Of a stretch of DNA of 64,000 nt, positions 1 through 64,000 are shown one piece after another (positions within the stretch are counted from its first letter, which is position 1; each line of letters begins with the position of its first letter). Below the pieces are notes generated by a model, which worked only from the letters and a program-made list of their open reading frames with translations, searched no databases and was not told where the DNA came from. This DNA comes from an uncultured Candidatus Saccharibacteria bacterium. GTDB taxonomy: Bacteria > Patescibacteriota > Minisyncoccia > Minisyncoccales > GWA2-38-27. The stretch covers positions 11,020-75,019 of the forward strand of contig CAYUSS010000002.1 in assembly GCA_964447515.1 (NCBI GenBank), read 5' to 3'. Position numbers and translations under genes: made by a program.

Positions 1-7570: not shown

Positions 7571-8401
7571 ATGAAAAAGCAAAAATCGTTCACTTTAATC
7601 GAACTTTTAGTTGTCATTGCCATAATCGGACTTTTGGCAAGTATTGTTTTGGTTTCTCTAAAGAACGCCAGAGAAAGAGCCAGAATCGCCAAGGGCCTTA
7701 ACTTTGCTGCTCAAGTCCATCACGCTCTTGGAGCTTACGCAGTAGGTGTTTGGGATTTTAACGAGGGTAGCGGGACAACAGTAAAAGATATGAGCGGAAA
7801 GAATAATGATGGAACAATTAATGGAGCTGATCGGACCAGTGATACACCTAATAATGCTTTAGGAGGTGCTCTTTCTTTTAACGGGAGCAGTGATTATGTA
7901 ATAGTAAATAATAATTTTATTGTTGATCCTGCATCATTAACAATATCAGCTTGGTTTAAAAAAATAGGTGAAGGAAGTAGCTACGAATGTGTTTTGCATA
8001 AAAGTTCTACTAGTTCTATAGGTAACAGCGAATATTGGCTGGGTGTTGATTCAAATGATTATTTAACTGCTACTATCGGAGCCAACACCGGAGTAGGTTG
8101 GGCGGCGGGGCAAACTACAATTAAAGCAACCTTAGGAACTTGGTATTATTTAGCTGCAAGTTGGGATGGGTCTGTTGTTAAGGTTTATATAGATGGTAAA
8201 TATATTAAACAGTATTCTTTGACGTCATACGATAGTTTGACAACTCCTACAAGATTTGGGGCATCTTCAGACGGAACAACTTATCAATTTAACGGTCTCA
8301 TTGACGAAGTCCGCATTTACAAAGAAACCTTGTCCTCGGCTCAAATTAAAAAACTTTATGCGGTTGGAGTGAGAAAACACGGTTTATTAGCCAAAGATTA
8401 G
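7571..8401 (+). CDS. type IV pilin-like protein with LamG/concanavalin-type lectin domain
   Basis: Prepilin N-terminus KSFTLIELLVVIAIIGLLASI. The C-terminal domain ends in the LamG-like motif FNGLIDEVRIY. Confidence 0.8.
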   Translation: MKKQKSFTLIELLVVIAIIGLLASIVLVSLKNARERARIAKGLNFAAQVHHALGAYAVGVWDFNEGSGTTVKDMSGKNNDGTINGADRTSDTPNNALGGALSFNGSSDYVIVNNNFIVDPASLTISAWFKKIGEGSSYECVLHKSSTSSIGNSEYWLGVDSNDYLTATIGANTGVGWAAGQTTIKATLGTWYYLAASWDGSVVKVYIDGKYIKQYSLTSYDSLTTPTRFGASSDGTTYQFNGLIDEVRIYKETLSSAQIKKLYAVGVRKHGLLAKD

Positions 8402-8458
8402 TTAATAATATGGTCTGTTGGCATTTGATAATAGGACACAGGGGGCGACCCCTAGGAT

Positions 8459-8477
8459 ACAGGGGGCGACCCTCTGT
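8459..8477. repeat. REP-like hairpin ACAGGGGGCGACCCTCTGT (a partial copy lies at 8438-8453)
   Basis: 8-bp stem with a 3-nt loop, followed by duplicated CTCTGTAAATATTAA. Confidence 0.7.
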
Positions 8478-8519
8478 AAATATTAACCTCTGTAAATATT
8501 AAATAAATTTTAGGGAAAT

Positions 8520-9302
8520 ATGCCCCATAAAGTACGACAGTTTGTAAATGGCGAGATATATCATATTGTAATAAGAAGAATGGGCGAAGAAAAACTTTTT
8601 TTAGACATCGATGATTATTATCGAGGGATATTTTGTATTTATGAATTCAATACTACTAAACCCATTACTATTAGGGAACGTCGAGCTCTTCGAAAACGTT
8701 TCAAAAAGGCTATCCGAGAAGAAATCCCCAGAGGGTCGCCCCCTGTAACTGTAGTTAAGAGAGACGAGACCATGGTATTCAAAGACGAAAGGGATCTTTT
8801 AGTTGAAGTGTTGGCTTTTTGTCTGATGCCAAATCATATTCATTTGTTGTTGAGACAATTGAAAACAGGCGGGATTAGTAACTTTATGCTAAAAGTGGAA
8901 AGTGGCTACGCATCATATTTCAAGAGGAAGTATGGAACAAAGATTAAAGGACATTTTTTCCAAGATAGATTTAGCGTTACCCCCATTAAAAATGATACCC
9001 AATTAAGAGTAGTCTTTACTTACATTCATACCAATCCTACCAGTTGTGTTGAACCCGGATGGAAGGAAAAAGGAGTGAAGGATCCTGAGAAAGTGATTAA
9101 ATTTTTAGAAGAATACAAATGGTCAAGTTACCAAGATTATTTAGGAAAAAAGAATTTCCCTTCGGTTACTGAGAGAAAATTTGTGTTAGAAGTAATAGGC
9201 GGAAAAGAAGGTTGTCAAGAGTGGGTAGAAAATTGGGTGAGATATAAAAGAGAGGTGAGGAAATTAATAGAAAAATTCAAGCGGCTATCATTAGAGAAGT
9301 AA
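8520..9302 (+). CDS. HUH/Y1 transposase, IS200-like / REP-associated tyrosine transposase (RAYT)-like
   Basis: HUH motif LMPNHIHLLL and Tyr motif YIHTNP. Flanked by REP-like hairpins, with one copy of the hairpin inside the ORF (8729-8746, peptide PRGSPPV). Confidence 0.7.
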   Translation: MPHKVRQFVNGEIYHIVIRRMGEEKLFLDIDDYYRGIFCIYEFNTTKPITIRERRALRKRFKKAIREEIPRGSPPVTVVKRDETMVFKDERDLLVEVLAFCLMPNHIHLLLRQLKTGGISNFMLKVESGYASYFKRKYGTKIKGHFFQDRFSVTPIKNDTQLRVVFTYIHTNPTSCVEPGWKEKGVKDPEKVIKFLEEYKWSSYQDYLGKKNFPSVTERKFVLEVIGGKEGCQEWVENWVRYKREVRKLIEKFKRLSLEK

Positions 9303-9305
9303 ACT

Positions 9306-9324
9306 TACAGAGGGTCGCCCCCTG
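9306..9324. repeat. REP-like hairpin ACAGAGGGTCGCCCCCTGT (inverted relative to 8459-8477)
   Basis: Reverse complement of the left-flank hairpin, followed by duplicated CCCCCTGTAAATTTCG. Confidence 0.7.
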
Positions 9325-9384
9325 TAAATTTCGACCCCCTGTAAATTTCGAATTTTATACCAACAGACAGTAAAAAATGAATTC

Positions 9385-10140
9385 ATGAAGCCATTAATTA
9401 TCGCAAATTGGAAGATGAATCCGCAGACTTTGGCCAAAGCCAAGTGGCTTTTTAATTCTCTAAAAAGAGGATTAAAAAATAATAAAAAAGTAGAAGTAGT
9501 AATTTGCCCGCCGTTTGTATATTTGCTAAATCCAAAATCTCAAATCTCAAATGTCAAATTAGGTTCGCAAAATTGTTTTTGGGAAAAAGAAGGCGCTTAT
9601 ACAGGCGAGATTTCTCCAGACCAACTTTTAAATTTGGGTTGTCAATATGTTATTGTCGGGCATTCTGAAAGACGGAGATATTTTAAGGAAACAGACGAGA
9701 TAATAAATAAAAAATTAAAAGCAGTAATTAAAATTAAAATGAGTCCTATTTTATGTATAGGGGAGACCAGGGAACAGAGAAATAAAGGAGAAACAGAGAT
9801 GGTTTTAAAAAGGCAAATAGAGTTAGCCCTAAAAGGAGTTACAAGTTACAAGTTACAGGTTTCAGGATTTTGTATTGCTTACGAGCCGGTTTGGGCTATT
9901 GGAACCGGAAAACCTTGTGATGTTGAAGAAACTCAGAAAATGGGCTTACTCATCAGAAAGATTATTACCAAGCTCTACAATTCTCCAACCGCTAAAAGAA
10001 TTAGAATTCTTTATGGAGGCAGTATAAATAGTAAAAATGCTGCCGGTTATATAAAAGAGGCTCATCTTCAAGGACTTCTTGTCGGAGGAGCTTCTTTAAA
10101 CGCAAAAGAGCTTATTAGGATAGTCAGAGCAGTGAGTTGA
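9385..10140 (+). CDS. tpiA: triosephosphate isomerase
   Basis: Motifs IIANWKMN, VGHSERR, AYEPVWAIGTG, YGGS. It contains an in-frame GTTACAA word repeat at 9838-9859. Confidence 0.9.
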   Translation: MKPLIIANWKMNPQTLAKAKWLFNSLKRGLKNNKKVEVVICPPFVYLLNPKSQISNVKLGSQNCFWEKEGAYTGEISPDQLLNLGCQYVIVGHSERRRYFKETDEIINKKLKAVIKIKMSPILCIGETREQRNKGETEMVLKRQIELALKGVTSYKLQVSGFCIAYEPVWAIGTGKPCDVEETQKMGLLIRKIITKLYNSPTAKRIRILYGGSINSKNAAGYIKEAHLQGLLVGGASLNAKELIRIVRAVS

Positions 10141-10202
10141 TTCTTTTCTTGGGATATGTTAAAGTGTTAAGGTCAACGAGGCTTGAGTCTCGTAGGCTAA
10201 TT

Positions 10203-10724
10203 ATGGAAAGAGCTTTACAAGGTCATTTTTTTAATCCAACTCGAGGAAATTTAACAGTAGAGGAAGTAATGGAAGAGATGATAAAATATATGGCAGAAAA
10301 ACCAGAGAGATCATATGATATTATTGTTGGCTGTGATTCTTCCTCGGGAAATGAGCCGCATTTTCCAGTAGTTGTGGCGATTTTGAGAATGGGCGAGGGA
10401 GGAAGATTTTTTCTTAAGAAAGTAAAATATACTTCTAATTTTAATAAGAGATTTGTTAATTGGAAAAATCGTGTTTTACAAGAAGTTTTATTGTCTTGTG
10501 ATTTAGCTTTATTTTTAAGAGAGAATTTTAAAAAGAAAATTCAAAAACTAAGAAACAAAGATTTTTGCTATCAATTCCGTTATATTCACGCTGATATCGG
10601 TGAAAATGGTCAGACAAAAGATATGATAAAAGAATTAACCGGACTTATTCGGGGGAATGGATTTGAACCAAAAATCAAACCGGAGGCTTATGTTGCCTCG
10701 ATAGTAGCCGATAGATACAGCTAA
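10203..10724 (+). CDS. YkuK/DUF458-like (RNase H-fold) protein
   Basis: FFNPTRGNLTVEEVMEEM...YDIIVGCDSS...FPVVVAILRMGEGGRFF resembles my recollection of the YkuK family. Start moved to ATG 10203; the track start 10137 overlaps tpiA. Confidence 0.5.
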   Translation: MERALQGHFFNPTRGNLTVEEVMEEMIKYMAEKPERSYDIIVGCDSSSGNEPHFPVVVAILRMGEGGRFFLKKVKYTSNFNKRFVNWKNRVLQEVLLSCDLALFLRENFKKKIQKLRNKDFCYQFRYIHADIGENGQTKDMIKELTGLIRGNGFEPKIKPEAYVASIVADRYS

Positions 10725-10865
10725 AACAAACAATGATGATGACAGTGACGATGACAAAATTTAGTCATATAGTCATAGTCAGTTAGATTTTTGATTTTAT
10801 TCCAGGTTTTATGTTTCATGAAGTAGACTTGCCCAAAGGGGCAATTTTTATTATTATTAAGATAT

Positions 10866-12776
10866 ATGAAGGCAAAAGAATTGCGGAGAAAATATCTTCA
10901 ATTTTTCAAAGAAAAAGGGCACGCTATAATTCCTGGCGCTTCTTTGGTTCCAGAGCACGATCCGACTGTGCTTTTTACTACGGCTGGGATGCATCCCTTG
11001 GTGCCTTTTTTATTAGGGGAAAAACATCCAGCTGGCCAGAGATTAGTTAATTGTCAGAAATGTTTGCGTACCGGTGATATTGATAAAGTCGGCGATTCCT
11101 GGCATTTAACTTTTTTTGAAATGTTAGGGAATTGGTCAGTTGGTGATTATTGGAGAAAAGAGGCAATTGAATGGAGCATTGAATTTTTAACTAAGAAGAA
11201 ATGGTTGGGAATTCCAAAAGAAAAATTAAGCATAACAGTTTTTGCTGGCGATAAAGATGCTCCAAGAGACGAAGAATCAGCTCAAATTTGGCAAAAACTA
11301 GGTATTGCCAAAGAGAGAATTTATTTTTTACCAAAAAACGAGAATTGGTGGGGTCCAGCAGGTCAGACCGGCCCCTGTGGTCCCTGCACCGAGATGTTCT
11401 ATGATGTTGGCAAAGATAAATGTGGTTCCGATTGCCGGCCAGGTTGCGATTGTGGCAAATACGTTGAGATTTGGAATGATGTTTTTATGGAATACAATAA
11501 GAAAATCAAAATGACAAATCAAAATTCAAAAAGAAATAAACCCAAAAACCATAATGACGAAATAGAATATGAATATGTGCCATTAGTACAAAAAAATGTT
11601 GATACTGGAATGGGGGCTGAGAGAACAGTAGCCATATTGAATGGTCAGGACAATGTTTATGAAATGGAATTGTTTGCACCAATAATCAAAAAGATTGAAA
11701 CTTTAACAAATACAAGTTACAAGTTACCCGCCCGCCTTGCTTCGCAAGACGAAGCGGGTTCGCCTCGCTTTAGCTTCGGCGAAGCGGGCGAGCGAGTTAC
11801 AAGTTACAGGATAATCGCTGACCACTTAAAAGCAGCTACTTTTATCTTAGCCGAAAACATTGAGCCATCCAACGTTGAGCGAGGTTATGTGCTCCGCCGA
11901 CTAATTCGGCGAGCAGTTAGATATGGTCGGCAATTGGGTATTAAGGATGTATTTTCTCACAAAATTGCTGAAACAGTGATTGATATTTATAAAGAAATTT
12001 ATCCTCATCTTTGGCAAGGGAAAGATTTTATTTCTGGGCAGTTAATTAAAGAAGAAGAGAAGTTTGAAAAGACCCTGGCTAAAGGGTTGCGAGAATTGGA
12101 GAAATTAGTTAATAAAAAGTATCAGAGAGAAAAAGAATTTGGAGGAGAAGATGCCTTTTATATTTACGAAACTTTTGGCTTTCCTTTAGAAATGATTGAA
12201 GAAGAATTAGTCCATTATGGTTTAACAGTTAATTGCCAAGATTTTCAGGAAGCTTTCAAAAAACACCAAAAACTCTCTCGGGCTGGGGCTGAGCAAAAAT
12301 TCAAAAGCGGTTTAGCTGACCATTCTGTTCAGGTAATCAAGTATCATACCGCTACTCATTTATTACATCAGGCCTTAAGGGAAGTTTTGGGAACTTCTGT
12401 TAAACAAATGGGCTCTAATATTACTCCTCAACGACTTCGGTTTGATTTTTCTCATTCATCTAAAATGACCGAACAAGAACTTAAAAAAGTTGAAGGAATT
12501 GTTAATCAGAAAATTAAAGAAGATTTAGAAGTTAAAAAAGAAGAAATGTCTTACAAAGAGGCAATAAAATCAGGGGCTTTAGCTTTTGCTTTTAAACGGG
12601 CGGTGAGTGGGTGGCGTCCTGAAAGAGTAAATGTTTATTCTATTGGCGGTTTCTCAAAAGAAATTTGTGCCGGTCCTCATGTAAAAAGAACCTCTAAGCT
12701 TGGTAAATTTAAAATTATCAAAGAGAAATCATCCGGAGCAGGCATTAGAAGAATCCGCGCGATTTTAAAATCTTAA
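10866..12776 (+). CDS. alaS: alanine--tRNA ligase (short form without C-Ala domain)
   Basis: Class II core (FFKEKGH, FTTAGM, WGPAGQTGPCGPCTE), editing-domain HTATHLLHQAL and CAGPHV. A 99-bp in-frame repeat insertion lies at 11712-11810. Confidence 0.9.
   Translation: MKAKELRRKYLQFFKEKGHAIIPGASLVPEHDPTVLFTTAGMHPLVPFLLGEKHPAGQRLVNCQKCLRTGDIDKVGDSWHLTFFEMLGNWSVGDYWRKEAIEWSIEFLTKKKWLGIPKEKLSITVFAGDKDAPRDEESAQIWQKLGIAKERIYFLPKNENWWGPAGQTGPCGPCTEMFYDVGKDKCGSDCRPGCDCGKYVEIWNDVFMEYNKKIKMTNQNSKRNKPKNHNDEIEYEYVPLVQKNVDTGMGAERTVAILNGQDNVYEMELFAPIIKKIETLTNTSYKLPARLASQDEAGSPRFSFGEAGERVTSYRIIADHLKAATFILAENIEPSNVERGYVLRRLIRRAVRYGRQLGIKDVFSHKIAETVIDIYKEIYPHLWQGKDFISGQLIKEEEKFEKTLAKGLRELEKLVNKKYQREKEFGGEDAFYIYETFGFPLEMIEEELVHYGLTVNCQDFQEAFKKHQKLSRAGAEQKFKSGLADHSVQVIKYHTATHLLHQALREVLGTSVKQMGSNITPQRLRFDFSHSSKMTEQELKKVEGIVNQKIKEDLEVKKEEMSYKEAIKSGALAFAFKRAVSGWRPERVNVYSIGGFSKEICAGPHVKRTSKLGKFKIIKEKSSGAGIRRIRAILKS
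11712..11810. repeat. 99-bp composite repeat inserted in frame in alaS (GTTACAA words flanking G+C-rich palindromes)
   Basis: ACAAGTTACAAGTTAC occurs on both sides of ACCCGC...GCGGGT and TCGCCTCGC...GCGAGCGA palindromes. It encodes SYKLPARLASQDEAGSPRFSFGEAGERVTSY immediately before the conserved RIIADH motif. Confidence 0.8.
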
Positions 12777-12836
12777 CGTGGAGACCTGGTCTCTGCAGAG
12801 AGACCCGGTCTCCGCAGGTTTGGCTGCGGAGACCTT

Positions 12837-14168
12837 GTGCTTAAAAATTTGCTAAAAAAAATGATGCGAGGTAAAATTATAGTACCCGCTCTTCCAAATG
12901 AAATGAGTTTGAGATTTTTGAAGCCAAAACAAAAAGATAAATTTTTTTTAGTTTTGGATATCGGCACTGAAGCGATAAAAGCCTTGATTTTTAAGAGAGA
13001 ACAATTAGCAAAGAAAGATAATAAAAAGATTATTGTTTTAGGCGCTTCTCAACAATATTTTGAAAAATCTGGAGTCTTTGACAGCAGGGATTTTGAAGAA
13101 GAGGTTCTTAAAAAAACAATTTCAAAAGCGATCAAGGAAACCCAAGAACAGGCCGGGATTAGAACTACTTTAACTTTATTAAGCTTGCCAGCTACTATTT
13201 TAAAAGGAAGGATTGTTTTTCAGTTTTTTGAACGAAAAAAGGCCAAGGAAGAAATTTCCGAAGTAGAGGAAAAAATTATTTATGACCAGGTTTTAAGAAA
13301 TGTTCAAAAAGAGATTTCTCAAAAATTTGCTGAAGAATTTGGTATTTTACCTCAAGATATTCAAGGGATTTCTCTAAAATTTCTGGGGAGGAAAATTGAT
13401 GGCTATGCAGTATCAACATTTCAAGGGTACAAAGGGAAAATTTTAGAGTTTAAAATTTTAAGTGCTTTTTTAGCAAAAAATTATTTAGAAAATATAAAGA
13501 AGATTATTGAAGATTTAGGATTAGGAATTTTAAACCCCGTTAGAGATTCTGGGAATAAGGCAAAAGACCAGAAGGAAGATATCTCTAACAGAGTAAAAAT
13601 AATATATCCTCCTGAAAATTTACCCTTCACCTTTTTTCCGGAAAAGGTGAAGGGCTTGCCAGTTATTCAAGGGATAAAAAAGGACGTCATTTTTCTTGAT
13701 GTTGGAGGAGAAGTTACCCAGATTTTTTTAGTAAAAGATGGCAATCTAGAACGAATTAATGAATTTGGAATGGGAGGAAAAATATTTTCTCAAAGTTTAT
13801 CCAATACTTTAGGGATAAATGAAGAAAGAGCCAGAGATTTAAAAGAAAGATATTCAAACAAACTTTTAAGTCCTGAAATTAGAGAAAGAATTAAAGAGAT
13901 TTTGGCAGGGGAGCAGAGAGATTGGTATGAAGGTTTAAAATCAGGAATCAAAGAAATGAAGATTGAAGGACTTTTTCCTTCAACTGTTTTCTTTTTTGGA
14001 GGAGGAAGTCAACTTCCGGAAATTCAAGATAGTTTGAGGAAAATGGGGAGTAAGATAAAGTTTATTTTCCCCAAAGATTTTAAAAATATTGAAGATAGAA
14101 CAGAAAGTTTAAAAACCCCTCAATATACTCCAACTTTATTGACAATTAATAATGAAGAAATTTTTTGA
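12837..14168 (+). CDS. actin-like ASKHA ATPase, FtsA/PilM-like
   Basis: Phosphate/adenosine motifs LVLDIGTEAIKALIF, FLDVGGEVTQIF, FFFGGGSQLPEI. GTG start is uncertain (ATG 12861 is an alternative). An in-frame palindrome lies at 13535-13593. Confidence 0.5.
   Translation: MLKNLLKKMMRGKIIVPALPNEMSLRFLKPKQKDKFFLVLDIGTEAIKALIFKREQLAKKDNKKIIVLGASQQYFEKSGVFDSRDFEEEVLKKTISKAIKETQEQAGIRTTLTLLSLPATILKGRIVFQFFERKKAKEEISEVEEKIIYDQVLRNVQKEISQKFAEEFGILPQDIQGISLKFLGRKIDGYAVSTFQGYKGKILEFKILSAFLAKNYLENIKKIIEDLGLGILNPVRDSGNKAKDQKEDISNRVKIIYPPENLPFTFFPEKVKGLPVIQGIKKDVIFLDVGGEVTQIFLVKDGNLERINEFGMGGKIFSQSLSNTLGINEERARDLKERYSNKLLSPEIRERIKEILAGEQRDWYEGLKSGIKEMKIEGLFPSTVFFFGGGSQLPEIQDSLRKMGSKIKFIFPKDFKNIEDRTESLKTPQYTPTLLTINNEEIF
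13535..13593. repeat. CCCCGTTAGAGAT...ATCTCTAAC palindromic element in frame in the FtsA-like ORF
   Basis: Same family as 49099-49157. Encodes NPVRDSGNKAKDQKEDISNRV. Confidence 0.75.
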
Positions 14169-15450
14169 TATTATTCCTCCTCAAAAAATAGATACCTCTC
14201 GGGATTTTAGACGAATGAAAAAGGCGGAAAGGACCAAGCCCTCCCAAATTTTGCGAAGCAAAAATTGGAAAGATAAGAGACTTCTTTCAAAGGGCTTTGT
14301 TTTATTTTCCCTTATTTTAATTTTAATAGGACTTTCGGGTTTTTTCTTTTTTTCTAAGGTAAAGGTTAATATTTGGCCAGAGGCCGAAATCTTATATTTT
14401 GAAGAGACGGTTACTATTGATTCAAATTATGACCAGTTTAAACCGGATATTTGGTTAGAAGACGGGATTATTCCCGGAAAGATTTTTAAAGATGAAAAAT
14501 TTTCTTCCCAAGAATTTTCTACTTCGGGTAAAACCCTGAAAGAAGAAAAAGCAAAGGGTATAATTCGAGTTTATAACGCTTATTCTACACTTACCCAGGG
14601 CTTGCTTCCTAATACTCGATTTGTTTCCACTGAGGGAAAATTATTCAGGTCAGTTGAGAAAGAGGTGATTTCAGGAGGAAACTCCGAAAAAGGAAAGCTT
14701 ATTCCTGGTTATACTGATATAGAAGTTCGAGCAGCCGAAGTAGGAGAAGAATATAACATTGGCCCTTCCACCTTTTCTATTCCTGGATTTGCAGGGACCC
14801 CGAAATATACTAATTTTTATGGAAAATCTTTTTCCTCCATGATGGGTGGTTTTAAAGGTGAGGTTTCCCAGATTACTGAAGAGGATTTAGAGAGAGCCAG
14901 AAATACTTTAGCCGAGGAATTGAAAAAAGAAAGCAAGGATTTTTTAAAAGCAGCTCTTCCTTTAGATTTTGTCTTGTTAGATAGGGCAATATCTCAAAAG
15001 ATTGTAGAAAGTAATAGTTTGATGCAAGCTTTGGCTGAGGCTGAATCATTTAATCTTCAAGTTAAGGTTAGTTCGGAAGGCTTGGGATTTAAAAAATCAG
15101 ATATAGAAAAATTTGCTAAAAGTCTTGTTAATTTAAATATTCCTGAGGGTGAAAAACTCCAAGAAGAAAGTTTAGAAAGTGATTATTCTCTTGAATCAGT
15201 AGATATAGAATCGGGGAAGATTGTTTTAAATTTAAAAATTAAAGCTAAAATTTATTCAGATATTGACCCGGAAGAACTTAAAAAAGCTCTTTTAGGAAAA
15301 TCTTTTAAAGAAACCAAAATATTTTTGGAAAACCATTCTCAGATAACTAAAGTCGAGGTAAAATCTTGGCCTCTTTGGAGGAAAAAAATTCCAGGTGACC
15401 TTGATAAAGTTGAATTAAGATTAAGGGTTGACCCCGTAGAAGAATTTTGA
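14152..15450 (+). CDS. hypothetical membrane-anchored protein
   Basis: 432-aa ORF overlapping the upstream gene by 17 nt. One N-terminal TM ([19 protein letters not shown]). No family recognised with confidence. Confidence 0.55.
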
Positions 15451-15550
15451 CAAAGTGTTTTGCAACGCAAAACACTTAAATGCCGGAGGCAGTCAAAATT
15501 TCTCTACGGGGTTGACTAATCAAGAGAACTTTGTTAAGCTAGAATCATTG

Positions 15551-15775
15551 ATGGGAAAATCTAATAAAAAAGTTTATCGGAAAAACGGCATTGTTTTAGA
15601 GTCCTTACCAAGTACTCATTTTCGAGTAAAGTTAGATGAAGGGAAAGAAATAATTGCTCATTTAGCCGGGAGATTAAGAATTTACCGAATTAAGATTTTG
15701 CCCGGTGATAAAGTGATAGTAGAAATGAACCCCTATGATGAGAATCGGGGAAGAATAGTGTATAGGGGAAAATAG
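15551..15775 (+). CDS. infA: translation initiation factor IF-1
   Basis: [63 protein letters not shown] is a clear IF-1 S1-fold sequence. Start moved from track 15455 to ATG 15551. Confidence 0.9.
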
Positions 15776-15861
15776 AAGCTGATAAACGCTGATGACAACG
15801 CCGATAAACGCTGAAAAATAATTGACGTAAATCAGCGTAGATATCGGCGTAAATCTGTTTC
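15775..15861. repeat. word-hairpin spacer element (GAAGC...GCTTC/GTTTC family), copy 1
   Basis: About 90 percent identical by eye to 17691-17776. Built from GATAAACGC / GCGTAAATC words. Ends 9 nt before the rpmJ ATG. Confidence 0.8.
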
Positions 15862-15869
15862 TACAAACT

Positions 15870-15983
15870 ATGAAGGTTCGGTCTTCGGTAAAAAAAATTT
15901 GCAAAAATTGTAAAATTGTCAGGCGCAAAGGAAGGGTCTATGTAATTTGTAAAAATCCCAGGCACAAACAGCGCCAAGGTTAG
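15870..15983 (+). CDS. rpmJ: 50S ribosomal protein L36
   Basis: Not in the ORF track (37 aa). [37 protein letters not shown] is the canonical L36 sequence. Confidence 0.92.
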
Positions 15984-15994
15984 AAGTCTCGAAA

Positions 15995-16084
15995 CTTGTA
16001 ACTTGTAACGCGTAACCCAAGATTTATTTATATAATAATTTACATTTTTTCTTGGGTTATAAGTTATAGGTTACAAGTTACAAG
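15995..16084. repeat. GTTACAA/TTGTAAC word hairpin between rpmJ and rpsM
   Basis: Left arm CTTGTAACTTGTAACGCGTAACCCAAG, right arm CTTGGGTTATAAGTTATAGGTTACAAGTTACAAG. Same family as 25338-25442. Confidence 0.8.
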
Positions 16085-16088
16085 AATT

Positions 16089-16478
16089 ATGCCGAGAATA
16101 GCCGGAATTAATATTCCTGAGCAAAAACAAATAGAAAGAGCTTTAACCCATATATATGGCATAGGTTTAGTTTCCAGTAGAAAAATTTTAAGAGAAGCAG
16201 GTATTGATCCTTATCAACATAGTTCTGACTTGACCCCGGAACAGGTCAATAAACTTAGAGATATTATTGAAAAGAAATATAAAACTGAAGGAGAGCTTAG
16301 AAGAGAAATAATGTTGAATATTAAAAGGTTGCGTGAGATTGGTTCTTGGCGAGGAATTCGTCATAGCAAAGGATTGCCGGTTAGAGGGCAAAGGACAAGA
16401 ACTAATAATAGAACTGTTCGGGGAAATGTAAGAAAGACAGTAAGCTCAGGGAAAAGACAGGCTCCGGGATCCAAGTAA
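16089..16478 (+). CDS. rpsM: 30S ribosomal protein S13
   Basis: [10 protein letters not shown]...ALTHIYGIG...[12 protein letters not shown] is typical of S13. Confidence 0.95.
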
Positions 16479-16527
16479 TACCGCTGAGGTAACGCTGAAA
16501 ATTCAGCGTTTTTCACGAAGTGAAAAA
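16479..16527. repeat. spacer with two small hairpins, the second flush with the rpsK start codon
   Basis: ACGCTGAA-AA-TTCAGCGT at 16492-16509. TTTTTCAC-GAA-GTGAAAAA at 16509-16527, with the ATG at 16528. Confidence 0.75.
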
Positions 16528-16980
16528 ATGGGGAAAAAACGTATAGTAAAAAAAACCAGAGAAGAACTCTTGAAAGAGAGAGAAACCATAGAAGCGGGAA
16601 TGAGAAAAGAGATTAAGGTTTCGACTATCCCCAAAACGAAAGAGGGGAGGGTTTATATTTCTTCTTCTTATAACAATACTATGATTACTTTAACTAATTT
16701 ACAAGGAAATGTTTTAACTTGGGCTAGCGCCGGTTCTATTGGGTTTAAGGGGACGAAAAAATCTACGCCTTTTGCTGCCTCAAAAGTAGCTGAAGCAATA
16801 ACCTCAGCTGCTAAAAAATTAGGAATTGAAAAGGTATCAGTTTTAGTAAAAGGAATAGGGTCTGGTCGGGAATCAGCTATTAGGTCTTTAGTCACTCACG
16901 GTTTAGGTATTTCTTCTGTTACAGATGTAACTCCAATACCACATAACGGTTGTAGGCCGCCTAAGGCAAGACGGGTGTAA
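16528..16980 (+). CDS. rpsK: 30S ribosomal protein S11
   Basis: [42 protein letters not shown]...[12 protein letters not shown] is typical of S11. Confidence 0.95.
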
Positions 16981-17056
16981 TAACTGCTGAGGTAACGCTG
17001 GTAACAACGCTGAAAATTCAGCGTAAAATCTGCGTAACTTCAGTATTTTTCATAAA
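16981..17056. repeat. word-hairpin spacer upstream of rpsD
   Basis: Extended relative of the 16479-16527 spacer (GCTGAGGTAACGCTG...CAGCGT..., TTTTTCAT-AAA-GTGAAAAA). The GTG start of rpsD lies in the last arm. Confidence 0.7.
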
Positions 17057-17686
17057 GTGAAAAATAATAAGTGTAAAATTTGTAGAAAGTTAGGACAGAA
17101 ACTTTTTCTTAAAGGCGATAAATGCTTATCGCCAAAGTGCCCAATGGTAATAAAACCATATCCGCCAGGAATGAAAAGCAAAAGAAGAAGAAGGACGGTT
17201 TCTGAATATGGAAAAGAATTAAGAGAAAAACAGAAATTAAAAGTCTGGTATAATTTAAAAGAAAAGCAATTTAGAAAATATATAAAAGAAATTCTTGAAA
17301 AACGAGGAAAGGTAGAGGACACAAGCGCCTTATTGTTGAAAAAATTAGAGAGTCGTTTAGATAATGTAGTTTTTAGAATGGGGTTTGTTTCTTCTCGCAG
17401 TCAAGCTCATCAAATTATCAGTCATAATCATTTTTTAGTTAATGGAAAGATGGTTAATATTTCCTCTTTTCAGACAAAAAAAGGTGATAAGATTAGCCTA
17501 AATCCCCGGTCTGGCAAAAAAGTTATTTTCCAAAATCTTCCTACAATTTTAAAAAAATATAAACCTCCTTCTTGGATTAAGATTAATATTGGAAAATTGG
17601 AAGGGGAAATCATTGAAACACCGTTTTTAGAAGAGGCAGCTTCCCCAGCTGAGCTTTCCACCATTTTTGAGTATTATTCCCGCTAA
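17057..17686 (+). CDS. rpsD: 30S ribosomal protein S4
   Basis: N-terminal CKICRKLGQKLFLKGDKC zinc-ribbon-type S4 and an S4 RNA-binding domain (LESRLDNVVFRMGF). GTG start. Confidence 0.9.
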   Translation: MKNNKCKICRKLGQKLFLKGDKCLSPKCPMVIKPYPPGMKSKRRRRTVSEYGKELREKQKLKVWYNLKEKQFRKYIKEILEKRGKVEDTSALLLKKLESRLDNVVFRMGFVSSRSQAHQIISHNHFLVNGKMVNISSFQTKKGDKISLNPRSGKKVIFQNLPTILKKYKPPSWIKINIGKLEGEIIETPFLEEAASPAELSTIFEYYSR

Positions 17687-17690
17687 GATA

Positions 17691-17776
17691 GAAGCTGATA
17701 AACGCCGATGACAACGCCGATAAACGCCGATATATTTTAGCGTAAATCAGCGTAGATATCGGCGTAAATCTGCTTC
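17691..17776. repeat. word-hairpin spacer element (GAAGC...GCTTC family), copy 2
   Basis: Near-copy of 15775-15861. Ends 9 nt before the rpoA ATG. Confidence 0.8.
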
Positions 17777-17784
17777 TACAGAAT

Positions 17785-18624
17785 ATGATACTTTTACCAC
17801 GACAAGCTAAAATTATTAGCAAAAAAGATAACTGGGCTCGTTTTGAAATTGAGTCCCTATATCCTGGTTATGGAGTAACTATTGGTAACGGTCTTAGAAG
17901 AGTTTTGCTTTCTTCTTTACCAGGAGCAGCTGTAACTCAAATGAAGATTAAAGGAGTTCAGCACGAATTTTCAACAATATTCGGAGTTTTAGAAGATGTA
18001 ATCAACATTATAATGAATTTAAAGCAAATGAGATTTAAAATATACACCGATGAACCCCAAAAAGCATTCCTGAAAATTAAAGGAGAAAAAGAAGTCAAGG
18101 GTTCTGATTTTGATTATCCCAGTCAGGTTGAATTAATAAATAAATCTTGTCATATCGCTACTTTAACTGATAAAAAAGCAGAGTTAGAGATGGAAATTCA
18201 GATTGAGAAAGGTATTGGATATGAGCCGATTGAACGGAGGAAAAAACAGGAAAAATTAGAAATTGGAGTTATACCCGTTGATGCCATTTTTACTCCGGTT
18301 AGAAGGGTAAGTTATAAAGTAGAAAATATGCGGGTAGGAGAGAGGACAGACTTTGATAGATTATATTTAGAAGTTGAGACCGACGGAACAGTTACTCCTA
18401 AAGAAGCCTTCTATCGGGCCTCGGAAATTTTAGTAAAACATTTTTCCTTGCTTAGAGAAAGCTTCAAGGTCCTGGAAGAAAAGAAGCTTCCTGAAGAGAG
18501 AGCTCCTAAAAAGAAACCCGCTCCTATTAAAGCTAAGGCTTCTATTAAAGATAGGGCCGCCAAAAAAGCTGGCGTAGTCAAAAAGAAAAAGAAAAAGCCC
18601 AAAAAGAAGAAATCAAATGCGTAA
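17785..18624 (+). CDS. rpoA: DNA-directed RNA polymerase subunit alpha (NTD plus Lys-rich tail; no recognisable CTD)
   Basis: Alpha NTD motifs (FEIESLYPGYGVTIGNGLRRVLLSSLPGAAV, DAIFTPVRRVSYKVE). After about residue 230 only a low-complexity KKKPAPIKAKA...KKKKKKPKKKK tail remains. Confidence 0.9.
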   Translation: MILLPRQAKIISKKDNWARFEIESLYPGYGVTIGNGLRRVLLSSLPGAAVTQMKIKGVQHEFSTIFGVLEDVINIIMNLKQMRFKIYTDEPQKAFLKIKGEKEVKGSDFDYPSQVELINKSCHIATLTDKKAELEMEIQIEKGIGYEPIERRKKQEKLEIGVIPVDAIFTPVRRVSYKVENMRVGERTDFDRLYLEVETDGTVTPKEAFYRASEILVKHFSLLRESFKVLEEKKLPEERAPKKKPAPIKAKASIKDRAAKKAGVVKKKKKKPKKKKSNA

Positions 18625-18967
18625 ACTTAAAAAGGGTAGAAAACTTTCAAGAAAAAGAAATCAGCGAAAAGCCCTGTTAAAATCTTTAGCCAGAGCTCTT
18701 TTTTTAGAGGAAAAAATAAGGACTACTGAAGCAAAAGCTAAAGAAATTTCAGCCTTTGCAGAAAAATTTATAACCCGAGCAAAAAAGCAAGATTTAGCTT
18801 CCAGACGAATTTTAGCAAAATATTTTTCAAAAAATTTAGTTAAGAAGTTAGTTGAGGAAATTGCCCCCAGATATAAGGAGAGAAAAGGAGGATATACAAG
18901 GATTATTAAGTTGGGACCTAGAAAATCAGATGGAGCAAAGATGGCAATTATTGAGCTGGTAAAGTAG
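18617..18967 (+). CDS. rplQ: 50S ribosomal protein L17
   Basis: KLSRKRNQRKALLKSLARALFLEEKIRTTEAKAKE...GGYTRIIKLGPRKSDGAKMAIIELV is typical of L17. Confidence 0.92.
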   Translation: MRKLKKGRKLSRKRNQRKALLKSLARALFLEEKIRTTEAKAKEISAFAEKFITRAKKQDLASRRILAKYFSKNLVKKLVEEIAPRYKERKGGYTRIIKLGPRKSDGAKMAIIELVK

Positions 18968-19061
18968 AAGCGGATCGCTTCGCTTCACGCGGATAGTTAC
19001 GCGGAAAAACGCGGAAGGCTATCTGCGTAAATCTGCGTTACTATCCGCGTTATTCTGCTTC
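18967..19061. repeat. word-hairpin spacer (GCGGAT/ATCCGC, TACGCG/CGCGTA words) upstream of rplM
   Basis: Starts GAAGCGGAT and ends CTGCTTC. The terminal clamp GAAGC/GCTTC and the distance to the ATG match the 15775 and 17691 elements. Confidence 0.75.
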
Positions 19062-19068
19062 TATAAAT

Positions 19069-19416
19069 ATGGAACGTAAAACCCATACCATTGATGCCAG
19101 CAATAAGGTTTTAGGAAGATTGGCGGTTCAAATTGCCATATTATTGCGTGGTAAACAGAAAGTAGATTTTGCCCTTAATAAAGATATGGGAGATTTTATT
19201 GTTGTTAAAAATATCAATAAAATCAAGTTAACAGGTAAAAAAAAGGAAAAGAAAATTTATTACCATCACACCGGCTATTTGGGGGGATTAAAAGGGATTT
19301 CTTTTGAAAAACTTTTTAAAAAAAATCCCGGAGAAGTTTTAAGAAAAGCAGTTTTTGGGATGCTGCCTAAAAATAAATTAAGAGCTAAACAGATAAAGCG
19401 TTTAAAAGTAGAGTGA
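19069..19416 (+). CDS. rplM: 50S ribosomal protein L13 (short, 115 aa)
   Basis: IDASNKVLGRLAVQIAILLRGK...YYHHTGYLGGLK...AVFGMLPKNKL is typical of L13. It ends at RLKVE, before the usual conserved C-terminal segment. Confidence 0.88.
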   Translation: MERKTHTIDASNKVLGRLAVQIAILLRGKQKVDFALNKDMGDFIVVKNINKIKLTGKKKEKKIYYHHTGYLGGLKGISFEKLFKKNPGEVLRKAVFGMLPKNKLRAKQIKRLKVE

Positions 19417-19564
19417 TCACTTAGCAATCAAGCCCTCAGAAAAATATCGCTCGGCAAAATGATTTTCTTGAGCAACCCCCGCCCCGCTGCAACGGGGCGG
19501 GGGACCACACCCACCCACTTCATGCTCAAGAAGATCATCTTGCCTCGCTCTATTATTCGCAAAT
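19417..19564. repeat. ~150-bp G+C-rich long-hairpin element between rplM and rpsI
   Basis: 36-nt arms (GAAAAATATCGCTCGGCAAAATGATTTTCTTGAGCA versus its imperfect complement) surround an apical hairpin CCCCCGCCCCG-CTGCAA-CGGGGCGGGGG. Confidence 0.65.
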
Positions 19565-20110
19565 TTGTATTGGTTTATGAAAAAAACAACAACTAAAACC
19601 AAAAAATCTACCAAAAAGGAAAAACCCAAGAAAACTGAAAAAATAAAGAAGGAAGAAAAGAAAGTATCTGCAAAGAAAAAGGCTGAGAAAAAAGAAACCA
19701 AGAAAAAAACTGTCAAACCAGCGCAATATCTTGAAAGTGTTGGCAAACGAAAAACAGCAGTAGCTCGGGTGAGAATTTTTACTAAAGGGGAAAAGGAGAT
19801 TTTAGTTAACGAAAAACCTTATCAGGATTATTTTTTTACTCCTGAACTTCAACAGGTTGCTACCGATTCTCTCCGAAAAATGAAATCTCTTGATAAGTTT
19901 AGAATTTCGGTCAAGGTAAAAGGAGGGGGAATTTTTGCCCAAGCTGAAGCCGTAAGGCATGGAATAGCCAGGGGTTTAGTAAAGTTTAATCCTGATTTTC
20001 GCAAGCGGCTCCGTAGGATAGGCTATTTAACAAGGGACCCAAGAGCAAGAGAAAGAAAGAAATTCGGCTTAAAACGCGCCCGCCGAGCCCCCCAGTGGAA
20101 GAAGAGATAA
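19565..20110 (+). CDS. rpsI: 30S ribosomal protein S9 with ~55-aa Lys-rich N-terminal extension
   Basis: S9 core GKRKTAVARVRIF...GGGIFAQAEAVRHGIARGL...RDPRARERKKFGLKRARRAPQWKKR. The exact start is uncertain. Confidence 0.88.
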   Translation: MYWFMKKTTTKTKKSTKKEKPKKTEKIKKEEKKVSAKKKAEKKETKKKTVKPAQYLESVGKRKTAVARVRIFTKGEKEILVNEKPYQDYFFTPELQQVATDSLRKMKSLDKFRISVKVKGGGIFAQAEAVRHGIARGLVKFNPDFRKRLRRIGYLTRDPRARERKKFGLKRARRAPQWKKR

Positions 20111-20120
20111 TTTTCAAATT

Positions 20121-20807
20121 ATGCTAAGAGAAATTATTGATAAATTTTATTTGGACAGGCAGAAAGATAAAGACCAACATCATTTTTATATTTCAGATGC
20201 TGGAAAATGTTCTCGCTCAGTGTTTTTTAAATTTAAAAATGCTCCCAGAAAAGAGATGGAAGCAAATATTTTGAGGTTATTTGAGCACGGCAACCATATC
20301 CATAAACTCATTATGGAGTCCTTACTCAGCACTAAAGATATTCATGTAGTAGCTTCAGAAGTAAATATTCCTCCCCAAGAGTTAGTTTCAGGAAGGGCCG
20401 ACGCAGTAATTAGCGATGGTAAAGAACTGTATGTTCTTGATATTAAAAGTATAAATAGTATGGGTTTTAGGTATTTAGATAAGCCAAAAGAAGAAAATAT
20501 TAATCAAATTCAGCTCTATTTACATTATTTTAAAATTTCAAAAGGAATATTGCTTTATGTCAACAAAGATGACCAACAGTTAAAGGAATTTGTAATTGGC
20601 TATAATCAGGCCCAAGCTCAGTCTCTTTTGGACGAATTAACCAATCTTAGAAAACAAATTGATTCCAACATTATCCCTTCGCGCTTCTCTGGTTATCCAA
20701 ATAATTGGCAGTGTAAATATTGCCAATTTAGAGAGATTTGTAATATAGGAGAGGCAGGCGAAATGAGCTGGGAAGATTTAAAGACAAAAATAGAATCTCA
20801 AAGTTAA
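20121..20807 (+). CDS. PD-(D/E)XK nuclease with Cas4/AddB-type 4-Cys cluster (Cas4-like, stand-alone)
   Basis: One N-terminal Cys (DAGKCSRS), nuclease motif GRADAV...VLDIKS, and C-terminal CKYCQFREIC (C-x2-C-x5-C). No cas genes or CRISPR array in the window. Confidence 0.6.
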   Translation: MLREIIDKFYLDRQKDKDQHHFYISDAGKCSRSVFFKFKNAPRKEMEANILRLFEHGNHIHKLIMESLLSTKDIHVVASEVNIPPQELVSGRADAVISDGKELYVLDIKSINSMGFRYLDKPKEENINQIQLYLHYFKISKGILLYVNKDDQQLKEFVIGYNQAQAQSLLDELTNLRKQIDSNIIPSRFSGYPNNWQCKYCQFREICNIGEAGEMSWEDLKTKIESQS

Positions 20808-20814
20808 ACTATTT

Positions 20815-20854
20815 ACGAGACCCGACCTCGTCACGAGGTCGGGTCTCGTTTTTT
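20815..20854. terminator. perfect palindromic hairpin between convergent genes (bidirectional terminator candidate)
   Basis: ACGAGACCCGACCTCGT-C-ACGAGGTCGGGTCTCGT followed by T5. Confidence 0.75.
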
Positions 20855-22484
20855 AGGGAACTAATTTTTTTGAACTATATAAAGTTTCTTCAGATAAAAT
20901 ATATAATTTTTTATTAGTTTGATTCCAGAATATTTTAGGAGGTTTTCCTTTTTTAGAAGAGGGAAATTCAGCAAAATCAACAATATTTATTTTATCTCGG
21001 TTGTCGATTTCAATGATTTTTATTTTATCTCCAACATCAAATACTAAATAGTGATTTGTGTACCAAAAAATTTCATTAATTTTTTCTGAAAAACGAGTTA
21101 AGAATACTTTTTCTCCGGCCTCTCTTTGGGGCTGGTTATATATTTGTTCCAAAAACAAAATCCAGATTTCGTAATTATTGAAATAAACTAATTTTTTGGA
21201 ATCCGGTGAAAATCTTAAGTTTTTAACTGGTTCAAAAAGTTTTTCAAAAGTTTTTTGAGCCTTATTTAGAGAATATAAAATATTACTTTCTTTCAGAAAA
21301 ATGTGGGAATTTATTCCGAATATTTTGTATTCAGTTTCTTTCTTTGGAGGAAGGGGAGTTGTATTTAATTTTTCTTTAGGAGAAAAAGAGAAATCAGTTC
21401 TAAAAACAAAACCCGAGTTATCAAGACAATGAATATTGTTTTTAAGAACCGAGCAAGTAATTATATTTTCAAAATGAGGTGAAGAGATTTTTTTATCAAT
21501 TAACCCTGTTAAATTGCTCCGCTCCGACTTTGTCGGATTTAACAGGGTTAAATCTGCTTCGCTTAATTTTCCTGTTTTTAATATTAATAATTTTTGGGGA
21601 TTTTTTGGGTTAAAATAAACTTCCTGCACATCCGGACCTAAAAAATCAAGGGGAGTTAAAACTACCGGAACCTTATCTATTTCTAAAAGATAATATATCT
21701 TAACACCCGACGTTTCCCTTGGCGCCTCTGGCCCGCCTAAATTTTTCTCTGAAAAACTTGAGTTGGCTGGCGCCAATTCCTCAACGTCGGGTGTTGAAAT
21801 TATTCCAACTTCAAGTAATATTCTTTTTGAGTCAGGAGAAAATTTTAAATCAATTAGTTGAACTTGTTCCCCGCCTTCGCCAAGGCTACTGCGGGCAGGA
21901 AGGGAAATATCTTTTTCTTCAATTAAAAGACTTTTAACATTTTTTTCTAAATCAAAAAGTTTTAAAGCCCATCCTTCGCCAAGGCTTCGGTTGGCAAGCA
22001 AGCTTGAGCTTTCAGGGTTTTGAGGATTTTCAGGGTTCGTATTTGTTTCCTCCTTTAAAATTATTTTTTTATTATCAGGAGAAAAATAAAAACTTTCTAT
22101 TCCTTTGGATATAATTGTAAAATTAGGGTTTTCTGAAATTAAAATAATATTTTTTGCTTCGGTGACCTCTCTTTCTTTTATTTCCAAAGTTTTTTTCCAG
22201 CTATGGAACCCTTGTTTTCTAATTTCTATACTATATTTTTTAGGCGAAAGGTTTTCAATTAGAGCTGAGCCAAAGAAAAAGTCAGTTTTCTTTTCAAACT
22301 CTTCATTAAGGTAGATTTGGCTATTTTTGGGCCAAATTTTAAAATAAAAAACTCCCGGTTGGATAATTTTTTTTGTTTCCCAATCAAAATGCCAACCCAG
22401 ATAATATAAAATAGTTACCGGGGCAACTATTAAGAACAAAATTGCCAGAAATAAAAATAAAATAGTCCGAACTTTTTTAGTCAT
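20853..22484 (-). CDS. membrane-anchored PEGA-domain / beta-propeller-like protein
   Basis: N-terminal TM, a PEGA-like segment (SQIYLNEEFEKKTDF...YSIEIRKQGFHSW), and repeated FSPD(S/N)KK motifs. It carries three in-frame repeat insertions. Confidence 0.55.
   Translation of the reverse strand: MTKKVRTILFLFLAILFLIVAPVTILYYLGWHFDWETKKIIQPGVFYFKIWPKNSQIYLNEEFEKKTDFFFGSALIENLSPKKYSIEIRKQGFHSWKKTLEIKEREVTEAKNIILISENPNFTIISKGIESFYFSPDNKKIILKEETNTNPENPQNPESSSLLANRSLGEGWALKLFDLEKNVKSLLIEEKDISLPARSSLGEGGEQVQLIDLKFSPDSKRILLEVGIISTPDVEELAPANSSFSEKNLGGPEAPRETSGVKIYYLLEIDKVPVVLTPLDFLGPDVQEVYFNPKNPQKLLILKTGKLSEADLTLLNPTKSERSNLTGLIDKKISSPHFENIITCSVLKNNIHCLDNSGFVFRTDFSFSPKEKLNTTPLPPKKETEYKIFGINSHIFLKESNILYSLNKAQKTFEKLFEPVKNLRFSPDSKKLVYFNNYEIWILFLEQIYNQPQREAGEKVFLTRFSEKINEIFWYTNHYLVFDVGDKIKIIEIDNRDKINIVDFAEFPSSKKGKPPKIFWNQTNKKLYILSEETLYSSKKLVP
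21702..21795. repeat. long (nested) form of the ACACCCGACGTT palindromic element, in frame in the PEGA ORF
   Basis: Encodes TPDVEELAPANSSFSEKNLGGPEAPRETSGVK on the minus strand. Same family as 23211-23266, 31689-31781 and 54782-54840. Confidence 0.8.
21869..21899. repeat. G+C-rich palindrome CCCCGCCTTCGCCAAGGCTACTGCGGGCAGG in frame in the PEGA ORF
   Basis: Near-copy, in inverted orientation, of the miaB insert core at 46261-46290. A related copy lies at 21968-22003. Confidence 0.75.
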
Positions 22485-22630
22485 CTTAATGTAGGCTTAT
22501 TTTAACACTTTTTTGTTTTAATGTTTAGATGCAAAAAATACACGGGTCGGACTCGTGTATTTCCCGTATAGTATGGACAGAATTCTAATGGGGCTTGCCA
22601 AATTTTAAATTTTGCTTTAGTATAAAATTA

Positions 22631-22758
22631 AGACCGTTGAATAATTCAGCGTTGTTCAGCGTAGATATCGGCGTTATTCAGCGTTAGCATAGTTTTATCG
22701 CTGAACCACGCTGGACTATACGCTGAAATTACGCTGAAAAATAATTATTCAACACTCT
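22631..22758. repeat. 128-bp CAGCG-word hairpin element, copy L (immediately upstream of murA)
   Basis: Its reverse complement matches 28109-28236 with 5 mismatches in 128 (hand alignment). Terminal arms are GTTGAATAATT / AATTATTCAAC. Confidence 0.85.
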
Positions 22759-22765
22759 AAAAATT

Positions 22766-24091
22766 ATGACCGAAAAATTTGTGATCCAAGGAGGAAAAAC
22801 TTTAAAAGGAACCATTGAGGCCAGAGGGGCAAAAAATGCCGCTCTTCCGATATTAGCCGCCACCCTCTTGACTAAAGAACCTTGTATTATTGGCAACCTT
22901 CCTTTAATTGAGGATGTTTTCAAAATGCTGAAGATTTTAGAAGGGTTGGGAGCTGAAATTTCTTGGCTGGGGAAAAGAAAAATTAGAATAAAATGTTCAA
23001 ATATTAATCCTTCAAAACTTCCCTGGGATATTGTTGGTTGTCTTAGAGGTTCGGTTTTAATTTTAGGGCCGCTTTTAGCCCAATTTGCCAAAATAAAAAT
23101 TCCTTCGCCGGGTGGTTGTTTAATTGGTGCCAGACCCTTAGACAGCCATTTAGATGCTTTTTCTCAGGCAGGTATTAAAGTTTCATCAAAAGATAAATTT
23201 TATTACTTTACAACACCCGACGTTGAGGAATTGGCGCCAGAGGCGCCAAGGGAAACGTCGGGTGTTAAGGAATTAAAATTTAAGCCTATAGAAATTATTC
23301 TTAGGGAATTTAGTGTTACTGCAACCGAAAATATTCTTTTGTTTTCTGTTCTTAGGGCCAAGAAAACTATTTTGAAAATTGCTGACCAAGATTATCAGGT
23401 TCAAGAATTAACCAAAGTTCTTAAAAAAATGGGAGCAAAAATTAAACCGAGTGGGGTCCATATCCTGAATATTATTGGTCAAAAAAAATTAAAAGGATTT
23501 AATCATTATTTAATGTCAGACCCCATAGAAGCAGGAACTTTTATTGTAGCAGCATTAGCAACCCAGGGAGAAGTCTTGATTAAAAACGCTGAGTTTTCTT
23601 TTCTTGAACTTTTTTTAAAGCATCTTCGGGATTTTGGGGCGAAAATTGAAATTTTAGGCCCAAAAACAATCAAGGTTTTTCCTTCAAGGAAACTTAAAAT
23701 GGATAAAGTCCAAAGTTCACCTTATCCCGGCATTCACACCGATTTACTGCCGGAACTTGGAGTTTTAGCTACTCAAACCGAAGGTCTTACCTTAATTCAC
23801 GACCCCTTATATGAAAGTCGGCTTAAATACCTTGAAGAATTAAATAAAATGGGGGCTGATATAATTTTTTGCGACCCTCACCGGGCAATAATTAACGGCC
23901 CCACCTTGCTTAAGGGGATTGAAATTCCCAGTTCTGATATTCGAGCCGGAGCTGCCCTGATTATTGCCGGATTAATAGCTAAAGGAAAAACAATAATTGG
24001 TAATATTTATCAAATTGATAGGGGATACGAACGTATTGAGGAGCGCTTTCAGAAATTGGGGGCAGATATTAAAAGAATATCAGAGAAATAG
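22766..24091 (+). CDS. murA: UDP-N-acetylglucosamine 1-carboxyvinyltransferase
   Basis: FVIQGGKTLKGTIEARGAKNAALPILAA..., active-site-loop Cys context (PGGCLIGARPLD), C-terminal YQIDRGYERIEERFQKLGA. An in-frame 56-bp palindrome lies at 23211-23266. Confidence 0.93.
   Translation: MTEKFVIQGGKTLKGTIEARGAKNAALPILAATLLTKEPCIIGNLPLIEDVFKMLKILEGLGAEISWLGKRKIRIKCSNINPSKLPWDIVGCLRGSVLILGPLLAQFAKIKIPSPGGCLIGARPLDSHLDAFSQAGIKVSSKDKFYYFTTPDVEELAPEAPRETSGVKELKFKPIEIILREFSVTATENILLFSVLRAKKTILKIADQDYQVQELTKVLKKMGAKIKPSGVHILNIIGQKKLKGFNHYLMSDPIEAGTFIVAALATQGEVLIKNAEFSFLELFLKHLRDFGAKIEILGPKTIKVFPSRKLKMDKVQSSPYPGIHTDLLPELGVLATQTEGLTLIHDPLYESRLKYLEELNKMGADIIFCDPHRAIINGPTLLKGIEIPSSDIRAGAALIIAGLIAKGKTIIGNIYQIDRGYERIEERFQKLGADIKRISEK
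23211..23266. repeat. short form of the ACACCCGACGTT...AACGTCGGGTGT nested palindrome, in frame in murA
   Basis: CAACACCCGACGTTGAGGAATTGGCGCCAGAGGCGCCAAGGGAAACGTCGGGTGTT. Encodes TPDVEELAPEAPRETSGV. Confidence 0.85.
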
Positions 24092-24099
24092 TCTTCGGG

Positions 24100-24255
24100 C
24101 AGATTACTTCGGGGGGTACGCAGTCAGCTAAAAGGTAGAACAAAGTTATCATCAGCTGCTGCTAATTCTCGCCGAGCCTTAATATCCTTAGAAGAAAATT
24201 CAAATCTATTCTTGGGCTCGGCTGCGAAGTGTCCCCCTCAGCAACCTGCCCTCAG
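24100..24255 (+). other. G+C-enriched, extensively self-complementary spacer between murA and mreB (unassigned RNA or repeat)
   Basis: Nested complementary blocks: GGGCAG/CTGCCC, GGGGGGTAC/GTGTCCCCC, CGCAG/CTGCG, GCCGAGCC/GGCTCGGC (8 bp), CAGCT/AGCTG. Confidence 0.35.
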
Positions 24256-24299
24256 ACTATTATTCGTATATTCGTAATAATTCGTAAATTCGTAGGGTT

Positions 24300-25328
24300 A
24301 TGTTTTCTAAAAAAATTGGCATTGATCTGGGAACTTGTAACTCTGTAGTTTTTATTCCTCGTAAAGGGGTGGTTTTGAACGAACCTTCAGTAGTAGCAGT
24401 TAGTGTCTCTGAAAATAGAATTTTAGCAGTGGGACAAGAAGCCAAAGAAATGACTGGCCGGACTCCAGATACTATAAGAGTTTACCGACCATTAAAAGAT
24501 GGAGTGATTGCTGATTATCGCGTTACCCAGGCAATGATAAGATATTTTATTAAAAAAATAACAAGGTCTTTCAATTTTTTGAAACCAGAATTATTAATCG
24601 GGGTTCCGGCCGGCATTACCTCAACCGAAAAAAGAGCGGTGATTGAAGCTGGGATGACAGCCGGTGCCAAAGCAGTATATGTTGCTAAAGAGCCTATTTT
24701 AGCTGCGATTGGCGCTGGAATTCCTATCAATTCTTGCTCGGGCCATATGATTGTTGATATTGGTGGAGGGACCTCAGAAGTGGCTGTGATTTCTCTTGGA
24801 GGAATAGTAACTTCCTCTTCTTTGAGAACGGGTGGAGATAAAATAGACCAGGCAATCTCAAATTATATCAAAGAGAGACATAATTTAGCTATCGGCGAGC
24901 AAACTACCGAGGAAATAAAAATAAAAATCGGTAGCGCCTTGTCAGAAAAATCCTCTAAAGACGAACAGGTTTCTGAGAGGAAGTTAGAAATTCGAGGTCG
25001 AGATTTAATTTCAGGATTGCCCAGAAATCTTATAGTTTCATCTAATGAAATTCAAGAGGCAATTTTTGACCGACTTCATGAAATTGTTCAAGTAATTAAA
25101 ACGGTTTTGAGAGATACACCTCCTGAACTTTCAGCCGATATTATAGATAAAGGAATGGTTCTTTCTGGAGGGGGGGCAATGCTTAGAAATATTGACGAAC
25201 TTATTGCTCAATCTACTGGTGTTCCTTGTTTTTTAGCTGATGAATCATTATTTTGCGTAGCGAAGGGAACTGGAGTAGTGCTTGAAAACCTTGAGGCCTA
25301 TAAAAAGAGCATAATGACAAAGAAATAA
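24300..25328 (+). CDS. mreB: rod shape-determining protein MreB (paralog 1)
   Basis: IGIDLGTCNSVV, DIGGGTSEVAVISLGGIV, VLSGGGAMLRNIDELI. Confidence 0.92.
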   Translation: MFSKKIGIDLGTCNSVVFIPRKGVVLNEPSVVAVSVSENRILAVGQEAKEMTGRTPDTIRVYRPLKDGVIADYRVTQAMIRYFIKKITRSFNFLKPELLIGVPAGITSTEKRAVIEAGMTAGAKAVYVAKEPILAAIGAGIPINSCSGHMIVDIGGGTSEVAVISLGGIVTSSSLRTGGDKIDQAISNYIKERHNLAIGEQTTEEIKIKIGSALSEKSSKDEQVSERKLEIRGRDLISGLPRNLIVSSNEIQEAIFDRLHEIVQVIKTVLRDTPPELSADIIDKGMVLSGGGAMLRNIDELIAQSTGVPCFLADESLFCVAKGTGVVLENLEAYKKSIMTKK

Positions 25329-25337
25329 AATCTCGAA

Positions 25338-25442
25338 ACCTGTAACCTGTAACTTATAACCTGTAACCTGTAACCCTCTTGAGTTATAAGTTACAAGTTA
25401 TAAGTTACAAGATTTGGGTTACGAATTACAAGTTGCAAGTTA
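25338..25442. repeat. GTTACAA/TTGTAAC-type word hairpin upstream of holB
   Basis: Left arm ACCTGTAACCTGTAACTTATAACCTGTAACCTGTAACCC, right arm GAGTTATAAGTTACAAGTTATAAGTTACAAG... It shares the leader TCTCGAAAC with 15986-16084. Confidence 0.8.
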
Positions 25443-25443
25443 T

Positions 25444-26340
25444 ATGATATTGGGTCATCAAAAACAATGGAACTTATTAAAGCGTCTGGCTGAAGCAGAT
25501 AAAATTCCTCAGGCTTTTTTATTTTTTGGTGAAGAAAAATTAGGAAAAAAAACTTTAGCTATTGAATTTGTTAAATATTTAAATTGCCAGAATGATAAAA
25601 AGCCATGCCAGACCTGTCGTTCCTGCCAAGATATTGAAAGGGGGATTTATCCCGATTTTTCTTTAATCTCGTTCCTAAAAAAGGGAATTCAAATATCTCA
25701 AATAAGAGACCTTATTTGGAAATTATCCCTCCGTTCCTATTCAGCTCCCTTTAAAGCGGCAGTTATAGATAAAGCTCATTTGATGACCAGAGCAGCTCAA
25801 AGTTGTTTTTTAAAAACCCTGGAAGAACCAAAAGGCAAAACTCTTTTGATTTTGGTAACTGAATATCCGGAGATGTTATTGCCGACAATTCTCTCAAGAG
25901 TTCAGCGATTGAAGTTTTTTCCAGTAAAACATTTGGAAATTGAAAATTATTTGAAAACAAAAGGTGCCACTCCTGGCCAGGCGAGCGAACTATCTTCGCT
26001 TTCTCTGGGAAGGCCGGGGTTAGCACTGGATTTTTTCTCAGATTTGAAAAAAGTCAGCGATTTTAAACAAAAAACTAAGGAAATTGAAAAACTTAGTGTT
26101 TCTGATTTGGCTTTTCGTTTCCAATATGCTAAAAATTTATCTTCACAAAGTCCTCAAACCATCAAAGAAGTTTTGTATATCTGGCTTCAGTATTTTAGAA
26201 AAATACTGCTTAGCGAAGAGAAAAATTCTTTGCCCAAAATTAAAAAAATCCTTAAACTTATTCAAAGCACAAATTTTTTGGTTTCAACCACTAATGTCAA
26301 TTCGAAATTAGCCCTTGAGATTTTATTAATGGAATTATAA
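25444..26340 (+). CDS. holB: DNA polymerase III subunit delta-prime
   Basis: AAA+ clamp-loader pattern: HQKQW...IPQAFLFFGEEKLGKKTLA, Zn module CQTCRSC, SRVQRLKF. Start moved to ATG 25444, outside the repeat. Confidence 0.75.
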   Translation: MILGHQKQWNLLKRLAEADKIPQAFLFFGEEKLGKKTLAIEFVKYLNCQNDKKPCQTCRSCQDIERGIYPDFSLISFLKKGIQISQIRDLIWKLSLRSYSAPFKAAVIDKAHLMTRAAQSCFLKTLEEPKGKTLLILVTEYPEMLLPTILSRVQRLKFFPVKHLEIENYLKTKGATPGQASELSSLSLGRPGLALDFFSDLKKVSDFKQKTKEIEKLSVSDLAFRFQYAKNLSSQSPQTIKEVLYIWLQYFRKILLSEEKNSLPKIKKILKLIQSTNFLVSTTNVNSKLALEILLMEL

Positions 26341-26394
26341 ATAAACACGGGTCCGACCCGTGCAACCTGTACGGGTCGGACCCGTGTAAACCCT

Positions 26395-26949
26395 ATGTAC
26401 AAAGAAATAATTGATAAAGTAAAACCAGAGATAGAGAAAGTAATGAGTTTTTTAGAAAAAGAAGTTGCTCAGATTAGGACCTCAAGGGTTTCTCCGGTTT
26501 TGGTTGAAGATATTTTAGTGGATTTTTCCGGCAGCAAGTCGCCGCTCAAGCAGTTGGGGGCTATTTTCTGTCCAAAAGCCCGAGAAATTATAATTCAGCC
26601 TTGGGATAAGTCATATATTGAGCCAATGGTGGCAGCCATCTCTCAATCAAAAGTTGGAGTATCTCCGGTTGTAGATAAGGATATAATTCGGCTTTCTTTC
26701 CCACCCTTGAGCGAGGAGTATCGCCAGGATTTATTAAGAGGGCTGGCAGTAAAGACAGAGGAGGCGCGGAGAACTATAAGACACTGGCGGGAAACAGTTT
26801 GGAGAGAAGTTCAAGATAAATTCCGGGCAGGAGAGATTCGAGAGGATGATAAATTTCGAGCAAAAGACGAACTTCAAGATTTAATTGACGAATATAATAA
26901 AAAAATTGAAGAGCTCGGAGAGAGAAAAAAGAAAGAAATATTGGAATAA
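26395..26949 (+). CDS. frr: ribosome recycling factor
   Basis: IRTSRVSPVLVEDILVD...LSFPPLSEEYRQDL...IREDD..RAKDELQDLIDEY is typical of RRF. Confidence 0.92.
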   Translation: MYKEIIDKVKPEIEKVMSFLEKEVAQIRTSRVSPVLVEDILVDFSGSKSPLKQLGAIFCPKAREIIIQPWDKSYIEPMVAAISQSKVGVSPVVDKDIIRLSFPPLSEEYRQDLLRGLAVKTEEARRTIRHWRETVWREVQDKFRAGEIREDDKFRAKDELQDLIDEYNKKIEELGERKKKEILE

Positions 26950-26960
26950 GTTAAATTATT

Positions 26961-28097
26961 ATGCTTTTAACCATTATCATTGCTTTTATAAGTCTTATCG
27001 GACTAATTATTCTTCACGAATTAGGGCACTTTTTATTGGCGAAGAAATTTGGAGTAAAAGTTGAAGAGTTCGGCCTAGGGTATCCTCCTCGATTATTTGG
27101 TAAAAAATTTGGCGAAACGATTTATTCTTTAAATCTTTTACCATTAGGAGCTTTTGTTAAGCTCTACGGACACGAGGAAAGGATTGACGATCCTCGTAGT
27201 TTTACCACCAAGCCTTTTTGGCAAAAAGCTTTAATTATTTTAGGCGGTGTTATTTCTTTTTGGGTGGTCGCCGCAATTTTACTGACTATTGTAATGTATT
27301 TGGGCATTCCGACGCAGATAGGGGATGATGAAAATCATAATTTAGTTGAGCCAAAGGTTCAAATTATGGCTGTTGCTCCGGCTTCTCCGGCCGAAAAAGC
27401 GGGAATAAAGGTTGGAGACGCGATAATAAAAATCAAAAATGAACAAGTTCCTCGCAAGCGAGAGCAAGAAGGAGCCGTAGACTCGTCTACGACAGCAAAA
27501 ATCAAAAATATCAGTAAGATAAAGGAAGTTCAAGAACTTACAGAAAAATACAAAGGCCAAGAGATTGCTTTAACAATTCAACGAGGAAAAGAAATATTTG
27601 ACGTTTCCTTAATTCCCCGAGAGACGCCCCCTAAAGACGAGGGAGCAATGGGAGTGGCTTTGATCAGAACAGCCCTGAAGTCCTATTCCTGGTACCAAGC
27701 TCCAGTTCAGGGAATTTTAGCTACTGGTAACTTAACTCGGATGGTAATTGAGGGATGGGGAATGACTATTTCCAGTTTGTTTCAGGGTAAAGGAATACCT
27801 GCTGGTGTTGAATTAAGAGGACCGGTGGGAATTTTTGAACTATTCGCTCAAGTAGGAAGTTTAGGACTAACTTATTTTTTGCACTTTATAGCTTTAATTT
27901 CTATTTGTTTGGCTTTAATTAATGTTTTGCCCATTCCTTCCTTAGATGGCGGGTGGTTGTTCTTTCTTGTTATTGAGAAAATAAAAGGAAAGCCAGTAAG
28001 TCAGAAAATTGAGCAAAAAATTACTGTCGTTTTCTTTTGTCTATTAATAACTTTAATGATTTATGTAACAATAAAAGATATCGCCAGAATTTTCTAA
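26961..28097 (+). CDS. rseP: RIP site-2 metalloprotease (M50, RseP-like) with PDZ domain
   Basis: HELGHF, PDZ segment SPAEKAGIKVGDAII, NVLPIPSLDGG. An in-frame repeat insertion lies at 27428-27509. Confidence 0.88.
   Translation: MLLTIIIAFISLIGLIILHELGHFLLAKKFGVKVEEFGLGYPPRLFGKKFGETIYSLNLLPLGAFVKLYGHEERIDDPRSFTTKPFWQKALIILGGVISFWVVAAILLTIVMYLGIPTQIGDDENHNLVEPKVQIMAVAPASPAEKAGIKVGDAIIKIKNEQVPRKREQEGAVDSSTTAKIKNISKIKEVQELTEKYKGQEIALTIQRGKEIFDVSLIPRETPPKDEGAMGVALIRTALKSYSWYQAPVQGILATGNLTRMVIEGWGMTISSLFQGKGIPAGVELRGPVGIFELFAQVGSLGLTYFLHFIALISICLALINVLPIPSLDGGWLFFLVIEKIKGKPVSQKIEQKITVVFFCLLITLMIYVTIKDIARIF
27428..27509. repeat. composite insert in rseP: G+C-rich palindromes flanked by direct AAAAATCAAAAAT words
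   Basis: AAAAATCAAAAAT occurs at both ends. Core contains CTCGC-AA-GCGAG and GTAGAC-TC-GTCTAC. It shares GTCTACGACAGCAAAAATC with the pheT insert at 35568-35608. Confidence 0.75.
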
Positions 28098-28108
28098 TTC
28101 AAATTATT

Positions 28109-28236
28109 AGGGTGTTGAATAATTATTTTTCAGCGTAATTTCAGCGTATAGTTCAGCGTGGTTCAGCGATAAAACTATGCTAATGCTGAACAACGCCGAT
28201 ATCTACGCTGAACAACGCGGAATTATTCAACGGTCT
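28109..28236. repeat. 128-bp CAGCG-word hairpin element, copy R (inverted; immediately upstream of mreB paralog 2)
   Basis: Reverse complement of 22631-22758 with 5 mismatches. Confidence 0.85.
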
Positions 28237-28242
28237 AATTAC

Positions 28243-29295
28243 ATGATTAATAAATTTTTTTCCTATTTTTCAAATGACATAGCTATTGATTTGGGAACTG
28301 CTAACTCATTAGTTTATGTTAAAGGTAAGGGGATAGTTATTAATGAGCCTTCAGTAGTAGCCATAAATCAAAAAACAGGTCAAATTTTAGCAATCGGCGA
28401 AGAGGCCCAAAAAATGGTTGGTCGAACCCCGGCTCATATTGTTGCCATCAGGCCCTTGGTTGATGGAGTCGTTTCTGATTTTGAAGTTACAGAGCAAATG
28501 TTAAAATACTTTATTGAGAAGGTTCACAAGAGGAGATTTGTTTTGGGTTCCCGGCCCAGGGTTATTATCGGAATTCCCTATGGAGTAACCGAGGTTGAGA
28601 AAAAAGCAGTTTGCGATGCTGCCAAAAATGCTGGCGCCAGGCAGATATTTTTAATAGAAGAACCAATGGCAGATGCTATTGGGGCCAGGTTAACCGTTCA
28701 AGAGGCAGGAGGTAATTTCATCGTTGATATTGGAGGGGGCACCACTGAAGTAGCGGTAATTTCTCTTGGCGGGATAGTTATTGCAAAAAGTCTTCGGATC
28801 GCCGGAGATAAACTTAATGAAGATATAGTTCAATTTGTTCAAGAGGAATATAAATTATTAATTGGCGAGAGGACAGCCGAGAGGGTTAAAATTGGAATTG
28901 GTTCTGCTTTTCCCTTGAAAGAGAGAGCGGAGTTTCCCCTACGAGGCAGAAATATAATAACCGGGCTTCCAGAAGAAATTTTGATTTCTGATAAAGATAT
29001 AAAGCGGGCTTTAGAAAAGTCGGTAAAACAAATTGTTACAGCTGTAAAGACCACAATAGAAGAAACTCCCCCTGAACTTTTAGCTGACATTATGTCAAAA
29101 GGGATCTATCTTGCTGGTGGCGGCAGTCTTTTAAGAGGATTGGATACTTTAGTTCAACAAGAAGTAAAAATTCCTACTAAAATTATTGAAGATTCAACAA
29201 CAGCAATGGTTAGGGGGGCAGGGATGGTTTTGGAAAAACTCGATGAATTGCATGAAGTATTAACAGGGGTAGAGGATATGGAACCACCCCGATAA
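28243..29295 (+). CDS. mreB: rod shape-determining protein MreB (paralog 2)
   Basis: IAIDLGTANSLVYV, DIGGGTTEVAVISLGGIV, YLAGGGSLLRGLDTLV. Start moved to ATG 28243 because track start 28177 lies inside the repeat. Confidence 0.92.
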   Translation: MINKFFSYFSNDIAIDLGTANSLVYVKGKGIVINEPSVVAINQKTGQILAIGEEAQKMVGRTPAHIVAIRPLVDGVVSDFEVTEQMLKYFIEKVHKRRFVLGSRPRVIIGIPYGVTEVEKKAVCDAAKNAGARQIFLIEEPMADAIGARLTVQEAGGNFIVDIGGGTTEVAVISLGGIVIAKSLRIAGDKLNEDIVQFVQEEYKLLIGERTAERVKIGIGSAFPLKERAEFPLRGRNIITGLPEEILISDKDIKRALEKSVKQIVTAVKTTIEETPPELLADIMSKGIYLAGGGSLLRGLDTLVQQEVKIPTKIIEDSTTAMVRGAGMVLEKLDELHEVLTGVEDMEPPR

Positions 29296-29336
29296 AAATT
29301 TTCAATTTTCAATTTTCAATTTTCAATTTACAAATA

Positions 29337-29642
29337 ATGATATCTAAAGAAGAAGTTAAACATATTGCCAAACTATCTAGGCTGGGCTTAACAGAGAAAG
29401 AGATAGAGAAATTTCAGAAGGAGCTTTCTTTGATTTTAGATTATTTTAATTTATTAGAAGAAGTTGATGTTTCCAAAGTTGAACCAACTTTTCATCCGGC
29501 TGAACATTTTTTAAAGAGAAAACCAAGTGTTACAAGAGAAGACATAGAAAAATCCCAAAAAACTGAAGTAAAGAATAAATTAGTAGTGGCAGCCCCGGAA
29601 AGAAAAGATAGATATGTGAAAGTGAAATCTATATTATCTTAA
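29337..29642 (+). CDS. gatC: Asp/Glu-tRNA amidotransferase subunit C
   Basis: ISKEEVKHIAKLSRLGLTEKEIEKFQKELSLILDYF is typical of GatC. Gene order is gatC-gatA. Confidence 0.9.
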   Translation: MISKEEVKHIAKLSRLGLTEKEIEKFQKELSLILDYFNLLEEVDVSKVEPTFHPAEHFLKRKPSVTREDIEKSQKTEVKNKLVVAAPERKDRYVKVKSILS

Positions 29643-29657
29643 TTTTCAATTTAAAGC

Positions 29658-31073
29658 ATGAGTCTTCACCAATTAAGTATTGTTCAAGCTCATGATGGAC
29701 TTTTAAAGAAAAAGTTCTCTGCTTTGGAGCTAGCTAAGGCCTTTTTGGACAGAATAAAAACTGAGGATAAAAAGATTTCCGCTTTTTTAACAGTGACTGA
29801 AGATTTAGCCCTTTCTCAAGCGAAAAGAGTTGATGATTTAATTTCTGTTGGTGAAGATATTCCTTTATTGGCTGGAATTCCTTTAGCTGTTAAAGATAAT
29901 ATTTTGATTGAAGGGATTAAGACAACTTGTGCTTCAAAAATCCTTGAAGATTATATTGCGCCCTATGATGCCACTTGTATAGAAAAACTTAAGAAACTTG
30001 GGGCAGTGATTTTAGGGAAGACAAATTTAGATGAATTTGCCATGGGCGCTTCAACTGAAAATTCAGCATTTTTCCCGACAAAAAATCCTCATGATTTAAA
30101 TCGGGTACCTGGCGGTTCTTCAGGGGGCTCTGCAGCTGCCGTAGCTGATGATTTATGCTGCTATGCCCTGGGTTCTGATACAGGCGGTTCAATTAGGCAA
30201 CCTGCTTCTTTCTGTGGGGTAAAGGGTTTGAAACCCAGCTATGGAGCAGTTTCCCGTTACGGTTTAACTGCTTTTGCTTCTTCTTTGGATCAGATAGGGA
30301 CTATAACAAAAACAACCGAGGATGCTAAAATTGTTTTTGAGGCAATTGCCGGCAAGGACCCAAAAGATTCAACCAGTGTAGCAATAAATAAAAAGTTACA
30401 AGTTACAAGTTACAAATTACAAGATTTAAAGATCGGCGTTCCCAAGGAATATTTCGTAGAGGGAATAGATAAAGAGGTCGAAAAAGTGATTAAAGATGCC
30501 ATTAAGAAATTTGAAAATTTTGGAGCAAAAATAGAAGAAATTAGTTTACCTCATACAAAATATGCTGTACCTATTTATTATCTTATTGCTACTTCTGAGG
30601 CATCAGCTAATTTAGCCAGATATGATGGAATAAAATACGGACTCTCAAAAAACCAGGGACAAAATTTATTAGACGTTTATTTACGGAGTAGAGTAGAGGG
30701 TTTTGGAGATGAGGTTAAAAGAAGAATTATGCTGGGGACCTACGCTCTTTCGGCTGGTTATTACGAAGCTTATTATTTAAAAGCCCAGAAAGTTAGAACA
30801 TTAATTAAAGAAGATTTTGATAGGGCCTTTCAAAAAGTTGATGTTATTTTTTCTCCAACTGCTCCAACTCCTGCCTTTAAAATCGGAGAAAAAATTATTG
30901 ACCCTCTCTCAATGTATTTATGCGATATCTTTACTGCTCCGGTAAGTCTGGTTGGGTTACCGGCTGTTTCAATCCCGGTCGGTTTTGTTGGAAAGTTACC
31001 GGTTGGTTTGCAGATTATTGGAAAACCATTTGAGGAAAATAAAATTTTAAAAATTGGTCAATTAACTGAATAA
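29658..31073 (+). CDS. gatA: Asp/Glu-tRNA amidotransferase subunit A
   Basis: Amidase signature [12 protein letters not shown]...[12 protein letters not shown]. An in-frame GTTACAA word repeat lies at 30395-30423. Confidence 0.93.
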
Positions 31074-31082
31074 GTAGGTAAA

Positions 31083-31592
31083 ATGGAAAAGATATTTTAT
31101 TTTATTATACATCCTGAGTTTAGGGGATTTCTTTTATATCTCAGAATTATTTTTATAGTTATTTCTTCATTTTTTTTGCTAAGCATTATTATTCTTCTTC
31201 TGAGAAGCAGCTGGATGAAGGATCGTTATTTAGAGGCATTAACAGAGTTTGTCACTTATCGACCCTTTGGAGTAAAAGAAACCTTTAAACAGTGGAATAA
31301 GATTGTTAAAAGATTAGAGACCGACAGAGAAGCCGAATATAAATTAGCAGTAATTGAGGCAGATGGTTTATTAGAAAGCGTTTTGGAAAGAATGGGATAT
31401 AAAGGAGATAATTTTGTCCAAAGGTTGGAGCAAATAGACCCGTCTGTTTTACCTAATCTGGAGGAGGTTTGGAAGGCCCATAAAACCCGCAATAATATTG
31501 TCCACGACCCTGATTATCGATTAATTTTGGCTCAGGCAAAAACAATGTTAGAAATTTATGAAAAAGCTCTCCGAGACCTTGAGATGTTTTAA
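31083..31592 (+). CDS. hypothetical membrane protein
   Basis: 169-aa ORF with an N-terminal TM (LLYLRIIFIVISSFFLLSIIILLL). No family recognised. Confidence 0.5.
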   Translation: MEKIFYFIIHPEFRGFLLYLRIIFIVISSFFLLSIIILLLRSSWMKDRYLEALTEFVTYRPFGVKETFKQWNKIVKRLETDREAEYKLAVIEADGLLESVLERMGYKGDNFVQRLEQIDPSVLPNLEEVWKAHKTRNNIVHDPDYRLILAQAKTMLEIYEKALRDLEMF

Positions 31593-31638
31593 TATAAATA
31601 AAACCGTTCCATCTTAATCTAAAACCCGACATTAATCT

Positions 31639-31675
31639 AAAACCCGACGTTGAGGATTTTTAAACGTCGGGTTTT
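31639..31675 (+). terminator. hairpin AAAACCCGACGTT...AACGTCGGGTTTT (mini-copy of the CCCGACGTT element) acting as a likely terminator
   Basis: 13-bp arms followed by a T run, downstream of the 31083..31592 ORF. Confidence 0.55.
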
Positions 31676-31688
31676 GTATTTGTGGTTG

Positions 31689-31781
31689 AAACCCGACGTT
31701 GAGGAATTGGCGCCAGCCCGCCCAAGTTTTTCAGAAAAAAATTTAGGCGGGCCAGAGGCACCAAGGGAAACGTCGGGTTTT
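31689..31781. repeat. long (nested) form of the CCCGACGTT palindromic element, intergenic
   Basis: AAACCCGACGTTGAGGAATTGGCGCC-[GCCCGCC...GGCGGGC insert]-AGAGGCACCAAGGGAAACGTCGGGTTT. Confidence 0.8.
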
Positions 31782-31823
31782 GAAAATAGTTGATTTTTTT
31801 CAAAAAATATAATAGAATACAAT

Positions 31824-31894
31824 TGCGGGGTGGAGAAGTAGTATCTTGCGAGGCCCATAACCTCGAGACCCAGGTGCAACTCCTGGTCCCGCAA
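31824..31894 (+). tRNA. initiator-like tRNA-Met (CAT) with atypical loops
   Basis: 5' end TGCGGGGTGGAG resembles bacterial tRNA-fMet. Anticodon arm is CGAGG-CCCATAA-CCTCG (C at position 33). T arm is CCAGG-TGCAACT-CCTGG (G at position 55). The D loop AGTAGTA has no GG. Acceptor is 7 bp including G-U. No CCA is encoded. Confidence 0.5.
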
Positions 31895-31895
31895 C

Positions 31896-31969
31896 GCCGG
31901 TGTAGCTCAGTGGTTAGAGTGAGCGCTTCATAAGCGTTAGGTCGTTGGGTTCGAGTCCCACCACCGGCA
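31896..31969 (+). tRNA. tRNA-Met (CAT), elongator type (Ile2-type not excluded)
   Basis: GCCGGTG acceptor pairs with CACCGGC. D arm GCTC-AGTGGTTA-GAGT. Anticodon arm AGCGC-TTCATAA-GCGTT. T loop TTCGAGT. Confidence 0.85.
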
Positions 31970-31972
31970 TAT

Positions 31973-32050
31973 GCGGGTGTAGCTTAGTTGGTTTAAAGTG
32001 CCGCCCTGTCACGGCGGAGATCGTGGGTTCAAATCCCATCGCCCGCGCCA
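31973..32050 (+). tRNA. tRNA-Asp (GTC), CCA encoded
   Basis: GCGGGTG/CGCCCGC acceptor. Anticodon arm CCGCC-CTGTCAC-GGCGG. T arm GTGGG-TTCAAAT-CCCAT. 3' GCCA. Confidence 0.9.
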
Positions 32051-32085
32051 GTTTTACCGGTTCGAGTCTCGTGGTCCCCGCATAA

Positions 32086-32123
32086 AATACAGCTGAAATA
32101 ATTATTTCAGCTGTATTTTTTTT
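32086..32123 (+). terminator. intrinsic terminator after the tRNA cluster
   Basis: Perfect palindrome AATACAGCTGAAATAATTATTTCAGCTGTATT followed by a T run. Confidence 0.8.
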
Positions 32124-32223
32124 AAAAAATATGGAGCAATGAATTTGACTTTTTACTCAATTTATCATAATCTAAATTCATAAAGAGCAACTTAAAAATT
32201 TAATAAGGAAAGGAGAAAACAAA

Positions 32224-32955
32224 ATGACAGGAATTACTTTAGCTGAACTGAGAAATCTCAATCCACGAGACTTTGATGACAGAGAGCTATCTGAAGAAGA
32301 AATTCTTGAGTGGTTTGATGCCTGTGATGCCTATTGGATGCATGATGGGGACCCAAAGAACCCACATGCTGAGCTAACTTCTGGAAAGTGTAGTAATGGA
32401 TTTTTCGACTGTATGCGGGTCCTGAAATATCCAAATCTCAATGAGATTTTGGCAATAGAGCTGGCCACGCTGTTAATTGAGGACATTCGCGAGAATTATG
32501 AGGAACCCTCTAATATAGACTGGGTAATTGGTTCGCCCTATGCAGCTATTACCTTTTCTTATGAAGTGGCCAAGGAATTGAGAGCGGTTCATGGTTTTTG
32601 TGAGAAAGATCCAATTGTCCCTAAAGAGAAAAAATTTCTCTGGCAACGGATGGTAATTCCTGGAGGATCAAGAGTTCTTCAGATTGAAGAACTTATTACC
32701 ACCAGCGGAACATTCAGAGGAGTTCAGCGAGCAATAGAGGAAGGAAATCCAGAGCCGGTTAAATTTTTACCAGTTGTGGGTGTCCTTGTCCATCGTCCCC
32801 CGAGACTCCCGGCTGATTACGGTGATAGAGAAATCATTGCTTTAGTTGAAAAAGAAATCTGGGCAGTTGAGCCAGAAGATTGTCCTTTGTGCAAAGCTGG
32901 TTCTGTCCGCTATAGGCCAAAAGCCCACTGGAGAGAACTAACTGGAAAAGCATAA
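32224..32955 (+). CDS. type I phosphoribosyltransferase-fold protein (OPRT-like)
   Basis: PRPP-binding-type motif RVLQIEELITTSGT preceded by VIGSPYAAITFSYEVA. SD GGAAAGGAG. G+C is visibly higher than in neighbours. Confidence 0.6.
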   Translation: MTGITLAELRNLNPRDFDDRELSEEEILEWFDACDAYWMHDGDPKNPHAELTSGKCSNGFFDCMRVLKYPNLNEILAIELATLLIEDIRENYEEPSNIDWVIGSPYAAITFSYEVAKELRAVHGFCEKDPIVPKEKKFLWQRMVIPGGSRVLQIEELITTSGTFRGVQRAIEEGNPEPVKFLPVVGVLVHRPPRLPADYGDREIIALVEKEIWAVEPEDCPLCKAGSVRYRPKAHWRELTGKA

Positions 32956-32962
32956 AAACAAA

Positions 32963-32994
32963 GCCACTGGGATTTAGATCCCAGTGGCATTTTT
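32963..32994 (+). terminator. intrinsic terminator
   Basis: GCCACTGGGAT-TTA-GATCCCAGTGGC followed by ATTTTT. Confidence 0.8.
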
Positions 32995-33084
32995 ATTTTC
33001 AAAATTGACTATTTTTATCCACAGAAAATGGCTTGATTTTAAGGGGAGATTAGGGTAAAATGAAAATAGATATTATGGTAAATT

Positions 33085-34119
33085 ATGGCAAAAATTGACT
33101 TCAAAACACTTAAAATTGAGGCCCAGAAAGCAGTAAAAGAAGCCAAAGATTTAAAGGAATTGGATACGGTTTATAGAAAATACCTGGGTAAAAAAGGAGA
33201 GCTTACCCTAATTTTGCGCTCTCTGAAATATCTCCCAGAAAAAGAAAGAAAGAAACAAGGAAAATTGGCTAATCAATTGAAAAAGGAGATTAGCTCCTTG
33301 ATAGAAGGGGAGAGTAAGAGTATTGAAAAGAAGGGGTTCTCCTTCGCTAAAGCTACGGAGGATAAACTTGATGTTACGGTTCCCGGGGAAAAACCTATTC
33401 TGGGTCATTTACACCCTTTGACCCTGGTTAAAAGAAAAACTGAGGAGGTTTTTCAGGCAATGGGTTTTTCAGTGATTGAAGGACCGGAGATTGAAAATGA
33501 ATGGTATAACTTTGATGCTTTAAATATTCCCAAAGACCATCCGGCCCGGGATGTCTGGGATACTTTGTGGATAAAAACAGAAGAAAAACCCTTACTTTTG
33601 CGGACTCATACAAGTCCGGTTCAGATAAGGTATATGGAAAAGAATAATCCTCCTTTAAGGATTATTGTCCCTGGTAGGATTTTTCGTCACGAAGCAACCG
33701 ATGCCAGTCATGAAATTAACTTTTATCAATTGGAAGGATTAATGCTCGGAAAAGAGATTGCTACAGCCAATTTCAAAGCGATTATTAAGGAATTCTTTTC
33801 CAGGTTTTTTGAAAAGGAGGTTAAAATTCGTTTAAGACCAAGTTATTTTCCTTTTACTGAACCGAGTTTTGAAGTAGATATGAGCTGTTTGGTTTGTGGG
33901 GGCAAGGGCTGTAAAGTTTGTTCTGGAACTGGTTGGGTAGAATTAATGGGAGCGGGAATGGTTCACCCTAATGTTTTGAAGGCAGCCGGAGTAAATCCCA
34001 AAAATTGGCAGGGATTTGCTTTTGGAATAGGGATGGATAGGTTAGCTATGATGAAGTATAAAATCAATAACATTAGATTGTTCTATTCAGGGGATTTACG
34101 ATTTCTTCAACAGTTCTAA
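33085..34119 (+). CDS. pheS: phenylalanine--tRNA ligase subunit alpha
   Basis: Class II motifs HPARD, LLRTHTSPVQIR, FRHEATDASH, GWVELMGAGMVHP, AFGIGMDRLAM. Confidence 0.95.
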   Translation: MAKIDFKTLKIEAQKAVKEAKDLKELDTVYRKYLGKKGELTLILRSLKYLPEKERKKQGKLANQLKKEISSLIEGESKSIEKKGFSFAKATEDKLDVTVPGEKPILGHLHPLTLVKRKTEEVFQAMGFSVIEGPEIENEWYNFDALNIPKDHPARDVWDTLWIKTEEKPLLLRTHTSPVQIRYMEKNNPPLRIIVPGRIFRHEATDASHEINFYQLEGLMLGKEIATANFKAIIKEFFSRFFEKEVKIRLRPSYFPFTEPSFEVDMSCLVCGGKGCKVCSGTGWVELMGAGMVHPNVLKAAGVNPKNWQGFAFGIGMDRLAMMKYKINNIRLFYSGDLRFLQQF

Positions 34120-34124
34120 ATTTT

Positions 34125-34143
34125 ACAGAGGGTCGCCCTCTGT
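34125..34143. repeat. REP-like hairpin ACAGAGGGTCGCCCTCTGT between pheS and pheT
   Basis: Perfect palindrome of the family that flanks the RAYT-like gene at 8520..9302. Confidence 0.75.
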
Positions 34144-34150
34144 TAACTTT

Positions 34151-36238
34151 ATGATTTTTTCATATAATTGGCTGCAATCGTTTTTTCAAAAGAAGTTACC
34201 AAAACCAGAGAAGCTGGCAGAGGTTTTGACTATGCATAGTTTTGAAGTGGAAGAAGTCAAAAAAGTAGGCAAAGATTTTGTCTTAGATATTGACGTTTTA
34301 CCAAATAGGGGACCAGATTGTTTTTCTCACATAGGAATAGCTCGTGAGTGCGCGGCTATAACAGAATTAAGAATTAAGAATCAAGAATCAAGAATAAAAG
34401 AAGATAAAAAACTAAAAGCCGAGGACTTTATTAAAGTAAAGGTTCGAGACAAAGAAGATTGTTATCGCTATACTGCCAGAGTTGTTGCCGATGTAAAAAT
34501 TGGCCCTTCGCCAAAATGGATTCAAGAGAGATTAAGAGTTTGTGGATTGAGGCCAATTAATAATATTGTAGATATTGCAAACTATGTAATGTTAGAAACT
34601 GGTCAGCCTCTTCACGCTTTTGATTTTGATAAAATTGAAGGTGGTAAAATTAAAGAAATAATTGTCAGAAAAGCAAGAGAAGGAGAGAAAATTGTAACGC
34701 TTGATGATGAAAAATATAACTTAGACAAAGACGTCTTAATTATTGCTGACCAAAAAAGACCTTTAGCCGTTGCTGGAGTAAAAGGAGGCAAAAAAGCAGA
34801 GATAGATAAAAATACCAAAACTGTTGTTTTGGAATCAGCTAACTTTAATCCCCGGGTTGTTCGCAGGGGTTCTAAGAAATTAAATTTAAAAACCGATGCT
34901 TCTTGGCGATTTGAGCATGGAATTGATCTTGATTTAACAGAAATAGCAATTAATCGGGCAGCTGATTTGATTCAGGAGATCGCTAAAGGTAAAATTACCT
35001 CGGGTTTGGTTGATGTTTATCCCAAGAAAGTTTTACCAAAGAAAATTAAACTGGATTTAAATTATGTTGAAGAATTATTGGGAATAAAAATACCAGAAAA
35101 AGAAATAAAAAATATTTTCCAGAGATTAGAATTTAAAATAACACAAGTCAGCCCTATGCAATTAGTAGTGGAGGTGCCGACTTTTAGGCTTGATATTTTT
35201 ATACCAGAGGATTTAATTGAAGAAATTGGTAGAATTTACGGATATCAGAAAATTCTAGCTACTTTTCCTGTTGTCTCTTTAATCCCTCCGAAAAAAAACT
35301 TCCAAATTTTTTGGGAGGATATCATAAAAAATATTTTAAAAGAAGCTGGCTTTGCAGAAATTTATAACTATTCCTTTATTGGAGATAAGGAATCTAAAAT
35401 TTTTGATTATAAAAATAGAGAGGTTATTGAATTAGAGAATCCAGTTAGTTCAGAGCAAAAATATTTGAGGCCAAGCTTAATTCCTAATTTATTAAAGAAT
35501 GTAGAAAGTAATTTTAGATACTTTGATGAAATCAAAGTTTTTGAGTTGGGAAAGATATTCAGAAAAAGGACCCTACGGGGAGTCTACGACAGCAAAAATC
35601 CAAAAATGGTTGAAAGAAAAATGATATCCGCTTTGATTGCTGAAAAAGGGAATAGTGGCGAATTATTTTATCGGTTAAAGGGAACTGTTGATTTGTTATT
35701 AAATAAACTTGGTATAAGCGATGTCTGGTATGATGATTATCGGCAAACTCCAGAGGAGAGTAAAATAATAATTTGGCATTCAAAAAAATGTGCAGAAATC
35801 AAAGTTGGTTCAGAAGAGATTGGATTTTTAGGAGAAATTTCTCCCAGAGTTTTAAAAGATTTAAATCTTAAAGGAAAAATAGTTTTGTTTGATTTAGATT
35901 TTGGAAAGCTCGTAAAACTTTGTTCTGAAGAACATGAATATCAGCCAATTTCTCAGCATCCGTCAGCGGTTCGAGATTTGGCAGTGTTGGTGCCGAGAGG
36001 TGTTAGGGTGGTGGAGGTTTTAAACAAAATTGGAGCTGTTAGCGGTTCTTTGGTAAGAGATGTTGACCTTTTTGATATTTACGAAGGGGAAGAGCTTCCC
36101 CGAGGAAAAAAGAACTTGGCTTTCCATATAATTTATCAAGCGGAAAATAGAACTTTGAAGTCAAAAGAAGTGGATAAGGTGCAGGAGAAGATAATCAGGT
36201 TATTAGAAAAAGATCCCGAGTGGCAGGTACGACGATAA
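34151..36238 (+). CDS. pheT: phenylalanine--tRNA ligase subunit beta (short form)
   Basis: B3/4 domain (NNIVDIANYVMLETGQPLHAFD), B5 and a C-terminal FDX-ACB-like domain. It follows pheS. In-frame repeat inserts lie at 34365-34395 and 35568-35608. Confidence 0.9.
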   Translation: MIFSYNWLQSFFQKKLPKPEKLAEVLTMHSFEVEEVKKVGKDFVLDIDVLPNRGPDCFSHIGIARECAAITELRIKNQESRIKEDKKLKAEDFIKVKVRDKEDCYRYTARVVADVKIGPSPKWIQERLRVCGLRPINNIVDIANYVMLETGQPLHAFDFDKIEGGKIKEIIVRKAREGEKIVTLDDEKYNLDKDVLIIADQKRPLAVAGVKGGKKAEIDKNTKTVVLESANFNPRVVRRGSKKLNLKTDASWRFEHGIDLDLTEIAINRAADLIQEIAKGKITSGLVDVYPKKVLPKKIKLDLNYVEELLGIKIPEKEIKNIFQRLEFKITQVSPMQLVVEVPTFRLDIFIPEDLIEEIGRIYGYQKILATFPVVSLIPPKKNFQIFWEDIIKNILKEAGFAEIYNYSFIGDKESKIFDYKNREVIELENPVSSEQKYLRPSLIPNLLKNVESNFRYFDEIKVFELGKIFRKRTLRGVYDSKNPKMVERKMISALIAEKGNSGELFYRLKGTVDLLLNKLGISDVWYDDYRQTPEESKIIIWHSKKCAEIKVGSEEIGFLGEISPRVLKDLNLKGKIVLFDLDFGKLVKLCSEEHEYQPISQHPSAVRDLAVLVPRGVRVVEVLNKIGAVSGSLVRDVDLFDIYEGEELPRGKKNLAFHIIYQAENRTLKSKEVDKVQEKIIRLLEKDPEWQVRR

Positions 36239-36338
36239 CAATTTTACAATTTTACAATTTAAAAATAAATTTAATAATTTTAAAATTCTAACATTTAATA
36301 AAAATTCTTAAATTCTAAAATTCTAAAATTTTTTAAGC

Positions 36339-38309
36339 ATGTCTCCTAAAAAAACAATAAAAAAAGAACCCAAAAAGGCAGCTAATCCGAGAAAAAAATC
36401 CGAAGAGAGTTATAGCGCTAAAGATATTTATGTTTTAAAGGGGTTGGTGCCGGTTAGAAGAAGACCGGCAATGTATATTGGTTCAACTGGTCCTGATGGT
36501 TTACATCATTTAATTTGGGAATGCTGTGATAATTGTTTTGACGAATTCATGATGGGATATGGAAATCAGATGGAAATGACTCTTTTACCAAATAATAGAG
36601 TGAAGGTGGTTGATAATGGTCGGGGGATTCCAGTAGAAAAACATCCTGTTACAAAAAAATCAGCCTTAGAAACAGTAATGACCACTTTACATGCCGGAGC
36701 AAAATTTGGAGGAAAGGCCTATCAGGTAGCTGGTGGTTTACATGGAGTAGGTGTTTCAGTTGTTTGTGCTTTATCTAAATATATGAGAGCAGAGGTCTGT
36801 CGAGGAGGGTTTAGATATTGCCAAGAGTATTCCAAGGGGAAAGCAAAAACAAAAGTTAAAAAAATAGGTCGCTGTCAACAGACCGGGACAACTGTTATAT
36901 TTGAATCAGACCCTGAAATTTTTAGAGAAATCAAGTTTAATTCAGAAGAAATTTTGAATCATCTGCGTCAACAGGCATATTTGACTAAAGGAATTAAAAT
37001 AACTTTTAGAGATGAAAGAGAAAAAGAAAAATCAAGCTACAGTTTTTATTTTGAAGGTGGTCTTGCCTCTTATATTGAATATTTAATTCATACCTCTACC
37101 CCTCGCCACCCTAATGTTTTTTATTGTTCAAGCGAAAAAAATGAGATAATTGTTGAAGCTGCCTTTCAATATACTGAAGAATATGAATGCTATGAAGAAA
37201 GTTTTGCTAATAATATTTATACCGGGGAAGGAGGCACTCATTTGACTGGATTTAGAGTTGCTTTAACTCGAAGTTTCAATGATTACGCCAGAAAAAATGA
37301 TTTTCTAAAAAAGACGGATGAGAATTTATCGGGAGCAGATATAAGAGAGGGTCTAACCGGAGTTATTTCAGTTAAAATAAAAGAACCTCAATTTGAAGGA
37401 CAGACCAAGGCGAAATTAGGAAATCCCGAAGCTAAGGTAGCTGTAGAGCAAGTAGTTTCTGAGTATTTAACTGATTTTTTAGAAAGAAATCCTCAAGACG
37501 CTAAAGCTATTATTGAAAAATGTATTCTATCTGCTAAAGCCAGAAAAGCAGCCAGGGCTGCTAAGGAAACTGTTTTAAGGAAAGGAGTTTTAGAGGGTCT
37601 TGCTTTGCCGGGGAAATTATCTGATTGTATCTCAAAAAAACCTGAAGAATCTGAACTCTATATAGTGGAGGGAGAGAGCGCCGGAGGCAGTGCAAGGCAG
37701 GGTCGGGATAGAAAGTTTCAGGCGATTTTGCCCCTTCGGGGCAAAATCTTAAATGTTGAAAGAGCCAGGATAGATAAAGTTTTATCCTCAAAAGAGATTA
37801 GAGCTTTAATTATTGCTTTAGGAACGGCTATTGGCGAGGATTTTAATATTGATAAAGCAAGATATCATCGAATAATTATTATGGCTGATAGCGACAGTGA
37901 TGGGAATCACATAAGGACCTTACTTTTAACTTTTTTCTATCGTTATTTCAAACCGGTAATTGAAAAAGGTTATCTCTATATTGCTCAACCTCCTTTATAT
38001 AAAATTCGGGCAGGGAAAAGAATAGAATATGTTTATACCGAAGATGGCAAACAGAAAGTTTTAGGTTTATTAAAAAAAGAGAAAATTACAAACCCTTCTA
38101 TTCAACGTTATAAGGGTTTAGGAGAAATGAACCCAGGGGAATTGTGGACAACCACTATGAATCCAGAGAGTCGTATTTTATTAAAAATTAAAATCGAAAA
38201 CGTCCAAGAAGCAGATAGAATTTTTGATACTTTGATGGGTGAAGAGGTGTTACCAAGAAAAAAGTTTATCCAAACCTACGCCAAAAAAGTAAAAAATTTG
38301 GATGTTTAA
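36339..38309 (+). CDS. gyrB: DNA gyrase subunit B
   Basis: GHKL ATPase (GLHHLIWECCDNCFDE, GGLHGVG), Toprim (YIVEGESAGGSA, PLRGKILNVE, MADSDSDGNHI), QRYKGLGEM. Confidence 0.93.
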   Translation: MSPKKTIKKEPKKAANPRKKSEESYSAKDIYVLKGLVPVRRRPAMYIGSTGPDGLHHLIWECCDNCFDEFMMGYGNQMEMTLLPNNRVKVVDNGRGIPVEKHPVTKKSALETVMTTLHAGAKFGGKAYQVAGGLHGVGVSVVCALSKYMRAEVCRGGFRYCQEYSKGKAKTKVKKIGRCQQTGTTVIFESDPEIFREIKFNSEEILNHLRQQAYLTKGIKITFRDEREKEKSSYSFYFEGGLASYIEYLIHTSTPRHPNVFYCSSEKNEIIVEAAFQYTEEYECYEESFANNIYTGEGGTHLTGFRVALTRSFNDYARKNDFLKKTDENLSGADIREGLTGVISVKIKEPQFEGQTKAKLGNPEAKVAVEQVVSEYLTDFLERNPQDAKAIIEKCILSAKARKAARAAKETVLRKGVLEGLALPGKLSDCISKKPEESELYIVEGESAGGSARQGRDRKFQAILPLRGKILNVERARIDKVLSSKEIRALIIALGTAIGEDFNIDKARYHRIIIMADSDSDGNHIRTLLLTFFYRYFKPVIEKGYLYIAQPPLYKIRAGKRIEYVYTEDGKQKVLGLLKKEKITNPSIQRYKGLGEMNPGELWTTTMNPESRILLKIKIENVQEADRIFDTLMGEEVLPRKKFIQTYAKKVKNLDV

Positions 38310-38314
38310 AATTC

Positions 38315-38343
38315 TTGACATTAAGTTTATCTTCAGTTATTAT
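38315..38343 (+). promoter_or_regulatory. sigma70-like promoter (TTGACA-17 nt-TATTAT) for secE-nusG-rplK
   Basis: TTGACA at 38315-38320, a 17-nt spacer, TATTAT at 38338-38343, located after the gyrB stop. Confidence 0.45.
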
Positions 38344-38492
38344 TAAGCCTACTAAAGATGATGGCCAAAGAGGCCTTTTTAAGTGTCCGAACAGCGTAAG
38401 CTCACTTCGTTCGCTCTATGCGAACACGCACATAGGAATAATTATTAGCAATTTGTAGATTAGCATTAAATTCTTAGATTAGCATCATATTT

Positions 38493-38693
38493 ATGAAAAT
38501 TAGCAATCTTCCTAAAAAAATTAGTACTTTTTTAAAGGAAGTTAAGTTGGAAATGAAAAAAGTTAACTGGCCAACAAAACAGGAGACCATAAAGTATACT
38601 TTAATTGTTATTGGAGTTTCTGTAGGAGTAGCTGCATTTTTAGGTGTCTCTGATTTTATTTTTACAACAATACTTAATAAATTTATATTGTAA
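38493..38693 (+). CDS. secE: preprotein translocase subunit SecE
   Basis: FLKEVKLEMKKVNWPTKQETIKYTLIVIGVSVGVAAFLG is typical of SecE. Precedes nusG. Confidence 0.9.
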   Translation: MKISNLPKKISTFLKEVKLEMKKVNWPTKQETIKYTLIVIGVSVGVAAFLGVSDFIFTTILNKFIL

Positions 38694-38760
38694 GAACCTG
38701 CTCGCTGCGCTCGCAGAACCTTGATTCGCTAAAGTATGAATAACATATAATCTTAAATTA
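38694..38760 (+). repeat. GAACCTG...CAGAACCTTGATTCGCTAA...TATAATCTT module upstream of nusG (short form of the 141-bp gatB unit)
   Basis: Shares both ends with 42779-42919. TATAAT at 38746-38751 lies 9 nt before the ATG, with no SD between them. Confidence 0.7.
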
Positions 38761-39306
38761 ATGCCTAAGCAACGTTTACCTCAACAAAAAAATTGGTATG
38801 TCATCCATACTTATTCTGGCTATGAAGATGCAGTTGCCAAAAACCTGAAGCAAAGGGTTGAATCTCTTGATATGGGAGATAAAATTTTTAATGTTTTAGT
38901 ACCAAAAGAAAAAAAGATTAAAATTAAAAATGGCAAAAGAAAAGTAATTGAAGAAAAGATTTACCCTGGTTATGTTTTAGTTGAAATGGTTGTAACTGAT
39001 GATTCTTGGTATGTTGTCAGAAATACCCCTAATGTAACTGGTTTCGTCGGGGTAGGGACTACGCCGGTGCCGGTTTCAGGAAAAGAAGTTGAAACCCTGA
39101 AGAAAATAGTAGGGGCGGAAACACCTCAATATAAGATTGAAGTTAAGGCAGGGGATACAGTAAAAATTATTGACGGCCCCTTTAAAGATTTCGATGGAAA
39201 AGTCTCAGAAATAGATGAAGAAAGAGGAAAGTTGAAAGTCTTGGTAAATATGTTTGGTAGAGACACCCCAGTGGAATTGGACTCATTACAGATTAAAAAA
39301 TTATAA
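38761..39306 (+). CDS. nusG: transcription termination/antitermination factor NusG
   Basis: NGN domain (WYVIHTYSGYEDAV) and KOW (GDTVKIIDGPFKDFDGKVSEID). Confidence 0.93.
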   Translation: MPKQRLPQQKNWYVIHTYSGYEDAVAKNLKQRVESLDMGDKIFNVLVPKEKKIKIKNGKRKVIEEKIYPGYVLVEMVVTDDSWYVVRNTPNVTGFVGVGTTPVPVSGKEVETLKKIVGAETPQYKIEVKAGDTVKIIDGPFKDFDGKVSEIDEERGKLKVLVNMFGRDTPVELDSLQIKKL

Positions 39307-39400
39307 TGCGATGCCAATATACTAATGAGCGATACCAATATACGAATACATACTAATGATACGAATTAAATTAGTATAATTCGTATATTAGTATTGATTT

Positions 39401-39826
39401 ATGAAAAAAATTAAAGCTATTATAAAACTGCAGATTCCGGCGGCTAAAGCAACGCCCGCCCCGCCGGTTGGACCGGCTTTAGCTCAATATGGGATAAATA
39501 TTGCTGAGTTTTGCCAGAAGTTTAATGAGGCGACAAGAGATAAATCAGGTTTTACTGCCCCAGTAGAGATTACTGTTTATGAGGACAGCAGTTATGAATT
39601 TAAAATAAAGCAGCCCCTTGCCTCTGAACTTTTAAAAAAAGCGGCCGGGATTGAAAAGGGTTCAGGTGTTCCAAATAAAACTAAAGTTGCTAAAATTACT
39701 GGTGCTCAATTAAAAGGAATCGCCCAAAAGAAAATGGCAGATTTGAACACTACCGACATTGGAAAAGCTATGAAGACAATTGAAGGAACAGCCAAGAATA
39801 TGGGCATAGAGATAAGTGATAAGTGA
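39401..39826 (+). CDS. rplK: 50S ribosomal protein L11
   Basis: [31 protein letters not shown] is typical of L11. Confidence 0.95.
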
Positions 39827-39873
39827 TAAGTGATAGCTGATAGGTTAAAAGATAAAGGATAATAAGCGTAAAA

Positions 39874-40380
39874 ATGAAAAAAAATAAAACAAAATCTAAA
39901 CATGTCCGCCCGGCATGGGAGGAATATTTTTTAGCTTTGTTGGAGCCATTGAGCAAAAGGGGAACTTGTGATAGGGGTCGTAGCGGCGCAGTTATTGTAA
40001 GTCCGGGGAATACTATTTTGGCTACGGGTTATGTGGGGGCGCCGCCGGGCCAGCCGCATTGTGATGATGTTGGGCATATGATGAGAACAGTAATTGACGA
40101 GGAGGGTAATAAATCTCAACACTGCGTGAGGACGTTGCATGCCGAAGAAAATGCTATTTTGCAGTGTGCTAAAGACGGCATAAAACTTGAGGGAGCGACA
40201 ATTTATTGCAAAATGGTTCCTTGTTATAACTGTGCTATGAGAATAGTGCGGGTAGGCATAAAAAGAGTAGTGGCGCAAAAAAGATATCATGCTGATAAAC
40301 TATCTTTGGAATTATTCAAAAGCGCCGGTGTAAAAGTAGTTATCGTTGATAATACAATAGAAAAATATAGCCAGCAATAA
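39874..40380 (+). CDS. comEB: dCMP deaminase
   Basis: Zinc motifs HAEENA and PCYNCA. N-terminal WEEYFLALLEPLSKRGTC is typical of dCMP deaminases. Confidence 0.85.
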   Translation: MKKNKTKSKHVRPAWEEYFLALLEPLSKRGTCDRGRSGAVIVSPGNTILATGYVGAPPGQPHCDDVGHMMRTVIDEEGNKSQHCVRTLHAEENAILQCAKDGIKLEGATIYCKMVPCYNCAMRIVRVGIKRVVAQKRYHADKLSLELFKSAGVKVVIVDNTIEKYSQQ

Positions 40381-40455
40381 ATTAATTTATGTCAGGCAAT
40401 AATGTATTGTTAAAAATTAAAAAATGAACCTTGAAAACTAAAAAGGAGATAAACG

Positions 40456-41325
40456 GTGGATATTGTAAAGGTAAGAAAGATTAGAAAAGATGCGAGGTTT
40501 CCGAAGAGAGCCACAAATTATGCAGTAGGTTATGATATTTTTGCCTCCCGAGTTTTAGATAGAAGAACTAAAAGAGCAAAAAGTAGCCTACCTGTAACAG
40601 TGTCACCTGAAGAGGCTGTTTTGGTTGGTACTGGAGTCCAAATTGCTATACCTGAAAATTGGCAATGTGAAGTTAGACCCCGAAGCGGCTTGGCGAGTAA
40701 ATATGATATCGAGCTTTCAAATTCTCCGGGCACCATTGATCCTGATTTTCGAGGCGAAGCGGGGGTTCTTTTGAGGAATCGAAACAAAAAGAGCCCTTTC
40801 ATAATAGAAAAGGATATGCGAATTGCTCAGTTGGTTTTTTCAGAGGTAAAAATACCTATTTTGAGAAGAGTAGAAAAACTTTCTTCTACTATTCGCGGAT
40901 CTGGAGGATTTGGATCCACTGGTCTTTTTGGAATAAGAGAAGGAACGATTGAATATCAGAAAAAAATTGAAGGGGCAGATATTGCTTATATGAGGGTAGT
41001 GAAATCTTTGGCTGATCTTCCCGAACAGAAGGGAAGGGCTTGTGTTATAGTTAAGAACGGAAATATAATTTCTACAAGTTTCACCATCGCAGTATCCAAT
41101 GAGACTTCTCCTGAGGAATTAAGCATTGCCAATATTTTGGCTTCAGGGTTAGGCTCTACTCAAGGAGCCACAATATATCTTAATGGTAAACCAAAGGAAT
41201 CTTTGCTTGAGCTAATTGTCAGGGCTGGTATAAGAGAAATGGTTTTGCCAAAGAGAAAATATAGCAGAAAGATTATAAGCGCTATTCAAGGAGTAGGTCT
41301 CTACATCCGCTATGTAGAGACGTGA
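40456..41325 (+). CDS. dut: dUTP diphosphatase fused to a C-terminal deaminase-like domain lacking zinc ligands
   Basis: dUTPase motifs AVGYDIFA, RPRSGLA, GTIDPDFRGE, RGSGGFGSTG. The C-terminal ~130 aa (CVIVKNGNIISTSF...IYLNGKPKESLLELIVRAGIREMVLP) look like a CDA fold without HxE/PCxxC. GTG start with SD AAGGAG. Confidence 0.75.
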   Translation: MDIVKVRKIRKDARFPKRATNYAVGYDIFASRVLDRRTKRAKSSLPVTVSPEEAVLVGTGVQIAIPENWQCEVRPRSGLASKYDIELSNSPGTIDPDFRGEAGVLLRNRNKKSPFIIEKDMRIAQLVFSEVKIPILRRVEKLSSTIRGSGGFGSTGLFGIREGTIEYQKKIEGADIAYMRVVKSLADLPEQKGRACVIVKNGNIISTSFTIAVSNETSPEELSIANILASGLGSTQGATIYLNGKPKESLLELIVRAGIREMVLPKRKYSRKIISAIQGVGLYIRYVET

Positions 41326-41407
41326 ATGTTTTAAGAGGGTTCTTATTTAAAGACCAAGAACCCTCTTTTTTTAAAATCTAAATTATGATATACTTTAACT
41401 GTAAATT

Positions 41408-42034
41408 ATGATTAAAAATCCCTATTCAGGAAAATTTGTAGTTATTGATGGGCTTGATGGCTCGGGACAAAGCACTCAGGCAGAATTTTTAAAAGATTTT
41501 TTTATTGAAGAAGATTATCAGGTAGTTTTAACAAAAGAACCAACTCAAGACTCTGAAGCTGGAAAAAAATTAAAAAAAATCTTAGAAAAGAAAATTAAAT
41601 CAGATCCCCTAAAATTGCAAGAATTATTTACCAAAGACAGAGAAGAACATTTGAAAAATATAATTATTCCAGCTCTAAAACAAGAGAAAATTATTATATC
41701 TGACAGATATTATTTTTCATCTTTTGCCTACGGCGCAGCTGATGGAGCTGATTTAGATAAATTAATTAAAATGAATGAGAACTTTTTATTACCAGATTTA
41801 ACAATAATTCTTAAAGTCAATCCTGAGATTTGTATTTCAAGGATAGAAAAACGGGGAAAAGAAAAAACTCTTTTTGAGAAAAAAGAACAACTTGCTAAAG
41901 TATGGGAAAATTATAAAATATTGACAACTAAATTTGAGAATGTTAATGTTGTTGATGGCGAAAAATCAATTGAGGAAGTTTTCAACCAAATTAAAAAGGT
42001 CGTTCTTTCAAAAATTTTTAAAAAAGGAGAGTAA
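41408..42034 (+). CDS. tmk: thymidylate kinase
   Basis: P-loop IDGLDGSGQSTQ and DRY motif SDRYYFSSFAYG. Confidence 0.9.
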   Translation: MIKNPYSGKFVVIDGLDGSGQSTQAEFLKDFFIEEDYQVVLTKEPTQDSEAGKKLKKILEKKIKSDPLKLQELFTKDREEHLKNIIIPALKQEKIIISDRYYFSSFAYGAADGADLDKLIKMNENFLLPDLTIILKVNPEICISRIEKRGKEKTLFEKKEQLAKVWENYKILTTKFENVNVVDGEKSIEEVFNQIKKVVLSKIFKKGE

Positions 42035-42035
42035 A

Positions 42036-42734
42036 ATGGCAGAGATTTTACAAAATAAAGGCTCTCATCGGATTTTATCAATTATGGCCGGGTTGGAAGG
42101 AGAAAATCCTTTGCAGTTAATTGAAATTGCCGGCCGTACTGCTTATCAAAGTAGAGATAAAATTACTGATGAGTCAGCAGCAAAATTCGTTGAGATGCTC
42201 AGGAAAAGAGGGCATGAGTCAGTAATTGAGCATTCCTGTATGACAGTGGAGTTTAATAATATTTGTCGCGGTTTTACCCATGAGTTGGTCCGACATAGAT
42301 TGGTTTCTTATACTCAAGAATCAACCAGATATGTTGATGAAAGTGATTTTCGAGTTGTAATTCCGCCTGATAAAAATCTAGACGAAAAACTGGTCTTACT
42401 TAATCTTTCAGATGGTAACACTATCAAAGTTTCTTTTCAGGATTGGATGAATTTAAATGAACAAATGTATAGGGGCTTAAGAGAGGCAGATTGGGTTTCT
42501 CAAGATGCCAGGCAGGTTTTGCCGATAGGTATAAAAGCTCAAATTGTTGCCACTGCTAATTTTAGAGAATGGCGGCATATTTTCAAATTAAGATGTGCTA
42601 ATAGTGCCCATTGGGAAATAAGAAGGGTAATGCTCAATCTTTTGAAAGATGTCCAAAAAAGAGTGCCGGTGATTTTTGATGATTTTGAAATAAGCGAAAA
42701 TGGTCAAAGTGCGAGCTTAAAGAGCTCCAAATAG
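42036..42734 (+). CDS. thyX: flavin-dependent thymidylate synthase
   Basis: ThyX signature ELVRHRLVSYTQESTRY. Start moved to ATG 42036 (SD AAGGAGA); the track start 41934 overlaps tmk. Confidence 0.9.
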   Translation: MAEILQNKGSHRILSIMAGLEGENPLQLIEIAGRTAYQSRDKITDESAAKFVEMLRKRGHESVIEHSCMTVEFNNICRGFTHELVRHRLVSYTQESTRYVDESDFRVVIPPDKNLDEKLVLLNLSDGNTIKVSFQDWMNLNEQMYRGLREADWVSQDARQVLPIGIKAQIVATANFREWRHIFKLRCANSAHWEIRRVMLNLLKDVQKRVPVIFDDFEISENGQSASLKSSK

Positions 42735-42749
42735 ATTTGGAGCTTTTTT
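42723..42749 (+). terminator. intrinsic terminator overlapping the thyX stop
   Basis: AGCTCCAAAT-AG-ATTTGGAGCT followed by T6. Confidence 0.75.
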
Positions 42750-42778
42750 CATTTTTCATTATTTGATAAAATTAATAT

Positions 42779-43060
42779 AAGAACCTGACTTCGTCAGAAC
42801 CTTGATTCGCTAAGGTATAGAAAACATATTGCGGCTTCGTCGCATAATTGCTTCACTCGGTTGAAGAAGAAAAATAAATTTTTCTTTTTCTCCCTCGTTT
42901 GCAATTATAATCTTGAATTAAGAACCTGACTTCGTCAGAACCTTGATTCGCTAAGGTATAGAAAACATATTGCGGCTTCGTCGCATAATTGCTTCACTCG
43001 GTTGAAGAAGAAAAATAAATTTTTCTTTTTCTCCCTCGTTTGCAATTATAATCTTGAATT
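42779..43060 (+). repeat. perfect tandem duplication, 2 x 141 bp, ending at the gatB start codon
   Basis: 42779-42919 and 42920-43060 read identically base for base. Each unit is the nusG-upstream module plus a ~75-bp internal palindromic insert. Confidence 0.9.
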
Positions 43061-44530
43061 ATGAATTACCAATCCATTGTTGGCCTGGAAATACATGTGG
43101 AATTAAAGACAAACTCAAAAATGTTTTGTTCTTGTAAGAACGATCCTAATGAGAGACATCCCAATGTCAATGTTTGTCCTATTTGTATGGGACACCCGGG
43201 GACGCTTCCGGTCATCAATAAAGAAGCGGTAAGAAAAGTAATAAAAACGGGATTGGCTTTGAATTGTCAAATTCCCGAAGATTCAAAATTTGACAGGAAA
43301 AACTATTTTTATCCTGATTTACCAAAAGGATACCAAATATCTCAATATGATAAGCCTATTTGTAAAGGAGGTTTTTTGAAAATCAATGGTAAAAAAATTC
43401 GGATAACCAGAGTTCACCTTGAAGAAGATACGGGAAGATTAATTCATCCTCAAGGGGAAGATTATTCTTTGATTGATTTTAATCGGGCCGGAATCCCTTT
43501 AATGGAATTGGTTACTGAGCCGGATTTGAGAACAGCTAAAGAGACAAGAAAATTTGCCCAAGAGTTTCAATTAATTTTAAGATACCTTGGAGTTTCTGAC
43601 GCTGATATGGAAAAAGGACAACTTAGAGTGGAGGTAAATATTAGTTTAAGTAAAAGTCAAAAGTTAGGAACCAAAGTAGAAATTAAGAACCTAAATTCAT
43701 TTAGAACAGTAGAGCAAGCAATTGATTATGAGATTGAAAGACAGACAAAGGTTTTAGATTCTGGTAAAAAGGTTGTTCAAGAAACTCGAGGCTGGGATGA
43801 GAAAAAACAAAAAACAGTAAGTCAACGAGAAAAAGAAGATGCCTATGATTATAGATACTTTCCAGAACCTGATTTACCGACTCTTTGTTTGGATAAGAAT
43901 TTTATTCAAGAGATAAGAGCAGAGATTTCTGAGTTACCTCAACAAAAGAGAAAAAGGTTTGTTAGAGAATATAATTTGTTAGAAAAAGAAATTGAGATTT
44001 TTGTTCAAAACAAAGATTTGAGTGAATATTTTGAAAAAGTAGTTTCAGAATTGATAAACTGGATAAAAATAGTTGAATTTAAAACAAAAATTTCTGAACA
44101 GGAAAAGAACAAACTGATTAAACTTGCCACAAATTATATTATTACTGACCTTCAAAGATTACTTAAAAGAGCTCTAGTTTCTGGAAAAGATTTTTTAATC
44201 ACTCCGGAAAATTTTGCTGAGCTTATTACTTTAATTTACGAAGGGAAAATAACCAGCAAAATAGCCAAACAGGTTTTAGAAGAAATGTTTGGAACAGGCG
44301 CTGACCCCTCCCATATTATTAAAGAAAAGGGCTGGACTCAATTAACCAATGAAGAAGAAATTAAAAAAATAATAGAAAATGTTATTTCAAAAAATCAAAA
44401 AGTAGTTGAGGAGTATAAAAAAGGTAAAGAAAATGCCCTTCAATTTTTAGTAGGGCAGGTGATGGGTATCAGCAAAGGAAGAGCTAATCCCGAAATAGTT
44501 AATCGCTTACTAAAAGAAATGGTCGGCTAG
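43061..44530 (+). CDS. gatB: Asp/Glu-tRNA amidotransferase subunit B
   Basis: VGLEIHVELKTNSKMFC...CPICMGHPGTLP...HLEEDTGRL...NRAGIPLMELVTEPD is typical of GatB. Confidence 0.95.
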   Translation: MNYQSIVGLEIHVELKTNSKMFCSCKNDPNERHPNVNVCPICMGHPGTLPVINKEAVRKVIKTGLALNCQIPEDSKFDRKNYFYPDLPKGYQISQYDKPICKGGFLKINGKKIRITRVHLEEDTGRLIHPQGEDYSLIDFNRAGIPLMELVTEPDLRTAKETRKFAQEFQLILRYLGVSDADMEKGQLRVEVNISLSKSQKLGTKVEIKNLNSFRTVEQAIDYEIERQTKVLDSGKKVVQETRGWDEKKQKTVSQREKEDAYDYRYFPEPDLPTLCLDKNFIQEIRAEISELPQQKRKRFVREYNLLEKEIEIFVQNKDLSEYFEKVVSELINWIKIVEFKTKISEQEKNKLIKLATNYIITDLQRLLKRALVSGKDFLITPENFAELITLIYEGKITSKIAKQVLEEMFGTGADPSHIIKEKGWTQLTNEEEIKKIIENVISKNQKVVEEYKKGKENALQFLVGQVMGISKGRANPEIVNRLLKEMVG

Positions 44531-44646
44531 CCCGGGCAGGATGGAAAGATTATTTTAAATTAATTAGCAATTCTGGCTACCTCCCCCACTTTTTTTGAAA
44601 AGTGGAGGGTCAAGAGAGAGAAAGGAATCTTCCTCTTTTTTTTGTC

Positions 44647-45525
44647 TTAAAACTCTTTTACTAATTTTTCTGCATCTCGGTAATTTTTTAGCCATTTAAT
44701 TCGTTTGTCGCGTTTGAACCAGGTCATTTGCCTTTTAGCGAAGTGTTCAATATCTTTTTGGAGCTTTTCTATCATTTCCTCATAATTTATCTTCTTTTGT
44801 AAATATCTGGCAATCCAACGGTACTCTAAGCCGAAGCTTTCTAATCTAGCCCACGAAAGGCCGGAGTTTTTTAGTTTCCTTACTTCACTAATCATACCTT
44901 TTTTAATTCTTTTGACCAATCTTTTAGCGATTAGCTTTTTTAATTCTTCCGGAGTTTTTTTAATTCCGATTATTAAAAGAGCAAAATCAGATTTTTCTTT
45001 TTTCAATGTCGGTACTGGTTTGTTGGTTTTAATCACAATTTCCAATGCCCTAATTAATCTTCTTTTATTTTTTGGTTCAATTGTTTTGGCTCTTCTCGGG
45101 TCCATTTTTTTTAGTTCTTCAAAAAGTTCTTTTATGGTTTTCTTTTCTAATTTTTTTCTCAATTTCCAATCTGGTTCTACTTTTGGAATTATTAATTTAT
45201 CAACCACAGCTTGAATATAGAAGCCGGTTCCGCCGCAGAGAATAGGGACTTTACCTATTCTATGGATTTTTTTAATTGCCTGTAGTCCTTCTTTTTTAAA
45301 TCGGGCAACAGTATATTTTCTTTTTGGGCTGGCAACATCAAGTAGATGATGGGGGACACCTCGCATTTCTTTTTTTGTGATTTTGCCAGTTCCAATATCC
45401 ATCCCTTTATAAACCTGCCGCGAATCAGCCGAAACCACCTCGCCGTTAAATTTCTTAGCCATCTTCACCGCTAATTCACTTTTCCCACTCGCCGTCGGTC
45501 CTAAAATAACAATTAGTTTTTTCAT
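44647..45525 (-). CDS. miaA: tRNA dimethylallyltransferase
   Basis: P-loop ILGPTASGKS, DSRQVYKGMDIGTGK. Start moved to the ATG at 45525, which forms an ATGA overlap with the miaB stop. Confidence 0.9.
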   Translation of the reverse strand: MKKLIVILGPTASGKSELAVKMAKKFNGEVVSADSRQVYKGMDIGTGKITKKEMRGVPHHLLDVASPKRKYTVARFKKEGLQAIKKIHRIGKVPILCGGTGFYIQAVVDKLIIPKVEPDWKLRKKLEKKTIKELFEELKKMDPRRAKTIEPKNKRRLIRALEIVIKTNKPVPTLKKEKSDFALLIIGIKKTPEELKKLIAKRLVKRIKKGMISEVRKLKNSGLSWARLESFGLEYRWIARYLQKKINYEEMIEKLQKDIEHFAKRQMTWFKRDKRIKWLKNYRDAEKLVKEF

Positions 45526-46838
45526 GATGTTTGATGATAACAAATTTCTCCTCTTAATCCAAAAGAATCAACTTTGACGATTTTGACAGTATCTATATTG
45601 CCAATATCTATTTTTTGTTCTTTGTTCTTTATTCTTTGTTTAATTTTCACCGTCTTAAAACTCCTTGTTTTGCCCAAAACAAAGCCATCTTTGATTTTCT
45701 CAATCAAGACTTTCACAGTTTTGCCAACATATTTTTTATTTTTTTTCAAGGCGGCTTTTTTGAGCATGTCTGTAAGAATTTTTTCTCTTCTCTTTTTTTC
45801 TTGAGGAGAAACATTATCTTCCATTTTAGCAGCCAGCGTGCTCGGTCGGGGAGAGTAGCGGGCAATATATGCCATATCAAATTTTATTTCTCTCATCAAT
45901 TTAGCGGTATTTTCAAATTGTTTTTTTGTTTCTCCAGGAAACCCGACAATAACGTCTGTGGAAATAGCAACAGGCAATTCGCCGGGCCGGTATTTTTTAA
46001 ATGCCTGTCTGATTTTTTTAATTAAATTTTTATAATGACTAACAGTATAATGCCGGTTCATTTTTTTTAAAACCTGATTATCGCCGCTCTGAGCTGGCAA
46101 ATGCACATATTCGCAAACTTTTCGGCTTTTTGCCATTGTTTCAATTAACTCATCAGACATATCTTTAGGATGACTGGTGATAAACCGCAGCCAAAAATCG
46201 CCTCGTATGTCGTTAATCATTTTTAATAATTTAGGAAAATTTATTATTTTTGATTTTTGCCTGCCCGTCGTAGCCTTGGCGTAGGCGGGAATTTTGGATT
46301 TGGAATTTATTTGGGATTTGATGCTTGGGATTTTGGATTTATAACTATTGACATTCTGCCCTATTAAAACAACCTCTTTATAGCCCTTTTTGACTAAAGA
46401 TTCTACTTCGCGAATAATTTCCGAGGTAGGGCGTGATATTTCTCGTCCCCGAGTATATGGGACAACGCAATAAGAACAGAAATTATTACAACCAGTCATA
46501 ATTGGCACAAAAGCAGTAAAATTGCTTTGGTATCGCGGCTGACATCCAAAATAACTGCTAGGATGCCAAAAACCAGCCACTTTATCTTTCAGTGCCTTTT
46601 TATCTTTTTCCAAAACACAGCCAGTCAAGATAATTTTTTTGGCTTTATAATATTTATTTACTTTAGCATAAACTCGGTCAACGGCTGATTGTCTGACGGA
46701 ACAAACATTAATAATAATTAAATCAGCCTGATTTTCTTTTTTAACCGGCTTATGTCCAGATTTTTCCAAAACTGCAGCAATTTTTTCACTATCTGATTTG
46801 TTCATCTGGCAGCCAAAAGTAATAATGAAGTATTTCAT
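45522..46838 (-). CDS. miaB: tRNA-2-methylthio-N6-dimethylallyladenosine synthase (radical SAM MTTase)
   Basis: N-terminal Cys triad (FGCQMN, NVCSVR, GCV), radical-SAM CNNFCSYC, C-terminal TRAM domain. An in-frame repeat insert lies at about 46245-46340. Confidence 0.9.
   Translation of the reverse strand: MKYFIITFGCQMNKSDSEKIAAVLEKSGHKPVKKENQADLIIINVCSVRQSAVDRVYAKVNKYYKAKKIILTGCVLEKDKKALKDKVAGFWHPSSYFGCQPRYQSNFTAFVPIMTGCNNFCSYCVVPYTRGREISRPTSEIIREVESLVKKGYKEVVLIGQNVNSYKSKIPSIKSQINSKSKIPAYAKATTGRQKSKIINFPKLLKMINDIRGDFWLRFITSHPKDMSDELIETMAKSRKVCEYVHLPAQSGDNQVLKKMNRHYTVSHYKNLIKKIRQAFKKYRPGELPVAISTDVIVGFPGETKKQFENTAKLMREIKFDMAYIARYSPRPSTLAAKMEDNVSPQEKKRREKILTDMLKKAALKKNKKYVGKTVKVLIEKIKDGFVLGKTRSFKTVKIKQRIKNKEQKIDIGNIDTVKIVKVDSFGLRGEICYHQTS
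46245..46340. repeat. composite insert in miaB: G+C-rich palindrome flanked by AAATC/GATTT words
   Basis: Core CCTGCCCGTCGTAGCCTTGGCGTAGGCGGG at 46261-46290. Encodes KSKIPSIKSQINSKSKIPAYAKATTGRQKSKIINF on the minus strand. Confidence 0.75.
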
Positions 46839-46875
46839 ACTAATTATGTGAAGTATTTGCTATTTTACAACAAAA

Positions 46876-46900
46876 AAACAGTCCTTGAAAGGGCTGTTTT
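46876..46900 (-). terminator. hairpin with flanking A/T runs downstream of the 46923..47897 gene
   Basis: CAGTCC-TTGAAA-GGGCTG with an A run on one side and a T run on the other (bidirectional form). Confidence 0.6.
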
Positions 46901-46922
46901 TTTTGTTTGGGCTTCAAAATTT

Positions 46923-47897
46923 TTATTCAGTTGCTTTTTTCCCCTCTAATCTTTTTTGTATTCTTTCTTTTGCTTCTATAATCTTTTCTTTAAGTTCTGG
47001 TTTTTCTTTTAATTCAAATTTTAGGTTTTCTAATATTTTGAGCTGTGTTTCTTTGACCCCGCTTATTTTGTCAATATATTCTTTAAATTTTTCTTGGTCT
47101 TCGGGAGACATTTTTTCTAAATCTCCCTTCAATCTTTTCAGAGCATTTTCCTGGGCTTTTTGAATTGCTTCTTTGGCTTGTTCGGGCACTTTTTCTTCGA
47201 GTTCTATCAAAACCTCTAAATTCTTAAAGTTTTTATATTTACTTCCCTTTATCACTTCTATAATCTTTTCTAATGTTTCTCTGATTTTTTCTGGTCTATC
47301 TTCAAGATTGGTCATTACTTCACCAAATTTCTCCAAGTGTCTTTCCCTCGCTTCTTCTATCTTTTCAAAAACCTCTGAAGAAACTTGGGTTTCTAATTTC
47401 TGGAGGAGTTTTTGGTGCAAAATCTGGTATTTGGTAAATTTATTCAGAAAACTGTCTACTTCCGGACTCTCAGCTGCTTTCTCTTTTATTTGGTCTACTG
47501 CCACTTTAACTTTTTCCACTTCTTTTTGATAATTTTCCAGACCCTTTTTAACGGCTTGAGTACTCTTTTTCTCTTCAACCATTTTCTTAATTTCTATCAG
47601 CTTTTCATTGGCAAACTTCGCTTTCAATTCAGCTTTTTTTACTTTGTTAAAAGTAAAGAAGGAGAGAATTCCTCTACCCCAATTTTTCAAGAAATAAAAA
47701 GGACTATCTGGTAAGAGTTTTGGCTCTTTTACGTCCAAATCTTCAGTTGAGACTTCTTCATCAAGAGCTGCCTCTTCCATTATTTCTTGCTCAATTGTTT
47801 CAACGGTTAAATCTTCTTGGGCAAAGGCGGTAAAACCTATTCCTAATCCTAAGCAGATTATTGATGAGATTAAAATAAATTTTATTGAATTATACAT
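46923..47897 (-). CDS. hypothetical secreted coiled-coil protein
   Basis: Signal-peptide-like N-terminus (ILISSIICLGLGIGFTAFA) and a long Glu/Lys-rich helical region. No family assigned. Confidence 0.5.
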   Translation of the reverse strand: MYNSIKFILISSIICLGLGIGFTAFAQEDLTVETIEQEIMEEAALDEEVSTEDLDVKEPKLLPDSPFYFLKNWGRGILSFFTFNKVKKAELKAKFANEKLIEIKKMVEEKKSTQAVKKGLENYQKEVEKVKVAVDQIKEKAAESPEVDSFLNKFTKYQILHQKLLQKLETQVSSEVFEKIEEARERHLEKFGEVMTNLEDRPEKIRETLEKIIEVIKGSKYKNFKNLEVLIELEEKVPEQAKEAIQKAQENALKRLKGDLEKMSPEDQEKFKEYIDKISGVKETQLKILENLKFELKEKPELKEKIIEAKERIQKRLEGKKATE

Positions 47898-48007
47898 AAT
47901 TGTATAATGAAAATCTACGAACTTAATGCCAATTATGCGAATTACTAATAATACTAATTATATTCGCAATTAGTAGATTGGTATTAAATTAGTAGATTAG
48001 CATCATG

Positions 48008-49696
48008 TTAGTGGATTTTCTCTTTTTTCTCCTTCAAAAAGTATCTCCATTGTTCTAAGAATTCTATGAAAACTGAAAAGGGCATATCAATTAAAGCAGT
48101 GAAAAAGACAGCTATAATATTATATCTTTTCCAGCGGCCTGTTAGCCATTTTCCTAATTGAATTATAGGCACCGCAAATAAGTCAACAAGGAAAGGAAGA
48201 AATGTTTCTTTTTCTTCAATCACCTCTAATTCTTTAGCTCTTTGTCTGATTTTTGCTCCGGCAAAAGTAATTAAAGAGAAAAAGATAATAAAAATTAAAT
48301 AAGAAAGAGGAGGAAAGTTTATCTGATAAAGCCCCCAAACTATTAAGCTGATAATAATACAAAAGCCAAGAAGATAGAAAAGCTTTATTACCACATTAAA
48401 AATAAAACTTTTTTTTGGGAAGGCCTTTATTTCGTAAATATCTTTTTTTTCTCTTTGATAGACAATTTTCATAACTTCCATTATTGTCTGTTCAAGATTT
48501 CCTTTTCTTGGGGGTCTAATAGTGATAACCAAAAAGAACATTAAAACAGTGGGAACAACAATATCTATGGCCATAGCTGAAGGATAAAAAGCACAGTCGG
48601 TAACCCATTTGTTAAAAGGAATTTCTATAGCCAGGAGGGAGACAATGTTAGTAAGAAAAATCGATAAAGTAGCATAGAAAGCAGCTCTGCCCAATCGTGA
48701 TTTAAGAGTTTTTAATCTCTTGTTATAAACTTTCCTGATTAAACTTTCTAAAATCTCCGGTTTTGAGATTTTTTCTTTTATTACCATTGGTTCTTCAGAA
48801 ATAATATCTCCCAAAAGCAAATAAGGAGTATCATATTTTTCAGAGATTTGATAGAACTTGCCTGCAAAAGGATGATTCAAATCTTTTTCTATAGTTTCCC
48901 GAATTGAATAAATATTTCTGGTAATTTCCTTAAGCTCGGTTTCTGAAAAATTTTTCCATTTTGGATATTGATATTTTAAAAGATGGTAACTGATGATTGG
49001 CCAATCCAATTTAAATAAGGCCTGCTGGACTGCAATATAAATTTGGATGTTTTTTTCTTTTTCATTCATTCCTTTTATTGCTAAGGTTTCTTGGTTTACC
49101 CCGTTAGAGATACTTTCCTTCTGTGTTTTTTCTCTTCCCTCGGAATCTCTAACGGGGTTGAGCTTAATCCGTTCTTTCATTAATTCAAACATATAGTTTA
49201 TTAAAGCTCTTTCTCTCAAGGAAGGACTGATGATTTCCTCTATTTCGCAGGCAGCAATTGAAGATAACCAGGTATAAAGTTGAATTTTTGATTTTTTTTG
49301 TTGGGAGGGACTATGATTTAGAATAAAAACATATTTATCAATTATCCCTTGAACTTCTTTAATTTTTGTTTCCTCAATTTTATTATTTGGGAAATGTCCG
49401 CCCCGAATTAATTCTAAGATTAGAGGTTTAGCAATTAAATTTTTAGAAAAACCTCCATTAACTATATCTATCTGTGAAAAAAGTCTTCTTTTTAATATTC
49501 TTTCAATTGCTCTTCTTTTTAAAAGATATTCTTCTTTCCAGTCTATAATTCCTCTTATTTTTTCGTAAAAAGCGGCCACTCTTGAGGCGACTTCATCCAC
49601 ATGAATTGTTGGCACTCCTTCTTTGGGTTGGAGAGATTGATGCCAAAATTGATACTGCTGAATAAGTTTTTGAGTTGGCTGAGAAAATTCAGGCAT
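48008..49696 (-). CDS. hypothetical multi-pass membrane protein
   Basis: 562-aa ORF with several C-terminal TM segments. An in-frame palindrome lies at 49099-49157. Confidence 0.5.
   Translation of the reverse strand: MPEFSQPTQKLIQQYQFWHQSLQPKEGVPTIHVDEVASRVAAFYEKIRGIIDWKEEYLLKRRAIERILKRRLFSQIDIVNGGFSKNLIAKPLILELIRGGHFPNNKIEETKIKEVQGIIDKYVFILNHSPSQQKKSKIQLYTWLSSIAACEIEEIISPSLRERALINYMFELMKERIKLNPVRDSEGREKTQKESISNGVNQETLAIKGMNEKEKNIQIYIAVQQALFKLDWPIISYHLLKYQYPKWKNFSETELKEITRNIYSIRETIEKDLNHPFAGKFYQISEKYDTPYLLLGDIISEEPMVIKEKISKPEILESLIRKVYNKRLKTLKSRLGRAAFYATLSIFLTNIVSLLAIEIPFNKWVTDCAFYPSAMAIDIVVPTVLMFFLVITIRPPRKGNLEQTIMEVMKIVYQREKKDIYEIKAFPKKSFIFNVVIKLFYLLGFCIIISLIVWGLYQINFPPLSYLIFIIFFSLITFAGAKIRQRAKELEVIEEKETFLPFLVDLFAVPIIQLGKWLTGRWKRYNIIAVFFTALIDMPFSVFIEFLEQWRYFLKEKKEKIH
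49099..49157. repeat. CCCCGTTAGAGAT...ATCTCTAACGGGG palindromic element (perfect 13-bp arms) in frame in the membrane ORF
   Basis: Encodes NPVRDSEGREKTQKESISNGV on the minus strand. Same family as 13535-13593. Confidence 0.8.
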
Positions 49697-49803
49697 AAGT
49701 TATATGACGATGACAATGACAATGACTTTTTATTGTGAAATTTGATTATAAGTAAATATCACTTTTGTTATCGTTATTGTTATTGTCTTTTCCTTTGTTA
49801 TTG

Positions 49804-51528
49804 TCATTTTTTATTTTCTATTCCTTTTTTGATTTTTTCAATAAATTTATCAAGTTTCATCATCCCCAAATCTTTGTTTTTGGAGCGGACGCGGACAGAT
49901 TGAGATTTTATTTCTTTATCGCCAACTACTAAGATATATGGGATTTTTTGGAGTTCGCCTTCGCGCACTCTTTTAGAGACGGTTTCGTTTTCATCTTTCA
50001 TCTTCACTCTAAAGGAGCTAAGCTCCTTTTTAACTTGTTGGGCGTATTTTTCGTGGCGGGAGCCGAGCGGAATAATCCAGACCTGAACCGGAGCCAGCCA
50101 CAAAGGCAGGGCACCAGCATAATGCTCTAATAAAACACCAATAAATCTTTCCATAGAACCGAGTAAGGCCCGATGAATCATATATGGCTCGCGTTTTTTT
50201 CCTTTTGCGTCCACATAAGCCATTTTAAACTTCTCTGGCAGATTAAAGTCAAACTGAATTGTGGTGCACTGCCATTCACGGCCTAAAGAGTCTTTGATTT
50301 TAATATCAATTTTCGGACCGTAAAATACTCCGCCACCCTCATCAGTCTTGTATTTTAATTTTAGTTTGTTCAAGACAAATTTCAGGGTTTTGGTTGCTTT
50401 GTCCCAGCTCTTAATGGTCCCAGCGTATTTTTCTGGCCGGGTGGAAAGATAGATATCAAATTCTTTAAAGCCGAAAGTTTTTAGAATTTCTAAACCGTGT
50501 TTTAAATTTCCAGCCAACTCATCGCTTAATTGTTCAGGGGTGCAGATAATATGAGCGTCATCTTGGGTAAAGCCTCGAACCCGAGTTAAGCCGTGCAAAA
50601 CCCCGGACTTTTCATAACGGTAAACAGTTCCTAATTCAGCGTAGCGGAGGGGTAAATCCCGGTAGCTTCTGATTTTGGAGTTGTAAATCTTAACATGGAA
50701 AGGGCAGTTCATCGGCTTGAGCATATACTCTTCTTCATCAATTTTGATGGGGGAATACATATTTTCCCGATAAAAATTCCAATGGCCTGAAGTTTTCCAA
50801 AGATTTAAATTAGCAATGTGGGGAGTTACCACCCACTGATAGCCATTGGAGATTAATTCTTCGTATAAATAATCTTCAATAATATGGCGGAGAACAGCCC
50901 CCTTGGGAAGCCAAAGAGGAAGTCCGGCTCCGATTTCTTGATCCCACATAAAAAGCTCTAATTTATGTCCCAAAACCCGATGGTCTCTTTTTTCCGCTTC
51001 TTCTTGAAGCTTTAAATATTTATCAAGCTCTTTTTTATTTTCAAAAGCTATGCCGTAAATCCTGGTGAGCATTTTATTTTTTTCATCTCCTTTCCAATAA
51101 GCACCCGCAATTTTTGTTAATTTAAAAGCATTGATTGGTATTTCTTTGGTTGACCTAATATGGGGTCCCTTGCAAAGGTCAATAAAATGACCACATTGAT
51201 ATACAGAAACTTTACTACGAGGACGGGCCTCGTAGAGCTCGTTTATTAGTTCTAATTTATAAGATTGGTCTTTGAATATTTTTTTGGCTTCTGCTTTGGA
51301 AACTATTTTTTTCTTAAATTTCAAATTTTTTTTAATTAGTTCTTTCATCTTTTTTTCAATTCGCGGCAGATCCGAAGGAGCTAAGCTGCTTTTTAGGCCA
51401 AAGTCGTAATAAAAGCCCGACTCAATAGCCGGTCCAATACCAAATTTGCTCCCGGGAAATAATTCTTGGACAGCCAAAGCCATTATGTGAGCTAAGGAAT
51501 GGCGAATAGTATCAATTTTTGTTTTCAT
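49804..51528 (-). CDS. thrS: threonine--tRNA ligase (no TGS domain)
   Basis: Starts in the editing/SAD region (IRHSLAHIMA). Class II core (MNCPFH, FRYEKSGVLHGLTRVRGFTQDDAH) and an anticodon-binding domain. Confidence 0.93.
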   Translation of the reverse strand: MKTKIDTIRHSLAHIMALAVQELFPGSKFGIGPAIESGFYYDFGLKSSLAPSDLPRIEKKMKELIKKNLKFKKKIVSKAEAKKIFKDQSYKLELINELYEARPRSKVSVYQCGHFIDLCKGPHIRSTKEIPINAFKLTKIAGAYWKGDEKNKMLTRIYGIAFENKKELDKYLKLQEEAEKRDHRVLGHKLELFMWDQEIGAGLPLWLPKGAVLRHIIEDYLYEELISNGYQWVVTPHIANLNLWKTSGHWNFYRENMYSPIKIDEEEYMLKPMNCPFHVKIYNSKIRSYRDLPLRYAELGTVYRYEKSGVLHGLTRVRGFTQDDAHIICTPEQLSDELAGNLKHGLEILKTFGFKEFDIYLSTRPEKYAGTIKSWDKATKTLKFVLNKLKLKYKTDEGGGVFYGPKIDIKIKDSLGREWQCTTIQFDFNLPEKFKMAYVDAKGKKREPYMIHRALLGSMERFIGVLLEHYAGALPLWLAPVQVWIIPLGSRHEKYAQQVKKELSSFRVKMKDENETVSKRVREGELQKIPYILVVGDKEIKSQSVRVRSKNKDLGMMKLDKFIEKIKKGIENKK

Positions 51529-54500
51529 GTATTTATTACTTCTTCAACTTGTTCGGCTATTATTTTGGGAACATTGTCTCGGTTGTCAACTCTTCCTGAA
51601 ATAAGAACAATTTTATTTTCTTGGAAAACCGTAGGATTTTTTTCAATTATTCCAGGAAAGACAACAACTTCGGTTTTATCGGTTAGGTCTTCTAATTTTA
51701 AGAAAAGCATTGGTTTTCCAGTTCTGGTAATAATTTTTTTAATTCCAGAAATAATTCCGCCAACTCTGATTCTTTTATTTACTAAAACGTCGCTGATTTT
51801 TGCCAGAGAGAAAGTTTTTTTCTCAAGAATTTTTCTAAAATCTTCTAAGGGGTGAGAAGTTACATAGAGGCCTAAAAGTTCTTTTTCCCAATTTAGCTTT
51901 TCAAAATTTGTTGCCGCCGAACTAGGGAGGAGAGAGATTTCGTTCTTACTAAATTTTAGATTATCATCAAAAAGTCCCTTTTGTCCATTCATTTTTGTTT
52001 TTTGAGTTTCTCGGGCCCATTCAAGCGACCTTTCTAAATTGTCTAAAAGTTGATTTCTTTCTGCCAAGCTATCAAAGGCCCCAGCTTTAATTAAACTTTC
52101 CAAAGATTTTTTGTTTAGGTTTTTTGAGTTAATCCTCTGAAGAAAATCTCCAATATTTTTAAAGGAACCATTGTTTTTTCTTTCCTCAACAATAACGTCA
52201 ATTATATTTCGACCGACATTTTTTATGGCTAAAAACCCAAATCTTATCTTATCCTTTCCGGTTTTTAGAGGGAAAATTCCCGGAGAAGGAACAACAGTGA
52301 AGTTTTTTAAACTCTCGTTGATGTTTGGAGCAAGAACTTCAATCCCCATTTTTTTAGATTCTTCAATTAAAACCGCAATTCTTTCAACATCTGCTTTTTC
52401 TGAAGTTAGAAGGGAAGCCATAAATTCTACTGGATAATGAGCTTTTAAATAGGCAGTTTGATAAGCAATGGTAGCATAGGCCGTACTGTGGGCTTTGTTG
52501 AACCCATAATGGGCAAAAGGTAAAACCCACTGCCAGATTTTCTGAGCAATCTCTTTTTGAATTCCGTTTTTTATCATCCCTTGGATGAATTTCTCTTCTT
52601 GGCTGTTCAGCAAACTTTTTATCTTTTTCCCGACTGCCTTTCTTAAAACATCTGCTTCTAAGAGGGTAAAACCGGCTAATTGCTGAGCAATCTGCATCAA
52701 CTGTTCCTGAAAAATACAAATTCCTTGAGTTTTTTCTAATATTGGTTTTAATTTTGGATGTAAATATTCTATTTTTTTTCTTTTATCTTTTCGGGCAATG
52801 TAATCTGGAATGAACTGGATTGGGCCTGGCCTGTAAAGAGCAACCATAGCCACGATGTCTTCAAATTTAGTTGGTTTCAGTTGCTTTAGATATCTTTGTA
52901 AACCCGATGATTCCAGTTGGAAGATACCTATAGTATTGCCCTTTTGTAAGAGCTTATAAACCCTCTTATCATCAAAGGGGATATTTTCAATATCCACCTT
53001 AAGTTTGTTTCTAAGAACATAAATTCTAGATAAAGTATCTTCAATAACAGTTAGATTTTTTAATCCCAGAAGGTCTATTTTCAAAAGTCCCAGGTTTTCA
53101 ATTGAGTGCATCTCATATTGAGTAATAATATTTTCATCATTTTGGGTAGGATATTGTAAGGGGATTAAATTTAAAAGGGGTTGTCCAGATATTACTAGAC
53201 CGCAGGCATGAGTTGAGGCGTGGCGGGCTACTCCCTCCAGTTTTTTTGCTAAGTCAATCAATTTTTTTGCCTGTTCATCGGTTTGGTAAATATTCCTAAA
53301 CTCTTCAATGTTTTTCAAGGTTTTATCTAAATTGAATCCAAGGGGAATCATTTTGGCAAGTTTATCGCAGTAGCTATAAGTATAATTTAAAGCCCGGCCT
53401 ACATCTCTAATTGCTGCCCGTGCCGCCATTGTTCCAAAAGTAATAATTTGAGCAACTTTATCCCGTCCATATTTTTGGGCGATATAATTTACGACCTCAT
53501 CTCTTCTTCGGTCGGTAAAATCAAGATCAATATCAGGAAGGCTGTCCGTCCTTCCTAGATTTAAAAAACGTTCAAATAAAAGATTATGCTTCAGGGGATC
53601 AATATTGGTAATATTCAGTAAATAAGCCACCAGAGACCCCCCGACACTCCCCCGGCCTGGTCCGACGATAATTCTGTTTTCTTTAGCCCAATTGACAAAA
53701 TCTTGAACTATTAAAAAATAAGAAGCAAGGCCGGTTTGTTTAATAACTGAAAGTTCATAATTAAATCTATCTATGATTTCTTTACTGAGATTGGAGCCGT
53801 AACGCTTTTTTAATCCTTGAGAGCAAAGTTTTTCTAAATATTGGTCCGGAGTTTTTCCATTAGGCACTTCAAAATAAGGCAGCCTGGTTTTCCCCAATTC
53901 AAATTGAAAATTACAGGCATTTACAATTTTTTGGCTATTTTCAATTGCCTCGGGTATATTTTTAAAGGTTTCTTCCATTTCTTTTTGATTTTTCATTGAA
54001 AAATCATCTGCTTTCAGGGTAAGCCGTTCGGGATCGTTAAGATTAGCCCCGGTATTAATTAGCATGAGAATATCCTGGGCTTCCTTATCTTCTTTTTTTA
54101 GATAATGAACGTCATTAGTCGCTACTAAAGGAATGCCGTATTTTTTGGAAATATTAATTAGTTCTCTATTTACAGTTTTTTGTTCTGGTATATTGGGGTG
54201 ATGTTGGAGTTCTAAATAAAAGTTATCTCTGCCGAAAATTTCTTGATATTTTAGAGCTAATTTTTCAGCTTCTTCAATTTTTTTTGACAAAATTAAACGA
54301 GGAATTTTTCCCGCTAAACAAGCGGTTAAAGCAATTAAACCCTTAGAATGCTTTGCTAAAAGTTCTTCATCTATTCTCGGCTTATAATAAAAACCTTCTA
54401 AGTGGGCTTTGGTTACAAGCTTGACTAAATTTTTATATCCCTCTTCGTTTTTTACCAGCAGAATTAAATGATATCTTTTATTATCTATGTTTGGTCTTTT

Positions 54501-54728
54501 TTGGTTCATTTTCTCAAAAGAAACATAAGCTTCTACTCCTATTATCGGTTTAATTCCCTTTTTCCTGGCTTTTTGATAGAACTCTACCGCTCCATATAAA
54601 ACTCCGTGGTCAGTTAAAGCCACGGAATCCATTCCTAATTCTTTGGTATAATCTAAAAGTTCATCAATCTTTGGCAGACCGTCAAGCAAACTATAATGAC
54701 TGTGAACATGGAGATGAGTAAACTTCAT
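51525..54728 (-). CDS. dnaE: DNA polymerase III subunit alpha
   Basis: PHP domain FTHLHVHSHYSLLDG, Pol IIIa palm/fingers (GRGSVGGSLVAYLL, PDIDLDF), OB fold near the C-terminus. Confidence 0.95.
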   Translation of the reverse strand: MKFTHLHVHSHYSLLDGLPKIDELLDYTKELGMDSVALTDHGVLYGAVEFYQKARKKGIKPIIGVEAYVSFEKMNQKRPNIDNKRYHLILLVKNEEGYKNLVKLVTKAHLEGFYYKPRIDEELLAKHSKGLIALTACLAGKIPRLILSKKIEEAEKLALKYQEIFGRDNFYLELQHHPNIPEQKTVNRELINISKKYGIPLVATNDVHYLKKEDKEAQDILMLINTGANLNDPERLTLKADDFSMKNQKEMEETFKNIPEAIENSQKIVNACNFQFELGKTRLPYFEVPNGKTPDQYLEKLCSQGLKKRYGSNLSKEIIDRFNYELSVIKQTGLASYFLIVQDFVNWAKENRIIVGPGRGSVGGSLVAYLLNITNIDPLKHNLLFERFLNLGRTDSLPDIDLDFTDRRRDEVVNYIAQKYGRDKVAQIITFGTMAARAAIRDVGRALNYTYSYCDKLAKMIPLGFNLDKTLKNIEEFRNIYQTDEQAKKLIDLAKKLEGVARHASTHACGLVISGQPLLNLIPLQYPTQNDENIITQYEMHSIENLGLLKIDLLGLKNLTVIEDTLSRIYVLRNKLKVDIENIPFDDKRVYKLLQKGNTIGIFQLESSGLQRYLKQLKPTKFEDIVAMVALYRPGPIQFIPDYIARKDKRKKIEYLHPKLKPILEKTQGICIFQEQLMQIAQQLAGFTLLEADVLRKAVGKKIKSLLNSQEEKFIQGMIKNGIQKEIAQKIWQWVLPFAHYGFNKAHSTAYATIAYQTAYLKAHYPVEFMASLLTSEKADVERIAVLIEESKKMGIEVLAPNINESLKNFTVVPSPGIFPLKTGKDKIRFGFLAIKNVGRNIIDVIVEERKNNGSFKNIGDFLQRINSKNLNKKSLESLIKAGAFDSLAERNQLLDNLERSLEWARETQKTKMNGQKGLFDDNLKFSKNEISLLPSSAATNFEKLNWEKELLGLYVTSHPLEDFRKILEKKTFSLAKISDVLVNKRIRVGGIISGIKKIITRTGKPMLFLKLEDLTDKTEVVVFPGIIEKNPTVFQENKIVLISGRVDNRDNVPKIIAEQVEEVINT

Positions 54729-54781
54729 AGTGATTACATCATTTTACTTTTTTCATTTTGTTTAGTCAAACATCAATATCC

Positions 54782-54840
54782 TCAACACCCGATGTTGAGG
54801 AATTGGTGCCAGAGGCGCTAAGGGAAACGTCGGGTGTTGA
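54782..54840. repeat. short form of the ACACCCGA(C/T)GTT nested palindrome, intergenic (dnaE / rpmF divergent spacer)
   Basis: TCAACACCCGATGTTGAGGAATTGGTGCCAGAGGCGCTAAGGGAAACGTCGGGTGTTGA. Confidence 0.8.
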
Positions 54841-54889
54841 TTTTTAAATAATGATGTAGTATTATAATAATGTAATAATTTTTAGTTAG

Positions 54890-55174
54890 ATGGCAGTACC
54901 TAAACAAAGAAAAACTAAATCAAGAAGAGATAATAGAAGGATGCATATTTATTTAAAGCAGCCTGTTTTAGGTATTTGCCCAAAGTGCGGTAAAAAAGTT
55001 CGCTCCCATACTGTTTGCTGGAACTGTGGATATTATAAAAAAGAAGAAGTAATTGATGTTTTGAAAAAATTAACTAAAAAAGACAGAAAACAAAAAGAAA
55101 AAGAAATAGCAGCCAAGAGTAAGGAAGAGGCAAAGGACAAATCTTTAACAATGGAAGGGATGTCTCGAAAATAA
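54890..55174 (+). CDS. rpmF: 50S ribosomal protein L32 with Lys/Glu-rich C-terminal extension
   Basis: MAVPKQRKTKSRRDNRRMH and zinc ribbon CPKCGK...CWNCGYY. Confidence 0.88.
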   Translation: MAVPKQRKTKSRRDNRRMHIYLKQPVLGICPKCGKKVRSHTVCWNCGYYKKEEVIDVLKKLTKKDRKQKEKEIAAKSKEEAKDKSLTMEGMSRK

Positions 55175-55266
55175 AACCATATAAACATTTAAATATATTA
55201 ACATTTAAACAGAATTAAATTCAAAATGTTTAGATGCTTAAATGCTTAAATGTTAAAATAAGTTGT

Positions 55267-55689
55267 ATGGCTAGTCGTCATCTATCACGGTCAATAGTCC
55301 TCCAAAGCTTATACCAGTGGGACTTTTCCGGGAAAAACCCAAAAAGATTAGAAGGGATTGTTGAAAAAAATATTAAAGAATTCGGTCCGGGCCTTAAGGA
55401 TGAAACTTTTATTTGGCAGTTAATTAACGGCATTGTTTCCAAGCTCTCTGATATTGATAAAGTTATTGAAAAAGCAGCGCCGGAATGGCCAATTGAGCAA
55501 ATAACCATTGTTGATAGAAATGTTTTAAGAATTGGGTTATACGAACTTTTATATACAGATAAAAAAGAAGTTCCTCCAAAAGTAGCTATGAATGAAGCAA
55601 TTGAGTTGGCTAAAACTTTTGGAGGCGAGAGTTCTGGAAAATTCATTAACGGTGTCCTGGGAACAGTCTACAAAGAACTTAATGAATAA
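55267..55689 (+). CDS. nusB: transcription antitermination factor NusB
   Basis: [18 protein letters not shown]...[15 protein letters not shown]...[12 protein letters not shown]...FINGVLG. Start moved to ATG 55267, outside the word repeat. Confidence 0.88.
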
Positions 55690-56383
55690 ATTAATGAAAG
55701 ATTTTTCAAAACTTGAAAAAAAACTAAATTTAAAATTCAAAAACAAAGATTTACTTACTCGGGCCTTTGTTCATCGGTCTTTTTTAAATGAAAATCCTGA
55801 TTTTGAGCTTTCTAATAATGAAAGATTAGAATTTTTAGGAGATGCGGTATTAGAACATATAGTTACAAAATATTTGTTTTTAAATTATCCCAAGGAGCAA
55901 GAAGGTATATTGACCAGTTGGCGGGCAGCATTAGTAAATTCTAAAATATTGGCAAGGACTGCTAAAGACTTAGGTTTTAATGATTTTCTTTTGCTTTCTC
56001 AGGGAGAATTAAAGGAAATAGGCAAGGCCCGGCAATACATTTTAGCTGATGCCTTTGAGGCCTTTATTGGAAGCTTATATCTTGACCAGGGGATAAATTC
56101 TTGTAAAGATTTTATTGAGAAGCACTTACTCAAAGAATTGCCCCATATTATTAAAGCTGGCCTTTTTAGAGATGCTAAATCGCATTTTCAGGAAGAAGCT
56201 CAGGAAAAAGTAGGGGTAACTCCTACTTATAATATTTTAAAAGAATGGGGGCCAGACCATGCTAAACACTTTATTGTGGGTGTTTTTCTCGGCGAAGGCT
56301 TAGTAGCAAAGGGTGAAGGATTCTCTAAGCAAGAAGCCGAGGAAAAAGCAGCTAAGGAGGGTTTAAAAGCAAAGGGCTGGTAA
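55682..56383 (+). CDS. rnc: ribonuclease III
   Basis: RNase III signature [13 protein letters not shown], plus a C-terminal dsRBD ([28 protein letters not shown]). Start at ATG 55682 overlaps the nusB stop; 55694 is an alternative. Confidence 0.9.
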
Positions 56384-56425
56384 AGCCTACGATGCTGTGC
56401 TCGCTTTAACAGTTTAATAAAATAT

Positions 56426-57022
56426 ATGTTAAGAATTCGTTTTTTTCGAATAGGTAAAAAAAATCAACCTTTATTCAAAATTGTAGTTACAGATAAGAAA
56501 AAACCTCCAAGAGGCGGTCGTTTTGTGGAAGAGGTTGGATTTTGGAATCCTTTAACTAAGGAAAAAGTTTTGAAAAAAGAAAGAATCAAATATTGGTTAT
56601 CAGTAGGAGCCAAATCCTCAGACACGGTTTACAATTTATTAATAAAAGAGGGGATTTTAAAGGGGAAGAAGATTTCCCTACATAAGAAGAAAAAAGAAAA
56701 ACCCGCTTCCGCTGACTCGGCCTCCGTAGCCGAAGCTACTTCGGCGAAGGGGGCTACGACGGGCAAGAAAGAAAAACCGCCCACCGTCCCGCCTGCTGCC
56801 ACGTCAGAGGGGGGAAAGCCCACAGAGGAAAAAACAAAGAAAAAGACCGAAGAGAAACCAGCTGAGGTGCCAAAAGAAGAAACCAAGCAGAAACAGAAAC
56901 CTGAAGCAGAACCCGCAGAACAAAAACCCGAAGAAAAACCTAAAGAGGAAAAGGAAAAATCAAAAATCGAAGGACCCAAAAAAGAAGAACAGAAAGCCCC
57001 AATTGGTCTTGACAAAGATTAA
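56426..57022 (+). CDS. rpsP: 30S ribosomal protein S16 with ~110-aa Lys/Glu/Pro-rich C-terminal extension
   Basis: MLRIRFFRIGKKNQPLFKIVVTDKKKPPRGGRFVEEVGFWNPL is typical of S16. The extension includes a G+C-rich palindromic insert at 56701-56767. Confidence 0.9.
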   Translation: MLRIRFFRIGKKNQPLFKIVVTDKKKPPRGGRFVEEVGFWNPLTKEKVLKKERIKYWLSVGAKSSDTVYNLLIKEGILKGKKISLHKKKKEKPASADSASVAEATSAKGATTGKKEKPPTVPPAATSEGGKPTEEKTKKKTEEKPAEVPKEETKQKQKPEAEPAEQKPEEKPKEEKEKSKIEGPKKEEQKAPIGLDKD

Positions 57023-57037
57023 ATAATTTGCTATAAT
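57009..57037 (+). promoter_or_regulatory. perfect-consensus sigma70 promoter (TTGACA-17 nt-TATAAT)
   Basis: TTGACA at 57009-57014 (last codons of rpsP), a 17-nt spacer, TATAAT at 57032-57037, then SD AAAGGAGG and a 58-codon ORF. Confidence 0.55.
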
Positions 57038-57083
57038 AAAAACGTTAACAGGAAAGATACATTTTGTTTGAAAAAGGAGGAGT

Positions 57084-57260
57084 ATGATGAAAAAAACGAA
57101 ATACAATCCTTATTCACACTCGTTTTTCCACCATTTCCGCTGGCGTTTCTTCCGGAAAAAGTGGAAGGATCCGATGAAGTATGAGCTGTTTCTCTGGCGG
57201 TTTCTAAAGGGAGAGGGAGTTCTTCATTTCACTAAGGAGGGGTGGTGGATTATGCTCTAA
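57084..57260 (+). CDS. small basic aromatic-rich protein (58 aa), unknown function
   Basis: Not in the track (below 60 aa). MMKKTKYNPYSHSFFHHFRWRFFRKKWKDPMKYELFLWRFLKGEGVLHFTKEGWWIML. Strong SD (AAGGAGG 57074-57080), its own promoter and terminator. Confidence 0.5.
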   Translation: MMKKTKYNPYSHSFFHHFRWRFFRKKWKDPMKYELFLWRFLKGEGVLHFTKEGWWIML

Positions 57261-57283
57261 GAATAAGCACTACCTGTTCCAAT

Positions 57284-57321
57284 AGGCCAGCAGGCAAGAG
57301 TTCTCGCTGGCCTCTTTTTTT
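57284..57321 (+). terminator. intrinsic terminator after the 58-aa ORF
   Basis: AGGCCAGC...GCTGGCCT stem followed by a T7 run. Confidence 0.75.
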
Positions 57322-57330
57322 AGAAAAAGC

Positions 57331-57358
57331 TTGACAATTTATTCCAAAAGATTATAAC
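57331..57358 (+). promoter_or_regulatory. sigma70-like promoter candidate (TTGACA-16 nt-TATAAC) for khpA-trmD
   Basis: TTGACA at 57331-57336 and TATAAC at 57353-57358. Confidence 0.35.
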
Positions 57359-57442
57359 AATAGTATAAGCCGAATTCTCCGAATTGTTGATGGAGAGGTA
57401 GGTCAAAGGTCGGATTAATGTTAATTATACCGAATTACAACT

Positions 57443-57763
57443 ATGGCAAAAGAAACTAGTGATAAGGAATTTCTTGAATATGTTGTTAAGGCCTTGGTTG
57501 ACAATCCAGAAGATGTCAAAATTGAAAGAAGAGTTGACGAAATGGGAGTTTTACTTTCTTTGAAAGTGAATTCAGAAGATATGGGACAGATTGTTGGTCG
57601 AGGCGGTGCTACTGCCAGAGCTATTAGGTCTTTAGTTCGAATTGTTGGCCTTAAAAACCACGCCAGAGTGAACTTGAAGATTGAAGAGCCGGAAGGCGGT
57701 AGAGCGCCTGCTCAAGAGAAAAAGGCTTCAACTGAAGAAACCTTAGAAGATTTGAAGATTTAA
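57443..57763 (+). CDS. khpA: KH-domain RNA-binding protein (YlqC/KhpA family)
   Basis: LEYVVKALVDNPEDVKI...GQIVGRGGATARAIRSLV (GxxG KH motif). Sits in the conserved rpsP-khpA-(rimM)-trmD position. Confidence 0.8.
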   Translation: MAKETSDKEFLEYVVKALVDNPEDVKIERRVDEMGVLLSLKVNSEDMGQIVGRGGATARAIRSLVRIVGLKNHARVNLKIEEPEGGRAPAQEKKASTEETLEDLKI

Positions 57764-57846
57764 GCGTGTTTTGCGTTTACATCAACAGAAAACAGTGCTA
57801 TTATGATAAGTGGCACTGTTTTCATTTGTTTCAAGTTTCAAGTTTT

Positions 57847-58572
57847 ATGATTAAGTTTGGTATCATTACAATTTTTCCTGAGATTTTTAATTCTTACTTA
57901 TCAGAGAGTTTAATCGCCCGTGCTTTAAAGAAAAAATTGATAAAAATTAAAATTCACAATTTAAGAGATTGGACTTCTGATAAACACAAAACTATTGATG
58001 ACCGGCCTTTTGGTGGGGGGCTTGGAATGATTATGAAAGTAGAGCCAATATTCAAGGCGGTTTCTGATTTAAGGGAAAAAAGCTTGCCTCGCAGCATCCG
58101 AGCAAAGAGAGAATTGGCGGGGGGCCAAAAATCAAAAGTAATTCTTTTTTCTCCCCGCGGTAAAAAATTTAATCAGAAAATGGCTTACCAGTTTTCCAGA
58201 TTAAACCATTTAATTATGATTTGCGGTCGCTACGAAGGAGTTGACGAAAGAGTAGCTAAATATATTGCCGATGATGTAATTTCCATTGGCGATTACGTTT
58301 TAATGGGTGGCGAGCTACCAGCAATGATTGTTATGGAGACAGTGGCTCGTTTAATTCCCGGAGTTATTGGAAAAGAACAATTGCTCAAAGAAAGAATTCC
58401 AACAAAACCCGGCCGCGGGGGCAGGGGATTTATTGAATATCCACAATATACCAGGCCAGAGCTATTTTTTTCAAAAAAGGGTCTGAATTGGAAGGTTCCA
58501 AAAATTTTATTATCTGGCAATCATAAAAAAATTGAAGAATGGCGGAAAAAACACAAAAAAATTATAGAGTAA
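57847..58572 (+). CDS. trmD: tRNA (guanine37-N1)-methyltransferase
   Basis: FGIITIFPEIF, DDRPFGGGLGMIM, ICGRYEGVDERV, SIGDYVLMGGELPAM. Start moved to ATG 57847. An in-frame insert lies at 58081-58135. Confidence 0.92.
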   Translation: MIKFGIITIFPEIFNSYLSESLIARALKKKLIKIKIHNLRDWTSDKHKTIDDRPFGGGLGMIMKVEPIFKAVSDLREKSLPRSIRAKRELAGGQKSKVILFSPRGKKFNQKMAYQFSRLNHLIMICGRYEGVDERVAKYIADDVISIGDYVLMGGELPAMIVMETVARLIPGVIGKEQLLKERIPTKPGRGGRGFIEYPQYTRPELFFSKKGLNWKVPKILLSGNHKKIEEWRKKHKKIIE

Positions 58573-58687
58573 TTATACTATATAATTGCGGCGTTCGGTT
58601 AAAAAAGAAGAATGAATTTTTCTTCTTTTCCCTCACTTACAATTATTGAAAAATAACGATTTTTGTGATAGAATAAACAAATAATTA

Positions 58688-58772
58688 GGGTGCGTAGTCC
58701 CATAGGGGGTGGGATCGGTCTGTAAAACCGCTGTTCTTTTGAGCCCCGTCGGTTCGACTCCGACCGCACCCA
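58688..58772 (+). tRNA. tRNA-Tyr (GTA), class II with long variable arm
   Basis: Acceptor GGGTGCG/CGCACCC. Anticodon loop CTGTAAA. Variable-arm hairpin GTTC-TTTT-GAGC. T arm GTCGG-TTCGACT-CCGAC. Confidence 0.85.
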
Positions 58773-58781
58773 ATTAAATTC

Positions 58782-58854
58782 GCCCATGTAGCTCAGTTAG
58801 AAGAGCACGTCTTCGGTAAAGACGAGGTCCGCAGTGCAAATCTGCGCGTGGGCT
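58782..58854 (+). tRNA. tRNA-Thr (GGT) with atypical loops
   Basis: Acceptor GCCCATG/CGTGGGC. Anticodon arm CGTCT-TCGGTAA-AGACG (C at position 33). T arm CGCAG-TGCAAAT-CTGCG (G at position 55). The D loop AGTTAGAA has no GG. Confidence 0.7.
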
Positions 58855-58861
58855 CAAAATC

Positions 58862-59023
58862 ATGGCAAAAAAGAAACCATTTATAAAACTTCAATGTCAG
58901 GAGTGTAAGAGAATAAATTATTTTACTCAAAAATCAAAAAAAATGGCTGAGGAGAAGTTAGAATTGAAAAAATTCTGCAAGTGGTGCAGACGACATACCT
59001 TACATAAGGAGACGAAGAAGTGA
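58862..59023 (+). CDS. rpmG: 50S ribosomal protein L33
   Basis: Not in the track (53 aa). [53 protein letters not shown] has the two CxxC pairs typical of L33. Confidence 0.9.
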
Positions 59024-59050
59024 TAATCATGGAAAGAAAAAGAGCCGAGC

Positions 59051-59623
59051 TTACGCTTGGCTCCGTCTCACCCGTAGTGAGATGAGACAACTGATGAGAG
59101 TTAACCCCATAAAGACTCCAAAGGTTATCCCCCAATCTTTTAGGATGTTGCCTCCTTCGAACCGTGTAGCCATGAGCACGAAGATGAAAGATGCTGTTGC
59201 GAGAATTGGATATCCCGTAGGCACGGGTCCGATCCATTTCTTATGCCACTCTATGGCTTGAGGGTTGAACCTTTTTAAACCATAGAATGGATTCCAGACA
59301 AACCAGAGAAAATCCTCGAAAAGCATCACCAGAGAAAACATCGAAATAGTCTCCAGCTCCAAGGATAGACTCCACGAAATCCCTCCAAAGAATGGGTGAT
59401 GGAGAAAAACAAACACCACACCGAAGAAGGCAATGTGATAGCCGGTGAGAGGTCTTCCTTCCATGAACCACGAATAGATTCTAGGTATAAGGGAATTCGG
59501 ATTTTTAGGGCGCCAACAAGGAAGCTTGGCTGCCCATCCGTACTTTCCCTCAACTTGGAAATCAAGGAAAGCTAACACCGTAGCAATCACGAACAGATAC
59601 ACCGCATACGGAATCGACAACAC
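59051..59623 (-). CDS. hypothetical multi-pass membrane protein carried on the rpmG-associated insertion
   Basis: 190-aa ORF with GTG start and SD GGAGG, 5-6 hydrophobic segments, and visibly higher G+C than neighbours. No family recognised. Confidence 0.6.
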   Translation of the reverse strand: MLSIPYAVYLFVIATVLAFLDFQVEGKYGWAAKLPCWRPKNPNSLIPRIYSWFMEGRPLTGYHIAFFGVVFVFLHHPFFGGISWSLSLELETISMFSLVMLFEDFLWFVWNPFYGLKRFNPQAIEWHKKWIGPVPTGYPILATASFIFVLMATRFEGGNILKDWGITFGVFMGLTLISCLISLRVRRSQA

Positions 59624-59649
59624 TTTTCACCTCCTTTTTGAATGTTCTA

Positions 59650-59701
59650 TTAGACAAAGTTGTCTAAATATATTATAATATATTTAGTTATAATTTGTCA
59701 A
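59650..59701 (-). promoter_or_regulatory. promoter (TTGACA-18 nt-TATAAT on the minus strand) with an overlapping perfect operator-like palindrome
   Basis: Minus-strand -35 at 59701-59696 and -10 at 59677-59672. The palindrome TTAGACAA-AG-TTGTCTAA at 59650-59667 lies between the -10 and the SD. Confidence 0.5.
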
Positions 59702-59715
59702 GTCCGTGTATTGAT

Positions 59716-59775
59716 TTGAAAAAATTCTGCAAATGGTGCAGGAAGCATACGGTGCACAAAGAGACGAAGAAGTAA
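59716..59775 (+). pseudogene. rpmG: orphan duplicate of the last 19 codons of rpmG
   Basis: 60 nt with 49/60 identity to 58964-59023. Encodes [19 protein letters not shown]-stop, against [19 protein letters not shown]-stop in the intact gene. Confidence 0.8.
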
Positions 59776-59795
59776 TATCCCGAGAACGGTTCTCG

Positions 59796-59869
59796 GGGAG
59801 CGTCGGTTAACTGGGAAACCACTTCTCTCCAAAAGAAGAATACTGTAGGTTCGATTCCTACCGCTCCCG
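59796..59869 (+). tRNA. tRNA-Trp (CCA)
   Basis: Acceptor GGGAGCG/CGCTCCC. D arm GGTT-AACTGGGA-AACC. Anticodon arm CTTCT-CTCCAAA-AGAAG. T arm GTAGG-TTCGATT-CCTAC. Confidence 0.85.
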
Positions 59870-59877
59870 CAAAATTG

Positions 59878-59910
59878 GATGTGCGCCTATCGGCGCGCAT
59901 CTTTTCTTTT
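59878..59910 (+). terminator. intrinsic terminator after tRNA-Trp
   Basis: GATGTGCGCC-TATC-GGCGCGCATC followed by TTTTCTTTT. Confidence 0.75.
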
Positions 59911-59961
59911 AATTTTGGTTCAAATAAGATAAAATAAAAATAACAGACTGTCTACATAATT

Positions 59962-60519
59962 ATGGCGATTTTGGAAATTAAAAAATTTAATGAGCCGGTT
60001 TTGAGGAAAAAGTGTAAAGAAGTTCACCCCGTTAAATCCGCCGAAGGCGGTGCGAAGCAATTTAACGGGGTAAAAAAAGTTGATAAAAAACTCAGAGAAC
60101 TTATTGTTGATATGGCTCAGACAATGGAAAAAGAGCAGGGAATTGGGTTGGCTGCTCCTCAGGTCGGGATATCAAAAAGAGTGATTACGGTGCTTAATTT
60201 GGAGAATCGGCGCATTTTAAGTTTGGTTAATCCCAAAATTTTAAAAAAGAGTCAGGAGACGGAAATAGGTGAAGAGGGATGTTTGAGTTTCCCTAATATT
60301 TTTCTAAAAATAAAAAGAGCCAAAGAAATAGAAGTTGAAGGCGTAGATATAAACGCTAAAAAGATTAAATTAAAAGCTAAAGGGCTTTTGGCTCGAGTTT
60401 TTCAGCACGAAATTGACCATTTGGACGGGATTTTATTTTTCAACCGCTTGAATTTTGCCCAGAGAATAAAATTTAAATTAAAACATCCTTCAATAATTAC
60501 AAGTGAGGGAGAAAAATGA
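59962..60519 (+). CDS. def: peptide deformylase
   Basis: GIGLAAPQVG, EGCLSFP, HEIDHLDG. An in-frame palindrome at 60025-60072 encodes HPVKSAEGGAKQFNGV. Confidence 0.92.
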   Translation: MAILEIKKFNEPVLRKKCKEVHPVKSAEGGAKQFNGVKKVDKKLRELIVDMAQTMEKEQGIGLAAPQVGISKRVITVLNLENRRILSLVNPKILKKSQETEIGEEGCLSFPNIFLKIKRAKEIEVEGVDINAKKIKLKAKGLLARVFQHEIDHLDGILFFNRLNFAQRIKFKLKHPSIITSEGEK

Positions 60520-60630
60520 AAATAAATTTTCATTTTTCGACCGAGCGCCGTAATTATATAGTAAATTGTTAAATTGACTCTATAAGAAATGTTTAAGATG
60601 TTCAACACCCGACCTTGAACACCCGAATAT

Positions 60631-61344
60631 ATGAATTTGATTGATTCTTTGATTAAAGATGGCTGGCTAAAGACGCCGAGAATAATTAAAGCTTTTCAAG
60701 AAATAAAAAGGATTGATTTTTTACCAGAAGATATTAAAAATTTAGCGGATTTAAACGAAGCTTTATCTATTGGCCATGGCCAGACAATTTCCCAACCCTT
60801 AGTGGTTGCTTTTATGATTGAACAATTACAGCCAGAACCCGGAGAAAAGATTTTAGATATTGGTTCTGGTTCTGGATGGACAACGGCTCTTTTAGCTCAG
60901 ATAGTGGGGACAGACTACAACCCGCCCACCACGTCCGAGGTGCCTGCCGAAGGCAGGAGGGTGGAGGGAGGGTTGGAATCCCACTCGCCTAAAGGCGAGC
61001 GAGCCTCTGGAAAAATTATCTCCATAGAGCTCATTCCGGAATTAAAAAAATTTGGTGAGCAAAATGTAGCAAAATATAATTTTATAGAAAAAGGGCTCGT
61101 GGAATTTATTTGTGGGGATGGTTCTAAGGGTTATAAAAAAGAAGCTCCTTTTAATAGAATCCTGGCTTCTGCCTCGGCAGAAAAAATTCCTCAATCCTGG
61201 AAAGAACAAATAAAAATCAATGGTAAGATAGTCGCTCCTATTAAATCTTCGATTTGGGTTTTAGAAAAAAAATCTAAAAGCGAATTTGAAGAAATTGAAT
61301 ATCCCGGTTTTGCTTTTGTTCCCTTAATTGAAAAAGAAAAATGA
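60631..61344 (+). CDS. pcm: protein-L-isoaspartate O-methyltransferase
   Basis: TISQPLVVAFMIE, SAM motif ILDIGSGSGWTTALLA. A ~100-bp G+C-rich palindromic insert (60907-61008) lies right after motif I. Confidence 0.85.
   Translation: MNLIDSLIKDGWLKTPRIIKAFQEIKRIDFLPEDIKNLADLNEALSIGHGQTISQPLVVAFMIEQLQPEPGEKILDIGSGSGWTTALLAQIVGTDYNPPTTSEVPAEGRRVEGGLESHSPKGERASGKIISIELIPELKKFGEQNVAKYNFIEKGLVEFICGDGSKGYKKEAPFNRILASASAEKIPQSWKEQIKINGKIVAPIKSSIWVLEKKSKSEFEEIEYPGFAFVPLIEKEK
60907..61008. repeat. G+C-rich multi-palindrome insert in frame in pcm
   Basis: Contains CCTGCC-GAA-GGCAGG, CCCACC.../...GGGTGG and CTCGCC-TAAA-GGCGAG. Encodes DYNPPTTSEVPAEGRRVEGGLESHSPKGERAS. Confidence 0.75.
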
Positions 61345-62375
61345 GAAAGTATATTTTAATTATAATGATTGTTTTATTCGGTTGTATTTTTGTTTGGGCA
61401 GGAATTTGTTTACCAAAGGAAGCCGGCTCTACTCAAGAAATAACTTTTTTAGTTAAAAAAGGCCAGGGAGCAAAAGAAATTTCCGCCCATTTGAAAGAGC
61501 AAGGTTTAATTAGATGGAGTTCGCTTTTCAGATTTTATGTTTTAGCCAAAGACATAGGAGGGAACCTTAAAGCTGGAGAATATTCACTTTCAAGAGCAAT
61601 GAATATTCCCGAAATTGTAAATAAATTTGTTTCCGGTGAGGTTATTAAAAAGGAAATCACTATAATTGAGGGCTGGAATTTAAGAGATATTGGCTGGTAT
61701 TTTGAAAATAAAGGAATGTTTCAGGCAGAAGAACTTTTTGAACTGGTTGGTTTTCCTTTAATTGATTATTCCCAGGTAAGCGACCTTCCTCAACCGGAAG
61801 ATTTTAGTAAGGAATACGATTTTTTAAAGGATAAACCCAAGAATGTAAGCCTAGAAGGTTATCTTTTTCCTGATACTTATGAGGTCTCTCCTGAAGATGG
61901 AATTGAAGAAATTATTGAGAAGATGCTTGCTAATTTTGAAAAGAAACTAACTTCAGAATTAAGAGAAGAAATCGCTTCCCAGGGAAAATCAATCTTTGAG
62001 ATAGTAATAATGGCTTCCTTGATTGAAAAAGAGGTTAGAACTTTTGAAGATAAAAAAATTGTCTCAGGTATTTTCTGGAAAAGATTAAAAATAGGAAAGC
62101 CCTTGGAATCTTGCGCTACAATAGCTTATATTTTGGGAATTAATAAATGGCGCTATTCTTTTGATGATACGAGGATTCTCTCGCCCTATAATACTTATTT
62201 AAACCGAGGGCTGCCCTTGGGGCCTATTTGTAATCCTGGTTTGGAAAGTATTTTGGTGGCAATTTATCCCAAAGATAGTCAATATCTTTATTATTTATCT
62301 ACTCCCGAAGGGAAAACGATTTTCAGTGAAACCCTAAAAAAACACAATATCGCTAAGGCAAAGTATCTAAAATGA
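61341..62375 (+). CDS. mltG: endolytic transglycosylase MltG (YceG-like)
   Basis: N-terminal TM, LEGYLFPDTY, MASLIEKEV, YNTYLNRGLPLGPICNPG. Confidence 0.9.
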   Translation: MRKYILIIMIVLFGCIFVWAGICLPKEAGSTQEITFLVKKGQGAKEISAHLKEQGLIRWSSLFRFYVLAKDIGGNLKAGEYSLSRAMNIPEIVNKFVSGEVIKKEITIIEGWNLRDIGWYFENKGMFQAEELFELVGFPLIDYSQVSDLPQPEDFSKEYDFLKDKPKNVSLEGYLFPDTYEVSPEDGIEEIIEKMLANFEKKLTSELREEIASQGKSIFEIVIMASLIEKEVRTFEDKKIVSGIFWKRLKIGKPLESCATIAYILGINKWRYSFDDTRILSPYNTYLNRGLPLGPICNPGLESILVAIYPKDSQYLYYLSTPEGKTIFSETLKKHNIAKAKYLK

Positions 62376-63037
62376 AAAAGATTTTGTTTCTAATTGTAAT
62401 GACTGCTATAATAATTATAAGTGGAGTTTTAGTTTATCAAAGTTTAATAAAAGAGGGGGAGAGAGTTTCCTCTTTCGAAAAAAATACTATGCCAGAAATT
62501 TTAGGAGATAAAAAAATATCAATAATTATTGCCTTTCGAGATTTTCGTGATGAAGAGTATTTTATTCCAAAAGGGATTTTAGAGGGAGCGGGAGCCAAGG
62601 TAACCACTGTTAGTACTAAGCCAGGAACTGCTATCGGTGCCAATGGAGGAGATGTTGAAGTTAATCTTTTACTTGAGAATTTAAATCCAGTTGATTTTGA
62701 TGCAGTAGTTTTTATTGGTGGTTCAGGATGTCTTAAAAATCTTGATAATGAAAAATCATATAGGATAATTAAAGAAACAGTTTCTCAAAATAAAGTTCTG
62801 GCTTCAATTTGCATTTCTCCGATTATTTTGGCAAAAGCTGGAGTTTTAGAAGGGAAAAAAGCAACGGTCTGGAATTCTGCTATGGATAAATCCGGAATTA
62901 AAATCTTAGAGAACTCGGGAGCAATTTTCCAATCAGATTCAGTGGTTACTGACGGAAAAATAGTTACCGCCAATGGACCCAATGCGGCTAAGGAGTTTGG
63001 CCAGGCAATAATTGAAACAATGAACAAAGAACAGTGA
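62372..63037 (+). CDS. DJ-1/PfpI family protein with N-terminal membrane anchor
   Basis: FDAVVFIGGSG and the nucleophile-elbow context LASICISPIILAKAG. Confidence 0.8.
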   Translation: MKKILFLIVMTAIIIISGVLVYQSLIKEGERVSSFEKNTMPEILGDKKISIIIAFRDFRDEEYFIPKGILEGAGAKVTTVSTKPGTAIGANGGDVEVNLLLENLNPVDFDAVVFIGGSGCLKNLDNEKSYRIIKETVSQNKVLASICISPIILAKAGVLEGKKATVWNSAMDKSGIKILENSGAIFQSDSVVTDGKIVTANGPNAAKEFGQAIIETMNKEQ

Positions 63038-63092
63038 ACAATGAAATTTTTATGTCAATATTATTGTTCGCTGTTCGTTGTTCGACAGATTA

Positions 63093-63731
63093 ATGAATAA
63101 TTTTGATTTTTTAACAAATCTTCCCATATTAGTTTTTACTTTTATTCTCTTTATTGTTTTTATTATATTTATACGTGGGGGGATTATGTTGTTAACGGCA
63201 AAGGACGATGAAGCGAGAAAAGAGAAAGGTAGTAGAATTTTATTAAATTCTCTCTATAGTTTTTTGACCGTTCTAATAATTGCTCTGGTCTTCTTTTCAG
63301 TCAGTTATTTTCTTCGAAGAGGAGAAATCTTACGACCTTCGCCGGCTCCGGGAGAATTTCCTCCCTCTCTTGCCGTTAACTTTCCTCCTCCGCCTCAATT
63401 TATCAATGTTGATGGATATTATTTTAATGGGCCCTGGTTATTAAAGAAAAATGAATTTATAGAAAAATTTGCTCTCTATTTAGTTTTGTGTAAAAAAAAT
63501 GAAGAGTATGATATAATTTATATTGGGCAAACAGAGGGAAGAGAACAGCTTTTAGAAGAAGAACAATATAAATGCTGGATAGAGAATTGTGAACAAAGTT
63601 CTAAAAATCTTTACTTAGGGGTTTTTCCAACCCCTTCAGAGAGATACGGTCCCGGGGAGAGAGAAGAAATTAAAGAAGGTTTAAGAACGCAAATTAATCC
63701 CCCCTGCCCTCCAGTTGAATCTAATATCTAA
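63093..63731 (+). CDS. hypothetical membrane protein
   Basis: Two N-terminal TM segments and a Pro-rich linker. The C-terminal segment LYLVLCKKNEEYDIIYIGQT is faintly GIY-YIG-like. Start moved to ATG 63093; the track TTG 63078 lies in the word repeat. Confidence 0.5.
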   Translation: MNNFDFLTNLPILVFTFILFIVFIIFIRGGIMLLTAKDDEARKEKGSRILLNSLYSFLTVLIIALVFFSVSYFLRRGEILRPSPAPGEFPPSLAVNFPPPPQFINVDGYYFNGPWLLKKNEFIEKFALYLVLCKKNEEYDIIYIGQTEGREQLLEEEQYKCWIENCEQSSKNLYLGVFPTPSERYGPGEREEIKEGLRTQINPPCPPVESNI

Positions 63732-63735
63732 ATTA

Positions 63736-64000
63736 ATGAACATGTCATTATTAAAAAAATTTGCATTTGAAAAAAGTTTAATTTATGTTTTGATAATAGC
63801 TGGTTTAATAGTTTTTGGATTTATATTTTTTCTGTTTTTTTCCAACCTTACAAAAAGTATCAAAATTGAAACACCTGATGGAGGTGAAGAATGGGGAATC
63901 GGACAGAGCTATAAGATTACCTGGAAGGCAAAAGGTATAAAAAAAGTTGGTATTGTTTTGTTTAAAGGAGAAGAGCCAAAATGGATTGCTAAAAATGTTT
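63736..64000 (+). CDS. hypothetical membrane-anchored protein (5' part; continues beyond window)
   Basis: Open frame from ATG 63736 to the window end with no stop. MNMSLLKKFAFEKSLIYVLIIAGLIVFGFIFFLFF... Confidence 0.55.
   Translation, partial: MNMSLLKKFAFEKSLIYVLIIAGLIVFGFIFFLFFSNLTKSIKIETPDGGEEWGIGQSYKITWKAKGIKKVGIVLFKGEEPKWIAKNV

Follow-up and report, generated by a model that had tools for sequence, protein, structure and literature searches.

In the alpha operon studied here, long imperfect hairpins built of short repeated words stand between successive genes, and the question is whether these structures serve the operon or came to lie in it by other means. The operon is part of a 64,000-nt stretch of DNA (hereafter the window) from a genome of the CPR/Parcubacteria, near Ca. 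Nealsonbacteria. A sequence-only reading of the window had named RNase III-type processing, transcript stabilisation and translation initiation as possible roles of the hairpins. The structures are real and recur, with different words, elsewhere in the window and in relatives, but at the alpha operon they appear as lineage-specific insertions.

Word-built hairpins in the spacers

The NCBIfam models confirm infA, rpmJ, rpsM, rpsK, rpsD, rpoA, rplQ, rplM and rpsI, and also secY, murA, mreB, holB, gyrB, secE, rplK, nusB and, as first read, rnc. When each of the six spacers named as hairpins was compared with 200 dinucleotide shuffles, all proved far more stable than their controls (z = −4.33 for infA/rpmJ, −8.25 for rpmJ/rpsM, −4.62 for rpsM/rpsK, −7.07 for rpsK/rpsD, −7.46 for rpsD/rpoA and −7.60 for rplQ/rplM), with 0–1 shuffles per spacer matching the native stability; a separate folding run gave the same result, and 110 coding 90-mers used as controls had a mean z of −0.06 (sd 1.1; 0.9% with z < −3). 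The arms consist, as described, of tandem words and their complements in all six spacers, with best-fitting periods of 10–12 nt for ACGC-N-GAT words and 7 nt for YTGTAAC words (P = 0.002–0.05 in 9 of 12 arms). In 12 of 45 intergenic regions, as against 2 of 275 coding windows, some 6-mer and its reverse complement each occur two or more times. Four independent assemblies carry identical hairpin sequences, which are therefore not assembly artefacts.

The hairpins occupy the entire spacer, with medians of 2 nt to the preceding stop and 6 nt to the following start (n = 32 hairpins), in keeping with the observation that they end a few nucleotides before the start. The statement that every spacer of the operon holds one applies to the six named, but rpoA and rplQ overlap and have no spacer between them. 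Three of the six (family-A copies 1 to 3 in Table 1) do share the GAAGC clamp, followed by TACAAACT-ATG, TACAGAAT-ATG or TATAAAT-ATG, and its 3′ side reads G(C/T)TTC across the three. Two mini-hairpins of the form TTTTTCA(C/T)-NNN-GTGAAAAA had been placed flush with a start codon; the one at 16509–16527 (TTTTTCAC-GAA-GTGAAAAA) indeed ends at the rpsK ATG, but the one at 17046–17064 (TTTTTCAT-AAA-GTGAAAAA) contains the rpsD GTG start (17057) within its 3′ arm. No Shine–Dalgarno (SD) sequence is visible at these genes, as reported, but this does not set them apart: only ∼7 of the 66 genes of the window have a recognisable one, and such sequences are rare genome-wide.

Table 1. Word hairpins and related elements in the window, and the corresponding sites in relatives
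Element	Site	Position	Strand	Folding z	Details	Relatives
A+T-rich word hairpin (AAAATGC heptamers), thermodynamically weak	before secY	1085..1180	+	−1.7	Inverted repeat I3, 40 nt, 75% complementary; period 7 (P = 0.002)	
Family-A word hairpin, copy 1	infA/rpmJ	15773..15863	+	−4.3	TA-GAAGC ... GTTTC-TA; begins with the TAG stop codon of infA; rpmJ ATG 6 nt beyond its end; 89% identical to copy 2; shown in alignment A1	Empty in L023 and L082
Family-B heptamer-word hairpin	rpmJ/rpsM	15984..16088	+	−8.3	5′ arm CTTGTAA ×2 and CGCGTAA; 3′ arm TTATAAG, TTATAGG and TTACAAG words; both arms period 7 (P = 0.006 and 0.002); second copy at 25329	4 nt in L023
Short hairpin of family-A words (ACGCTGA/TCAGCGT)	rpsM/rpsK	16479..16527	+	−4.6		2 nt in L023 and L082
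Hairpin of family-A words (16985–17045) plus mini-hairpin	rpsK/rpsD	16981..17064	+	−7.1		1 nt in L023 and L083
Family-A word hairpin, copy 2	rpsD/rpoA	17689..17778	+	−7.5	rpoA ATG 6 nt beyond its end	Related elements in L055, L084 and L023 (decayed in L023); empty (5 nt) in L082
Family-A variant (ACGCGGA words), copy 3	rplQ/rplM	18965..19063	+	−7.6	rplQ stops at its TAG; rplM ATG 5 nt past its end	84% identical to element upstream of pth in L068; 4-nt spacer in L023; genes overlap in L082
G+C-rich long hairpin, different element type	rplM/rpsI, whole spacer	19417..19576	+	−9.3	No words and no word periodicity in the period test	7 nt in L023
144-nt MITE-like element	abuts murA ATG	22626..22769	+		Ends AGACCGTTGAATAATT ... 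AATTATTCAAC; encloses family-A words	murA upstream region 281 nt in window, 66 nt in L023
Family-B heptamer-word hairpin, copy 2	mreB/holB	25329..25443	+	−8.3	Both arms period 7 (P = 0.002)	
144-nt MITE-like element, inverted copy	M50 peptidase/mreB spacer	28099..28240	−		Fills gap between M50 peptidase stop (28097) and mreB start (28243)	33 nt in L023
A+T-rich 8-nt-word hairpin, thermodynamically weak	before gyrB	36239..36338	+	−2.0	Period 8 (P = 0.004 and 0.016); G+C 0.10	
Family-C word hairpin (ATACTAAT / ATACGAAT / ACCAAT words)	before rplK	39307..39400	+	−4.9		Same word family at infA/rpmJ in L084
Family-C-like word hairpin	between two minus-strand genes	47898..48007	−	−5.8	46 nt in common with 38443–38488	

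The same architecture had been proposed for further sites. It is strongly stable at 25329, 28098, 39307 and 47898, but five other spacers, those before secY, gyrB, nusB and secE and the one at 49697, have a very high A+T content and marginal stability (z −0.9 to −2.3); word periodicity holds before secY, gyrB and nusB and at 49697, whereas the secE spacer has directly repeated words only.

Occupied and empty sites, and dispersed copies

In the relative L023 (RpoA 90% identical), whose DNA aligns with the window in stretches of 69–95% identity (about 81–87% in the alpha operon), five of the six junctions have spacers of 4, 4, 2, 1 and 4 nt, compared with 49–105 nt in the window. In the more divergent L082 and L083 (RpoA 87%), five junctions, rpsD/rpoA among them, are no longer than 10 nt, and the 40 nt between rpmJ and rpsM form a small hairpin of low stability (z −2.8); in L004, L013, L014 and L015 all six junctions are 48 nt or shorter and show no significant structure. 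L084 (83%) carries hairpins at partly different junctions, and the different word family at its infA/rpmJ junction points to independent gains. More distant relatives carry comparable hairpins, but the junctions and the words differ; among 18 GTDB representatives the filling of the junctions is patchy and each genome has its own words, with the rpsD/rpoA junction occupied in many lineages. The comparison with related genomes that the sequence-only reading had suggested thus finds hairpins recurring with changed words, but missing from the same junctions in close relatives. It follows that the alpha operon does not conserve them as processing or initiation structures.

The TA-GAAGC...GCTTC-TA family is dispersed, with copies of 88–99 nt at seven independent sites in several genomes, including those at rpmJ, rpoA (twice) and rplM; the genes at the other three sites presumably encode EF-Tu, a response regulator and peptidyl-tRNA hydrolase, which their first residues resemble. 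In all seven copies an ATG follows 5–8 nt downstream across an A-rich gap, and the 19-mer TCAGCGTAGATATCGGCGT matches ∼33 low-G+C metagenome loci of like architecture. TA flanks every copy, and excision of one leaves a sequence like the empty site of L023; a TA target-site duplication would be compatible with these data rather than proven by them, and a search for a near-identical empty site for the family-A copies found none. Copies of the 144-nt MITE-like element were found in L030, L051, L053, L063, L076 and L079, and the two in the window (22626..22769 and 28102–28240) are inverted and 95% identical, the mreB start beside the second having been set by comparison with L023 and by NCBIfam. 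Furthermore, a 56-nt palindrome is inserted in frame both in murA and in a 543-aa ORF of the window, which shows that this genome contains mobile palindromic elements. The large or unannotated ORFs of the window yielded neither a transposase nor a RAYT-type partner.

Origin of the hairpins and competing explanations

We consider it likely that the structured spacers are inserted copies of several short palindromic dispersed-repeat families, transcribed and tolerated. The filled and empty sites show that these families, non-coding and ∼50–145 nt long, entered alpha-operon junctions that originally measured 1–10 nt from stop to start, as well as short 5′ UTRs of other genes, after the split from the relatives 87–90% identical in RpoA. 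Words are homogenised within an arm, and between copies only the central base of the word differs; slippage or conversion among words, reshaping the arms after insertion, would account for this pattern.

Slippage could also be given a larger part, each hairpin having grown in place from a short palindrome through replication slippage and intra-strand template switching, with no transposition. The tandem-word arms with periods of 6–12 nt would fit such growth, as would the uniformity of words within an arm (ACGCCGA ×3 in the window and ACGCTGA ×3 in L055; CCTGTAA ×4 at 25329), the word number, which differs between copies in alignment A1, and word arrays that lack a complementary arm in spacers at 29296, 39827 and 24262. 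However, copies 84–95% identical and with the same termini occupy non-orthologous sites and different genomes, and this can come about only if sequence is copied from one site to another. The probable part of slippage is thus to remodel existing elements, not to produce every one, and growth in place is unlikely as the full account.

Less probable still is a conserved cis-regulatory role in the alpha operon, in which the RNA hairpins would act as RNase III sites, exonuclease barriers or initiation structures that set the stoichiometry of ribosomal proteins and RpoA. Their stability and exact placement between cistrons, the rnc gene in the window, the many lineages with a hairpin at rpsD/rpoA and the constant distance from family-A helix to ATG all speak for such a role, as do the unpaired positions, which number 208 A and 87 T in the sense fold against 159 and 160 in the antisense fold (p = 0.016), although a general A>T skew of the strand may be the source of this bias. 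Against it, besides the empty junctions of close relatives, the occupied junctions differ between genomes, the same elements lie upstream of unrelated genes in other genomes, and the stems show no covariation in alignment A1 (covariation term +0.14). Nor does the sense strand have an advantage in energy (23 versus 16 hairpins, p = 0.37) or an excess of G-U pairs (113 versus 109), and the copy at 25329 folds better as antisense (−38.0 versus −28.3 kcal/mol).

The words might instead be arrays of double-stranded DNA sites for a nucleoid protein, regulator or transposase, with incidental hairpin potential. In alignment A1, which draws copies from several genomes, the ACGC-N-GAT skeleton is invariant, variation is confined to the central N and the N positions do not stay paired; moreover, a spacing of 10–12 bp, about one helical turn, would align the sites along the same side of the duplex. 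Such invariance can, however, simply reflect young copies, no candidate gene lies nearby, and this one small genome holds many unrelated word sets (periods of 6, 7, 8 and 10–12 nt) that differ between genomes, so that each would need its own protein; we regard this explanation as very improbable. A role of the hairpins as intrinsic terminators or attenuators, or as the known S4-binding alpha-operon leader (Rfam Alpha_RBS), can be dismissed: a weak RF00140 match just upstream of rpsM (15993–16121; 21.6 bits, E = 0.06) falls below the gathering score of 38 in a spacer reduced to 4 nt in L023, none of the six hairpins is followed by a T-tract, terminator-like sites are not in excess in the region (3 found, 5.4 expected in shuffles), the only one on the operon strand inside the operon is weak and within the rplM coding sequence (19121–19138), and where the window has genuine terminators, these consist of a short G+C-rich stem with a T-run behind it. 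A strong terminator-like site lies at 20815–20849, after the downstream PD-(D/E)XK gene.

The position of the hairpins inside the operon, the lack of T-tracts and the lack of any excess of promoter-like sites (16 found, 13.9 ± 4.4 expected) suggest that they are transcribed into the polycistronic mRNA, where they would fold as long imperfect hairpins. Since the fold leaves only ∼2 nt between stop and helix and ∼6 nt between helix and start, the stop of one gene would stay close to the start of the next, and it is probably this adjacency that makes the hairpins tolerable. A terminating ribosome would also open the foot of the stem and so free the start codon behind it; either way, an organism nearly devoid of SD sequences could retain translational coupling. 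RNase III cleavage, transcript stabilisation and effects on initiation are possible consequences of carrying hairpins, and cleavage or exonuclease protection would be a by-product or later co-option rather than the reason for their existence. The fixed A-rich gap before the ATG in all seven family-A copies, not expected if the elements were purely selfish, and the A-rich unpaired positions of the sense strand nevertheless hint at some constraint or function at the RNA level.

Likeness to known repeat families

We found no earlier description in the literature of such elements in tiny-genome (CPR) bacteria. In their ends and dispersal they are MITE-like, and in their arms of tandem short words they resemble the STRRs of cyanobacteria, which Vioque reportedly showed in 1997 to lengthen a helix of RNase P RNA. 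In heterocyst-forming cyanobacteria STRRs are intergenic tandem heptamers that pair into a hairpin, for example at hupS-hupL, with proposed roles in transcript stability and translational coupling, although their function is not known (PMC2670836). Both systems thus place paired tandem-word arrays between co-transcribed genes, but the present hairpins occur in CPR/Parcubacteria, use other words with periods of 6–12 nt rather than only 7, occupy the whole gap between stop and start codons in a ribosomal operon, and include at least one family with TA-flanked inverted termini that is dispersed whole across genomes.

With bacterial MITEs such as the Correia/NEMIS elements of Neisseria, whose RNA is a substrate that RNase III binds and cleaves (PMC2229807; PMC2649163), they share a non-coding length below 200 bp, terminal inverted repeats, 5′-TA-3′ ends, dispersed intergenic locations, filled and empty sites between relatives and, presumably, co-transcription as stem-loops. 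In contrast, their inverted termini span only ∼7–9 nt, their interior is a modular word array rather than a fixed core, neither an IHF site nor an outward promoter is evident in them, the large or unannotated ORFs of the window gave no cognate transposase, and the target-site duplication is only a candidate. The BOX elements of Streptococcus pneumoniae are modular and dispersed, with an internal boxB that varies in tandem copy number (PMC3049150). Although variable tandem internal modules and a predicted fold upon co-transcription are common to both, BOX modules are ∼45 nt long and boxB adds little to the main stem, whereas modules of 7–12 nt are the stem itself in the word hairpins. The ERIC sequences of enterobacteria are 127-bp imperfect palindromes that likewise lie between co-transcribed genes and alter flanking mRNA stability (PMC2229807), but they act via RNase E, lack word structure and have no sequence relation to the elements described here.

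REP, BIME and REPIN sequences are also dispersed extragenic palindromes transcribed within operons, as the word hairpins would be; REPINs are hairpin-forming doublets (PMC3116915), and REPs can stabilise upstream mRNA (Newbury 1987, as cited in PMC7509114). REPs are, however, ∼20–40 nt long, G+C-rich and RAYT-linked, whereas the word hairpins measure 50–145 nt, are mostly A+T-rich and word-built, and have no RAYT visible in the window. Separate G+C-rich palindromes in the window, for example at 26341–26394, look more REP-like.

Word hairpins are insertions into tiny stop-to-start junctions

The long imperfect hairpins in the spacers of the alpha operon, whose arms consist of tandem short words and their complements, are dispersed palindromic repeats that have inserted into tiny junctions between a stop and the next start codon and, elsewhere, into short 5′UTRs. 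The RpoA protein encoded in the window is 71-74% identical to those of MAGs labelled Candidatus Nealsonbacteria, Minisyncoccales and Parcubacteria, with further relatives at 83-90% identity in the protein database and the identical protein in four independent assemblies, and these relationships place the window in a CPR (Patescibacteria/Parcubacteria) genome. NCBIfam supports the operon genes listed in the table and agrees with the other gene identities, rnc (55682-56383) included, proposed in an earlier sequence-only reading.

That reading had claimed that six spacers (infA/rpmJ, rpmJ/rpsM, rpsM/rpsK, rpsK/rpsD, rpsD/rpoA and rplQ/rplM) fold into hairpins of repeated words, and both parts of the claim held. 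The spacers gave z scores of -4.33, -8.25, -4.62, -7.07, -7.46 and -7.60 against 200 dinucleotide shuffles, a second and separate set of shuffles agreed, and 110 coding 90-mers used as a control had a mean z of -0.06 (sd 1.1). Nine of the 12 arms are significantly periodic relative to shuffles, with periods of 10-12 nt corresponding to ACGC-N-GAT/ATC-N-GCGT words and of 7 nt corresponding to YTGTAAC/GTTACAR words. The heptamer-word hairpins at 15984 and 25329 (family B) have a period of 7 in both arms (P <=0.006), and in the other families the period is 6, 8 or 10-12. Of 45 intergenic regions, 12 contain a repeated 6-mer whose reverse complement is repeated as well, against 2 of 275 coding windows. 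Clamps of the form GAAGC...GCTTC and mini-hairpins of the form TTTTTCAY-NNN-GTGAAAAA were found where they had been placed, one mini-hairpin containing the rpsD GTG start. The hairpins take up the whole spacer, the median gap being 2 nt on the stop-codon side and 6 nt on the side of the next start codon; word hairpins measure 50-145 nt, with stems of >20 bp, A-rich tails and a G+C content of 0.10-0.49. The rplM/rpsI spacer holds a 160-nt hairpin of a separate, G+C-rich type.

Two other parts of the sequence-only reading stood in part. Some of its additional sites fold strongly, but others, those before secY, gyrB, nusB and secE and the one at 49697, are so rich in A+T that their folding energy is marginal (z -0.9 to -2.3). 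The genes that follow hairpins do lack a Shine-Dalgarno (SD) sequence, but this is genome-wide rather than special to them, an SD being recognisable at ~7 of 66 gene starts across the whole window (for example at 4037, 32224 and 40456, and on the minus strand at 44647 and 59051). An A/T-rich context, AATT-ATG or AAAT-ATG, is found at many window starts, and several ATGs have a -10-like hexamer 8-29 nt upstream, a position that suggests very short leaders.

Comparison with relatives separated filled from empty junctions. One close relative, L023 (GCA_964391095.1), has an RpoA 90% identical to that of the window and aligned DNA that is 69-95% identical (~81-87% across the alpha operon), and in the MAFFT alignment of the two, five of the six hairpins appear as clean indels. 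The L023 spacers are 4, 4, 2, 1 and 4 nt at infA/rpmJ, rpmJ/rpsM, rpsM/rpsK, rpsK/rpsD and rplQ/rplM, and 7 nt at rplM/rpsI; rpsD/rpoA alone carries a hairpin, which is decayed and built of related words. When GAAGC...TTTCTA is excised from infA/rpmJ of the window, the junction reads GGAAAATACAAACTATG, where L023 reads GGCAAGTAAAAATATG. The relatives L082 and L083 (RpoA 87%) have at most 10 nt at five junctions, rpsD/rpoA being 5 nt; at rpmJ/rpsM their spacer measures 40 nt and holds a small, weak hairpin. In a further relative, L084 (83%), strong hairpins occupy infA/rpmJ, rpmJ/rpsM, rpsM/rpsK and rpsD/rpoA (z -4.8 to -8.0), and the spacers at rplQ/rplM and rplM/rpsI are only short; the hairpin at infA/rpmJ is of another word family, the type found before rplK in the window (family C, 39307). 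Among 18 GTDB species representatives, 11 have at least one alpha-operon spacer at z < -4, usually with tandem, genome-specific words, and seven have none, four of these having <=48 nt at the six junctions. Judged from the 64-kb window and fragments of relatives, the architecture is widespread in Parcubacteria yet conserved at no junction. The expectation that hairpins would recur at the same junctions is thus refuted by relatives that lack them, an outcome that the sequence-only reading had itself specified as a refutation, and the patchy occupancy argues for gain and loss of insertions rather than a conserved regulatory structure.

Coordinates of genes, elements and repeats, in the window unless another locus is named
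Feature	Position	Description
infA	15551-15775	NCBIfam
rpmJ	15870-15983	NCBIfam
rpsM	16089-16478	NCBIfam
rpsK	16528-16980	NCBIfam
rpsD	17057-17686	NCBIfam
rpoA	17785-18624	NCBIfam
rplQ	18617-18967	NCBIfam
rplM	19069-19416	NCBIfam
rpsI	start 19577	NCBIfam; start set by comparison with a relative
Family-A sites, window		before rpmJ, rpoA and rplM
Family-A site, L055		before rpoA
Family-A sites, L034, L028, L068		before three further genes
Longest-ORF start, secY	1168	inside or upstream of hairpin
Longest-ORF start, holB	25414	inside or upstream of hairpin
Longest-ORF start, mreB	28177	inside or upstream of hairpin
Longest-ORF start, infA	15455	inside or upstream of hairpin
56-nt palindrome	23211-23266	in frame inside murA; peptide TTPDVEELAPEAPRETSGVK
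56-nt palindrome	21685-21797	minus strand; in frame in 543-aa ORF (hypothetical protein); second palindrome in loop
56-nt palindrome	54783-54838	intergenic
56-nt palindrome	31691-31799	intergenic
Short G+C-rich palindromes	12777-12836, 22548-22575, 26341-26394; also 8402-8519, 9303-9384, 34120-34150	intergenic
Promoter-like cassette	38694-38760
Promoter-like cassette	42735-43060	two tandem 141-nt copies
Promoter-like cassette, L023	18795-18842
Promoter-like cassette, L084	3633-3710, 6847-6938

Dispersed families and their likeness to mobile elements

The clearest dispersal was seen in family A, the TA-GAAGC...GCTTC-TA elements of 88-99 nt, which occupy seven independent sites in several genomes and precede six different genes; in the metagenome loci L034, L028 and L068 the genes concerned are, by the look of their first residues, candidates for EF-Tu, a response regulator and peptidyl-tRNA hydrolase. 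Two window copies, 15773-15863 and 17689-17778, are 89% identical. A metagenome scan with an exact shared 19-mer returned 56 loci, ~33 of which are of low G+C with the same architecture, the high-G+C matches being apparently unrelated sequence without it. An ATG lies 5-8 nt past the element in all seven copies, usually after CAAA. At two window copies the TA together with the G of the element forms the TAG stop codon of the upstream gene, and where no cistron lies upstream, at three sites, the element starts 3-14 nt after a -10-like hexamer, so that it takes up the whole short 5′UTR.

The ends TA-GAAGC(N)G ... C(N)GCTTC-TA are present in 7/7 copies, and in their alignment the skeleton is invariant, nearly all variation falling at the central N of the ACGC-N-GAT words and at its partners, where N and N′ are often mismatched. 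RNAalifold found no covariation among the seven copies (term +0.14), the copies being too alike and pairing at the variable positions inconsistent. Words are homogenised per arm (C,C,C in the window rpsD/rpoA copy and T,T,T in that of L055), the opposite arm keeping its own versions, and four CCTGTAA words stand at 25329. Such homogenisation suggests that the tandem words slip or convert one another at the DNA level, rather than that RNA pairing is selected. The L068 copy joins a 5′ arm of the rplQ/rplM type to a 3′ arm of the common type and looks like a recombinant.

Family A was compared with the list of MITE features in Delihas 2008 (PMC2229807). It is small (<200 bp) and non-coding, as is a 144-nt MITE-like element; sense stops interrupt every one of the three frames in 5 of 7 family-A copies, the -2 frame being open in 6 of 7. 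It has terminal inverted repeats with 5′-TA-3′ ends, and TA flanks all copies, as a target-site duplication might leave it, although this dinucleotide may simply belong to the inverted repeat. Copies are dispersed at non-orthologous sites, and empty sites are seen in L023 and L082. Thus family A resembles MITEs in its dispersal, short non-coding sequence, TA-ended inverted termini and filled and empty sites. MITEs, however, are A+T-rich relative to their genome, and family A, with a G+C of 0.38-0.49 against ~0.355 for the window (~35.5%), is not; of the others, families B and C are A+T-rich, as are the secY and gyrB types. No near-identical empty site emerged from the empty-site comparison or from flank-to-flank BLAST among all loci, which returned only distant (~71% identical) or identical filled sites. 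The 144-nt element has its own inverted ends, AGACCGTTGAATAATT and AATTATTCAAC, enclosing family-A words. The window has two copies of it, near murA and mreB, in opposite orientations and 95% identical, each abutting a start codon, and six further metagenome loci also carry it; the corresponding L023 spacers are short.

In architecture the nearest known system is the cyanobacterial STRR, which like family B combines tandem 7-nt words with a complementary array, although the window words are presumably unrelated to STRR words. STRRs are restricted to filamentous and heterocystous cyanobacteria, whereas the host here belongs to the CPR/Parcubacteria. Their tandem repeats of 7 bp fold as hairpins between genes that are transcribed together, hupS-hupL for example, and stability or translational coupling has been proposed as their function (PMC2670836). 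The modularity of the word hairpins recalls BOX elements. REP/REPIN sequences differ in pairing a 20-40-nt G+C-rich imperfect palindrome with a RAYT, whereas word hairpins span 50-145 nt, and neither a Y1 transposase nor any other transposase or RAYT was found among the large or unannotated ORFs of the window, which are housekeeping genes or have no Pfam match. The literature searched contained no description of comparable elements in CPR/Patescibacteria, a group that is also absent from a 2024 review of prokaryotic MITEs.

A second kind of repeat, a ~56-nt palindrome (CAACACCCGACGTTGAGGAATTGGCGCCAGAGGCGCCAAGGGAAACGTCGGGTGTTRA), is present in four copies, two of them with a second palindrome nested in the loop. 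Through its in-frame copy, murA is 19 residues longer than that of L023. Rickettsia palindromic elements are known to behave in this way (PMC10969869); the present case is in a CPR genome, and it supports a mobile-palindrome reading of the word hairpins. L023 in turn has its own in-frame 36-nt G+C-rich palindrome in rpsD (~9477-9512; CCCACCCGCATCGCTTCGCGAAGCGTTGCGGGCGGG) and a 39-nt in-frame insertion in the rpsI N-terminal extension (~11627-11665), both absent from the window. Two further families of short G+C-rich palindromes, ACACGGGTCCGACCCGTG and ACAGAGGGTCGCCCCCTGT, are more REP-like than the word hairpins, with z down to -10.3.

Possible working at the RNA level

Tests for a function of the transcribed strand were largely negative. 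Across the hairpins there was no sense-strand energy advantage (23 fold better in sense and 16 in antisense, p 0.37) and no sense-strand excess of G-U pairs (113 vs 109). Unpaired internal positions are A-rich in the sense fold (208 A vs 87 T) compared with the antisense fold (159 vs 160; p 0.016), which may reflect the sense-strand A>T skew of the genome; since that general skew could explain the bias, we did not count it toward function.

We suggest that the hairpins would be co-transcribed with the operon and then fold, leaving ~2 + 6 nt single-stranded, so that a stop and the next start would lie about as close as in hairpin-free relatives, where the distance is -8 to +10 nt. A terminating ribosome, covering some 12 nt past the stop, would also have to open the stem base and free the start region. 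Either effect would preserve translational coupling where SD sequences are rarely used; the sites would then be permissive, and the A-rich tail of the element would be explained, as a T-run in its place would make a terminator.

A stronger version, which we consider unlikely, goes beyond mere tolerance: the word hairpins would be mobile "stop-to-start bridges", an adaptation to translation that is tightly coupled and nearly SD-less. Under it, the element would supply its own stop codon (TA+G = TAG) and an A-rich tail of 5-8 nt ahead of the start codon; the helix would keep the upstream stop ~8 nt from the downstream start, or cap the 5′ end of a short-leader mRNA, and a terminating ribosome would melt the stem base and re-initiate, or the helix end would replace the SD duplex. 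If so, the element could enter any junction or 5′UTR without loss of expression and could also tune coupling. Apart from this version, the hairpins may incidentally be cleaved by RNase III or block exonucleases, by analogy with Correia, ERIC, REP and BOX elements, for which such effects have been reported (PMC2229807, PMC2649163, PMC3049150, PMC7509114). Correia/NEMIS-type cleavage of the stems by RNase III may occur; rnc is present in the window.

Other readings were rejected. A match to the S4-binding leader Alpha_RBS (RF00140) scored 21.6 bits against a gathering threshold of 38 (E 0.06), and the rpmJ/rpsM spacer, where this leader would lie, is 4 nt in L023 and 40 nt in L082. At gathering thresholds Rfam returned only tRNAs from the whole window, and at E<=1 the operon gave, besides this sub-threshold hit, two microRNA-precursor matches of a kind that any hairpin gives. 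An SD acting across a stem is known from phage T4 gene 38; here there is no consistent upstream SD, and SDs are rare genome-wide. Promoter-like sites number 16 against 13.9 +/- 4.4 expected, which argues against the hairpins as promoter carriers. Intrinsic termination is contradicted by the lack of a T-tract after the hairpins, none of the six being called terminator-like and the scan showing no enrichment of such sites; the sole strong terminator-like site of the region, 20815-20849, follows the downstream gene. TIGR-Tas arrays can be dismissed, there being no guide-length spacers and no Tas/Nop gene, as can a likeness of TTTCAC...GTGAAA to parS, which we take as coincidence because three extra bases separate the half-sites here, and an assembly artefact, the identical sequence occurring in four independent assemblies.

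Consequences for annotation and other loci

The genomes of CPR bacteria rank among the smallest and most compact on record. Here, recent palindromic repeats of 50-160 nt fill seven junctions from infA to rpsI, sparing only the overlapping rpoA/rplQ, and would imply that palindromic mini-elements proliferate in bursts in reduced CPR genomes. The filled and empty junctions offer a natural experiment in how much structured RNA is tolerated between stop and start where SD sequences are largely absent. On a practical level, filled and unfilled sites should be compared before a structured intergenic region of a CPR genome is called a riboswitch or processing site. Gene callers place start codons inside the elements, as for secY, mreB and holB, and mis-annotation is to be expected; based on relatives and family models, the true starts lie downstream of the elements, at 28243 for mreB, ~25444 for holB and 15551 for infA.

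Two operon genes deserve comment in their own right. The 5′ part of rpsI (19577-19735) encodes a Lys-rich N-terminal extension of S9 of ~55 residues, common to L023, and its true ATG at 19577 was missed both by a generic ORF call (TTG 19565) and by the NCBIfam match, which begins at residue 57. The window rpoA encodes a protein without the alpha C-terminal domain and with a Lys-rich tail at its end; RpoA family models match the N-terminal part only, roughly the first 240-250 model positions, and PF03118 (alpha-CTD) is present in some close homologues and absent from many.

Elsewhere in the window, 58688-58775 has a sub-threshold Rfam match to tmRNA (19.4 bits vs a gathering threshold of 47, E 4e-5) directly upstream of tRNA-Thr (58782-58855), where ARAGORN calls no tmRNA. 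The 463-nt gap at 5252-5714 has no convincing ORF and no Rfam match, lies in 2 kb of raised G+C (0.47) and folds (MFE -168 kcal/mol, z -9.2) into a string of near-perfect hairpins, the last element being a terminator-like stem followed by a T-run; the adjoining 404-aa ORF (4037-5251) has no Pfam match and one of the few strong SDs. Word arrays without a complementary arm stand directly upstream of starts at 29296-29336, 39827-39873 and 24262-24299, namely (AATTTTC)x5, which is also found in L003, L034 and L052, (GATAAGT)x3 and ATTCGTA x4. Finally, a dispersed promoter-like cassette (GAACC-hairpin-GAACCTTGATTCGCTA...TATAAT...CTTGAATTA-ATG) lies upstream of unrelated genes and, in L084, between rpoA and rplQ. 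Its copies in the window and L023 are 94-95% identical, aligned DNA being otherwise 69-91%, and the cassette is a candidate mobile promoter whose leader would be very short.

Follow-up and report, generated by a model that had tools for sequence, protein, structure and literature searches.

Rickettsia is the genus best known for palindromic repeats that lie in frame within essential genes, and such repeats have mostly been regarded as a peculiarity of that genus; we found no literature report of such repeats in the Candidate Phyla Radiation (CPR). Mobile GC-rich palindromes also occur in the AT-rich mitochondrial genes of other organisms, as the GC clusters of yeast and the byp elements of Magnusiomyces; byp elements break the reading frame and are bypassed by the ribosome. 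The Rickettsia palindromic elements RPE-1 to RPE-10 are summarized in PMC10969869 as sequences of ~100–150 bp (Ogata et al. 2000 Science 290:347). REPs are shorter, imperfect palindromes of 20–40 nt with GTAG or CGTC at one end, and many of the intragenic REPs lie in replication and repair genes (PMC3733652). Among MITEs, ERIC, BOX, and Anabaena MITEs fuse in frame with host ORFs (PMC10969869). We describe here a family of nested hairpin repeats from an uncultured Patescibacteria bacterium, which we consider probably to be a selfish, RPE-like family that has spread within the genome and been filtered by selection.

The 64-kb stretch of DNA analysed here (the window) contains the repeat in three size classes that have their outer arms in common: a mini form of ~37 nt, a short form of 55 nt, and a long form of 94 nt. 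The short form is a two-tier palindrome that occupies 57 nt (19 codons) as inserted, and the long form is a three-tier palindrome that occupies 96 nt (32 codons). The terminal inverted repeats are perfect arms of 13–15 nt, (TC)AACACCCGACGTT / AACGTCGGGTGTT(GA). Pattern searches of the window recovered all the copies that a previous sequence-only reading of this DNA had listed, namely two short, two long, the mini form, and a fragment. One short copy lies in murA on the plus strand (palindrome 23212–23266, 23213–23269 as inserted; minimum free energy (MFE) −37.1 kcal/mol, z −8.2). The other (54784–54838, plus strand; −34.8 kcal/mol, z −7.7) is intergenic, flanked by the divergent genes dnaE (start codon 54728, minus strand) and rpmF (54890, plus strand), and carries three transitions that leave G-U pairs. 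One long copy is in frame in a 543-aa ORF (21699–21794, minus strand; −49.8 kcal/mol, z −8.1). Its inner module (21728–21766, minus strand; 39 nt, 13 codons, ANSSFSEKNLGGP) is bounded by CCAG...CCAG, and its left inner arm is degraded, with CCAACTC in place of CCCGCCC, a point on which the sequence-only reading needs correction. The intergenic long copy (31689–31781, plus strand, with AAACCC...GGGTTTT ends; −50.1 kcal/mol, z −6.8) lies 3' of the ORF at 31083–31592 and 43 nt 5' of tRNA-Met (31824), and the 39-nt inner module within it (31717–31755, plus strand) is an intact palindrome, GCCCGCC...GGCGGGC. The mini form (31639–31675, plus strand; −20.2 kcal/mol, z −5.6) consists of the outer arms alone around a GAGGATTTTTA loop, with an A-tract and a T-tract on its two sides in a terminator-like arrangement. 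Arm pattern matches on the plus strand further identified a lone left-arm fragment, ACCCGACATT, at 31624–31633 and a fragment with two partial left arms, AACACCCGACCTTGAACACCCGAA, at 60603–60628 between def and pcm.

The predicted RNA folds are stable, with ~−37 kcal/mol for the short form and ~−50 kcal/mol for the long form. The z-scores from 200 shuffles range from −6.8 to −8.2 for the full copies in the window, and from −5.6 to −8.2 when the mini form is included. A 29-nt half-element pattern matched the window four times and none of 100 shuffles, and the 10-mer arm was found 12 times compared with an expectation of 1.08. Chance origin of the repeat family is excluded. An Rfam scan of the window returned only tRNAs and no match to the element.

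The host gene murA (22766–24091, plus strand) encodes a UDP-N-acetylglucosamine 1-carboxyvinyltransferase of 441 aa (E = 2.7e-87 to 2yvw), and its closest relatives are MurA proteins of Candidatus Nealsonbacteria, which place the host in the Patescibacteria. The insert encodes the peptide TPDVEELAPEAPRETSGVK, residues 150–168. It is opposed by a gap in the alignments to MurA proteins in the PDB, and the basal 420-aa form of MurA has a short turn at the insertion point. None of 120 MurA orthologues carries the peptide, whose presence in distant lineages would, by the sequence-only reading, have spoken against an insertion; the segment is inserted rather than ancestral. The same reading had raised the possibility of a pseudogene. 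However, murA is not a pseudogene: the ORF is intact, the four motifs GAKNAA, GGC-LIGARP, HTD, and DIRAGAA are present, and the AlphaFold2 model is confident (mean pLDDT 88.6, pTM 0.89). In this model, the insert is a low-confidence loop (pLDDT 49–58) between the strands at 145–149 and 175–178 of an otherwise confident fold.

The murA segment might also be explained by faulty assembly, or by a hypervariable loop of ancestral origin that mimics an insertion, since this loop is hypervariable in the clade and many of the 120 orthologues have unrelated extras of ~5–30 aa at the same place. Against both stand the identical murA sequence, with its copy of the element, in all four metagenome assemblies, which were assembled independently, and the recurrence of the 55–94 nt sequence at 93–100% identity in unrelated genes and intergenic DNA. 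We regard this explanation as effectively refuted. No empty/filled polymorphism at murA was found among the four assemblies. In a relative (L026), this loop of MurA is occupied by another palindrome (−38 kcal/mol). The equally long MurA inserts of the two closest relatives (L023 and L024) were considered as decayed copies of the element and rejected, as they have no DNA similarity to it (z −0.7 and −2.9).

The second coding copy in the window lies in the 543-aa ORF (20853–22484, minus strand) and encodes TPDVEELAPANSSFSEKNLGGPEAPRETSGVK, residues 231–262; both this peptide and that in murA are those given by the sequence-only reading. That reading had labelled the ORF "PEGA", a label that is unsupported because a Pfam scan of the ORF translation gave no match at E ≤ 0.01. 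The ORF has three syntenic orthologues of 480–493 aa, one of which, in L026, has an empty site, and here too the segment is an insertion and not an ancestral feature. The ORF contains three further in-frame inserts, one of which belongs to a repeat family also present in def.

Beyond the window, metagenome contigs of the same project contain seven more full-length copies, one more mini form, and one composite variant, and one diverged copy (L022) was found in another metagenome. In all, about a dozen copies were found, in collections that cover part of the source genome. Four of the additional copies are coding: one in the DNA ligase LigA, two in a UvrD-type helicase-nuclease, and one in an ORF of no assigned function. 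The LigA copy is located between the HhH and BRCT domains, and the long helicase copy between the UvrD_C and PD-(D/E)XK domains. The host proteins of the coding copies are functionally unrelated. In all six coding copies, the element has one orientation and one frame and reads TPDVEEL...RETSG; the agreement in orientation and frame that had been proposed for the two copies in the window thus extends to the four on related metagenome contigs. The short form has five open frames out of six, and the long form three. By our own arithmetic, the probability that all six copies agree by chance is ~1.5e-3. The diverged copy L022 is read in the other orientation, in a further frame that is likewise benign.

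The coding copies add 57 or 96 nt, exact multiples of three, and all six are free of stop codons in the host frame. These findings bear on whether the inserts are translated. The element, a GC-rich stable hairpin in AT-rich coding sequence, superficially resembles inserts that are removed from the mRNA or hopped by the ribosome, as in T4 gene 60 with its gap and in the byp elements of mitochondria. The preserved frame and the absence of stop codons in six of six copies would be needless if the insert were skipped, and the murA copy has no matching take-off and landing codons in its flanks. Translational bypass and RNA excision were rejected on the evidence of frame and length, and we consider an untranslated insert extremely unlikely. 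The likeness to GC clusters and byp elements, which lies in GC-rich hairpins across the AT-rich coding sequence of essential genes, therefore ends where byp elements break the frame: every coding copy here keeps it, and simple read-through would be the most economical account, with the inserts presumably translated.

The peptide might itself be the object of selection, as a linker, recognition tag, or protease site shared by several proteins, with the DNA palindrome secondary. The identical frame in six of six coding copies and the hydrophilic, proline-rich, linker-like character of the peptide are consistent with such a module. Six full-length or mini copies, however, are intergenic, and they have the same sequence in either orientation to their neighbouring genes. 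Synonymous and non-synonymous changes are mixed between the coding copies with no constraint visible by eye, the hosts are functionally unrelated, and their orthologues manage without the insert. We consider a selected peptide module highly unlikely.

Wider collections were searched as well. A scan of species representatives with a 19-nt core gave eight matches, seven in unrelated high-GC taxa and one, with a single arm, in a Daviesbacteria ORF; the element is absent from these representatives because, by our estimate, eight matches are at the level of chance. A scan of viral contigs gave no matches. A peptide census with all open frames joined as one query returned nothing, and as it also missed the 543-aa ORF, itself a representative in the database, its empty result carries no information. 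HMMER with the 35-aa peptide against 1.84 billion cluster representatives matched a single protein of 1872 aa (conjugation-type as judged by eye), at a low-complexity Pro/Thr repeat, and this match was rejected as spurious; this cluster library may represent host proteins by orthologues that have no insert, and neither peptide census speaks to the distribution of the element. The MurA search lacked a self-match because the 90% cluster of MurA is represented by a 136-aa fragment.

The ends of the element vary with its position. Five copies (31639, 31689, L017, L018, and L019) are A/T-ended (AAAACCC...GGGTTTT), and all of them are directly 3' of a gene or between convergent genes. Of the seven C/G-ended copies (AACACCC...GGGTGTT), six are the coding ones and the seventh lies in the promoter region of a divergent gene pair. 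The A/T-ended copies have the architecture of a terminator, a GC-rich stem-loop followed by a U-tract 3' of a stop codon, whereas the C/G-ended copies, with GGGTGTT, do not, and the A/T-ended copies may terminate transcription. In addition, both stems are kept across the aligned copies: 93% of cells are paired, compared with 37–46% when the 3' partner is slid. Changes on both sides of a pair were found in five pairs, and the covariation score was equalled by one of 500 shuffles; three of these pairs owe their two-sided change to the diverged copy L022 and one to the difference between the A/T and C/G subfamilies, and the rest is due to a flanking column.

These observations raise the alternative that the repeats are functional signals, that is, useful bidirectional terminators, mRNA-stabilising stem-loops, or pause sites, with the coding copies acting as regulatory mRNA hairpins. 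The location of five of five A/T-ended copies, the outer stem with its A-tract and T-tract, and the two-sided changes that keep the stems in L022 all point in this direction, as does another terminator-like hairpin at 20815–20849 that has the same ACCCGAC core. On the other hand, the coding copies lack the U-tract, and several of them carry changes that break stems (the long copy L013, L014a/b, and, within the 543-aa ORF, the inner arm). In one case the element sits in a promoter region between divergent genes. A simple terminator scan called no copy, a result that arises because the loops of the element exceed the 3–8 nt that this consensus scan accepts. We judge a functional signal to be a somewhat unlikely explanation of the family, and prefer that of a selfish repeat.

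The preferred reading would proceed as follows. A short non-coding hairpin repeat family increases in number inside the genome of its uncultured Patescibacteria host; new copies would land in many kinds of site, and selection would keep only the harmless ones. The intragenic copies that survive lengthen the gene by complete codons, 19 or 32 of them, and have the one orientation and frame that yields a hydrophilic, acidic, proline-rich, and probably disordered peptide; they are located in loops or inter-domain linkers. A/T-ended copies would survive at the 3' ends of genes, a position in which a stable hairpin with U residues behind it can serve as a terminator. In the intragenic copies, the U-tract is broken by the symmetric C/G variant of the ends.

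The nested architecture led the sequence-only reading to propose an element within an element. The nested tiers are real, and in all six long copies the 39-nt inner module lies inside the outer element with identical junctions. That the tiers are two independent mobile units, an element within an element, is unproven, because the 39-nt module has no free copy in the window and the nine element-bearing loci; the 19-nt mid-tier palindrome likewise has none in the sequence examined. Nested transposition would mean that a mobile 39-nt palindrome entered the apical loop of the short element, after the mid-tier palindrome had entered the loop of a mini-hairpin. Such a history accords with the strict nesting of the tiers and with the CCAG direct repeat that bounds the 39-nt module as a possible target duplication. 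The sole hint of modularity is the free-standing hairpin GCCCACCAAATTTTGCTCTGCAAAATTTGGTGGGC (5308–5342), which lies inside a different outer stem and, in our own alignment, is ~80% similar to the inner module when the latter is reverse-complemented. The identical junctions in six of six long copies imply that the long form spread as one unit, and the same sequences would result if the two CCAG microhomologies recombined and the hairpin tip were deleted, so that tip loss from a three-tier hairpin accounts equally well for the short form. We consider nested transposition somewhat unlikely. Given its extra TTTTT, the mini form is neither a plain deletion product nor a plain precursor.

With regard to mobility, Pfam scans of ~50 ORFs in the window revealed no transposase with ends matching the element. 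The only transposase-like gene is a RAYT-like Y1 (HUH) transposase ORF at 8520–9302 (Y1_Tnp, PF01797, E = 3.4e-12; NF047646, 41.7 bits, below the cutoff of 80), and tblastn detected no further RAYT in the other loci examined. The enzyme that moves the element may be of this kind, a link that is speculative because the ORF is flanked by a different, inverted REP-like palindrome, ACAGAGGGTCGCCCCCTGT, and not by the murA element. No direct repeats were found in the flanks of 12 copies; the flanks only extend the palindrome (xCA...TGx/TAA). We infer that the spread was transposition-like rather than by gene conversion. The genes def and pcm in the window also carry inserts, and several candidate intragenic hairpins are present elsewhere in the window; together they suggest that the habit of insertion is common in this genome.

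A broader reading is that hairpin repeats are the main source of lineage-specific loops and linkers in Patescibacteria proteins. Many unrelated palindrome families would hit the same permissive sites, the MurA loop being hit by different families in different lineages, and the inserts, once translated, would gradually become less palindromic and richer in A and T. A symmetric switch of one base pair at the ends (A-T or C-G) would decide between a life as a terminator and an intragenic one, and the RAYT-like Y1 transposases that are widespread in the phylum would mobilise hairpins as single strands, also into the loops of other hairpins to give nested forms. Taken as a whole, we think this reading unlikely. 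That a relative has a different palindrome at this site of MurA points to a general route from selfish hairpins to new loops and linkers. For annotators of CPR genomes, the family offers a tangible explanation of puzzling "insertions" within conserved enzymes, and the association of the end variants with either terminator or coding sites is directly testable.

Compared with the described systems, the element has in common with REPs and REPINs that both are short imperfect single-strand hairpins, single or composite (PMC3733652); REPs have no target duplication, and none is visible in the flanks of the element. The likeness to REPs extends to hosts that include LigA and a UvrD-type helicase, and to the presence in the window of a RAYT-like gene with inverted REP-like palindromes. 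Unlike REPs, it has no terminal GTAG or CGTC tag, GACG/CGTC being located inside the outer stem, and it is 55–94 nt long with two or three tiers rather than 20–40 nt; unlike in a REP/RAYT pair, the RAYT-like gene is not bordered by the element itself. Like MITEs, including the terminator-like SPRITE, it is small, ends in inverted repeats, occurs both within and between genes, and in some copies resembles a rho-independent terminator, but no target-site duplication was detected in its flanks and no parent IS with the same ends in the window, and it lies at the small extreme of MITE sizes.

The closest likeness is to the RPEs as these are summarized in PMC10969869. Both are dispersed palindromes found between genes and inside unrelated housekeeping genes, both have in-frame coding copies with a conserved peptide, intact host ORFs, and sites predicted to be fold-compatible, and both have no known transposase and inhabit a small, AT-rich, host-dependent type of genome. 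Compared by description with the RPEs, the present family has a stable dispersed palindrome, coding copies in one frame with a conserved peptide, and insertion at sites compatible with the host fold. The RPE analogy drawn in the sequence-only reading holds for behaviour, since the four further coding copies, in unrelated genes, have the same orientation and frame. The differences from that summary are that the host belongs to the Patescibacteria/CPR and not to the Alphaproteobacteria, and that the inserts are 57 or 96 nt instead of ~100–150 bp; further, the element comes in three nested size classes with one set of arms, and its end variants track terminator or coding position. The lineage described here is a second, very distant one with a reduced genome that shows RPE-like behaviour.

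A palindromic repeat recurs in the window in three sizes on common outer arms, and all of the copies listed in the sequence-only reading were found again. Short copies of 55 nt lie inside murA (23212–23266, plus strand) and in the intergenic region of the divergent dnaE–rpmF pair (54784–54838, plus strand). Long copies of 94 nt lie inside a 543-aa ORF (21699–21794, minus orientation) and at 31689–31781 (plus strand), a mini hairpin consisting of just the outer arms occupies 31639–31675, and arm fragments occur at 31624 and 60603–60628. The layout of the short form is AACACCCGACGTT-GAGGAA-TTGGCGCC-AGA-GGCGCCAA-GGGA-AACGTCGGGTGTT, and the long form equals the short form plus 39 nt between GCGCCAG and AGGCGCC. 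A 29-nt half-element pattern hit four sites in the window and none in shuffled sequences, and the 10-nt arm occurs at 12 sites (1.08 expected). As single strands, the short and long copies fold into two-tier or three-tier hairpins (-35 to -50 kcal/mol, z -6.8 to -8.2), and the mini form reaches -20 kcal/mol (z -5.6). It is well supported that a real family of in-frame palindromic repeats, similar to the Rickettsia palindromic elements (RPEs), is present in a Patescibacteria genome.

The murA gene (22766–24091, 441 aa) is intact and not disrupted: its product aligns over the full length to solved MurA structures (E 2.7e-87) and retains the motifs GAKNAA, GGC-LIGARP, HTD, and DIRAGAA. The element contributes 57 nt, encoding residues 150–168 (TPDVEELAPEAPRETSGVK). 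The best 120 MurA relatives, which share at most 77% identity with the window protein, are from Patescibacteria, and several bear the name Candidatus Nealsonbacteria. None of the 120 carries the element peptide, which identifies it as an insertion; the commonest form, of 420 aa, has FYYFEGKLKPQEVIL where the window protein has FYYFT[19 aa]ELKFKPIEIIL. Independent assemblies of four JGI metagenomes yielded the identical murA sequence, which rules out an assembly artefact. In an AlphaFold2 model built on a 76-sequence alignment (mean pLDDT 88.6, pTM 0.89), residues 151–170 form a coil between strands 145–149 and 175–178 with pLDDT averaging 49–58. The model fits an enlarged hairpin turn at the surface, where the insert had been expected to lie.

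This loop is an insertion hot spot throughout the clade. In L026, a relative with syntenic orthologues of murA and the 543-aa ORF, MurA (2932–4239) carries another strongly palindromic insert in the same loop (GACCCCCCACCACTTTTC...GAAAGTGGTGGGGGGT, -38 kcal/mol), encoding ERPPTTFQEKGFGKG; a similar peptide, KPPTTFQEKVMGGK, was found in the helicase (293–2764) of the metagenome locus L013. The two closest MurA relatives have loop inserts of equal length that are AT-rich and non-palindromic and show no similarity to the present element. Separately, the stretches directly upstream of murA and an mreB paralogue form a 135-nt inverted repeat (22631–22765 and 28102–28236, 96% complementary) composed of GCGTAAATCAGCGTAGATATCGGCG-type motifs. 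These motifs recur upstream of other genes (15769–15886, 17685–17801, and 18987–19086) and are possible promoter or operator modules common to them.

In the 543-aa ORF (20853–22484, minus strand), the long form supplies 96 nt, encoding residues 231–262. This ORF had been labelled PEGA, an assignment that we could not confirm because the protein has no Pfam match. The gene order PD-(D/E)XK protein, unknown ORF, murA, and mreB is kept in three relatives, whose orthologues of the ORF are 480–493 aa long. Alignment with these orthologues revealed four extra segments in the window protein: LLANRSLGEG, LPARSSLGEG, the long element, and LNPTKSERSNLTGLID. The L026 orthologue has a clean empty site at the position of the element, which establishes an insertion here as well. 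The other three in-frame inserts lie at 21972–22001, 21873–21902, and 21495–21542 (minus strand); the two of 10 aa are related and share AGCCTTGGCGAAGG, and the third, of 16 aa, comes from another palindrome family. Between this ORF and the convergent PD-(D/E)XK gene is a perfect 16-bp hairpin with a T-tract (20815–20849), the stem of which has an ACCCGAC core in common with the element arms. Small GTTCAACGTCGGGCGTTGAAC hairpins of this kind adjoin the element copies in the metagenome loci L017, L018, and L019.

A metagenome search with a two-arm pattern accepting any centre retrieved ten stretches, most of them from the same sequencing project, and a mismatch-tolerant search recovered one extra long copy. 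The copy numbers are lower bounds, because the collection covers only part of the source organism's contigs and missed the window's own murA contig. An NAD-dependent DNA ligase has a long copy in its HhH–BRCT linker, and an unknown ORF of 766 aa has one close to its N-terminus. A third protein, in which a UvrD-type helicase is joined to a PD-(D/E)XK nuclease, contains both a short copy and a long copy, the latter between the two domains. The same orientation and frame had been claimed for the two coding copies of the window, and this holds for the four further ones: all six follow the orientation of the gene and read TPDVEEL...RETSG. Five of the six frames of the short form and three of the six of the long form are stop-free, giving a chance of such agreement of about 3 x (1/5)^2 x (1/3)^4 = 1.5e-3, assuming that all stop-free frames are equally acceptable. 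The frame in use encodes an acidic, hydrophilic, and proline-rich peptide, and three of the unused frames encode strongly basic or hydrophobic ones. One reverse-orientation frame, TPDVSLGASGANSSTSGV, also seems harmless, and it is the frame read in a diverged short copy from another organism and a different metagenome (L022, 500–546 of contig Ga0180009_10106822), placed in opposite orientation in the N-terminal region of a GrpE-like ORF (PDVSLDACGVNSSTSG). Since this frame is used there, the bias seems to come from selection on the peptide rather than from the insertion mechanism, which also fits the occurrence of intergenic copies in either orientation relative to the neighbouring genes. The inserts are presumably translated.

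The ends of the copies differ with their location. Copies ending in AAAACCCGACG...CGTCGGGTTTT (31639, 31689, L017, L018, and L019) are found directly downstream of a stop codon or between two convergent genes, and those ending in AACACCCGACG...CGTCGGGTGTT comprise the six coding copies and the copy at 54784. The two types differ in the outer stem, where A-T is exchanged symmetrically for C-G, with loss of the U-tract required by a terminator. If the copies are taken as independent, the exact probability of the split, 5-to-0 versus 0-to-7, is 1 in 792; it is an association and not a test, because the copies are subfamilies. The A/T-ended copies presumably serve as terminators or are tolerated in that role, and selection would be expected to act against a U-tract that follows a -37 kcal/mol hairpin inside a gene.

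When 11 full copies were aligned with the 39-nt module cut out of the long ones, 93% of the cells were paired, as against 37–46% with the 3' partner slid by 1–3 columns. Five pairs are altered on both sides, and just one of 500 shuffles attained the covariation score. Three of them come from L022, in which both stems have pairs changed on both sides (TTGACGCC/GGCGTCAA and GATGTT/AACATC); of the remaining two, one reflects the two end types (A/T or C/G) and the other falls in a flanking column. Unpaired changes in coding copies, for example in the long helicase copy (left outer arm) and in the 543-aa ORF (inner arm), fit the decay expected after insertion. All six long copies have identical junctions (GCGCCAG|CCCGCC...GGGCCAG|AGGCGCC), which shows that this form was propagated as one unit. 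The element within an element that had been described stands insofar as a 39-nt palindrome is nested in the long form. That this palindrome entered as a separate mobile unit is rather doubtful, given these shared junctions and the fact that no free copy of the 39-nt module or of the 19-nt middle palindrome was found in the window and nine element-bearing loci. The CCAG repeat at the junctions could equally well be a 4-bp target duplication or the trace of a deletion that removed the hairpin tip through microhomology, and the sole observation favouring a modular build is a hairpin of about 80% similarity within a different outer stem (5308–5342). In the same region, a 404-aa ORF without a Pfam match (4037–5251) lies in a stretch of 47% GC (about 36% elsewhere) and is followed by a nested hairpin (5291–5360), the core of which resembles the inner module.

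The element is presumably mobile, and the flanks of 12 copies showed no target duplication. Pfam scans of about 50 ORFs in the window detected one transposase-like gene, encoding a RAYT-like Y1 (HUH) transposase (8520–9302, plus strand; PF01797, IS200-type Y1 family, E 3.4e-12). Its only NCBIfam match, "REP-associated tyrosine transposase", scored 41.7 bits, below the cutoff of 80. Homologues of the protein are abundant in Patescibacteria (2464 matches, to some of which JGI gives the name RayT). The gene is flanked by another palindrome, ACAGAGGGTCGCCCCCTGT, in inverted copies (8459–8477 and 9307–9325), a further copy lies in frame within it (8728–8746; ..EEIPRGSPPVTVVK..), and one more is located between pheS and pheT (34125–34143). 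The gene shows that the genome holds machinery that acts on single-stranded hairpins; nothing links it to the studied element.

A 70-nt sliding fold of the window detected many further strong hairpins inside ORFs, including alaS, gyrB, the DNA polymerase III delta' gene, rpsP, def, and pcm. Apart from def and pcm, hairpins of -24 kcal/mol or lower per 70 nt (11726–11795, 13533–13597, 13606–13675, 25961–26030, 37676–37745, 49095–49159, and 56716–56785) are hosted by alaS, an FtsA-like ORF, the delta' gene, gyrB, and an unknown 562-aa ORF, and the rpsP hairpin of this set lies in a C-terminal extension. The hairpins at 13533–13597 and 49095–49159 are a repeat pair with 77% complementarity, each within an ORF. 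In def, encoding peptide deformylase (59962–60519), an in-frame insert of 17 aa, HPVKSAEGGAKQFNGVK (60025–60075), is formed by a palindrome that pairs with 21500–21551 in the 543-aa ORF (52 nt, 83% complementary) and is read in the same orientation but in different frames in the two hosts. In pcm (60631–61344), an insert of about 30 aa, DYNPPTTSEVPAEGRRVEGGLESHSPKGERAS (about 60913–61010), divides the PCMT Pfam match into two pieces and coincides with a -33 kcal/mol hairpin (60911–60980).

Other repeats were also observed. A 141-nt tandem duplication (42766–43047, 96% identical) includes a 65-nt palindromic repeat, ATAATTGC...GCAATTAT, which occurs near tRNA genes and downstream of def (42844–42908, 42985–43049, 58582–58646, and 60493–60557). 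Intergenic DNA immediately upstream of genes also contains arrays of GTTACAAG-type octamers, often as inverted pairs (9832–9870, 15984–16088, 25333–25450, and 30389–30427).

We found no description of such elements in the Candidate Phyla Radiation in the literature. REPs have been reported inside genes, notably those for replication and repair, and REP families are defined by a terminal GTAG or CGTC tag (PMC3733652), which the present element lacks. RPEs are dispersed palindromes that have no known transposase and occur in frame in unrelated genes, at sites compatible with the protein fold, where they encode a conserved peptide (PMC10969869). The element behaves in the same way in all of these respects, bearing out the likeness to RPEs proposed in the sequence-only reading; it stands outside the RPE families, however, by its host and by its length, which is 57 or 96 nt as compared with about 100–150 bp.

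Follow-up and report, generated by a model that had tools for sequence, protein, structure and literature searches.

Many housekeeping genes within the 64-kb stretch of DNA analyzed here (the window) carry extra segments that leave the reading frame open. Such segments are present in miaB, murA, alaS, rseP, def, pcm, trmD, a PEGA-like ORF (at four sites), an FtsA-like gene, the ORF at 48008-49696 and an IS200-like (RAYT-like) gene (Table 1). The host gene identities proposed in an initial annotation agree with Pfam matches, except that the ORF labeled PEGA has no significant match and is called PEGA-like here. Alignments with orthologs, comparisons with solved structures and one AlphaFold model reveal at least 13 lineage-specific in-frame segments in the 64 kb, with no frameshifts and no stop codons. 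Every host ORF is intact, which speaks against gene decay, and an ancestral origin is ruled out by the lack of these segments in orthologs and solved structures. An unbiased scan added the events in murA, the FtsA-like gene and ORF 48008-49696, as well as a second one in alaS, to those listed originally.

Private inserts amount to 1.2 per 1000 amino acids in the window, compared to a median of 0.26. Related genomes have private repeat-derived inserts of their own, such as PSTISAEKVRGG and PTRIASRSVAGG in two genes of the relative L081. Spacers between genes are also rich in potential structure, with 24 of 37 folding at z < -3 versus 2 of 41 control segments. The only Rfam matches in the window are tRNAs; none of the inserts coincides with a structured RNA family. 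Together these data support the original proposal that short G+C-rich repeat DNA is inserted in frame, and at high density, in many housekeeping genes of this Patescibacteria genome (Parcubacteria, Nealsonbacteria-like; G+C content ~35%).

Table 1. Inserts, repeat copies and the RAYT-like gene in the window. Folding z refers to the DNA of each segment.
Feature	Position	Strand	Description	Folding z	Occurrence in relatives
REP copies upstream of RAYT-like gene	8434..8502	.	ACAGGGGGCGACCC..., two copies (8434-8483), plus REP feet duplicated in tandem		
IS200-like Y1 (RAYT-like) transposase gene	8520..9302	+	Pfam PF01797, E 3e-12		
In-frame REP copy inside RAYT-like gene	8726-8752		same REP as flanks		
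Inverted REP copy, with duplicated foot, downstream of RAYT-like gene	9305..9351	.	REP at 9305-9331		
Further REP-type hairpins	34123-34149, 26345-26387, 22540-22558				
alaS, second insert	11502..11573	+	AT-rich AAAATC-type word array, period 7; ~19 of 24 codons extra		missing in 7/7 orthologs and solved AlaRS
alaS insert	11712..11810	+	GTTACAA words flanking unique G+C-rich imperfect palindrome, directly before RIIADH	-3.1	nothing in 5/7 orthologs, different inserts in 2/7; A. aeolicus AlaRS shorter here
F2b in FtsA-like gene	13533..13597	+	adds 21 aa, NPVRDSGNKAKDQKEDISNRV	-3.05	missing in orthologs
F2a in PEGA-like ORF	21500..21551	-	TTAACCCTGTTAAAT...ATTTAACAGGGTTAA; adds 16 aa	-8.0	missing in all aligned relatives
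F1 long form in PEGA-like ORF	21699..21804	-	AACACCCGACGTT...AACGTCGGGTGTT, nested inner hairpin; adds ~31 aa	-8.3	missing in L081/L082 and most relatives
F3 core copy in PEGA-like ORF	21870..21899	-	peptide LPARSSLGEGGE; orientation opposite to miaB copy		missing in closest relatives L081/L082
F3-like degenerate copy in PEGA-like ORF	21968..22013	-	peptide ESSSLLANRSLGE		missing in 14/14 aligned relatives
F1 short form in murA	23208..23269	+	peptide TPDVEELAPEAPRETSGV	-8.2	missing in most of 17 orthologs
rseP insert	27428..27509	+	17 aa; two small hairpins between perfect 13-nt direct repeats AAAAATCAAAAAT	-0.37	missing in 10/11 orthologs
Intergenic F1 long form	31687..31781	.	partial F1 copies at 31624-31680		
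pheT segment	35568..35608	+	GTCTACGACAGCAAAAATC common to rseP	-0.41	at most ~8 extra residues; loop also variable in solved PheT
miaB insert	46254..46340	-	29 codons, residues 167-195	+0.26 (core)	missing in B. uniformis MiaB 7mjz and ~half of 44 Patescibacteria orthologs
F2b in ORF 48008-49696	49095..49159	-	adds 21 aa, NPVRDSEGREKTQKESISNGV	-6.1	
Intergenic F1 short form	54783..54838	.			
rpsP G+C-rich segment	56700..56767	+	C-terminal tail; GGCTACGACGGGCA common to miaB core	-1.5	tail low-complexity, variable in all orthologs
trmD insert	58081..58139	+	variable interdomain linker; SLPRSIRAKRELAGGQKS	+0.90	missing in most of 80 orthologs and in L001, the closest relative; other inserts here in many lineages
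F2a in def	60023..60074	+	adds 16 aa, HPVKSAEGGAKQFNGV	-5.8	missing in 19/19 orthologs; N-terminal region unaligned to solved deformylases
pcm insert	60907..61008	+	~31-33 aa, unique G+C-rich palindrome	-3.5	missing in ~20/25 orthologs; remainder with unrelated inserts in same loop

The initial annotation regarded the inserts as a single family with a palindromic core and AAAAATC-type flanks, a view that we have abandoned. Sequence comparison instead distinguishes three or more repeat families with no relation to one another (F1, F2 and F3), a RAYT-associated REP and several one-off palindromes, and the flanks form a distinct class of heptamer repeats (see below). Elements of families F1 and F2 are 52-105 bp long, with variable centers and terminal inverted repeats of 12-14 nt (ACACCCGACGTT/AACGTCGGGTGT for F1, AACCCYGTTARA and its complement for F2). 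The long F1 form in the PEGA-like ORF (21702-21792) is 93% complementary over 91 nt to intergenic DNA at 31691-31781, while the murA copy is 100% complementary over 34 nt to the PEGA copy and 95% identical to the intergenic short form.

F1 is represented in the window by two intragenic and two to three intergenic copies. F2 has four intragenic copies in the window and is also found after stop codons in related genomes; its terminal motif recurs across related species, at least 10 of them, and frequently follows a TAA stop directly. The two F2a copies are 83% complementary over 52 nt and lie in the same orientation, in different reading frames, and the two F2b copies match at 77% over 65 nt. 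Because F1 copies lie within genes as well as in spacers, and F2 is read in two frames, these families are DNA elements rather than conserved peptides. Neither a target-site duplication nor a consistent insertion target was found at the F1 and F2 junctions or on comparing filled and empty miaB sites, even when considering TTAC, the insertion target of IS608. Likewise, the 64 kb showed no autonomous element and no parent insertion sequence bearing F1 or F2 ends.

Palindromic cores, originally ascribed to all inserts, are evident in only some of them. Strong dyad symmetry (z from -3 to -8) is exhibited by F1 and F2, including the copies in def, the PEGA-like ORF and murA, and by the alaS and pcm inserts, whereas values near zero, not significantly palindromic, were obtained for rseP, pheT, trmD and the F3 copies in miaB and the PEGA-like ORF (+0.50 and +0.11 for the two copies in the PEGA-like ORF). 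Clustering by all-against-all BLAST joins only the miaB insert, the PEGA segments at 21870 and 21968 and the rpsP segment. The alaS, pcm and trmD inserts stay unlinked; each occurs just once in the window and can therefore only be presumed to derive from repeats.

The miaB insert comprises an array of 7-nt words (46291-46340), the G+C-rich F3 core CCTGCCCGTCGTAGCCTTGGCGTAGGCGGG (46260-46289, one base away from the position originally assigned) and AAAAATCAAAAAT (46246-46258), which extends 8 nt beyond the insert boundary. As initially recognized, the core recurs in the PEGA-like ORF, with 27 of 30 nucleotides identical and three mismatches on the other strand; no such match arose in 100 shuffles. 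Both genes are on the minus strand and the copies are on opposite strands, and thus the coding orientations are indeed opposite (PAYAKATTGR in MiaB). The degenerate copy at 21968-22013 in the PEGA-like ORF matches the one at 21870 exactly over 14 nt. All F3 copies, two to four in number, are intragenic. The core in miaB and the PEGA-like ORF is a decayed copy that has lost most of its dyad symmetry, and a related copy in genome L014 has a perfect 8-bp stem. The case for an insertion in rpsP, whose segment shares GGCTACGACGGGCA with this core, is weakened by its position in a variable tail. Peptides of the SAKAT.GK type are also found downstream of rpsP in L007, where the match is at the DNA level, and in the rpsP tail of L018.

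A DNA-level alignment of the miaB site shows that the closest MiaB relative (P0001/L121) is filled at the same site and that the next closest (P0002/L122) is empty. The insert peptides are kept between the window and P0001. In the right half of the insert the two share 94% DNA identity and 15 of 15 third positions, compared to a gene-wide third-position identity of 59%. In the AlphaFold model of MiaB, a strand precedes or follows the insert on one side and a helix on the other, and the insert forms a loop with a pLDDT of ~50 at residues 171-196 versus a mean of 88. A loop location is also seen for the pcm insert, which maps onto one point (residue 102) of solved PIMT 2yxe, and for the trmD insert in its linker. 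Four independent assemblies encode the same 438-residue MiaB, and a fifth contig stops inside the gene. No presence/absence polymorphism was found at miaB among the four contigs, from separate samples, in which the gene is complete.

The AT-rich flanks belong to a different class of dispersed repeats, composed of tandem heptamer arrays, for example of AAAATC(C/A) or GTTACAA. Such arrays can be found by themselves within genes and, in inverted form, in the spacers between genes, and the G+C-rich cores are nested within them. Bracketing of cores by the same word, as originally described, holds for rseP, where AAAAATCAAAAAT is present on both sides, but not for trmD, which has GCCAAAAATC and not GCAAAAATC. 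The 13-nt direct repeat in rseP could be a target-site duplication, but it equals the local word array. The sharing of GTCTACGACAGCAAAAATC by rseP and pheT stands, although as an interrupted gene pheT is a weak case. Orthologous loops of gatA, tpiA and MiaB have lineage-specific word arrays, and the tpiA and gatA sites contain repeat words with no net insertion, which simple insertion does not account for. Antisense intrinsic terminators, considered on account of the A-rich sense flanks, were rejected since the hairpins are weak and lack an adjacent T-run.

The RAYT-like protein carries HUH (HIH) and tyrosine (YIHTNP) motifs. Its best NCBIfam match is NF047646 (REP-associated tyrosine transposase; E 1e-10), at a score of 41.7 bits that lies below the cutoff of 80. 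It has 2441 homologs, and the best 120 of these are 56-84% identical; those with names come from Patescibacteria, and some are labeled RayT by JGI. A tblastn search of 109 related loci gave one distant match, and RAYT neighborhoods were therefore collected separately. In three of these (L123, L125 and L126) the gene again lies between inverted REPs, and in L125 and L126 the REP inside the ORF co-varies with the flanking ones. The ends of the REPs flanking the gene in the window read TTAC...GTAA rather than carrying GTAG or CGTC tetranucleotides.

A GTAG/CGTC tag was rejected as the definer of the cores because GTCGTAG, present at inconsistent positions in four coding inserts, is only weakly enriched (5 matches versus 1.08 expected, with 3 of 100 shuffles as high). 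ACCCGAC and GGGTCGS are both enriched, but via different families, and neither links the RAYT REP to F1. No housekeeping-gene insert belongs to the RAYT-flanking REP family, whose sole coding match is the copy within the RAYT-like ORF itself. Because F1, F2 and F3 differ from this REP, their mobilization by the RAYT-like enzyme remains putative.

We favor, with a probability of roughly 75%, the explanation that these segments are REP/MITE-like palindromic elements, of the kind represented by the RPEs of Rickettsia, that are tolerated and translated in protein loops of Patescibacteria. The segments are inserted relative to orthologs, share DNA between intragenic and intergenic copies, occur in both orientations and in two frames, and lie in loops of intact hosts. 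Short palindromic repeats belonging to multiple families would have colonized the genome, where they make up the bulk of most intergenic spacers, and copies would also have landed inside protein-coding genes. Those that persist there would be the ones that are a multiple of three bases long and free of stop codons, which is easily achieved by G+C-rich cores, and that encode hydrophilic peptides rich in Ala, Gly, Ser, Arg and Lys in surface loops or linkers. Such inserts are probably transcribed and translated within the host protein rather than removed. Older copies, such as the F3 core, would drift, lose dyad symmetry and pass on vertically. Spread may occur by copy-and-paste through a trans-acting enzyme or by recombination, and within the window the RAYT-like Y1 transposase, a conserved enzyme whose gene lies between REPs of its own, is the sole candidate.

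It is possible, though unlikely, that the elements are instead maintained or rewritten by trans-acting machinery, most plausibly this single-copy, vertically conserved enzyme, which would recognize their ends, homogenize copies and perhaps act within coding sequences, such that nucleotide sequence rather than peptide is constrained. The third-position identity in miaB, the recurrence of AACCCYGTTARA after stop codons across species, the lineage-specific loop words, the conservation among the best RAYT homologs and the in-frame copy of each genome's own REP variant in the RAYT-like ORFs of the window, L125 and L126 are all consistent with such activity. However, the third-position signal involves 15 codons of one gene pair and could also be explained by recombination, and no sequence link joins the RAYT REP to F1, F2 or F3. 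Continuing homogenization is also disfavored by the F3 copies in the window, which have diverged and lost their symmetry. We consider it decidedly unlikely that a domesticated REP/RAYT-type system operates in coding sequences and spacers of Patescibacteria, with a conserved single-copy Y1 enzyme that continues to write and homogenize short palindromes, as well as heptamer arrays, in loops that permit them. Such a system would explain the nucleotide conservation of the miaB insert, the loop words and the REP within the RAYT-like gene, and would constitute a continuing source of loop variation in streamlined essential proteins.

Ordinary fast-evolving, low-complexity loops that arise by replication slippage and compositional drift, with coincidental similarities, are a very unlikely source, even though lengths differ in every lineage at the trmD linker, rpsP tail, gatA loop and MiaB site, period-7 arrays are common and several cores are not palindromic. 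The 27/30 and 91-nt (93%) matches join unrelated loci in both orientations where none are expected, identical elements exist in intergenic DNA, GTTACAAGTTAC has 17 matches where 0.2 are expected, and the inverted termini of F1 and F2 are long and perfect. For F1, F2 and F3, slippage is largely refuted. The resemblance of G+C-rich structured inserts in an A+T-rich genome to mitochondrial GC clusters raises the prospect that they are cut from mRNA or bypassed by the ribosome, as are byp elements. This is highly improbable, given that frame preservation and the absence of stops, seen in every insert, would be needless if it were skipped, that no insert is long enough to be a self-splicing intron, that Rfam matches are confined to tRNAs and that insert peptides are kept in P0001. 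An assembly artefact caused by chimeric joins at repeats has an almost negligible probability; the source is a metagenome-assembled contig and related contigs often break near repeats, but four of five contigs from separate samples give the same miaB with its insert, all inserts are in frame, and MAGs from unrelated studies have the same kind of inserts.

If the inserts are indeed translated palindromic elements, a phenomenon long seen as a Rickettsia speciality also takes place in ultra-small bacteria, at a much higher local density. Selfish DNA in essential genes would be unexpected for streamlined genomes. For annotation, peptides derived from inserts lengthen proteins, and the repeats break assemblies. 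For protein evolution, the inserts chart in nature which loops of MiaB, Def, PIMT, RseP, AlaRS, MurA and TrmD can accommodate 10-30 extra residues, and for mobile-element biology the window supplies a conserved RAYT-like gene with co-varying REPs.

In the open-access literature searched, we found no study of RAYT, REP, REPIN, MITE or palindromic repeats in CPR/Patescibacteria. RPEs were described by Ogata et al. 2000, and the parts of PMC10969869 and PMC3733652 that summarize them give a length of ~100-150 bp and, for the first R. conorii family, 44 copies in the whole genome, nearly half of them inside ORFs. As with RPEs in these summaries, host genes in the window are intact, inserts lie where the fold tolerates them and copies decay with age. 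Relative to the figures summarized there, our elements are shorter (~30-105 bp) and their density of at least 13 events per 64 kb is much higher. They also come from another phylum and are likened to RPEs by behavior, and their G+C-rich cores reside in an A+T-rich genome, often nested in heptamer word arrays. The window furthermore contains a RAYT-like gene, whereas we know of no transposase linked to RPEs so far.

REPs or REPINs with RAYT transposases are known from E. coli, Pseudomonas and Stenotrophomonas, and several species are reported to have REPs in ORFs (PMC3733652). The window has a similar arrangement, wherein a Y1 gene lies between inverted, short, G+C-rich imperfect palindromes that are also dispersed and form doublets, and this gene is conserved in many genomes related to this one, every one of which has a REP variant of its own. 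Unlike that system, the REP ends are TTAC/GTAA instead of the GTAG or CGTC tags (PMC3733652), the protein falls below the NCBIfam RAYT cutoff, and F1, F2 and F3 are distinct from the flanking REP. Intragenic bacterial MITEs with in-frame fusions include Coxiella QMITE1, ERIC and Anabaena MITEs (PMC10969869, PMC5896051). F1 and F2 resemble these in their terminal inverted repeats, their size, their non-coding nature when alone and their in-frame additions to host ORFs, but differ in that neither a target-site duplication nor a parent insertion sequence with the same ends was found within the window.

Two further systems share individual features with the window. Yeast mitochondrial GC clusters and byp elements are organellar, and ribosomes skip the byp elements known from Magnusiomyces, such that the frame need not be kept. 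They have in common with our elements the G+C-rich palindromes in an A+T-rich genome, the nested insertions and the presence in coding regions, but the inserts in the window, unlike byp elements, always keep the frame. Cyanobacterial STRRs are short tandemly repeated repetitive heptamers, and the dispersed tandem arrays in the window likewise have a 7-nt unit. Their units differ from those of STRRs, and the arrays described here are found also in coding loops, where they flank G+C-rich cores.

Relatives were collected using TrmD (80 loci) and the PEGA-like ORF (29 loci) as anchors, and aligning the host proteins with them reveals clear lineage-specific insertions in pcm, def, rseP, alaS and the PEGA-like ORF (20853-22484, minus strand), whose four inserts are all absent from its closest relatives (69% identical). 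On the solved PIMT structure 2yxe the pcm insert falls at a single point, and the trmD insert occupies a linker at which the closest relative has no insert and many lineages have different ones. Two other sites proposed in the initial annotation fare less well: pheT has at most about eight extra residues, in a loop that is variable in solved PheT too, and the rpsP segment lies in a tail that is of low complexity in all orthologs. Pfam confirms the host identities alaS, rseP, pheT, rpsP, trmD, pcm, def and miaB, and gives no significant match for the ORF labeled PEGA. The window has a G+C content of about 35%, and its TrmD is closest (up to 71%) to proteins of Parcubacteria/Nealsonbacteria-type metagenome-assembled genomes.

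An unbiased scan, covering every window ORF for which at least four orthologs were available, added four inserts, in murA, an FtsA-like gene, ORF 48008-49696 and, for a second time, alaS. Well-supported in-frame events number at least 13; the earlier count was at least 12. As had been claimed, the host frames are open; every host ORF is intact, and therefore the objection that these are decaying genes does not apply. When inserts of at least 8 aa were counted in the same alignments, the window carried 1.2 private inserts per 1000 aa versus a median of 0.26 over 49 related loci, and a few relatives are comparable. Relatives have repeat-derived peptides of their own; one locus (L081), for instance, has PSTISAEKVRGG in one gene and PTRIASRSVAGG in another.

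The solved B. uniformis MiaB lacks the extra segment, as do about half of 44 Patescibacteria orthologs. Of the two nearest homologs, P0001 (72%, the closest) shares the core and its site, and in P0002 (71%, second closest) the site is empty; DNA of the window and both homologs aligns cleanly on either side of the insert and shows no target duplication. In an AlphaFold model built from the ortholog alignment (mean pLDDT 88), residues 171-196 score about 50 and lie between a strand and a helix of the radical-SAM barrel. A copy of the core, CCTGCCCGTCGTAGCCTTGGCGTAGGCGGG, that differs at three positions lies on the opposite strand in the PEGA-like ORF, a second match seen in 0 of 100 shuffles, and because both genes lie on the minus strand the copies are translated in opposite orientations, as initially reported (PAYAKATTGR in MiaB, LPARSSLGEGGE in the PEGA-like ORF). 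The window and P0001 miaB genes are 76% identical overall and 59% at third positions, whereas for the right half of the insert identity reaches 94% and third positions agree at 15/15, a small sample that suggests nucleotide-level constraint, homogenisation or recombination. In other Patescibacteria MiaB homologs (P0014, P0030, P0081, P0090, P0009), repeat-derived peptides recur between proteins and sites, including HAALRGAGMNQNY at two N-termini, CHPEFISGS / CHPKFISGS and IPAFAGMT, which points to more dispersed element families in the phylum.

All-against-all comparison resolved several unrelated insert families rather than the single family of G+C-rich palindromic cores first envisaged. F1 has the form AACACCCGACGTT...AACGTCGGGTGTT. 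F2 is bounded by AACCCYGTTARA and its complement; its copies in def and the PEGA-like ORF share one DNA orientation and are read in different frames, and their likeness is thus at the DNA rather than the peptide level. At least 10 related genomes contain this F2 terminus too, in many cases immediately behind a TAA stop. F3 is the core common to miaB and the PEGA-like ORF. The sequence said to be shared by rseP and pheT is indeed present, as an end module (G)CTACGAC..GCAAAAATC, and no second copy of the alaS, pcm or trmD insert was found within the window.

The description of the inserts as palindromes holds for some of them. In DNA folding against dinucleotide shuffles, strong dyad symmetry is seen in F1, in three of four F2 copies (z about -6 to -8, with the FtsA-like one at -3.05) and in the alaS (-3.1) and pcm (-3.5) inserts; the F3 copies and the rseP, pheT and trmD segments show none, their z values running from -0.4 to +0.9. 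Since an F3-type copy in trmD of a related locus (L014) retains a perfect 8-bp stem, the window F3 copies look like decayed palindromes, which fits with their presence in a 72%-identical relative.

The AT-rich words said to flank the cores form arrays, among which Tandem Repeats Finder shows period 7 to predominate. AAAAATCAAAAAT, allowing one mismatch, occurs 16 times versus 4.1 expected, and GTTACAAGTTAC 17 times versus 0.2. G+C-rich cores do sit inside such arrays in alaS, rseP and miaB; arrays also occur alone in genes and spacers. Direct arrays are present within tpiA, gatA, pheT, alaS and miaB, and inverted arrays fill two spacers. Many MiaB ortholog lineages carry KSQIPNPKSQI-type arrays at the insert site, with or without a G+C-rich centre. 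In tpiA and gatA the array brings no added length and the word at its loop differs from lineage to lineage, which simple insertion does not explain. One array unit, CCTGTAA/TTACAGG, is similar to the foot of the RAYT REP described below.

Palindromes are also abundant between genes: with RNA parameters and mononucleotide shuffles, 24/37 intergenic spacers fold at z < -3 versus 2/41 control segments, and the copies inside genes resemble spill-over from a palindrome population that spans the genome. Within the rplM/rpsI spacer (z -9.1), a larger inverted repeat encloses a strong G+C-rich hairpin, CCCCCGCCCCGCTGCAACGGGGCGGGGG. A 135-nt inverted repeat of ACGCTGA-type words has 96% complementary arms, and similar word palindromes lie between ribosomal protein genes. 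One arm of the 135-nt repeat enters the N-terminus annotated for ORF 28177-29295 (MreB-like, and paralogous to ORF 24300-25328), so the true start of that ORF may be further downstream. A tandemly duplicated 141-nt unit (96-99% identical) precedes ORF 43061 and contains a 65-nt palindrome, further copies of which follow trmD and def. Two 82%-identical segments are the 3' parts of small Cys-rich ORFs that look like paralogous small ribosomal-protein genes; tRNA-Thr lies immediately upstream of the one and tRNA-Trp immediately downstream of the other.

Inserts and repeats located in the window
Feature	Site	Position	Remark
MiaB extra segment	residues 167-195	46254-46340	ortholog and structure comparison
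pcm insert			~31-33 aa; lineage-specific in ortholog alignment
def insert			16 aa; lineage-specific in ortholog alignment
rseP insert			17 aa; lineage-specific in ortholog alignment
alaS insert			~29 aa net; lineage-specific in ortholog alignment
Second alaS insert		11502-11573	AT-rich; unbiased scan
murA insert		23208-23269	unbiased scan
FtsA-like gene insert		13533-13597	unbiased scan
ORF 48008-49696 insert		49095-49159	unbiased scan
F1, 56-nt form	murA; intergenic	intergenic copy 54783-54838
F1, ~100-nt form	PEGA-like ORF; intergenic	intergenic copy 31687-31781	second hairpin nested in centre
F2, 52-nt copies	def; PEGA-like ORF
F2, 65-nt copies	FtsA-like gene; ORF 48008
F3 core (30-mer)	miaB	46260-46289
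F3 core	PEGA-like ORF	21870-21899	other strand
F3 partial matches	rpsP and one further site	further site 21968-22003
7-nt word arrays	tpiA; gatA; pheT	9837-9866; 30393-30423; 34363-34395	in genes
Inverted 7-nt word arrays	spacers	15984-16088; 25329-25413
Further 7-nt word arrays		29297-29333; 36238-36332
135-nt inverted repeat		22631-22765; 28102-28236
Word palindromes	between ribosomal protein genes	15769-15886; 17685-17801; 18987-19086
141-nt unit, duplicated	spacer	42766-43047
141-nt unit / 65-nt palindrome, other sites		58576-58650; 60489-60563; 38714-38748
G+C-rich hairpin	between rplM and rpsI	19465-19527
Small Cys-rich ORF copies		58961-59025; 59713-59777
Further ACAGRGGGTCGCCCYCTGT copies		34123-34149; 26345-26387; 22540-22558
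Hairpin units after 404-aa ORF		5342-5398; 5564-5620	222 nt apart

ORF 8520-9302 (+) encodes an IS200-like Y1 transposase whose best NCBIfam match, below cutoff, is ‘REP-associated tyrosine transposase’ (RAYT). Inverted copies of ACAGRGGGTCGCCCYCTGT flank the gene, which together with these repeats is a REP/RAYT-like system. The protein has 2441 homologs, the best 120 at 56-84% identity with named matches from Patescibacteria, and TTACA..GGTC.GACC..TGTAAA hairpins flank the gene in three other genomes. Here and in two related loci (L125, 5001-5783; L126, 5001-5792), a variable ORF segment encodes the genome's own REP variant in frame, a match suggestive of concerted evolution or self-regulation. 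The REP feet beside the gene are also tandemly duplicated. A separate 404-aa ORF (4037-5251, plus strand), in a G+C-rich island (47% vs 35%), has no Pfam match and resembles the NCBIfam ‘TIGR-Tas system RNA-guided endonuclease’ (E 1e-22, 81 bits, cutoff 100); the 463-nt non-coding stretch that follows (5252-5714) holds two similar hairpin units that could be its guide array.

We consider it probable (roughly 0.75) that several families of REP/MITE-like palindromic elements gave rise to the inserts by entering permissive loops, where they are predicted to be translated. A more active role, in which the RAYT-like system maintains the insert sequences, is possible but improbable; because F1, F2 and F3 differ in sequence from the RAYT REP, such a role is only a hypothesis. 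Slippage in place is an unlikely origin; long F1 copies inside and between genes are 93% identical over 91 nt.

Assembly error is likewise improbable. An identical 438-aa miaB is present in four contigs from separate samples, a fifth contig stopping within the gene, and several JGI and Logan samples yielded assemblies of the same population. That the inserts escape translation also seems unlikely. Searches of an open-access library that is itself incomplete turned up no account of elements like these in CPR/Patescibacteria; intragenic REPs and MITEs have been reported in other bacteria (PMC10969869, PMC3733652, PMC5896051). On the best-supported reading, translated REP/MITE-like insertion, the window elements extend this known kind of coding palindrome into Patescibacteria and are a counterpart there of the Rickettsia RPEs (PMC10969869, PMC3733652).
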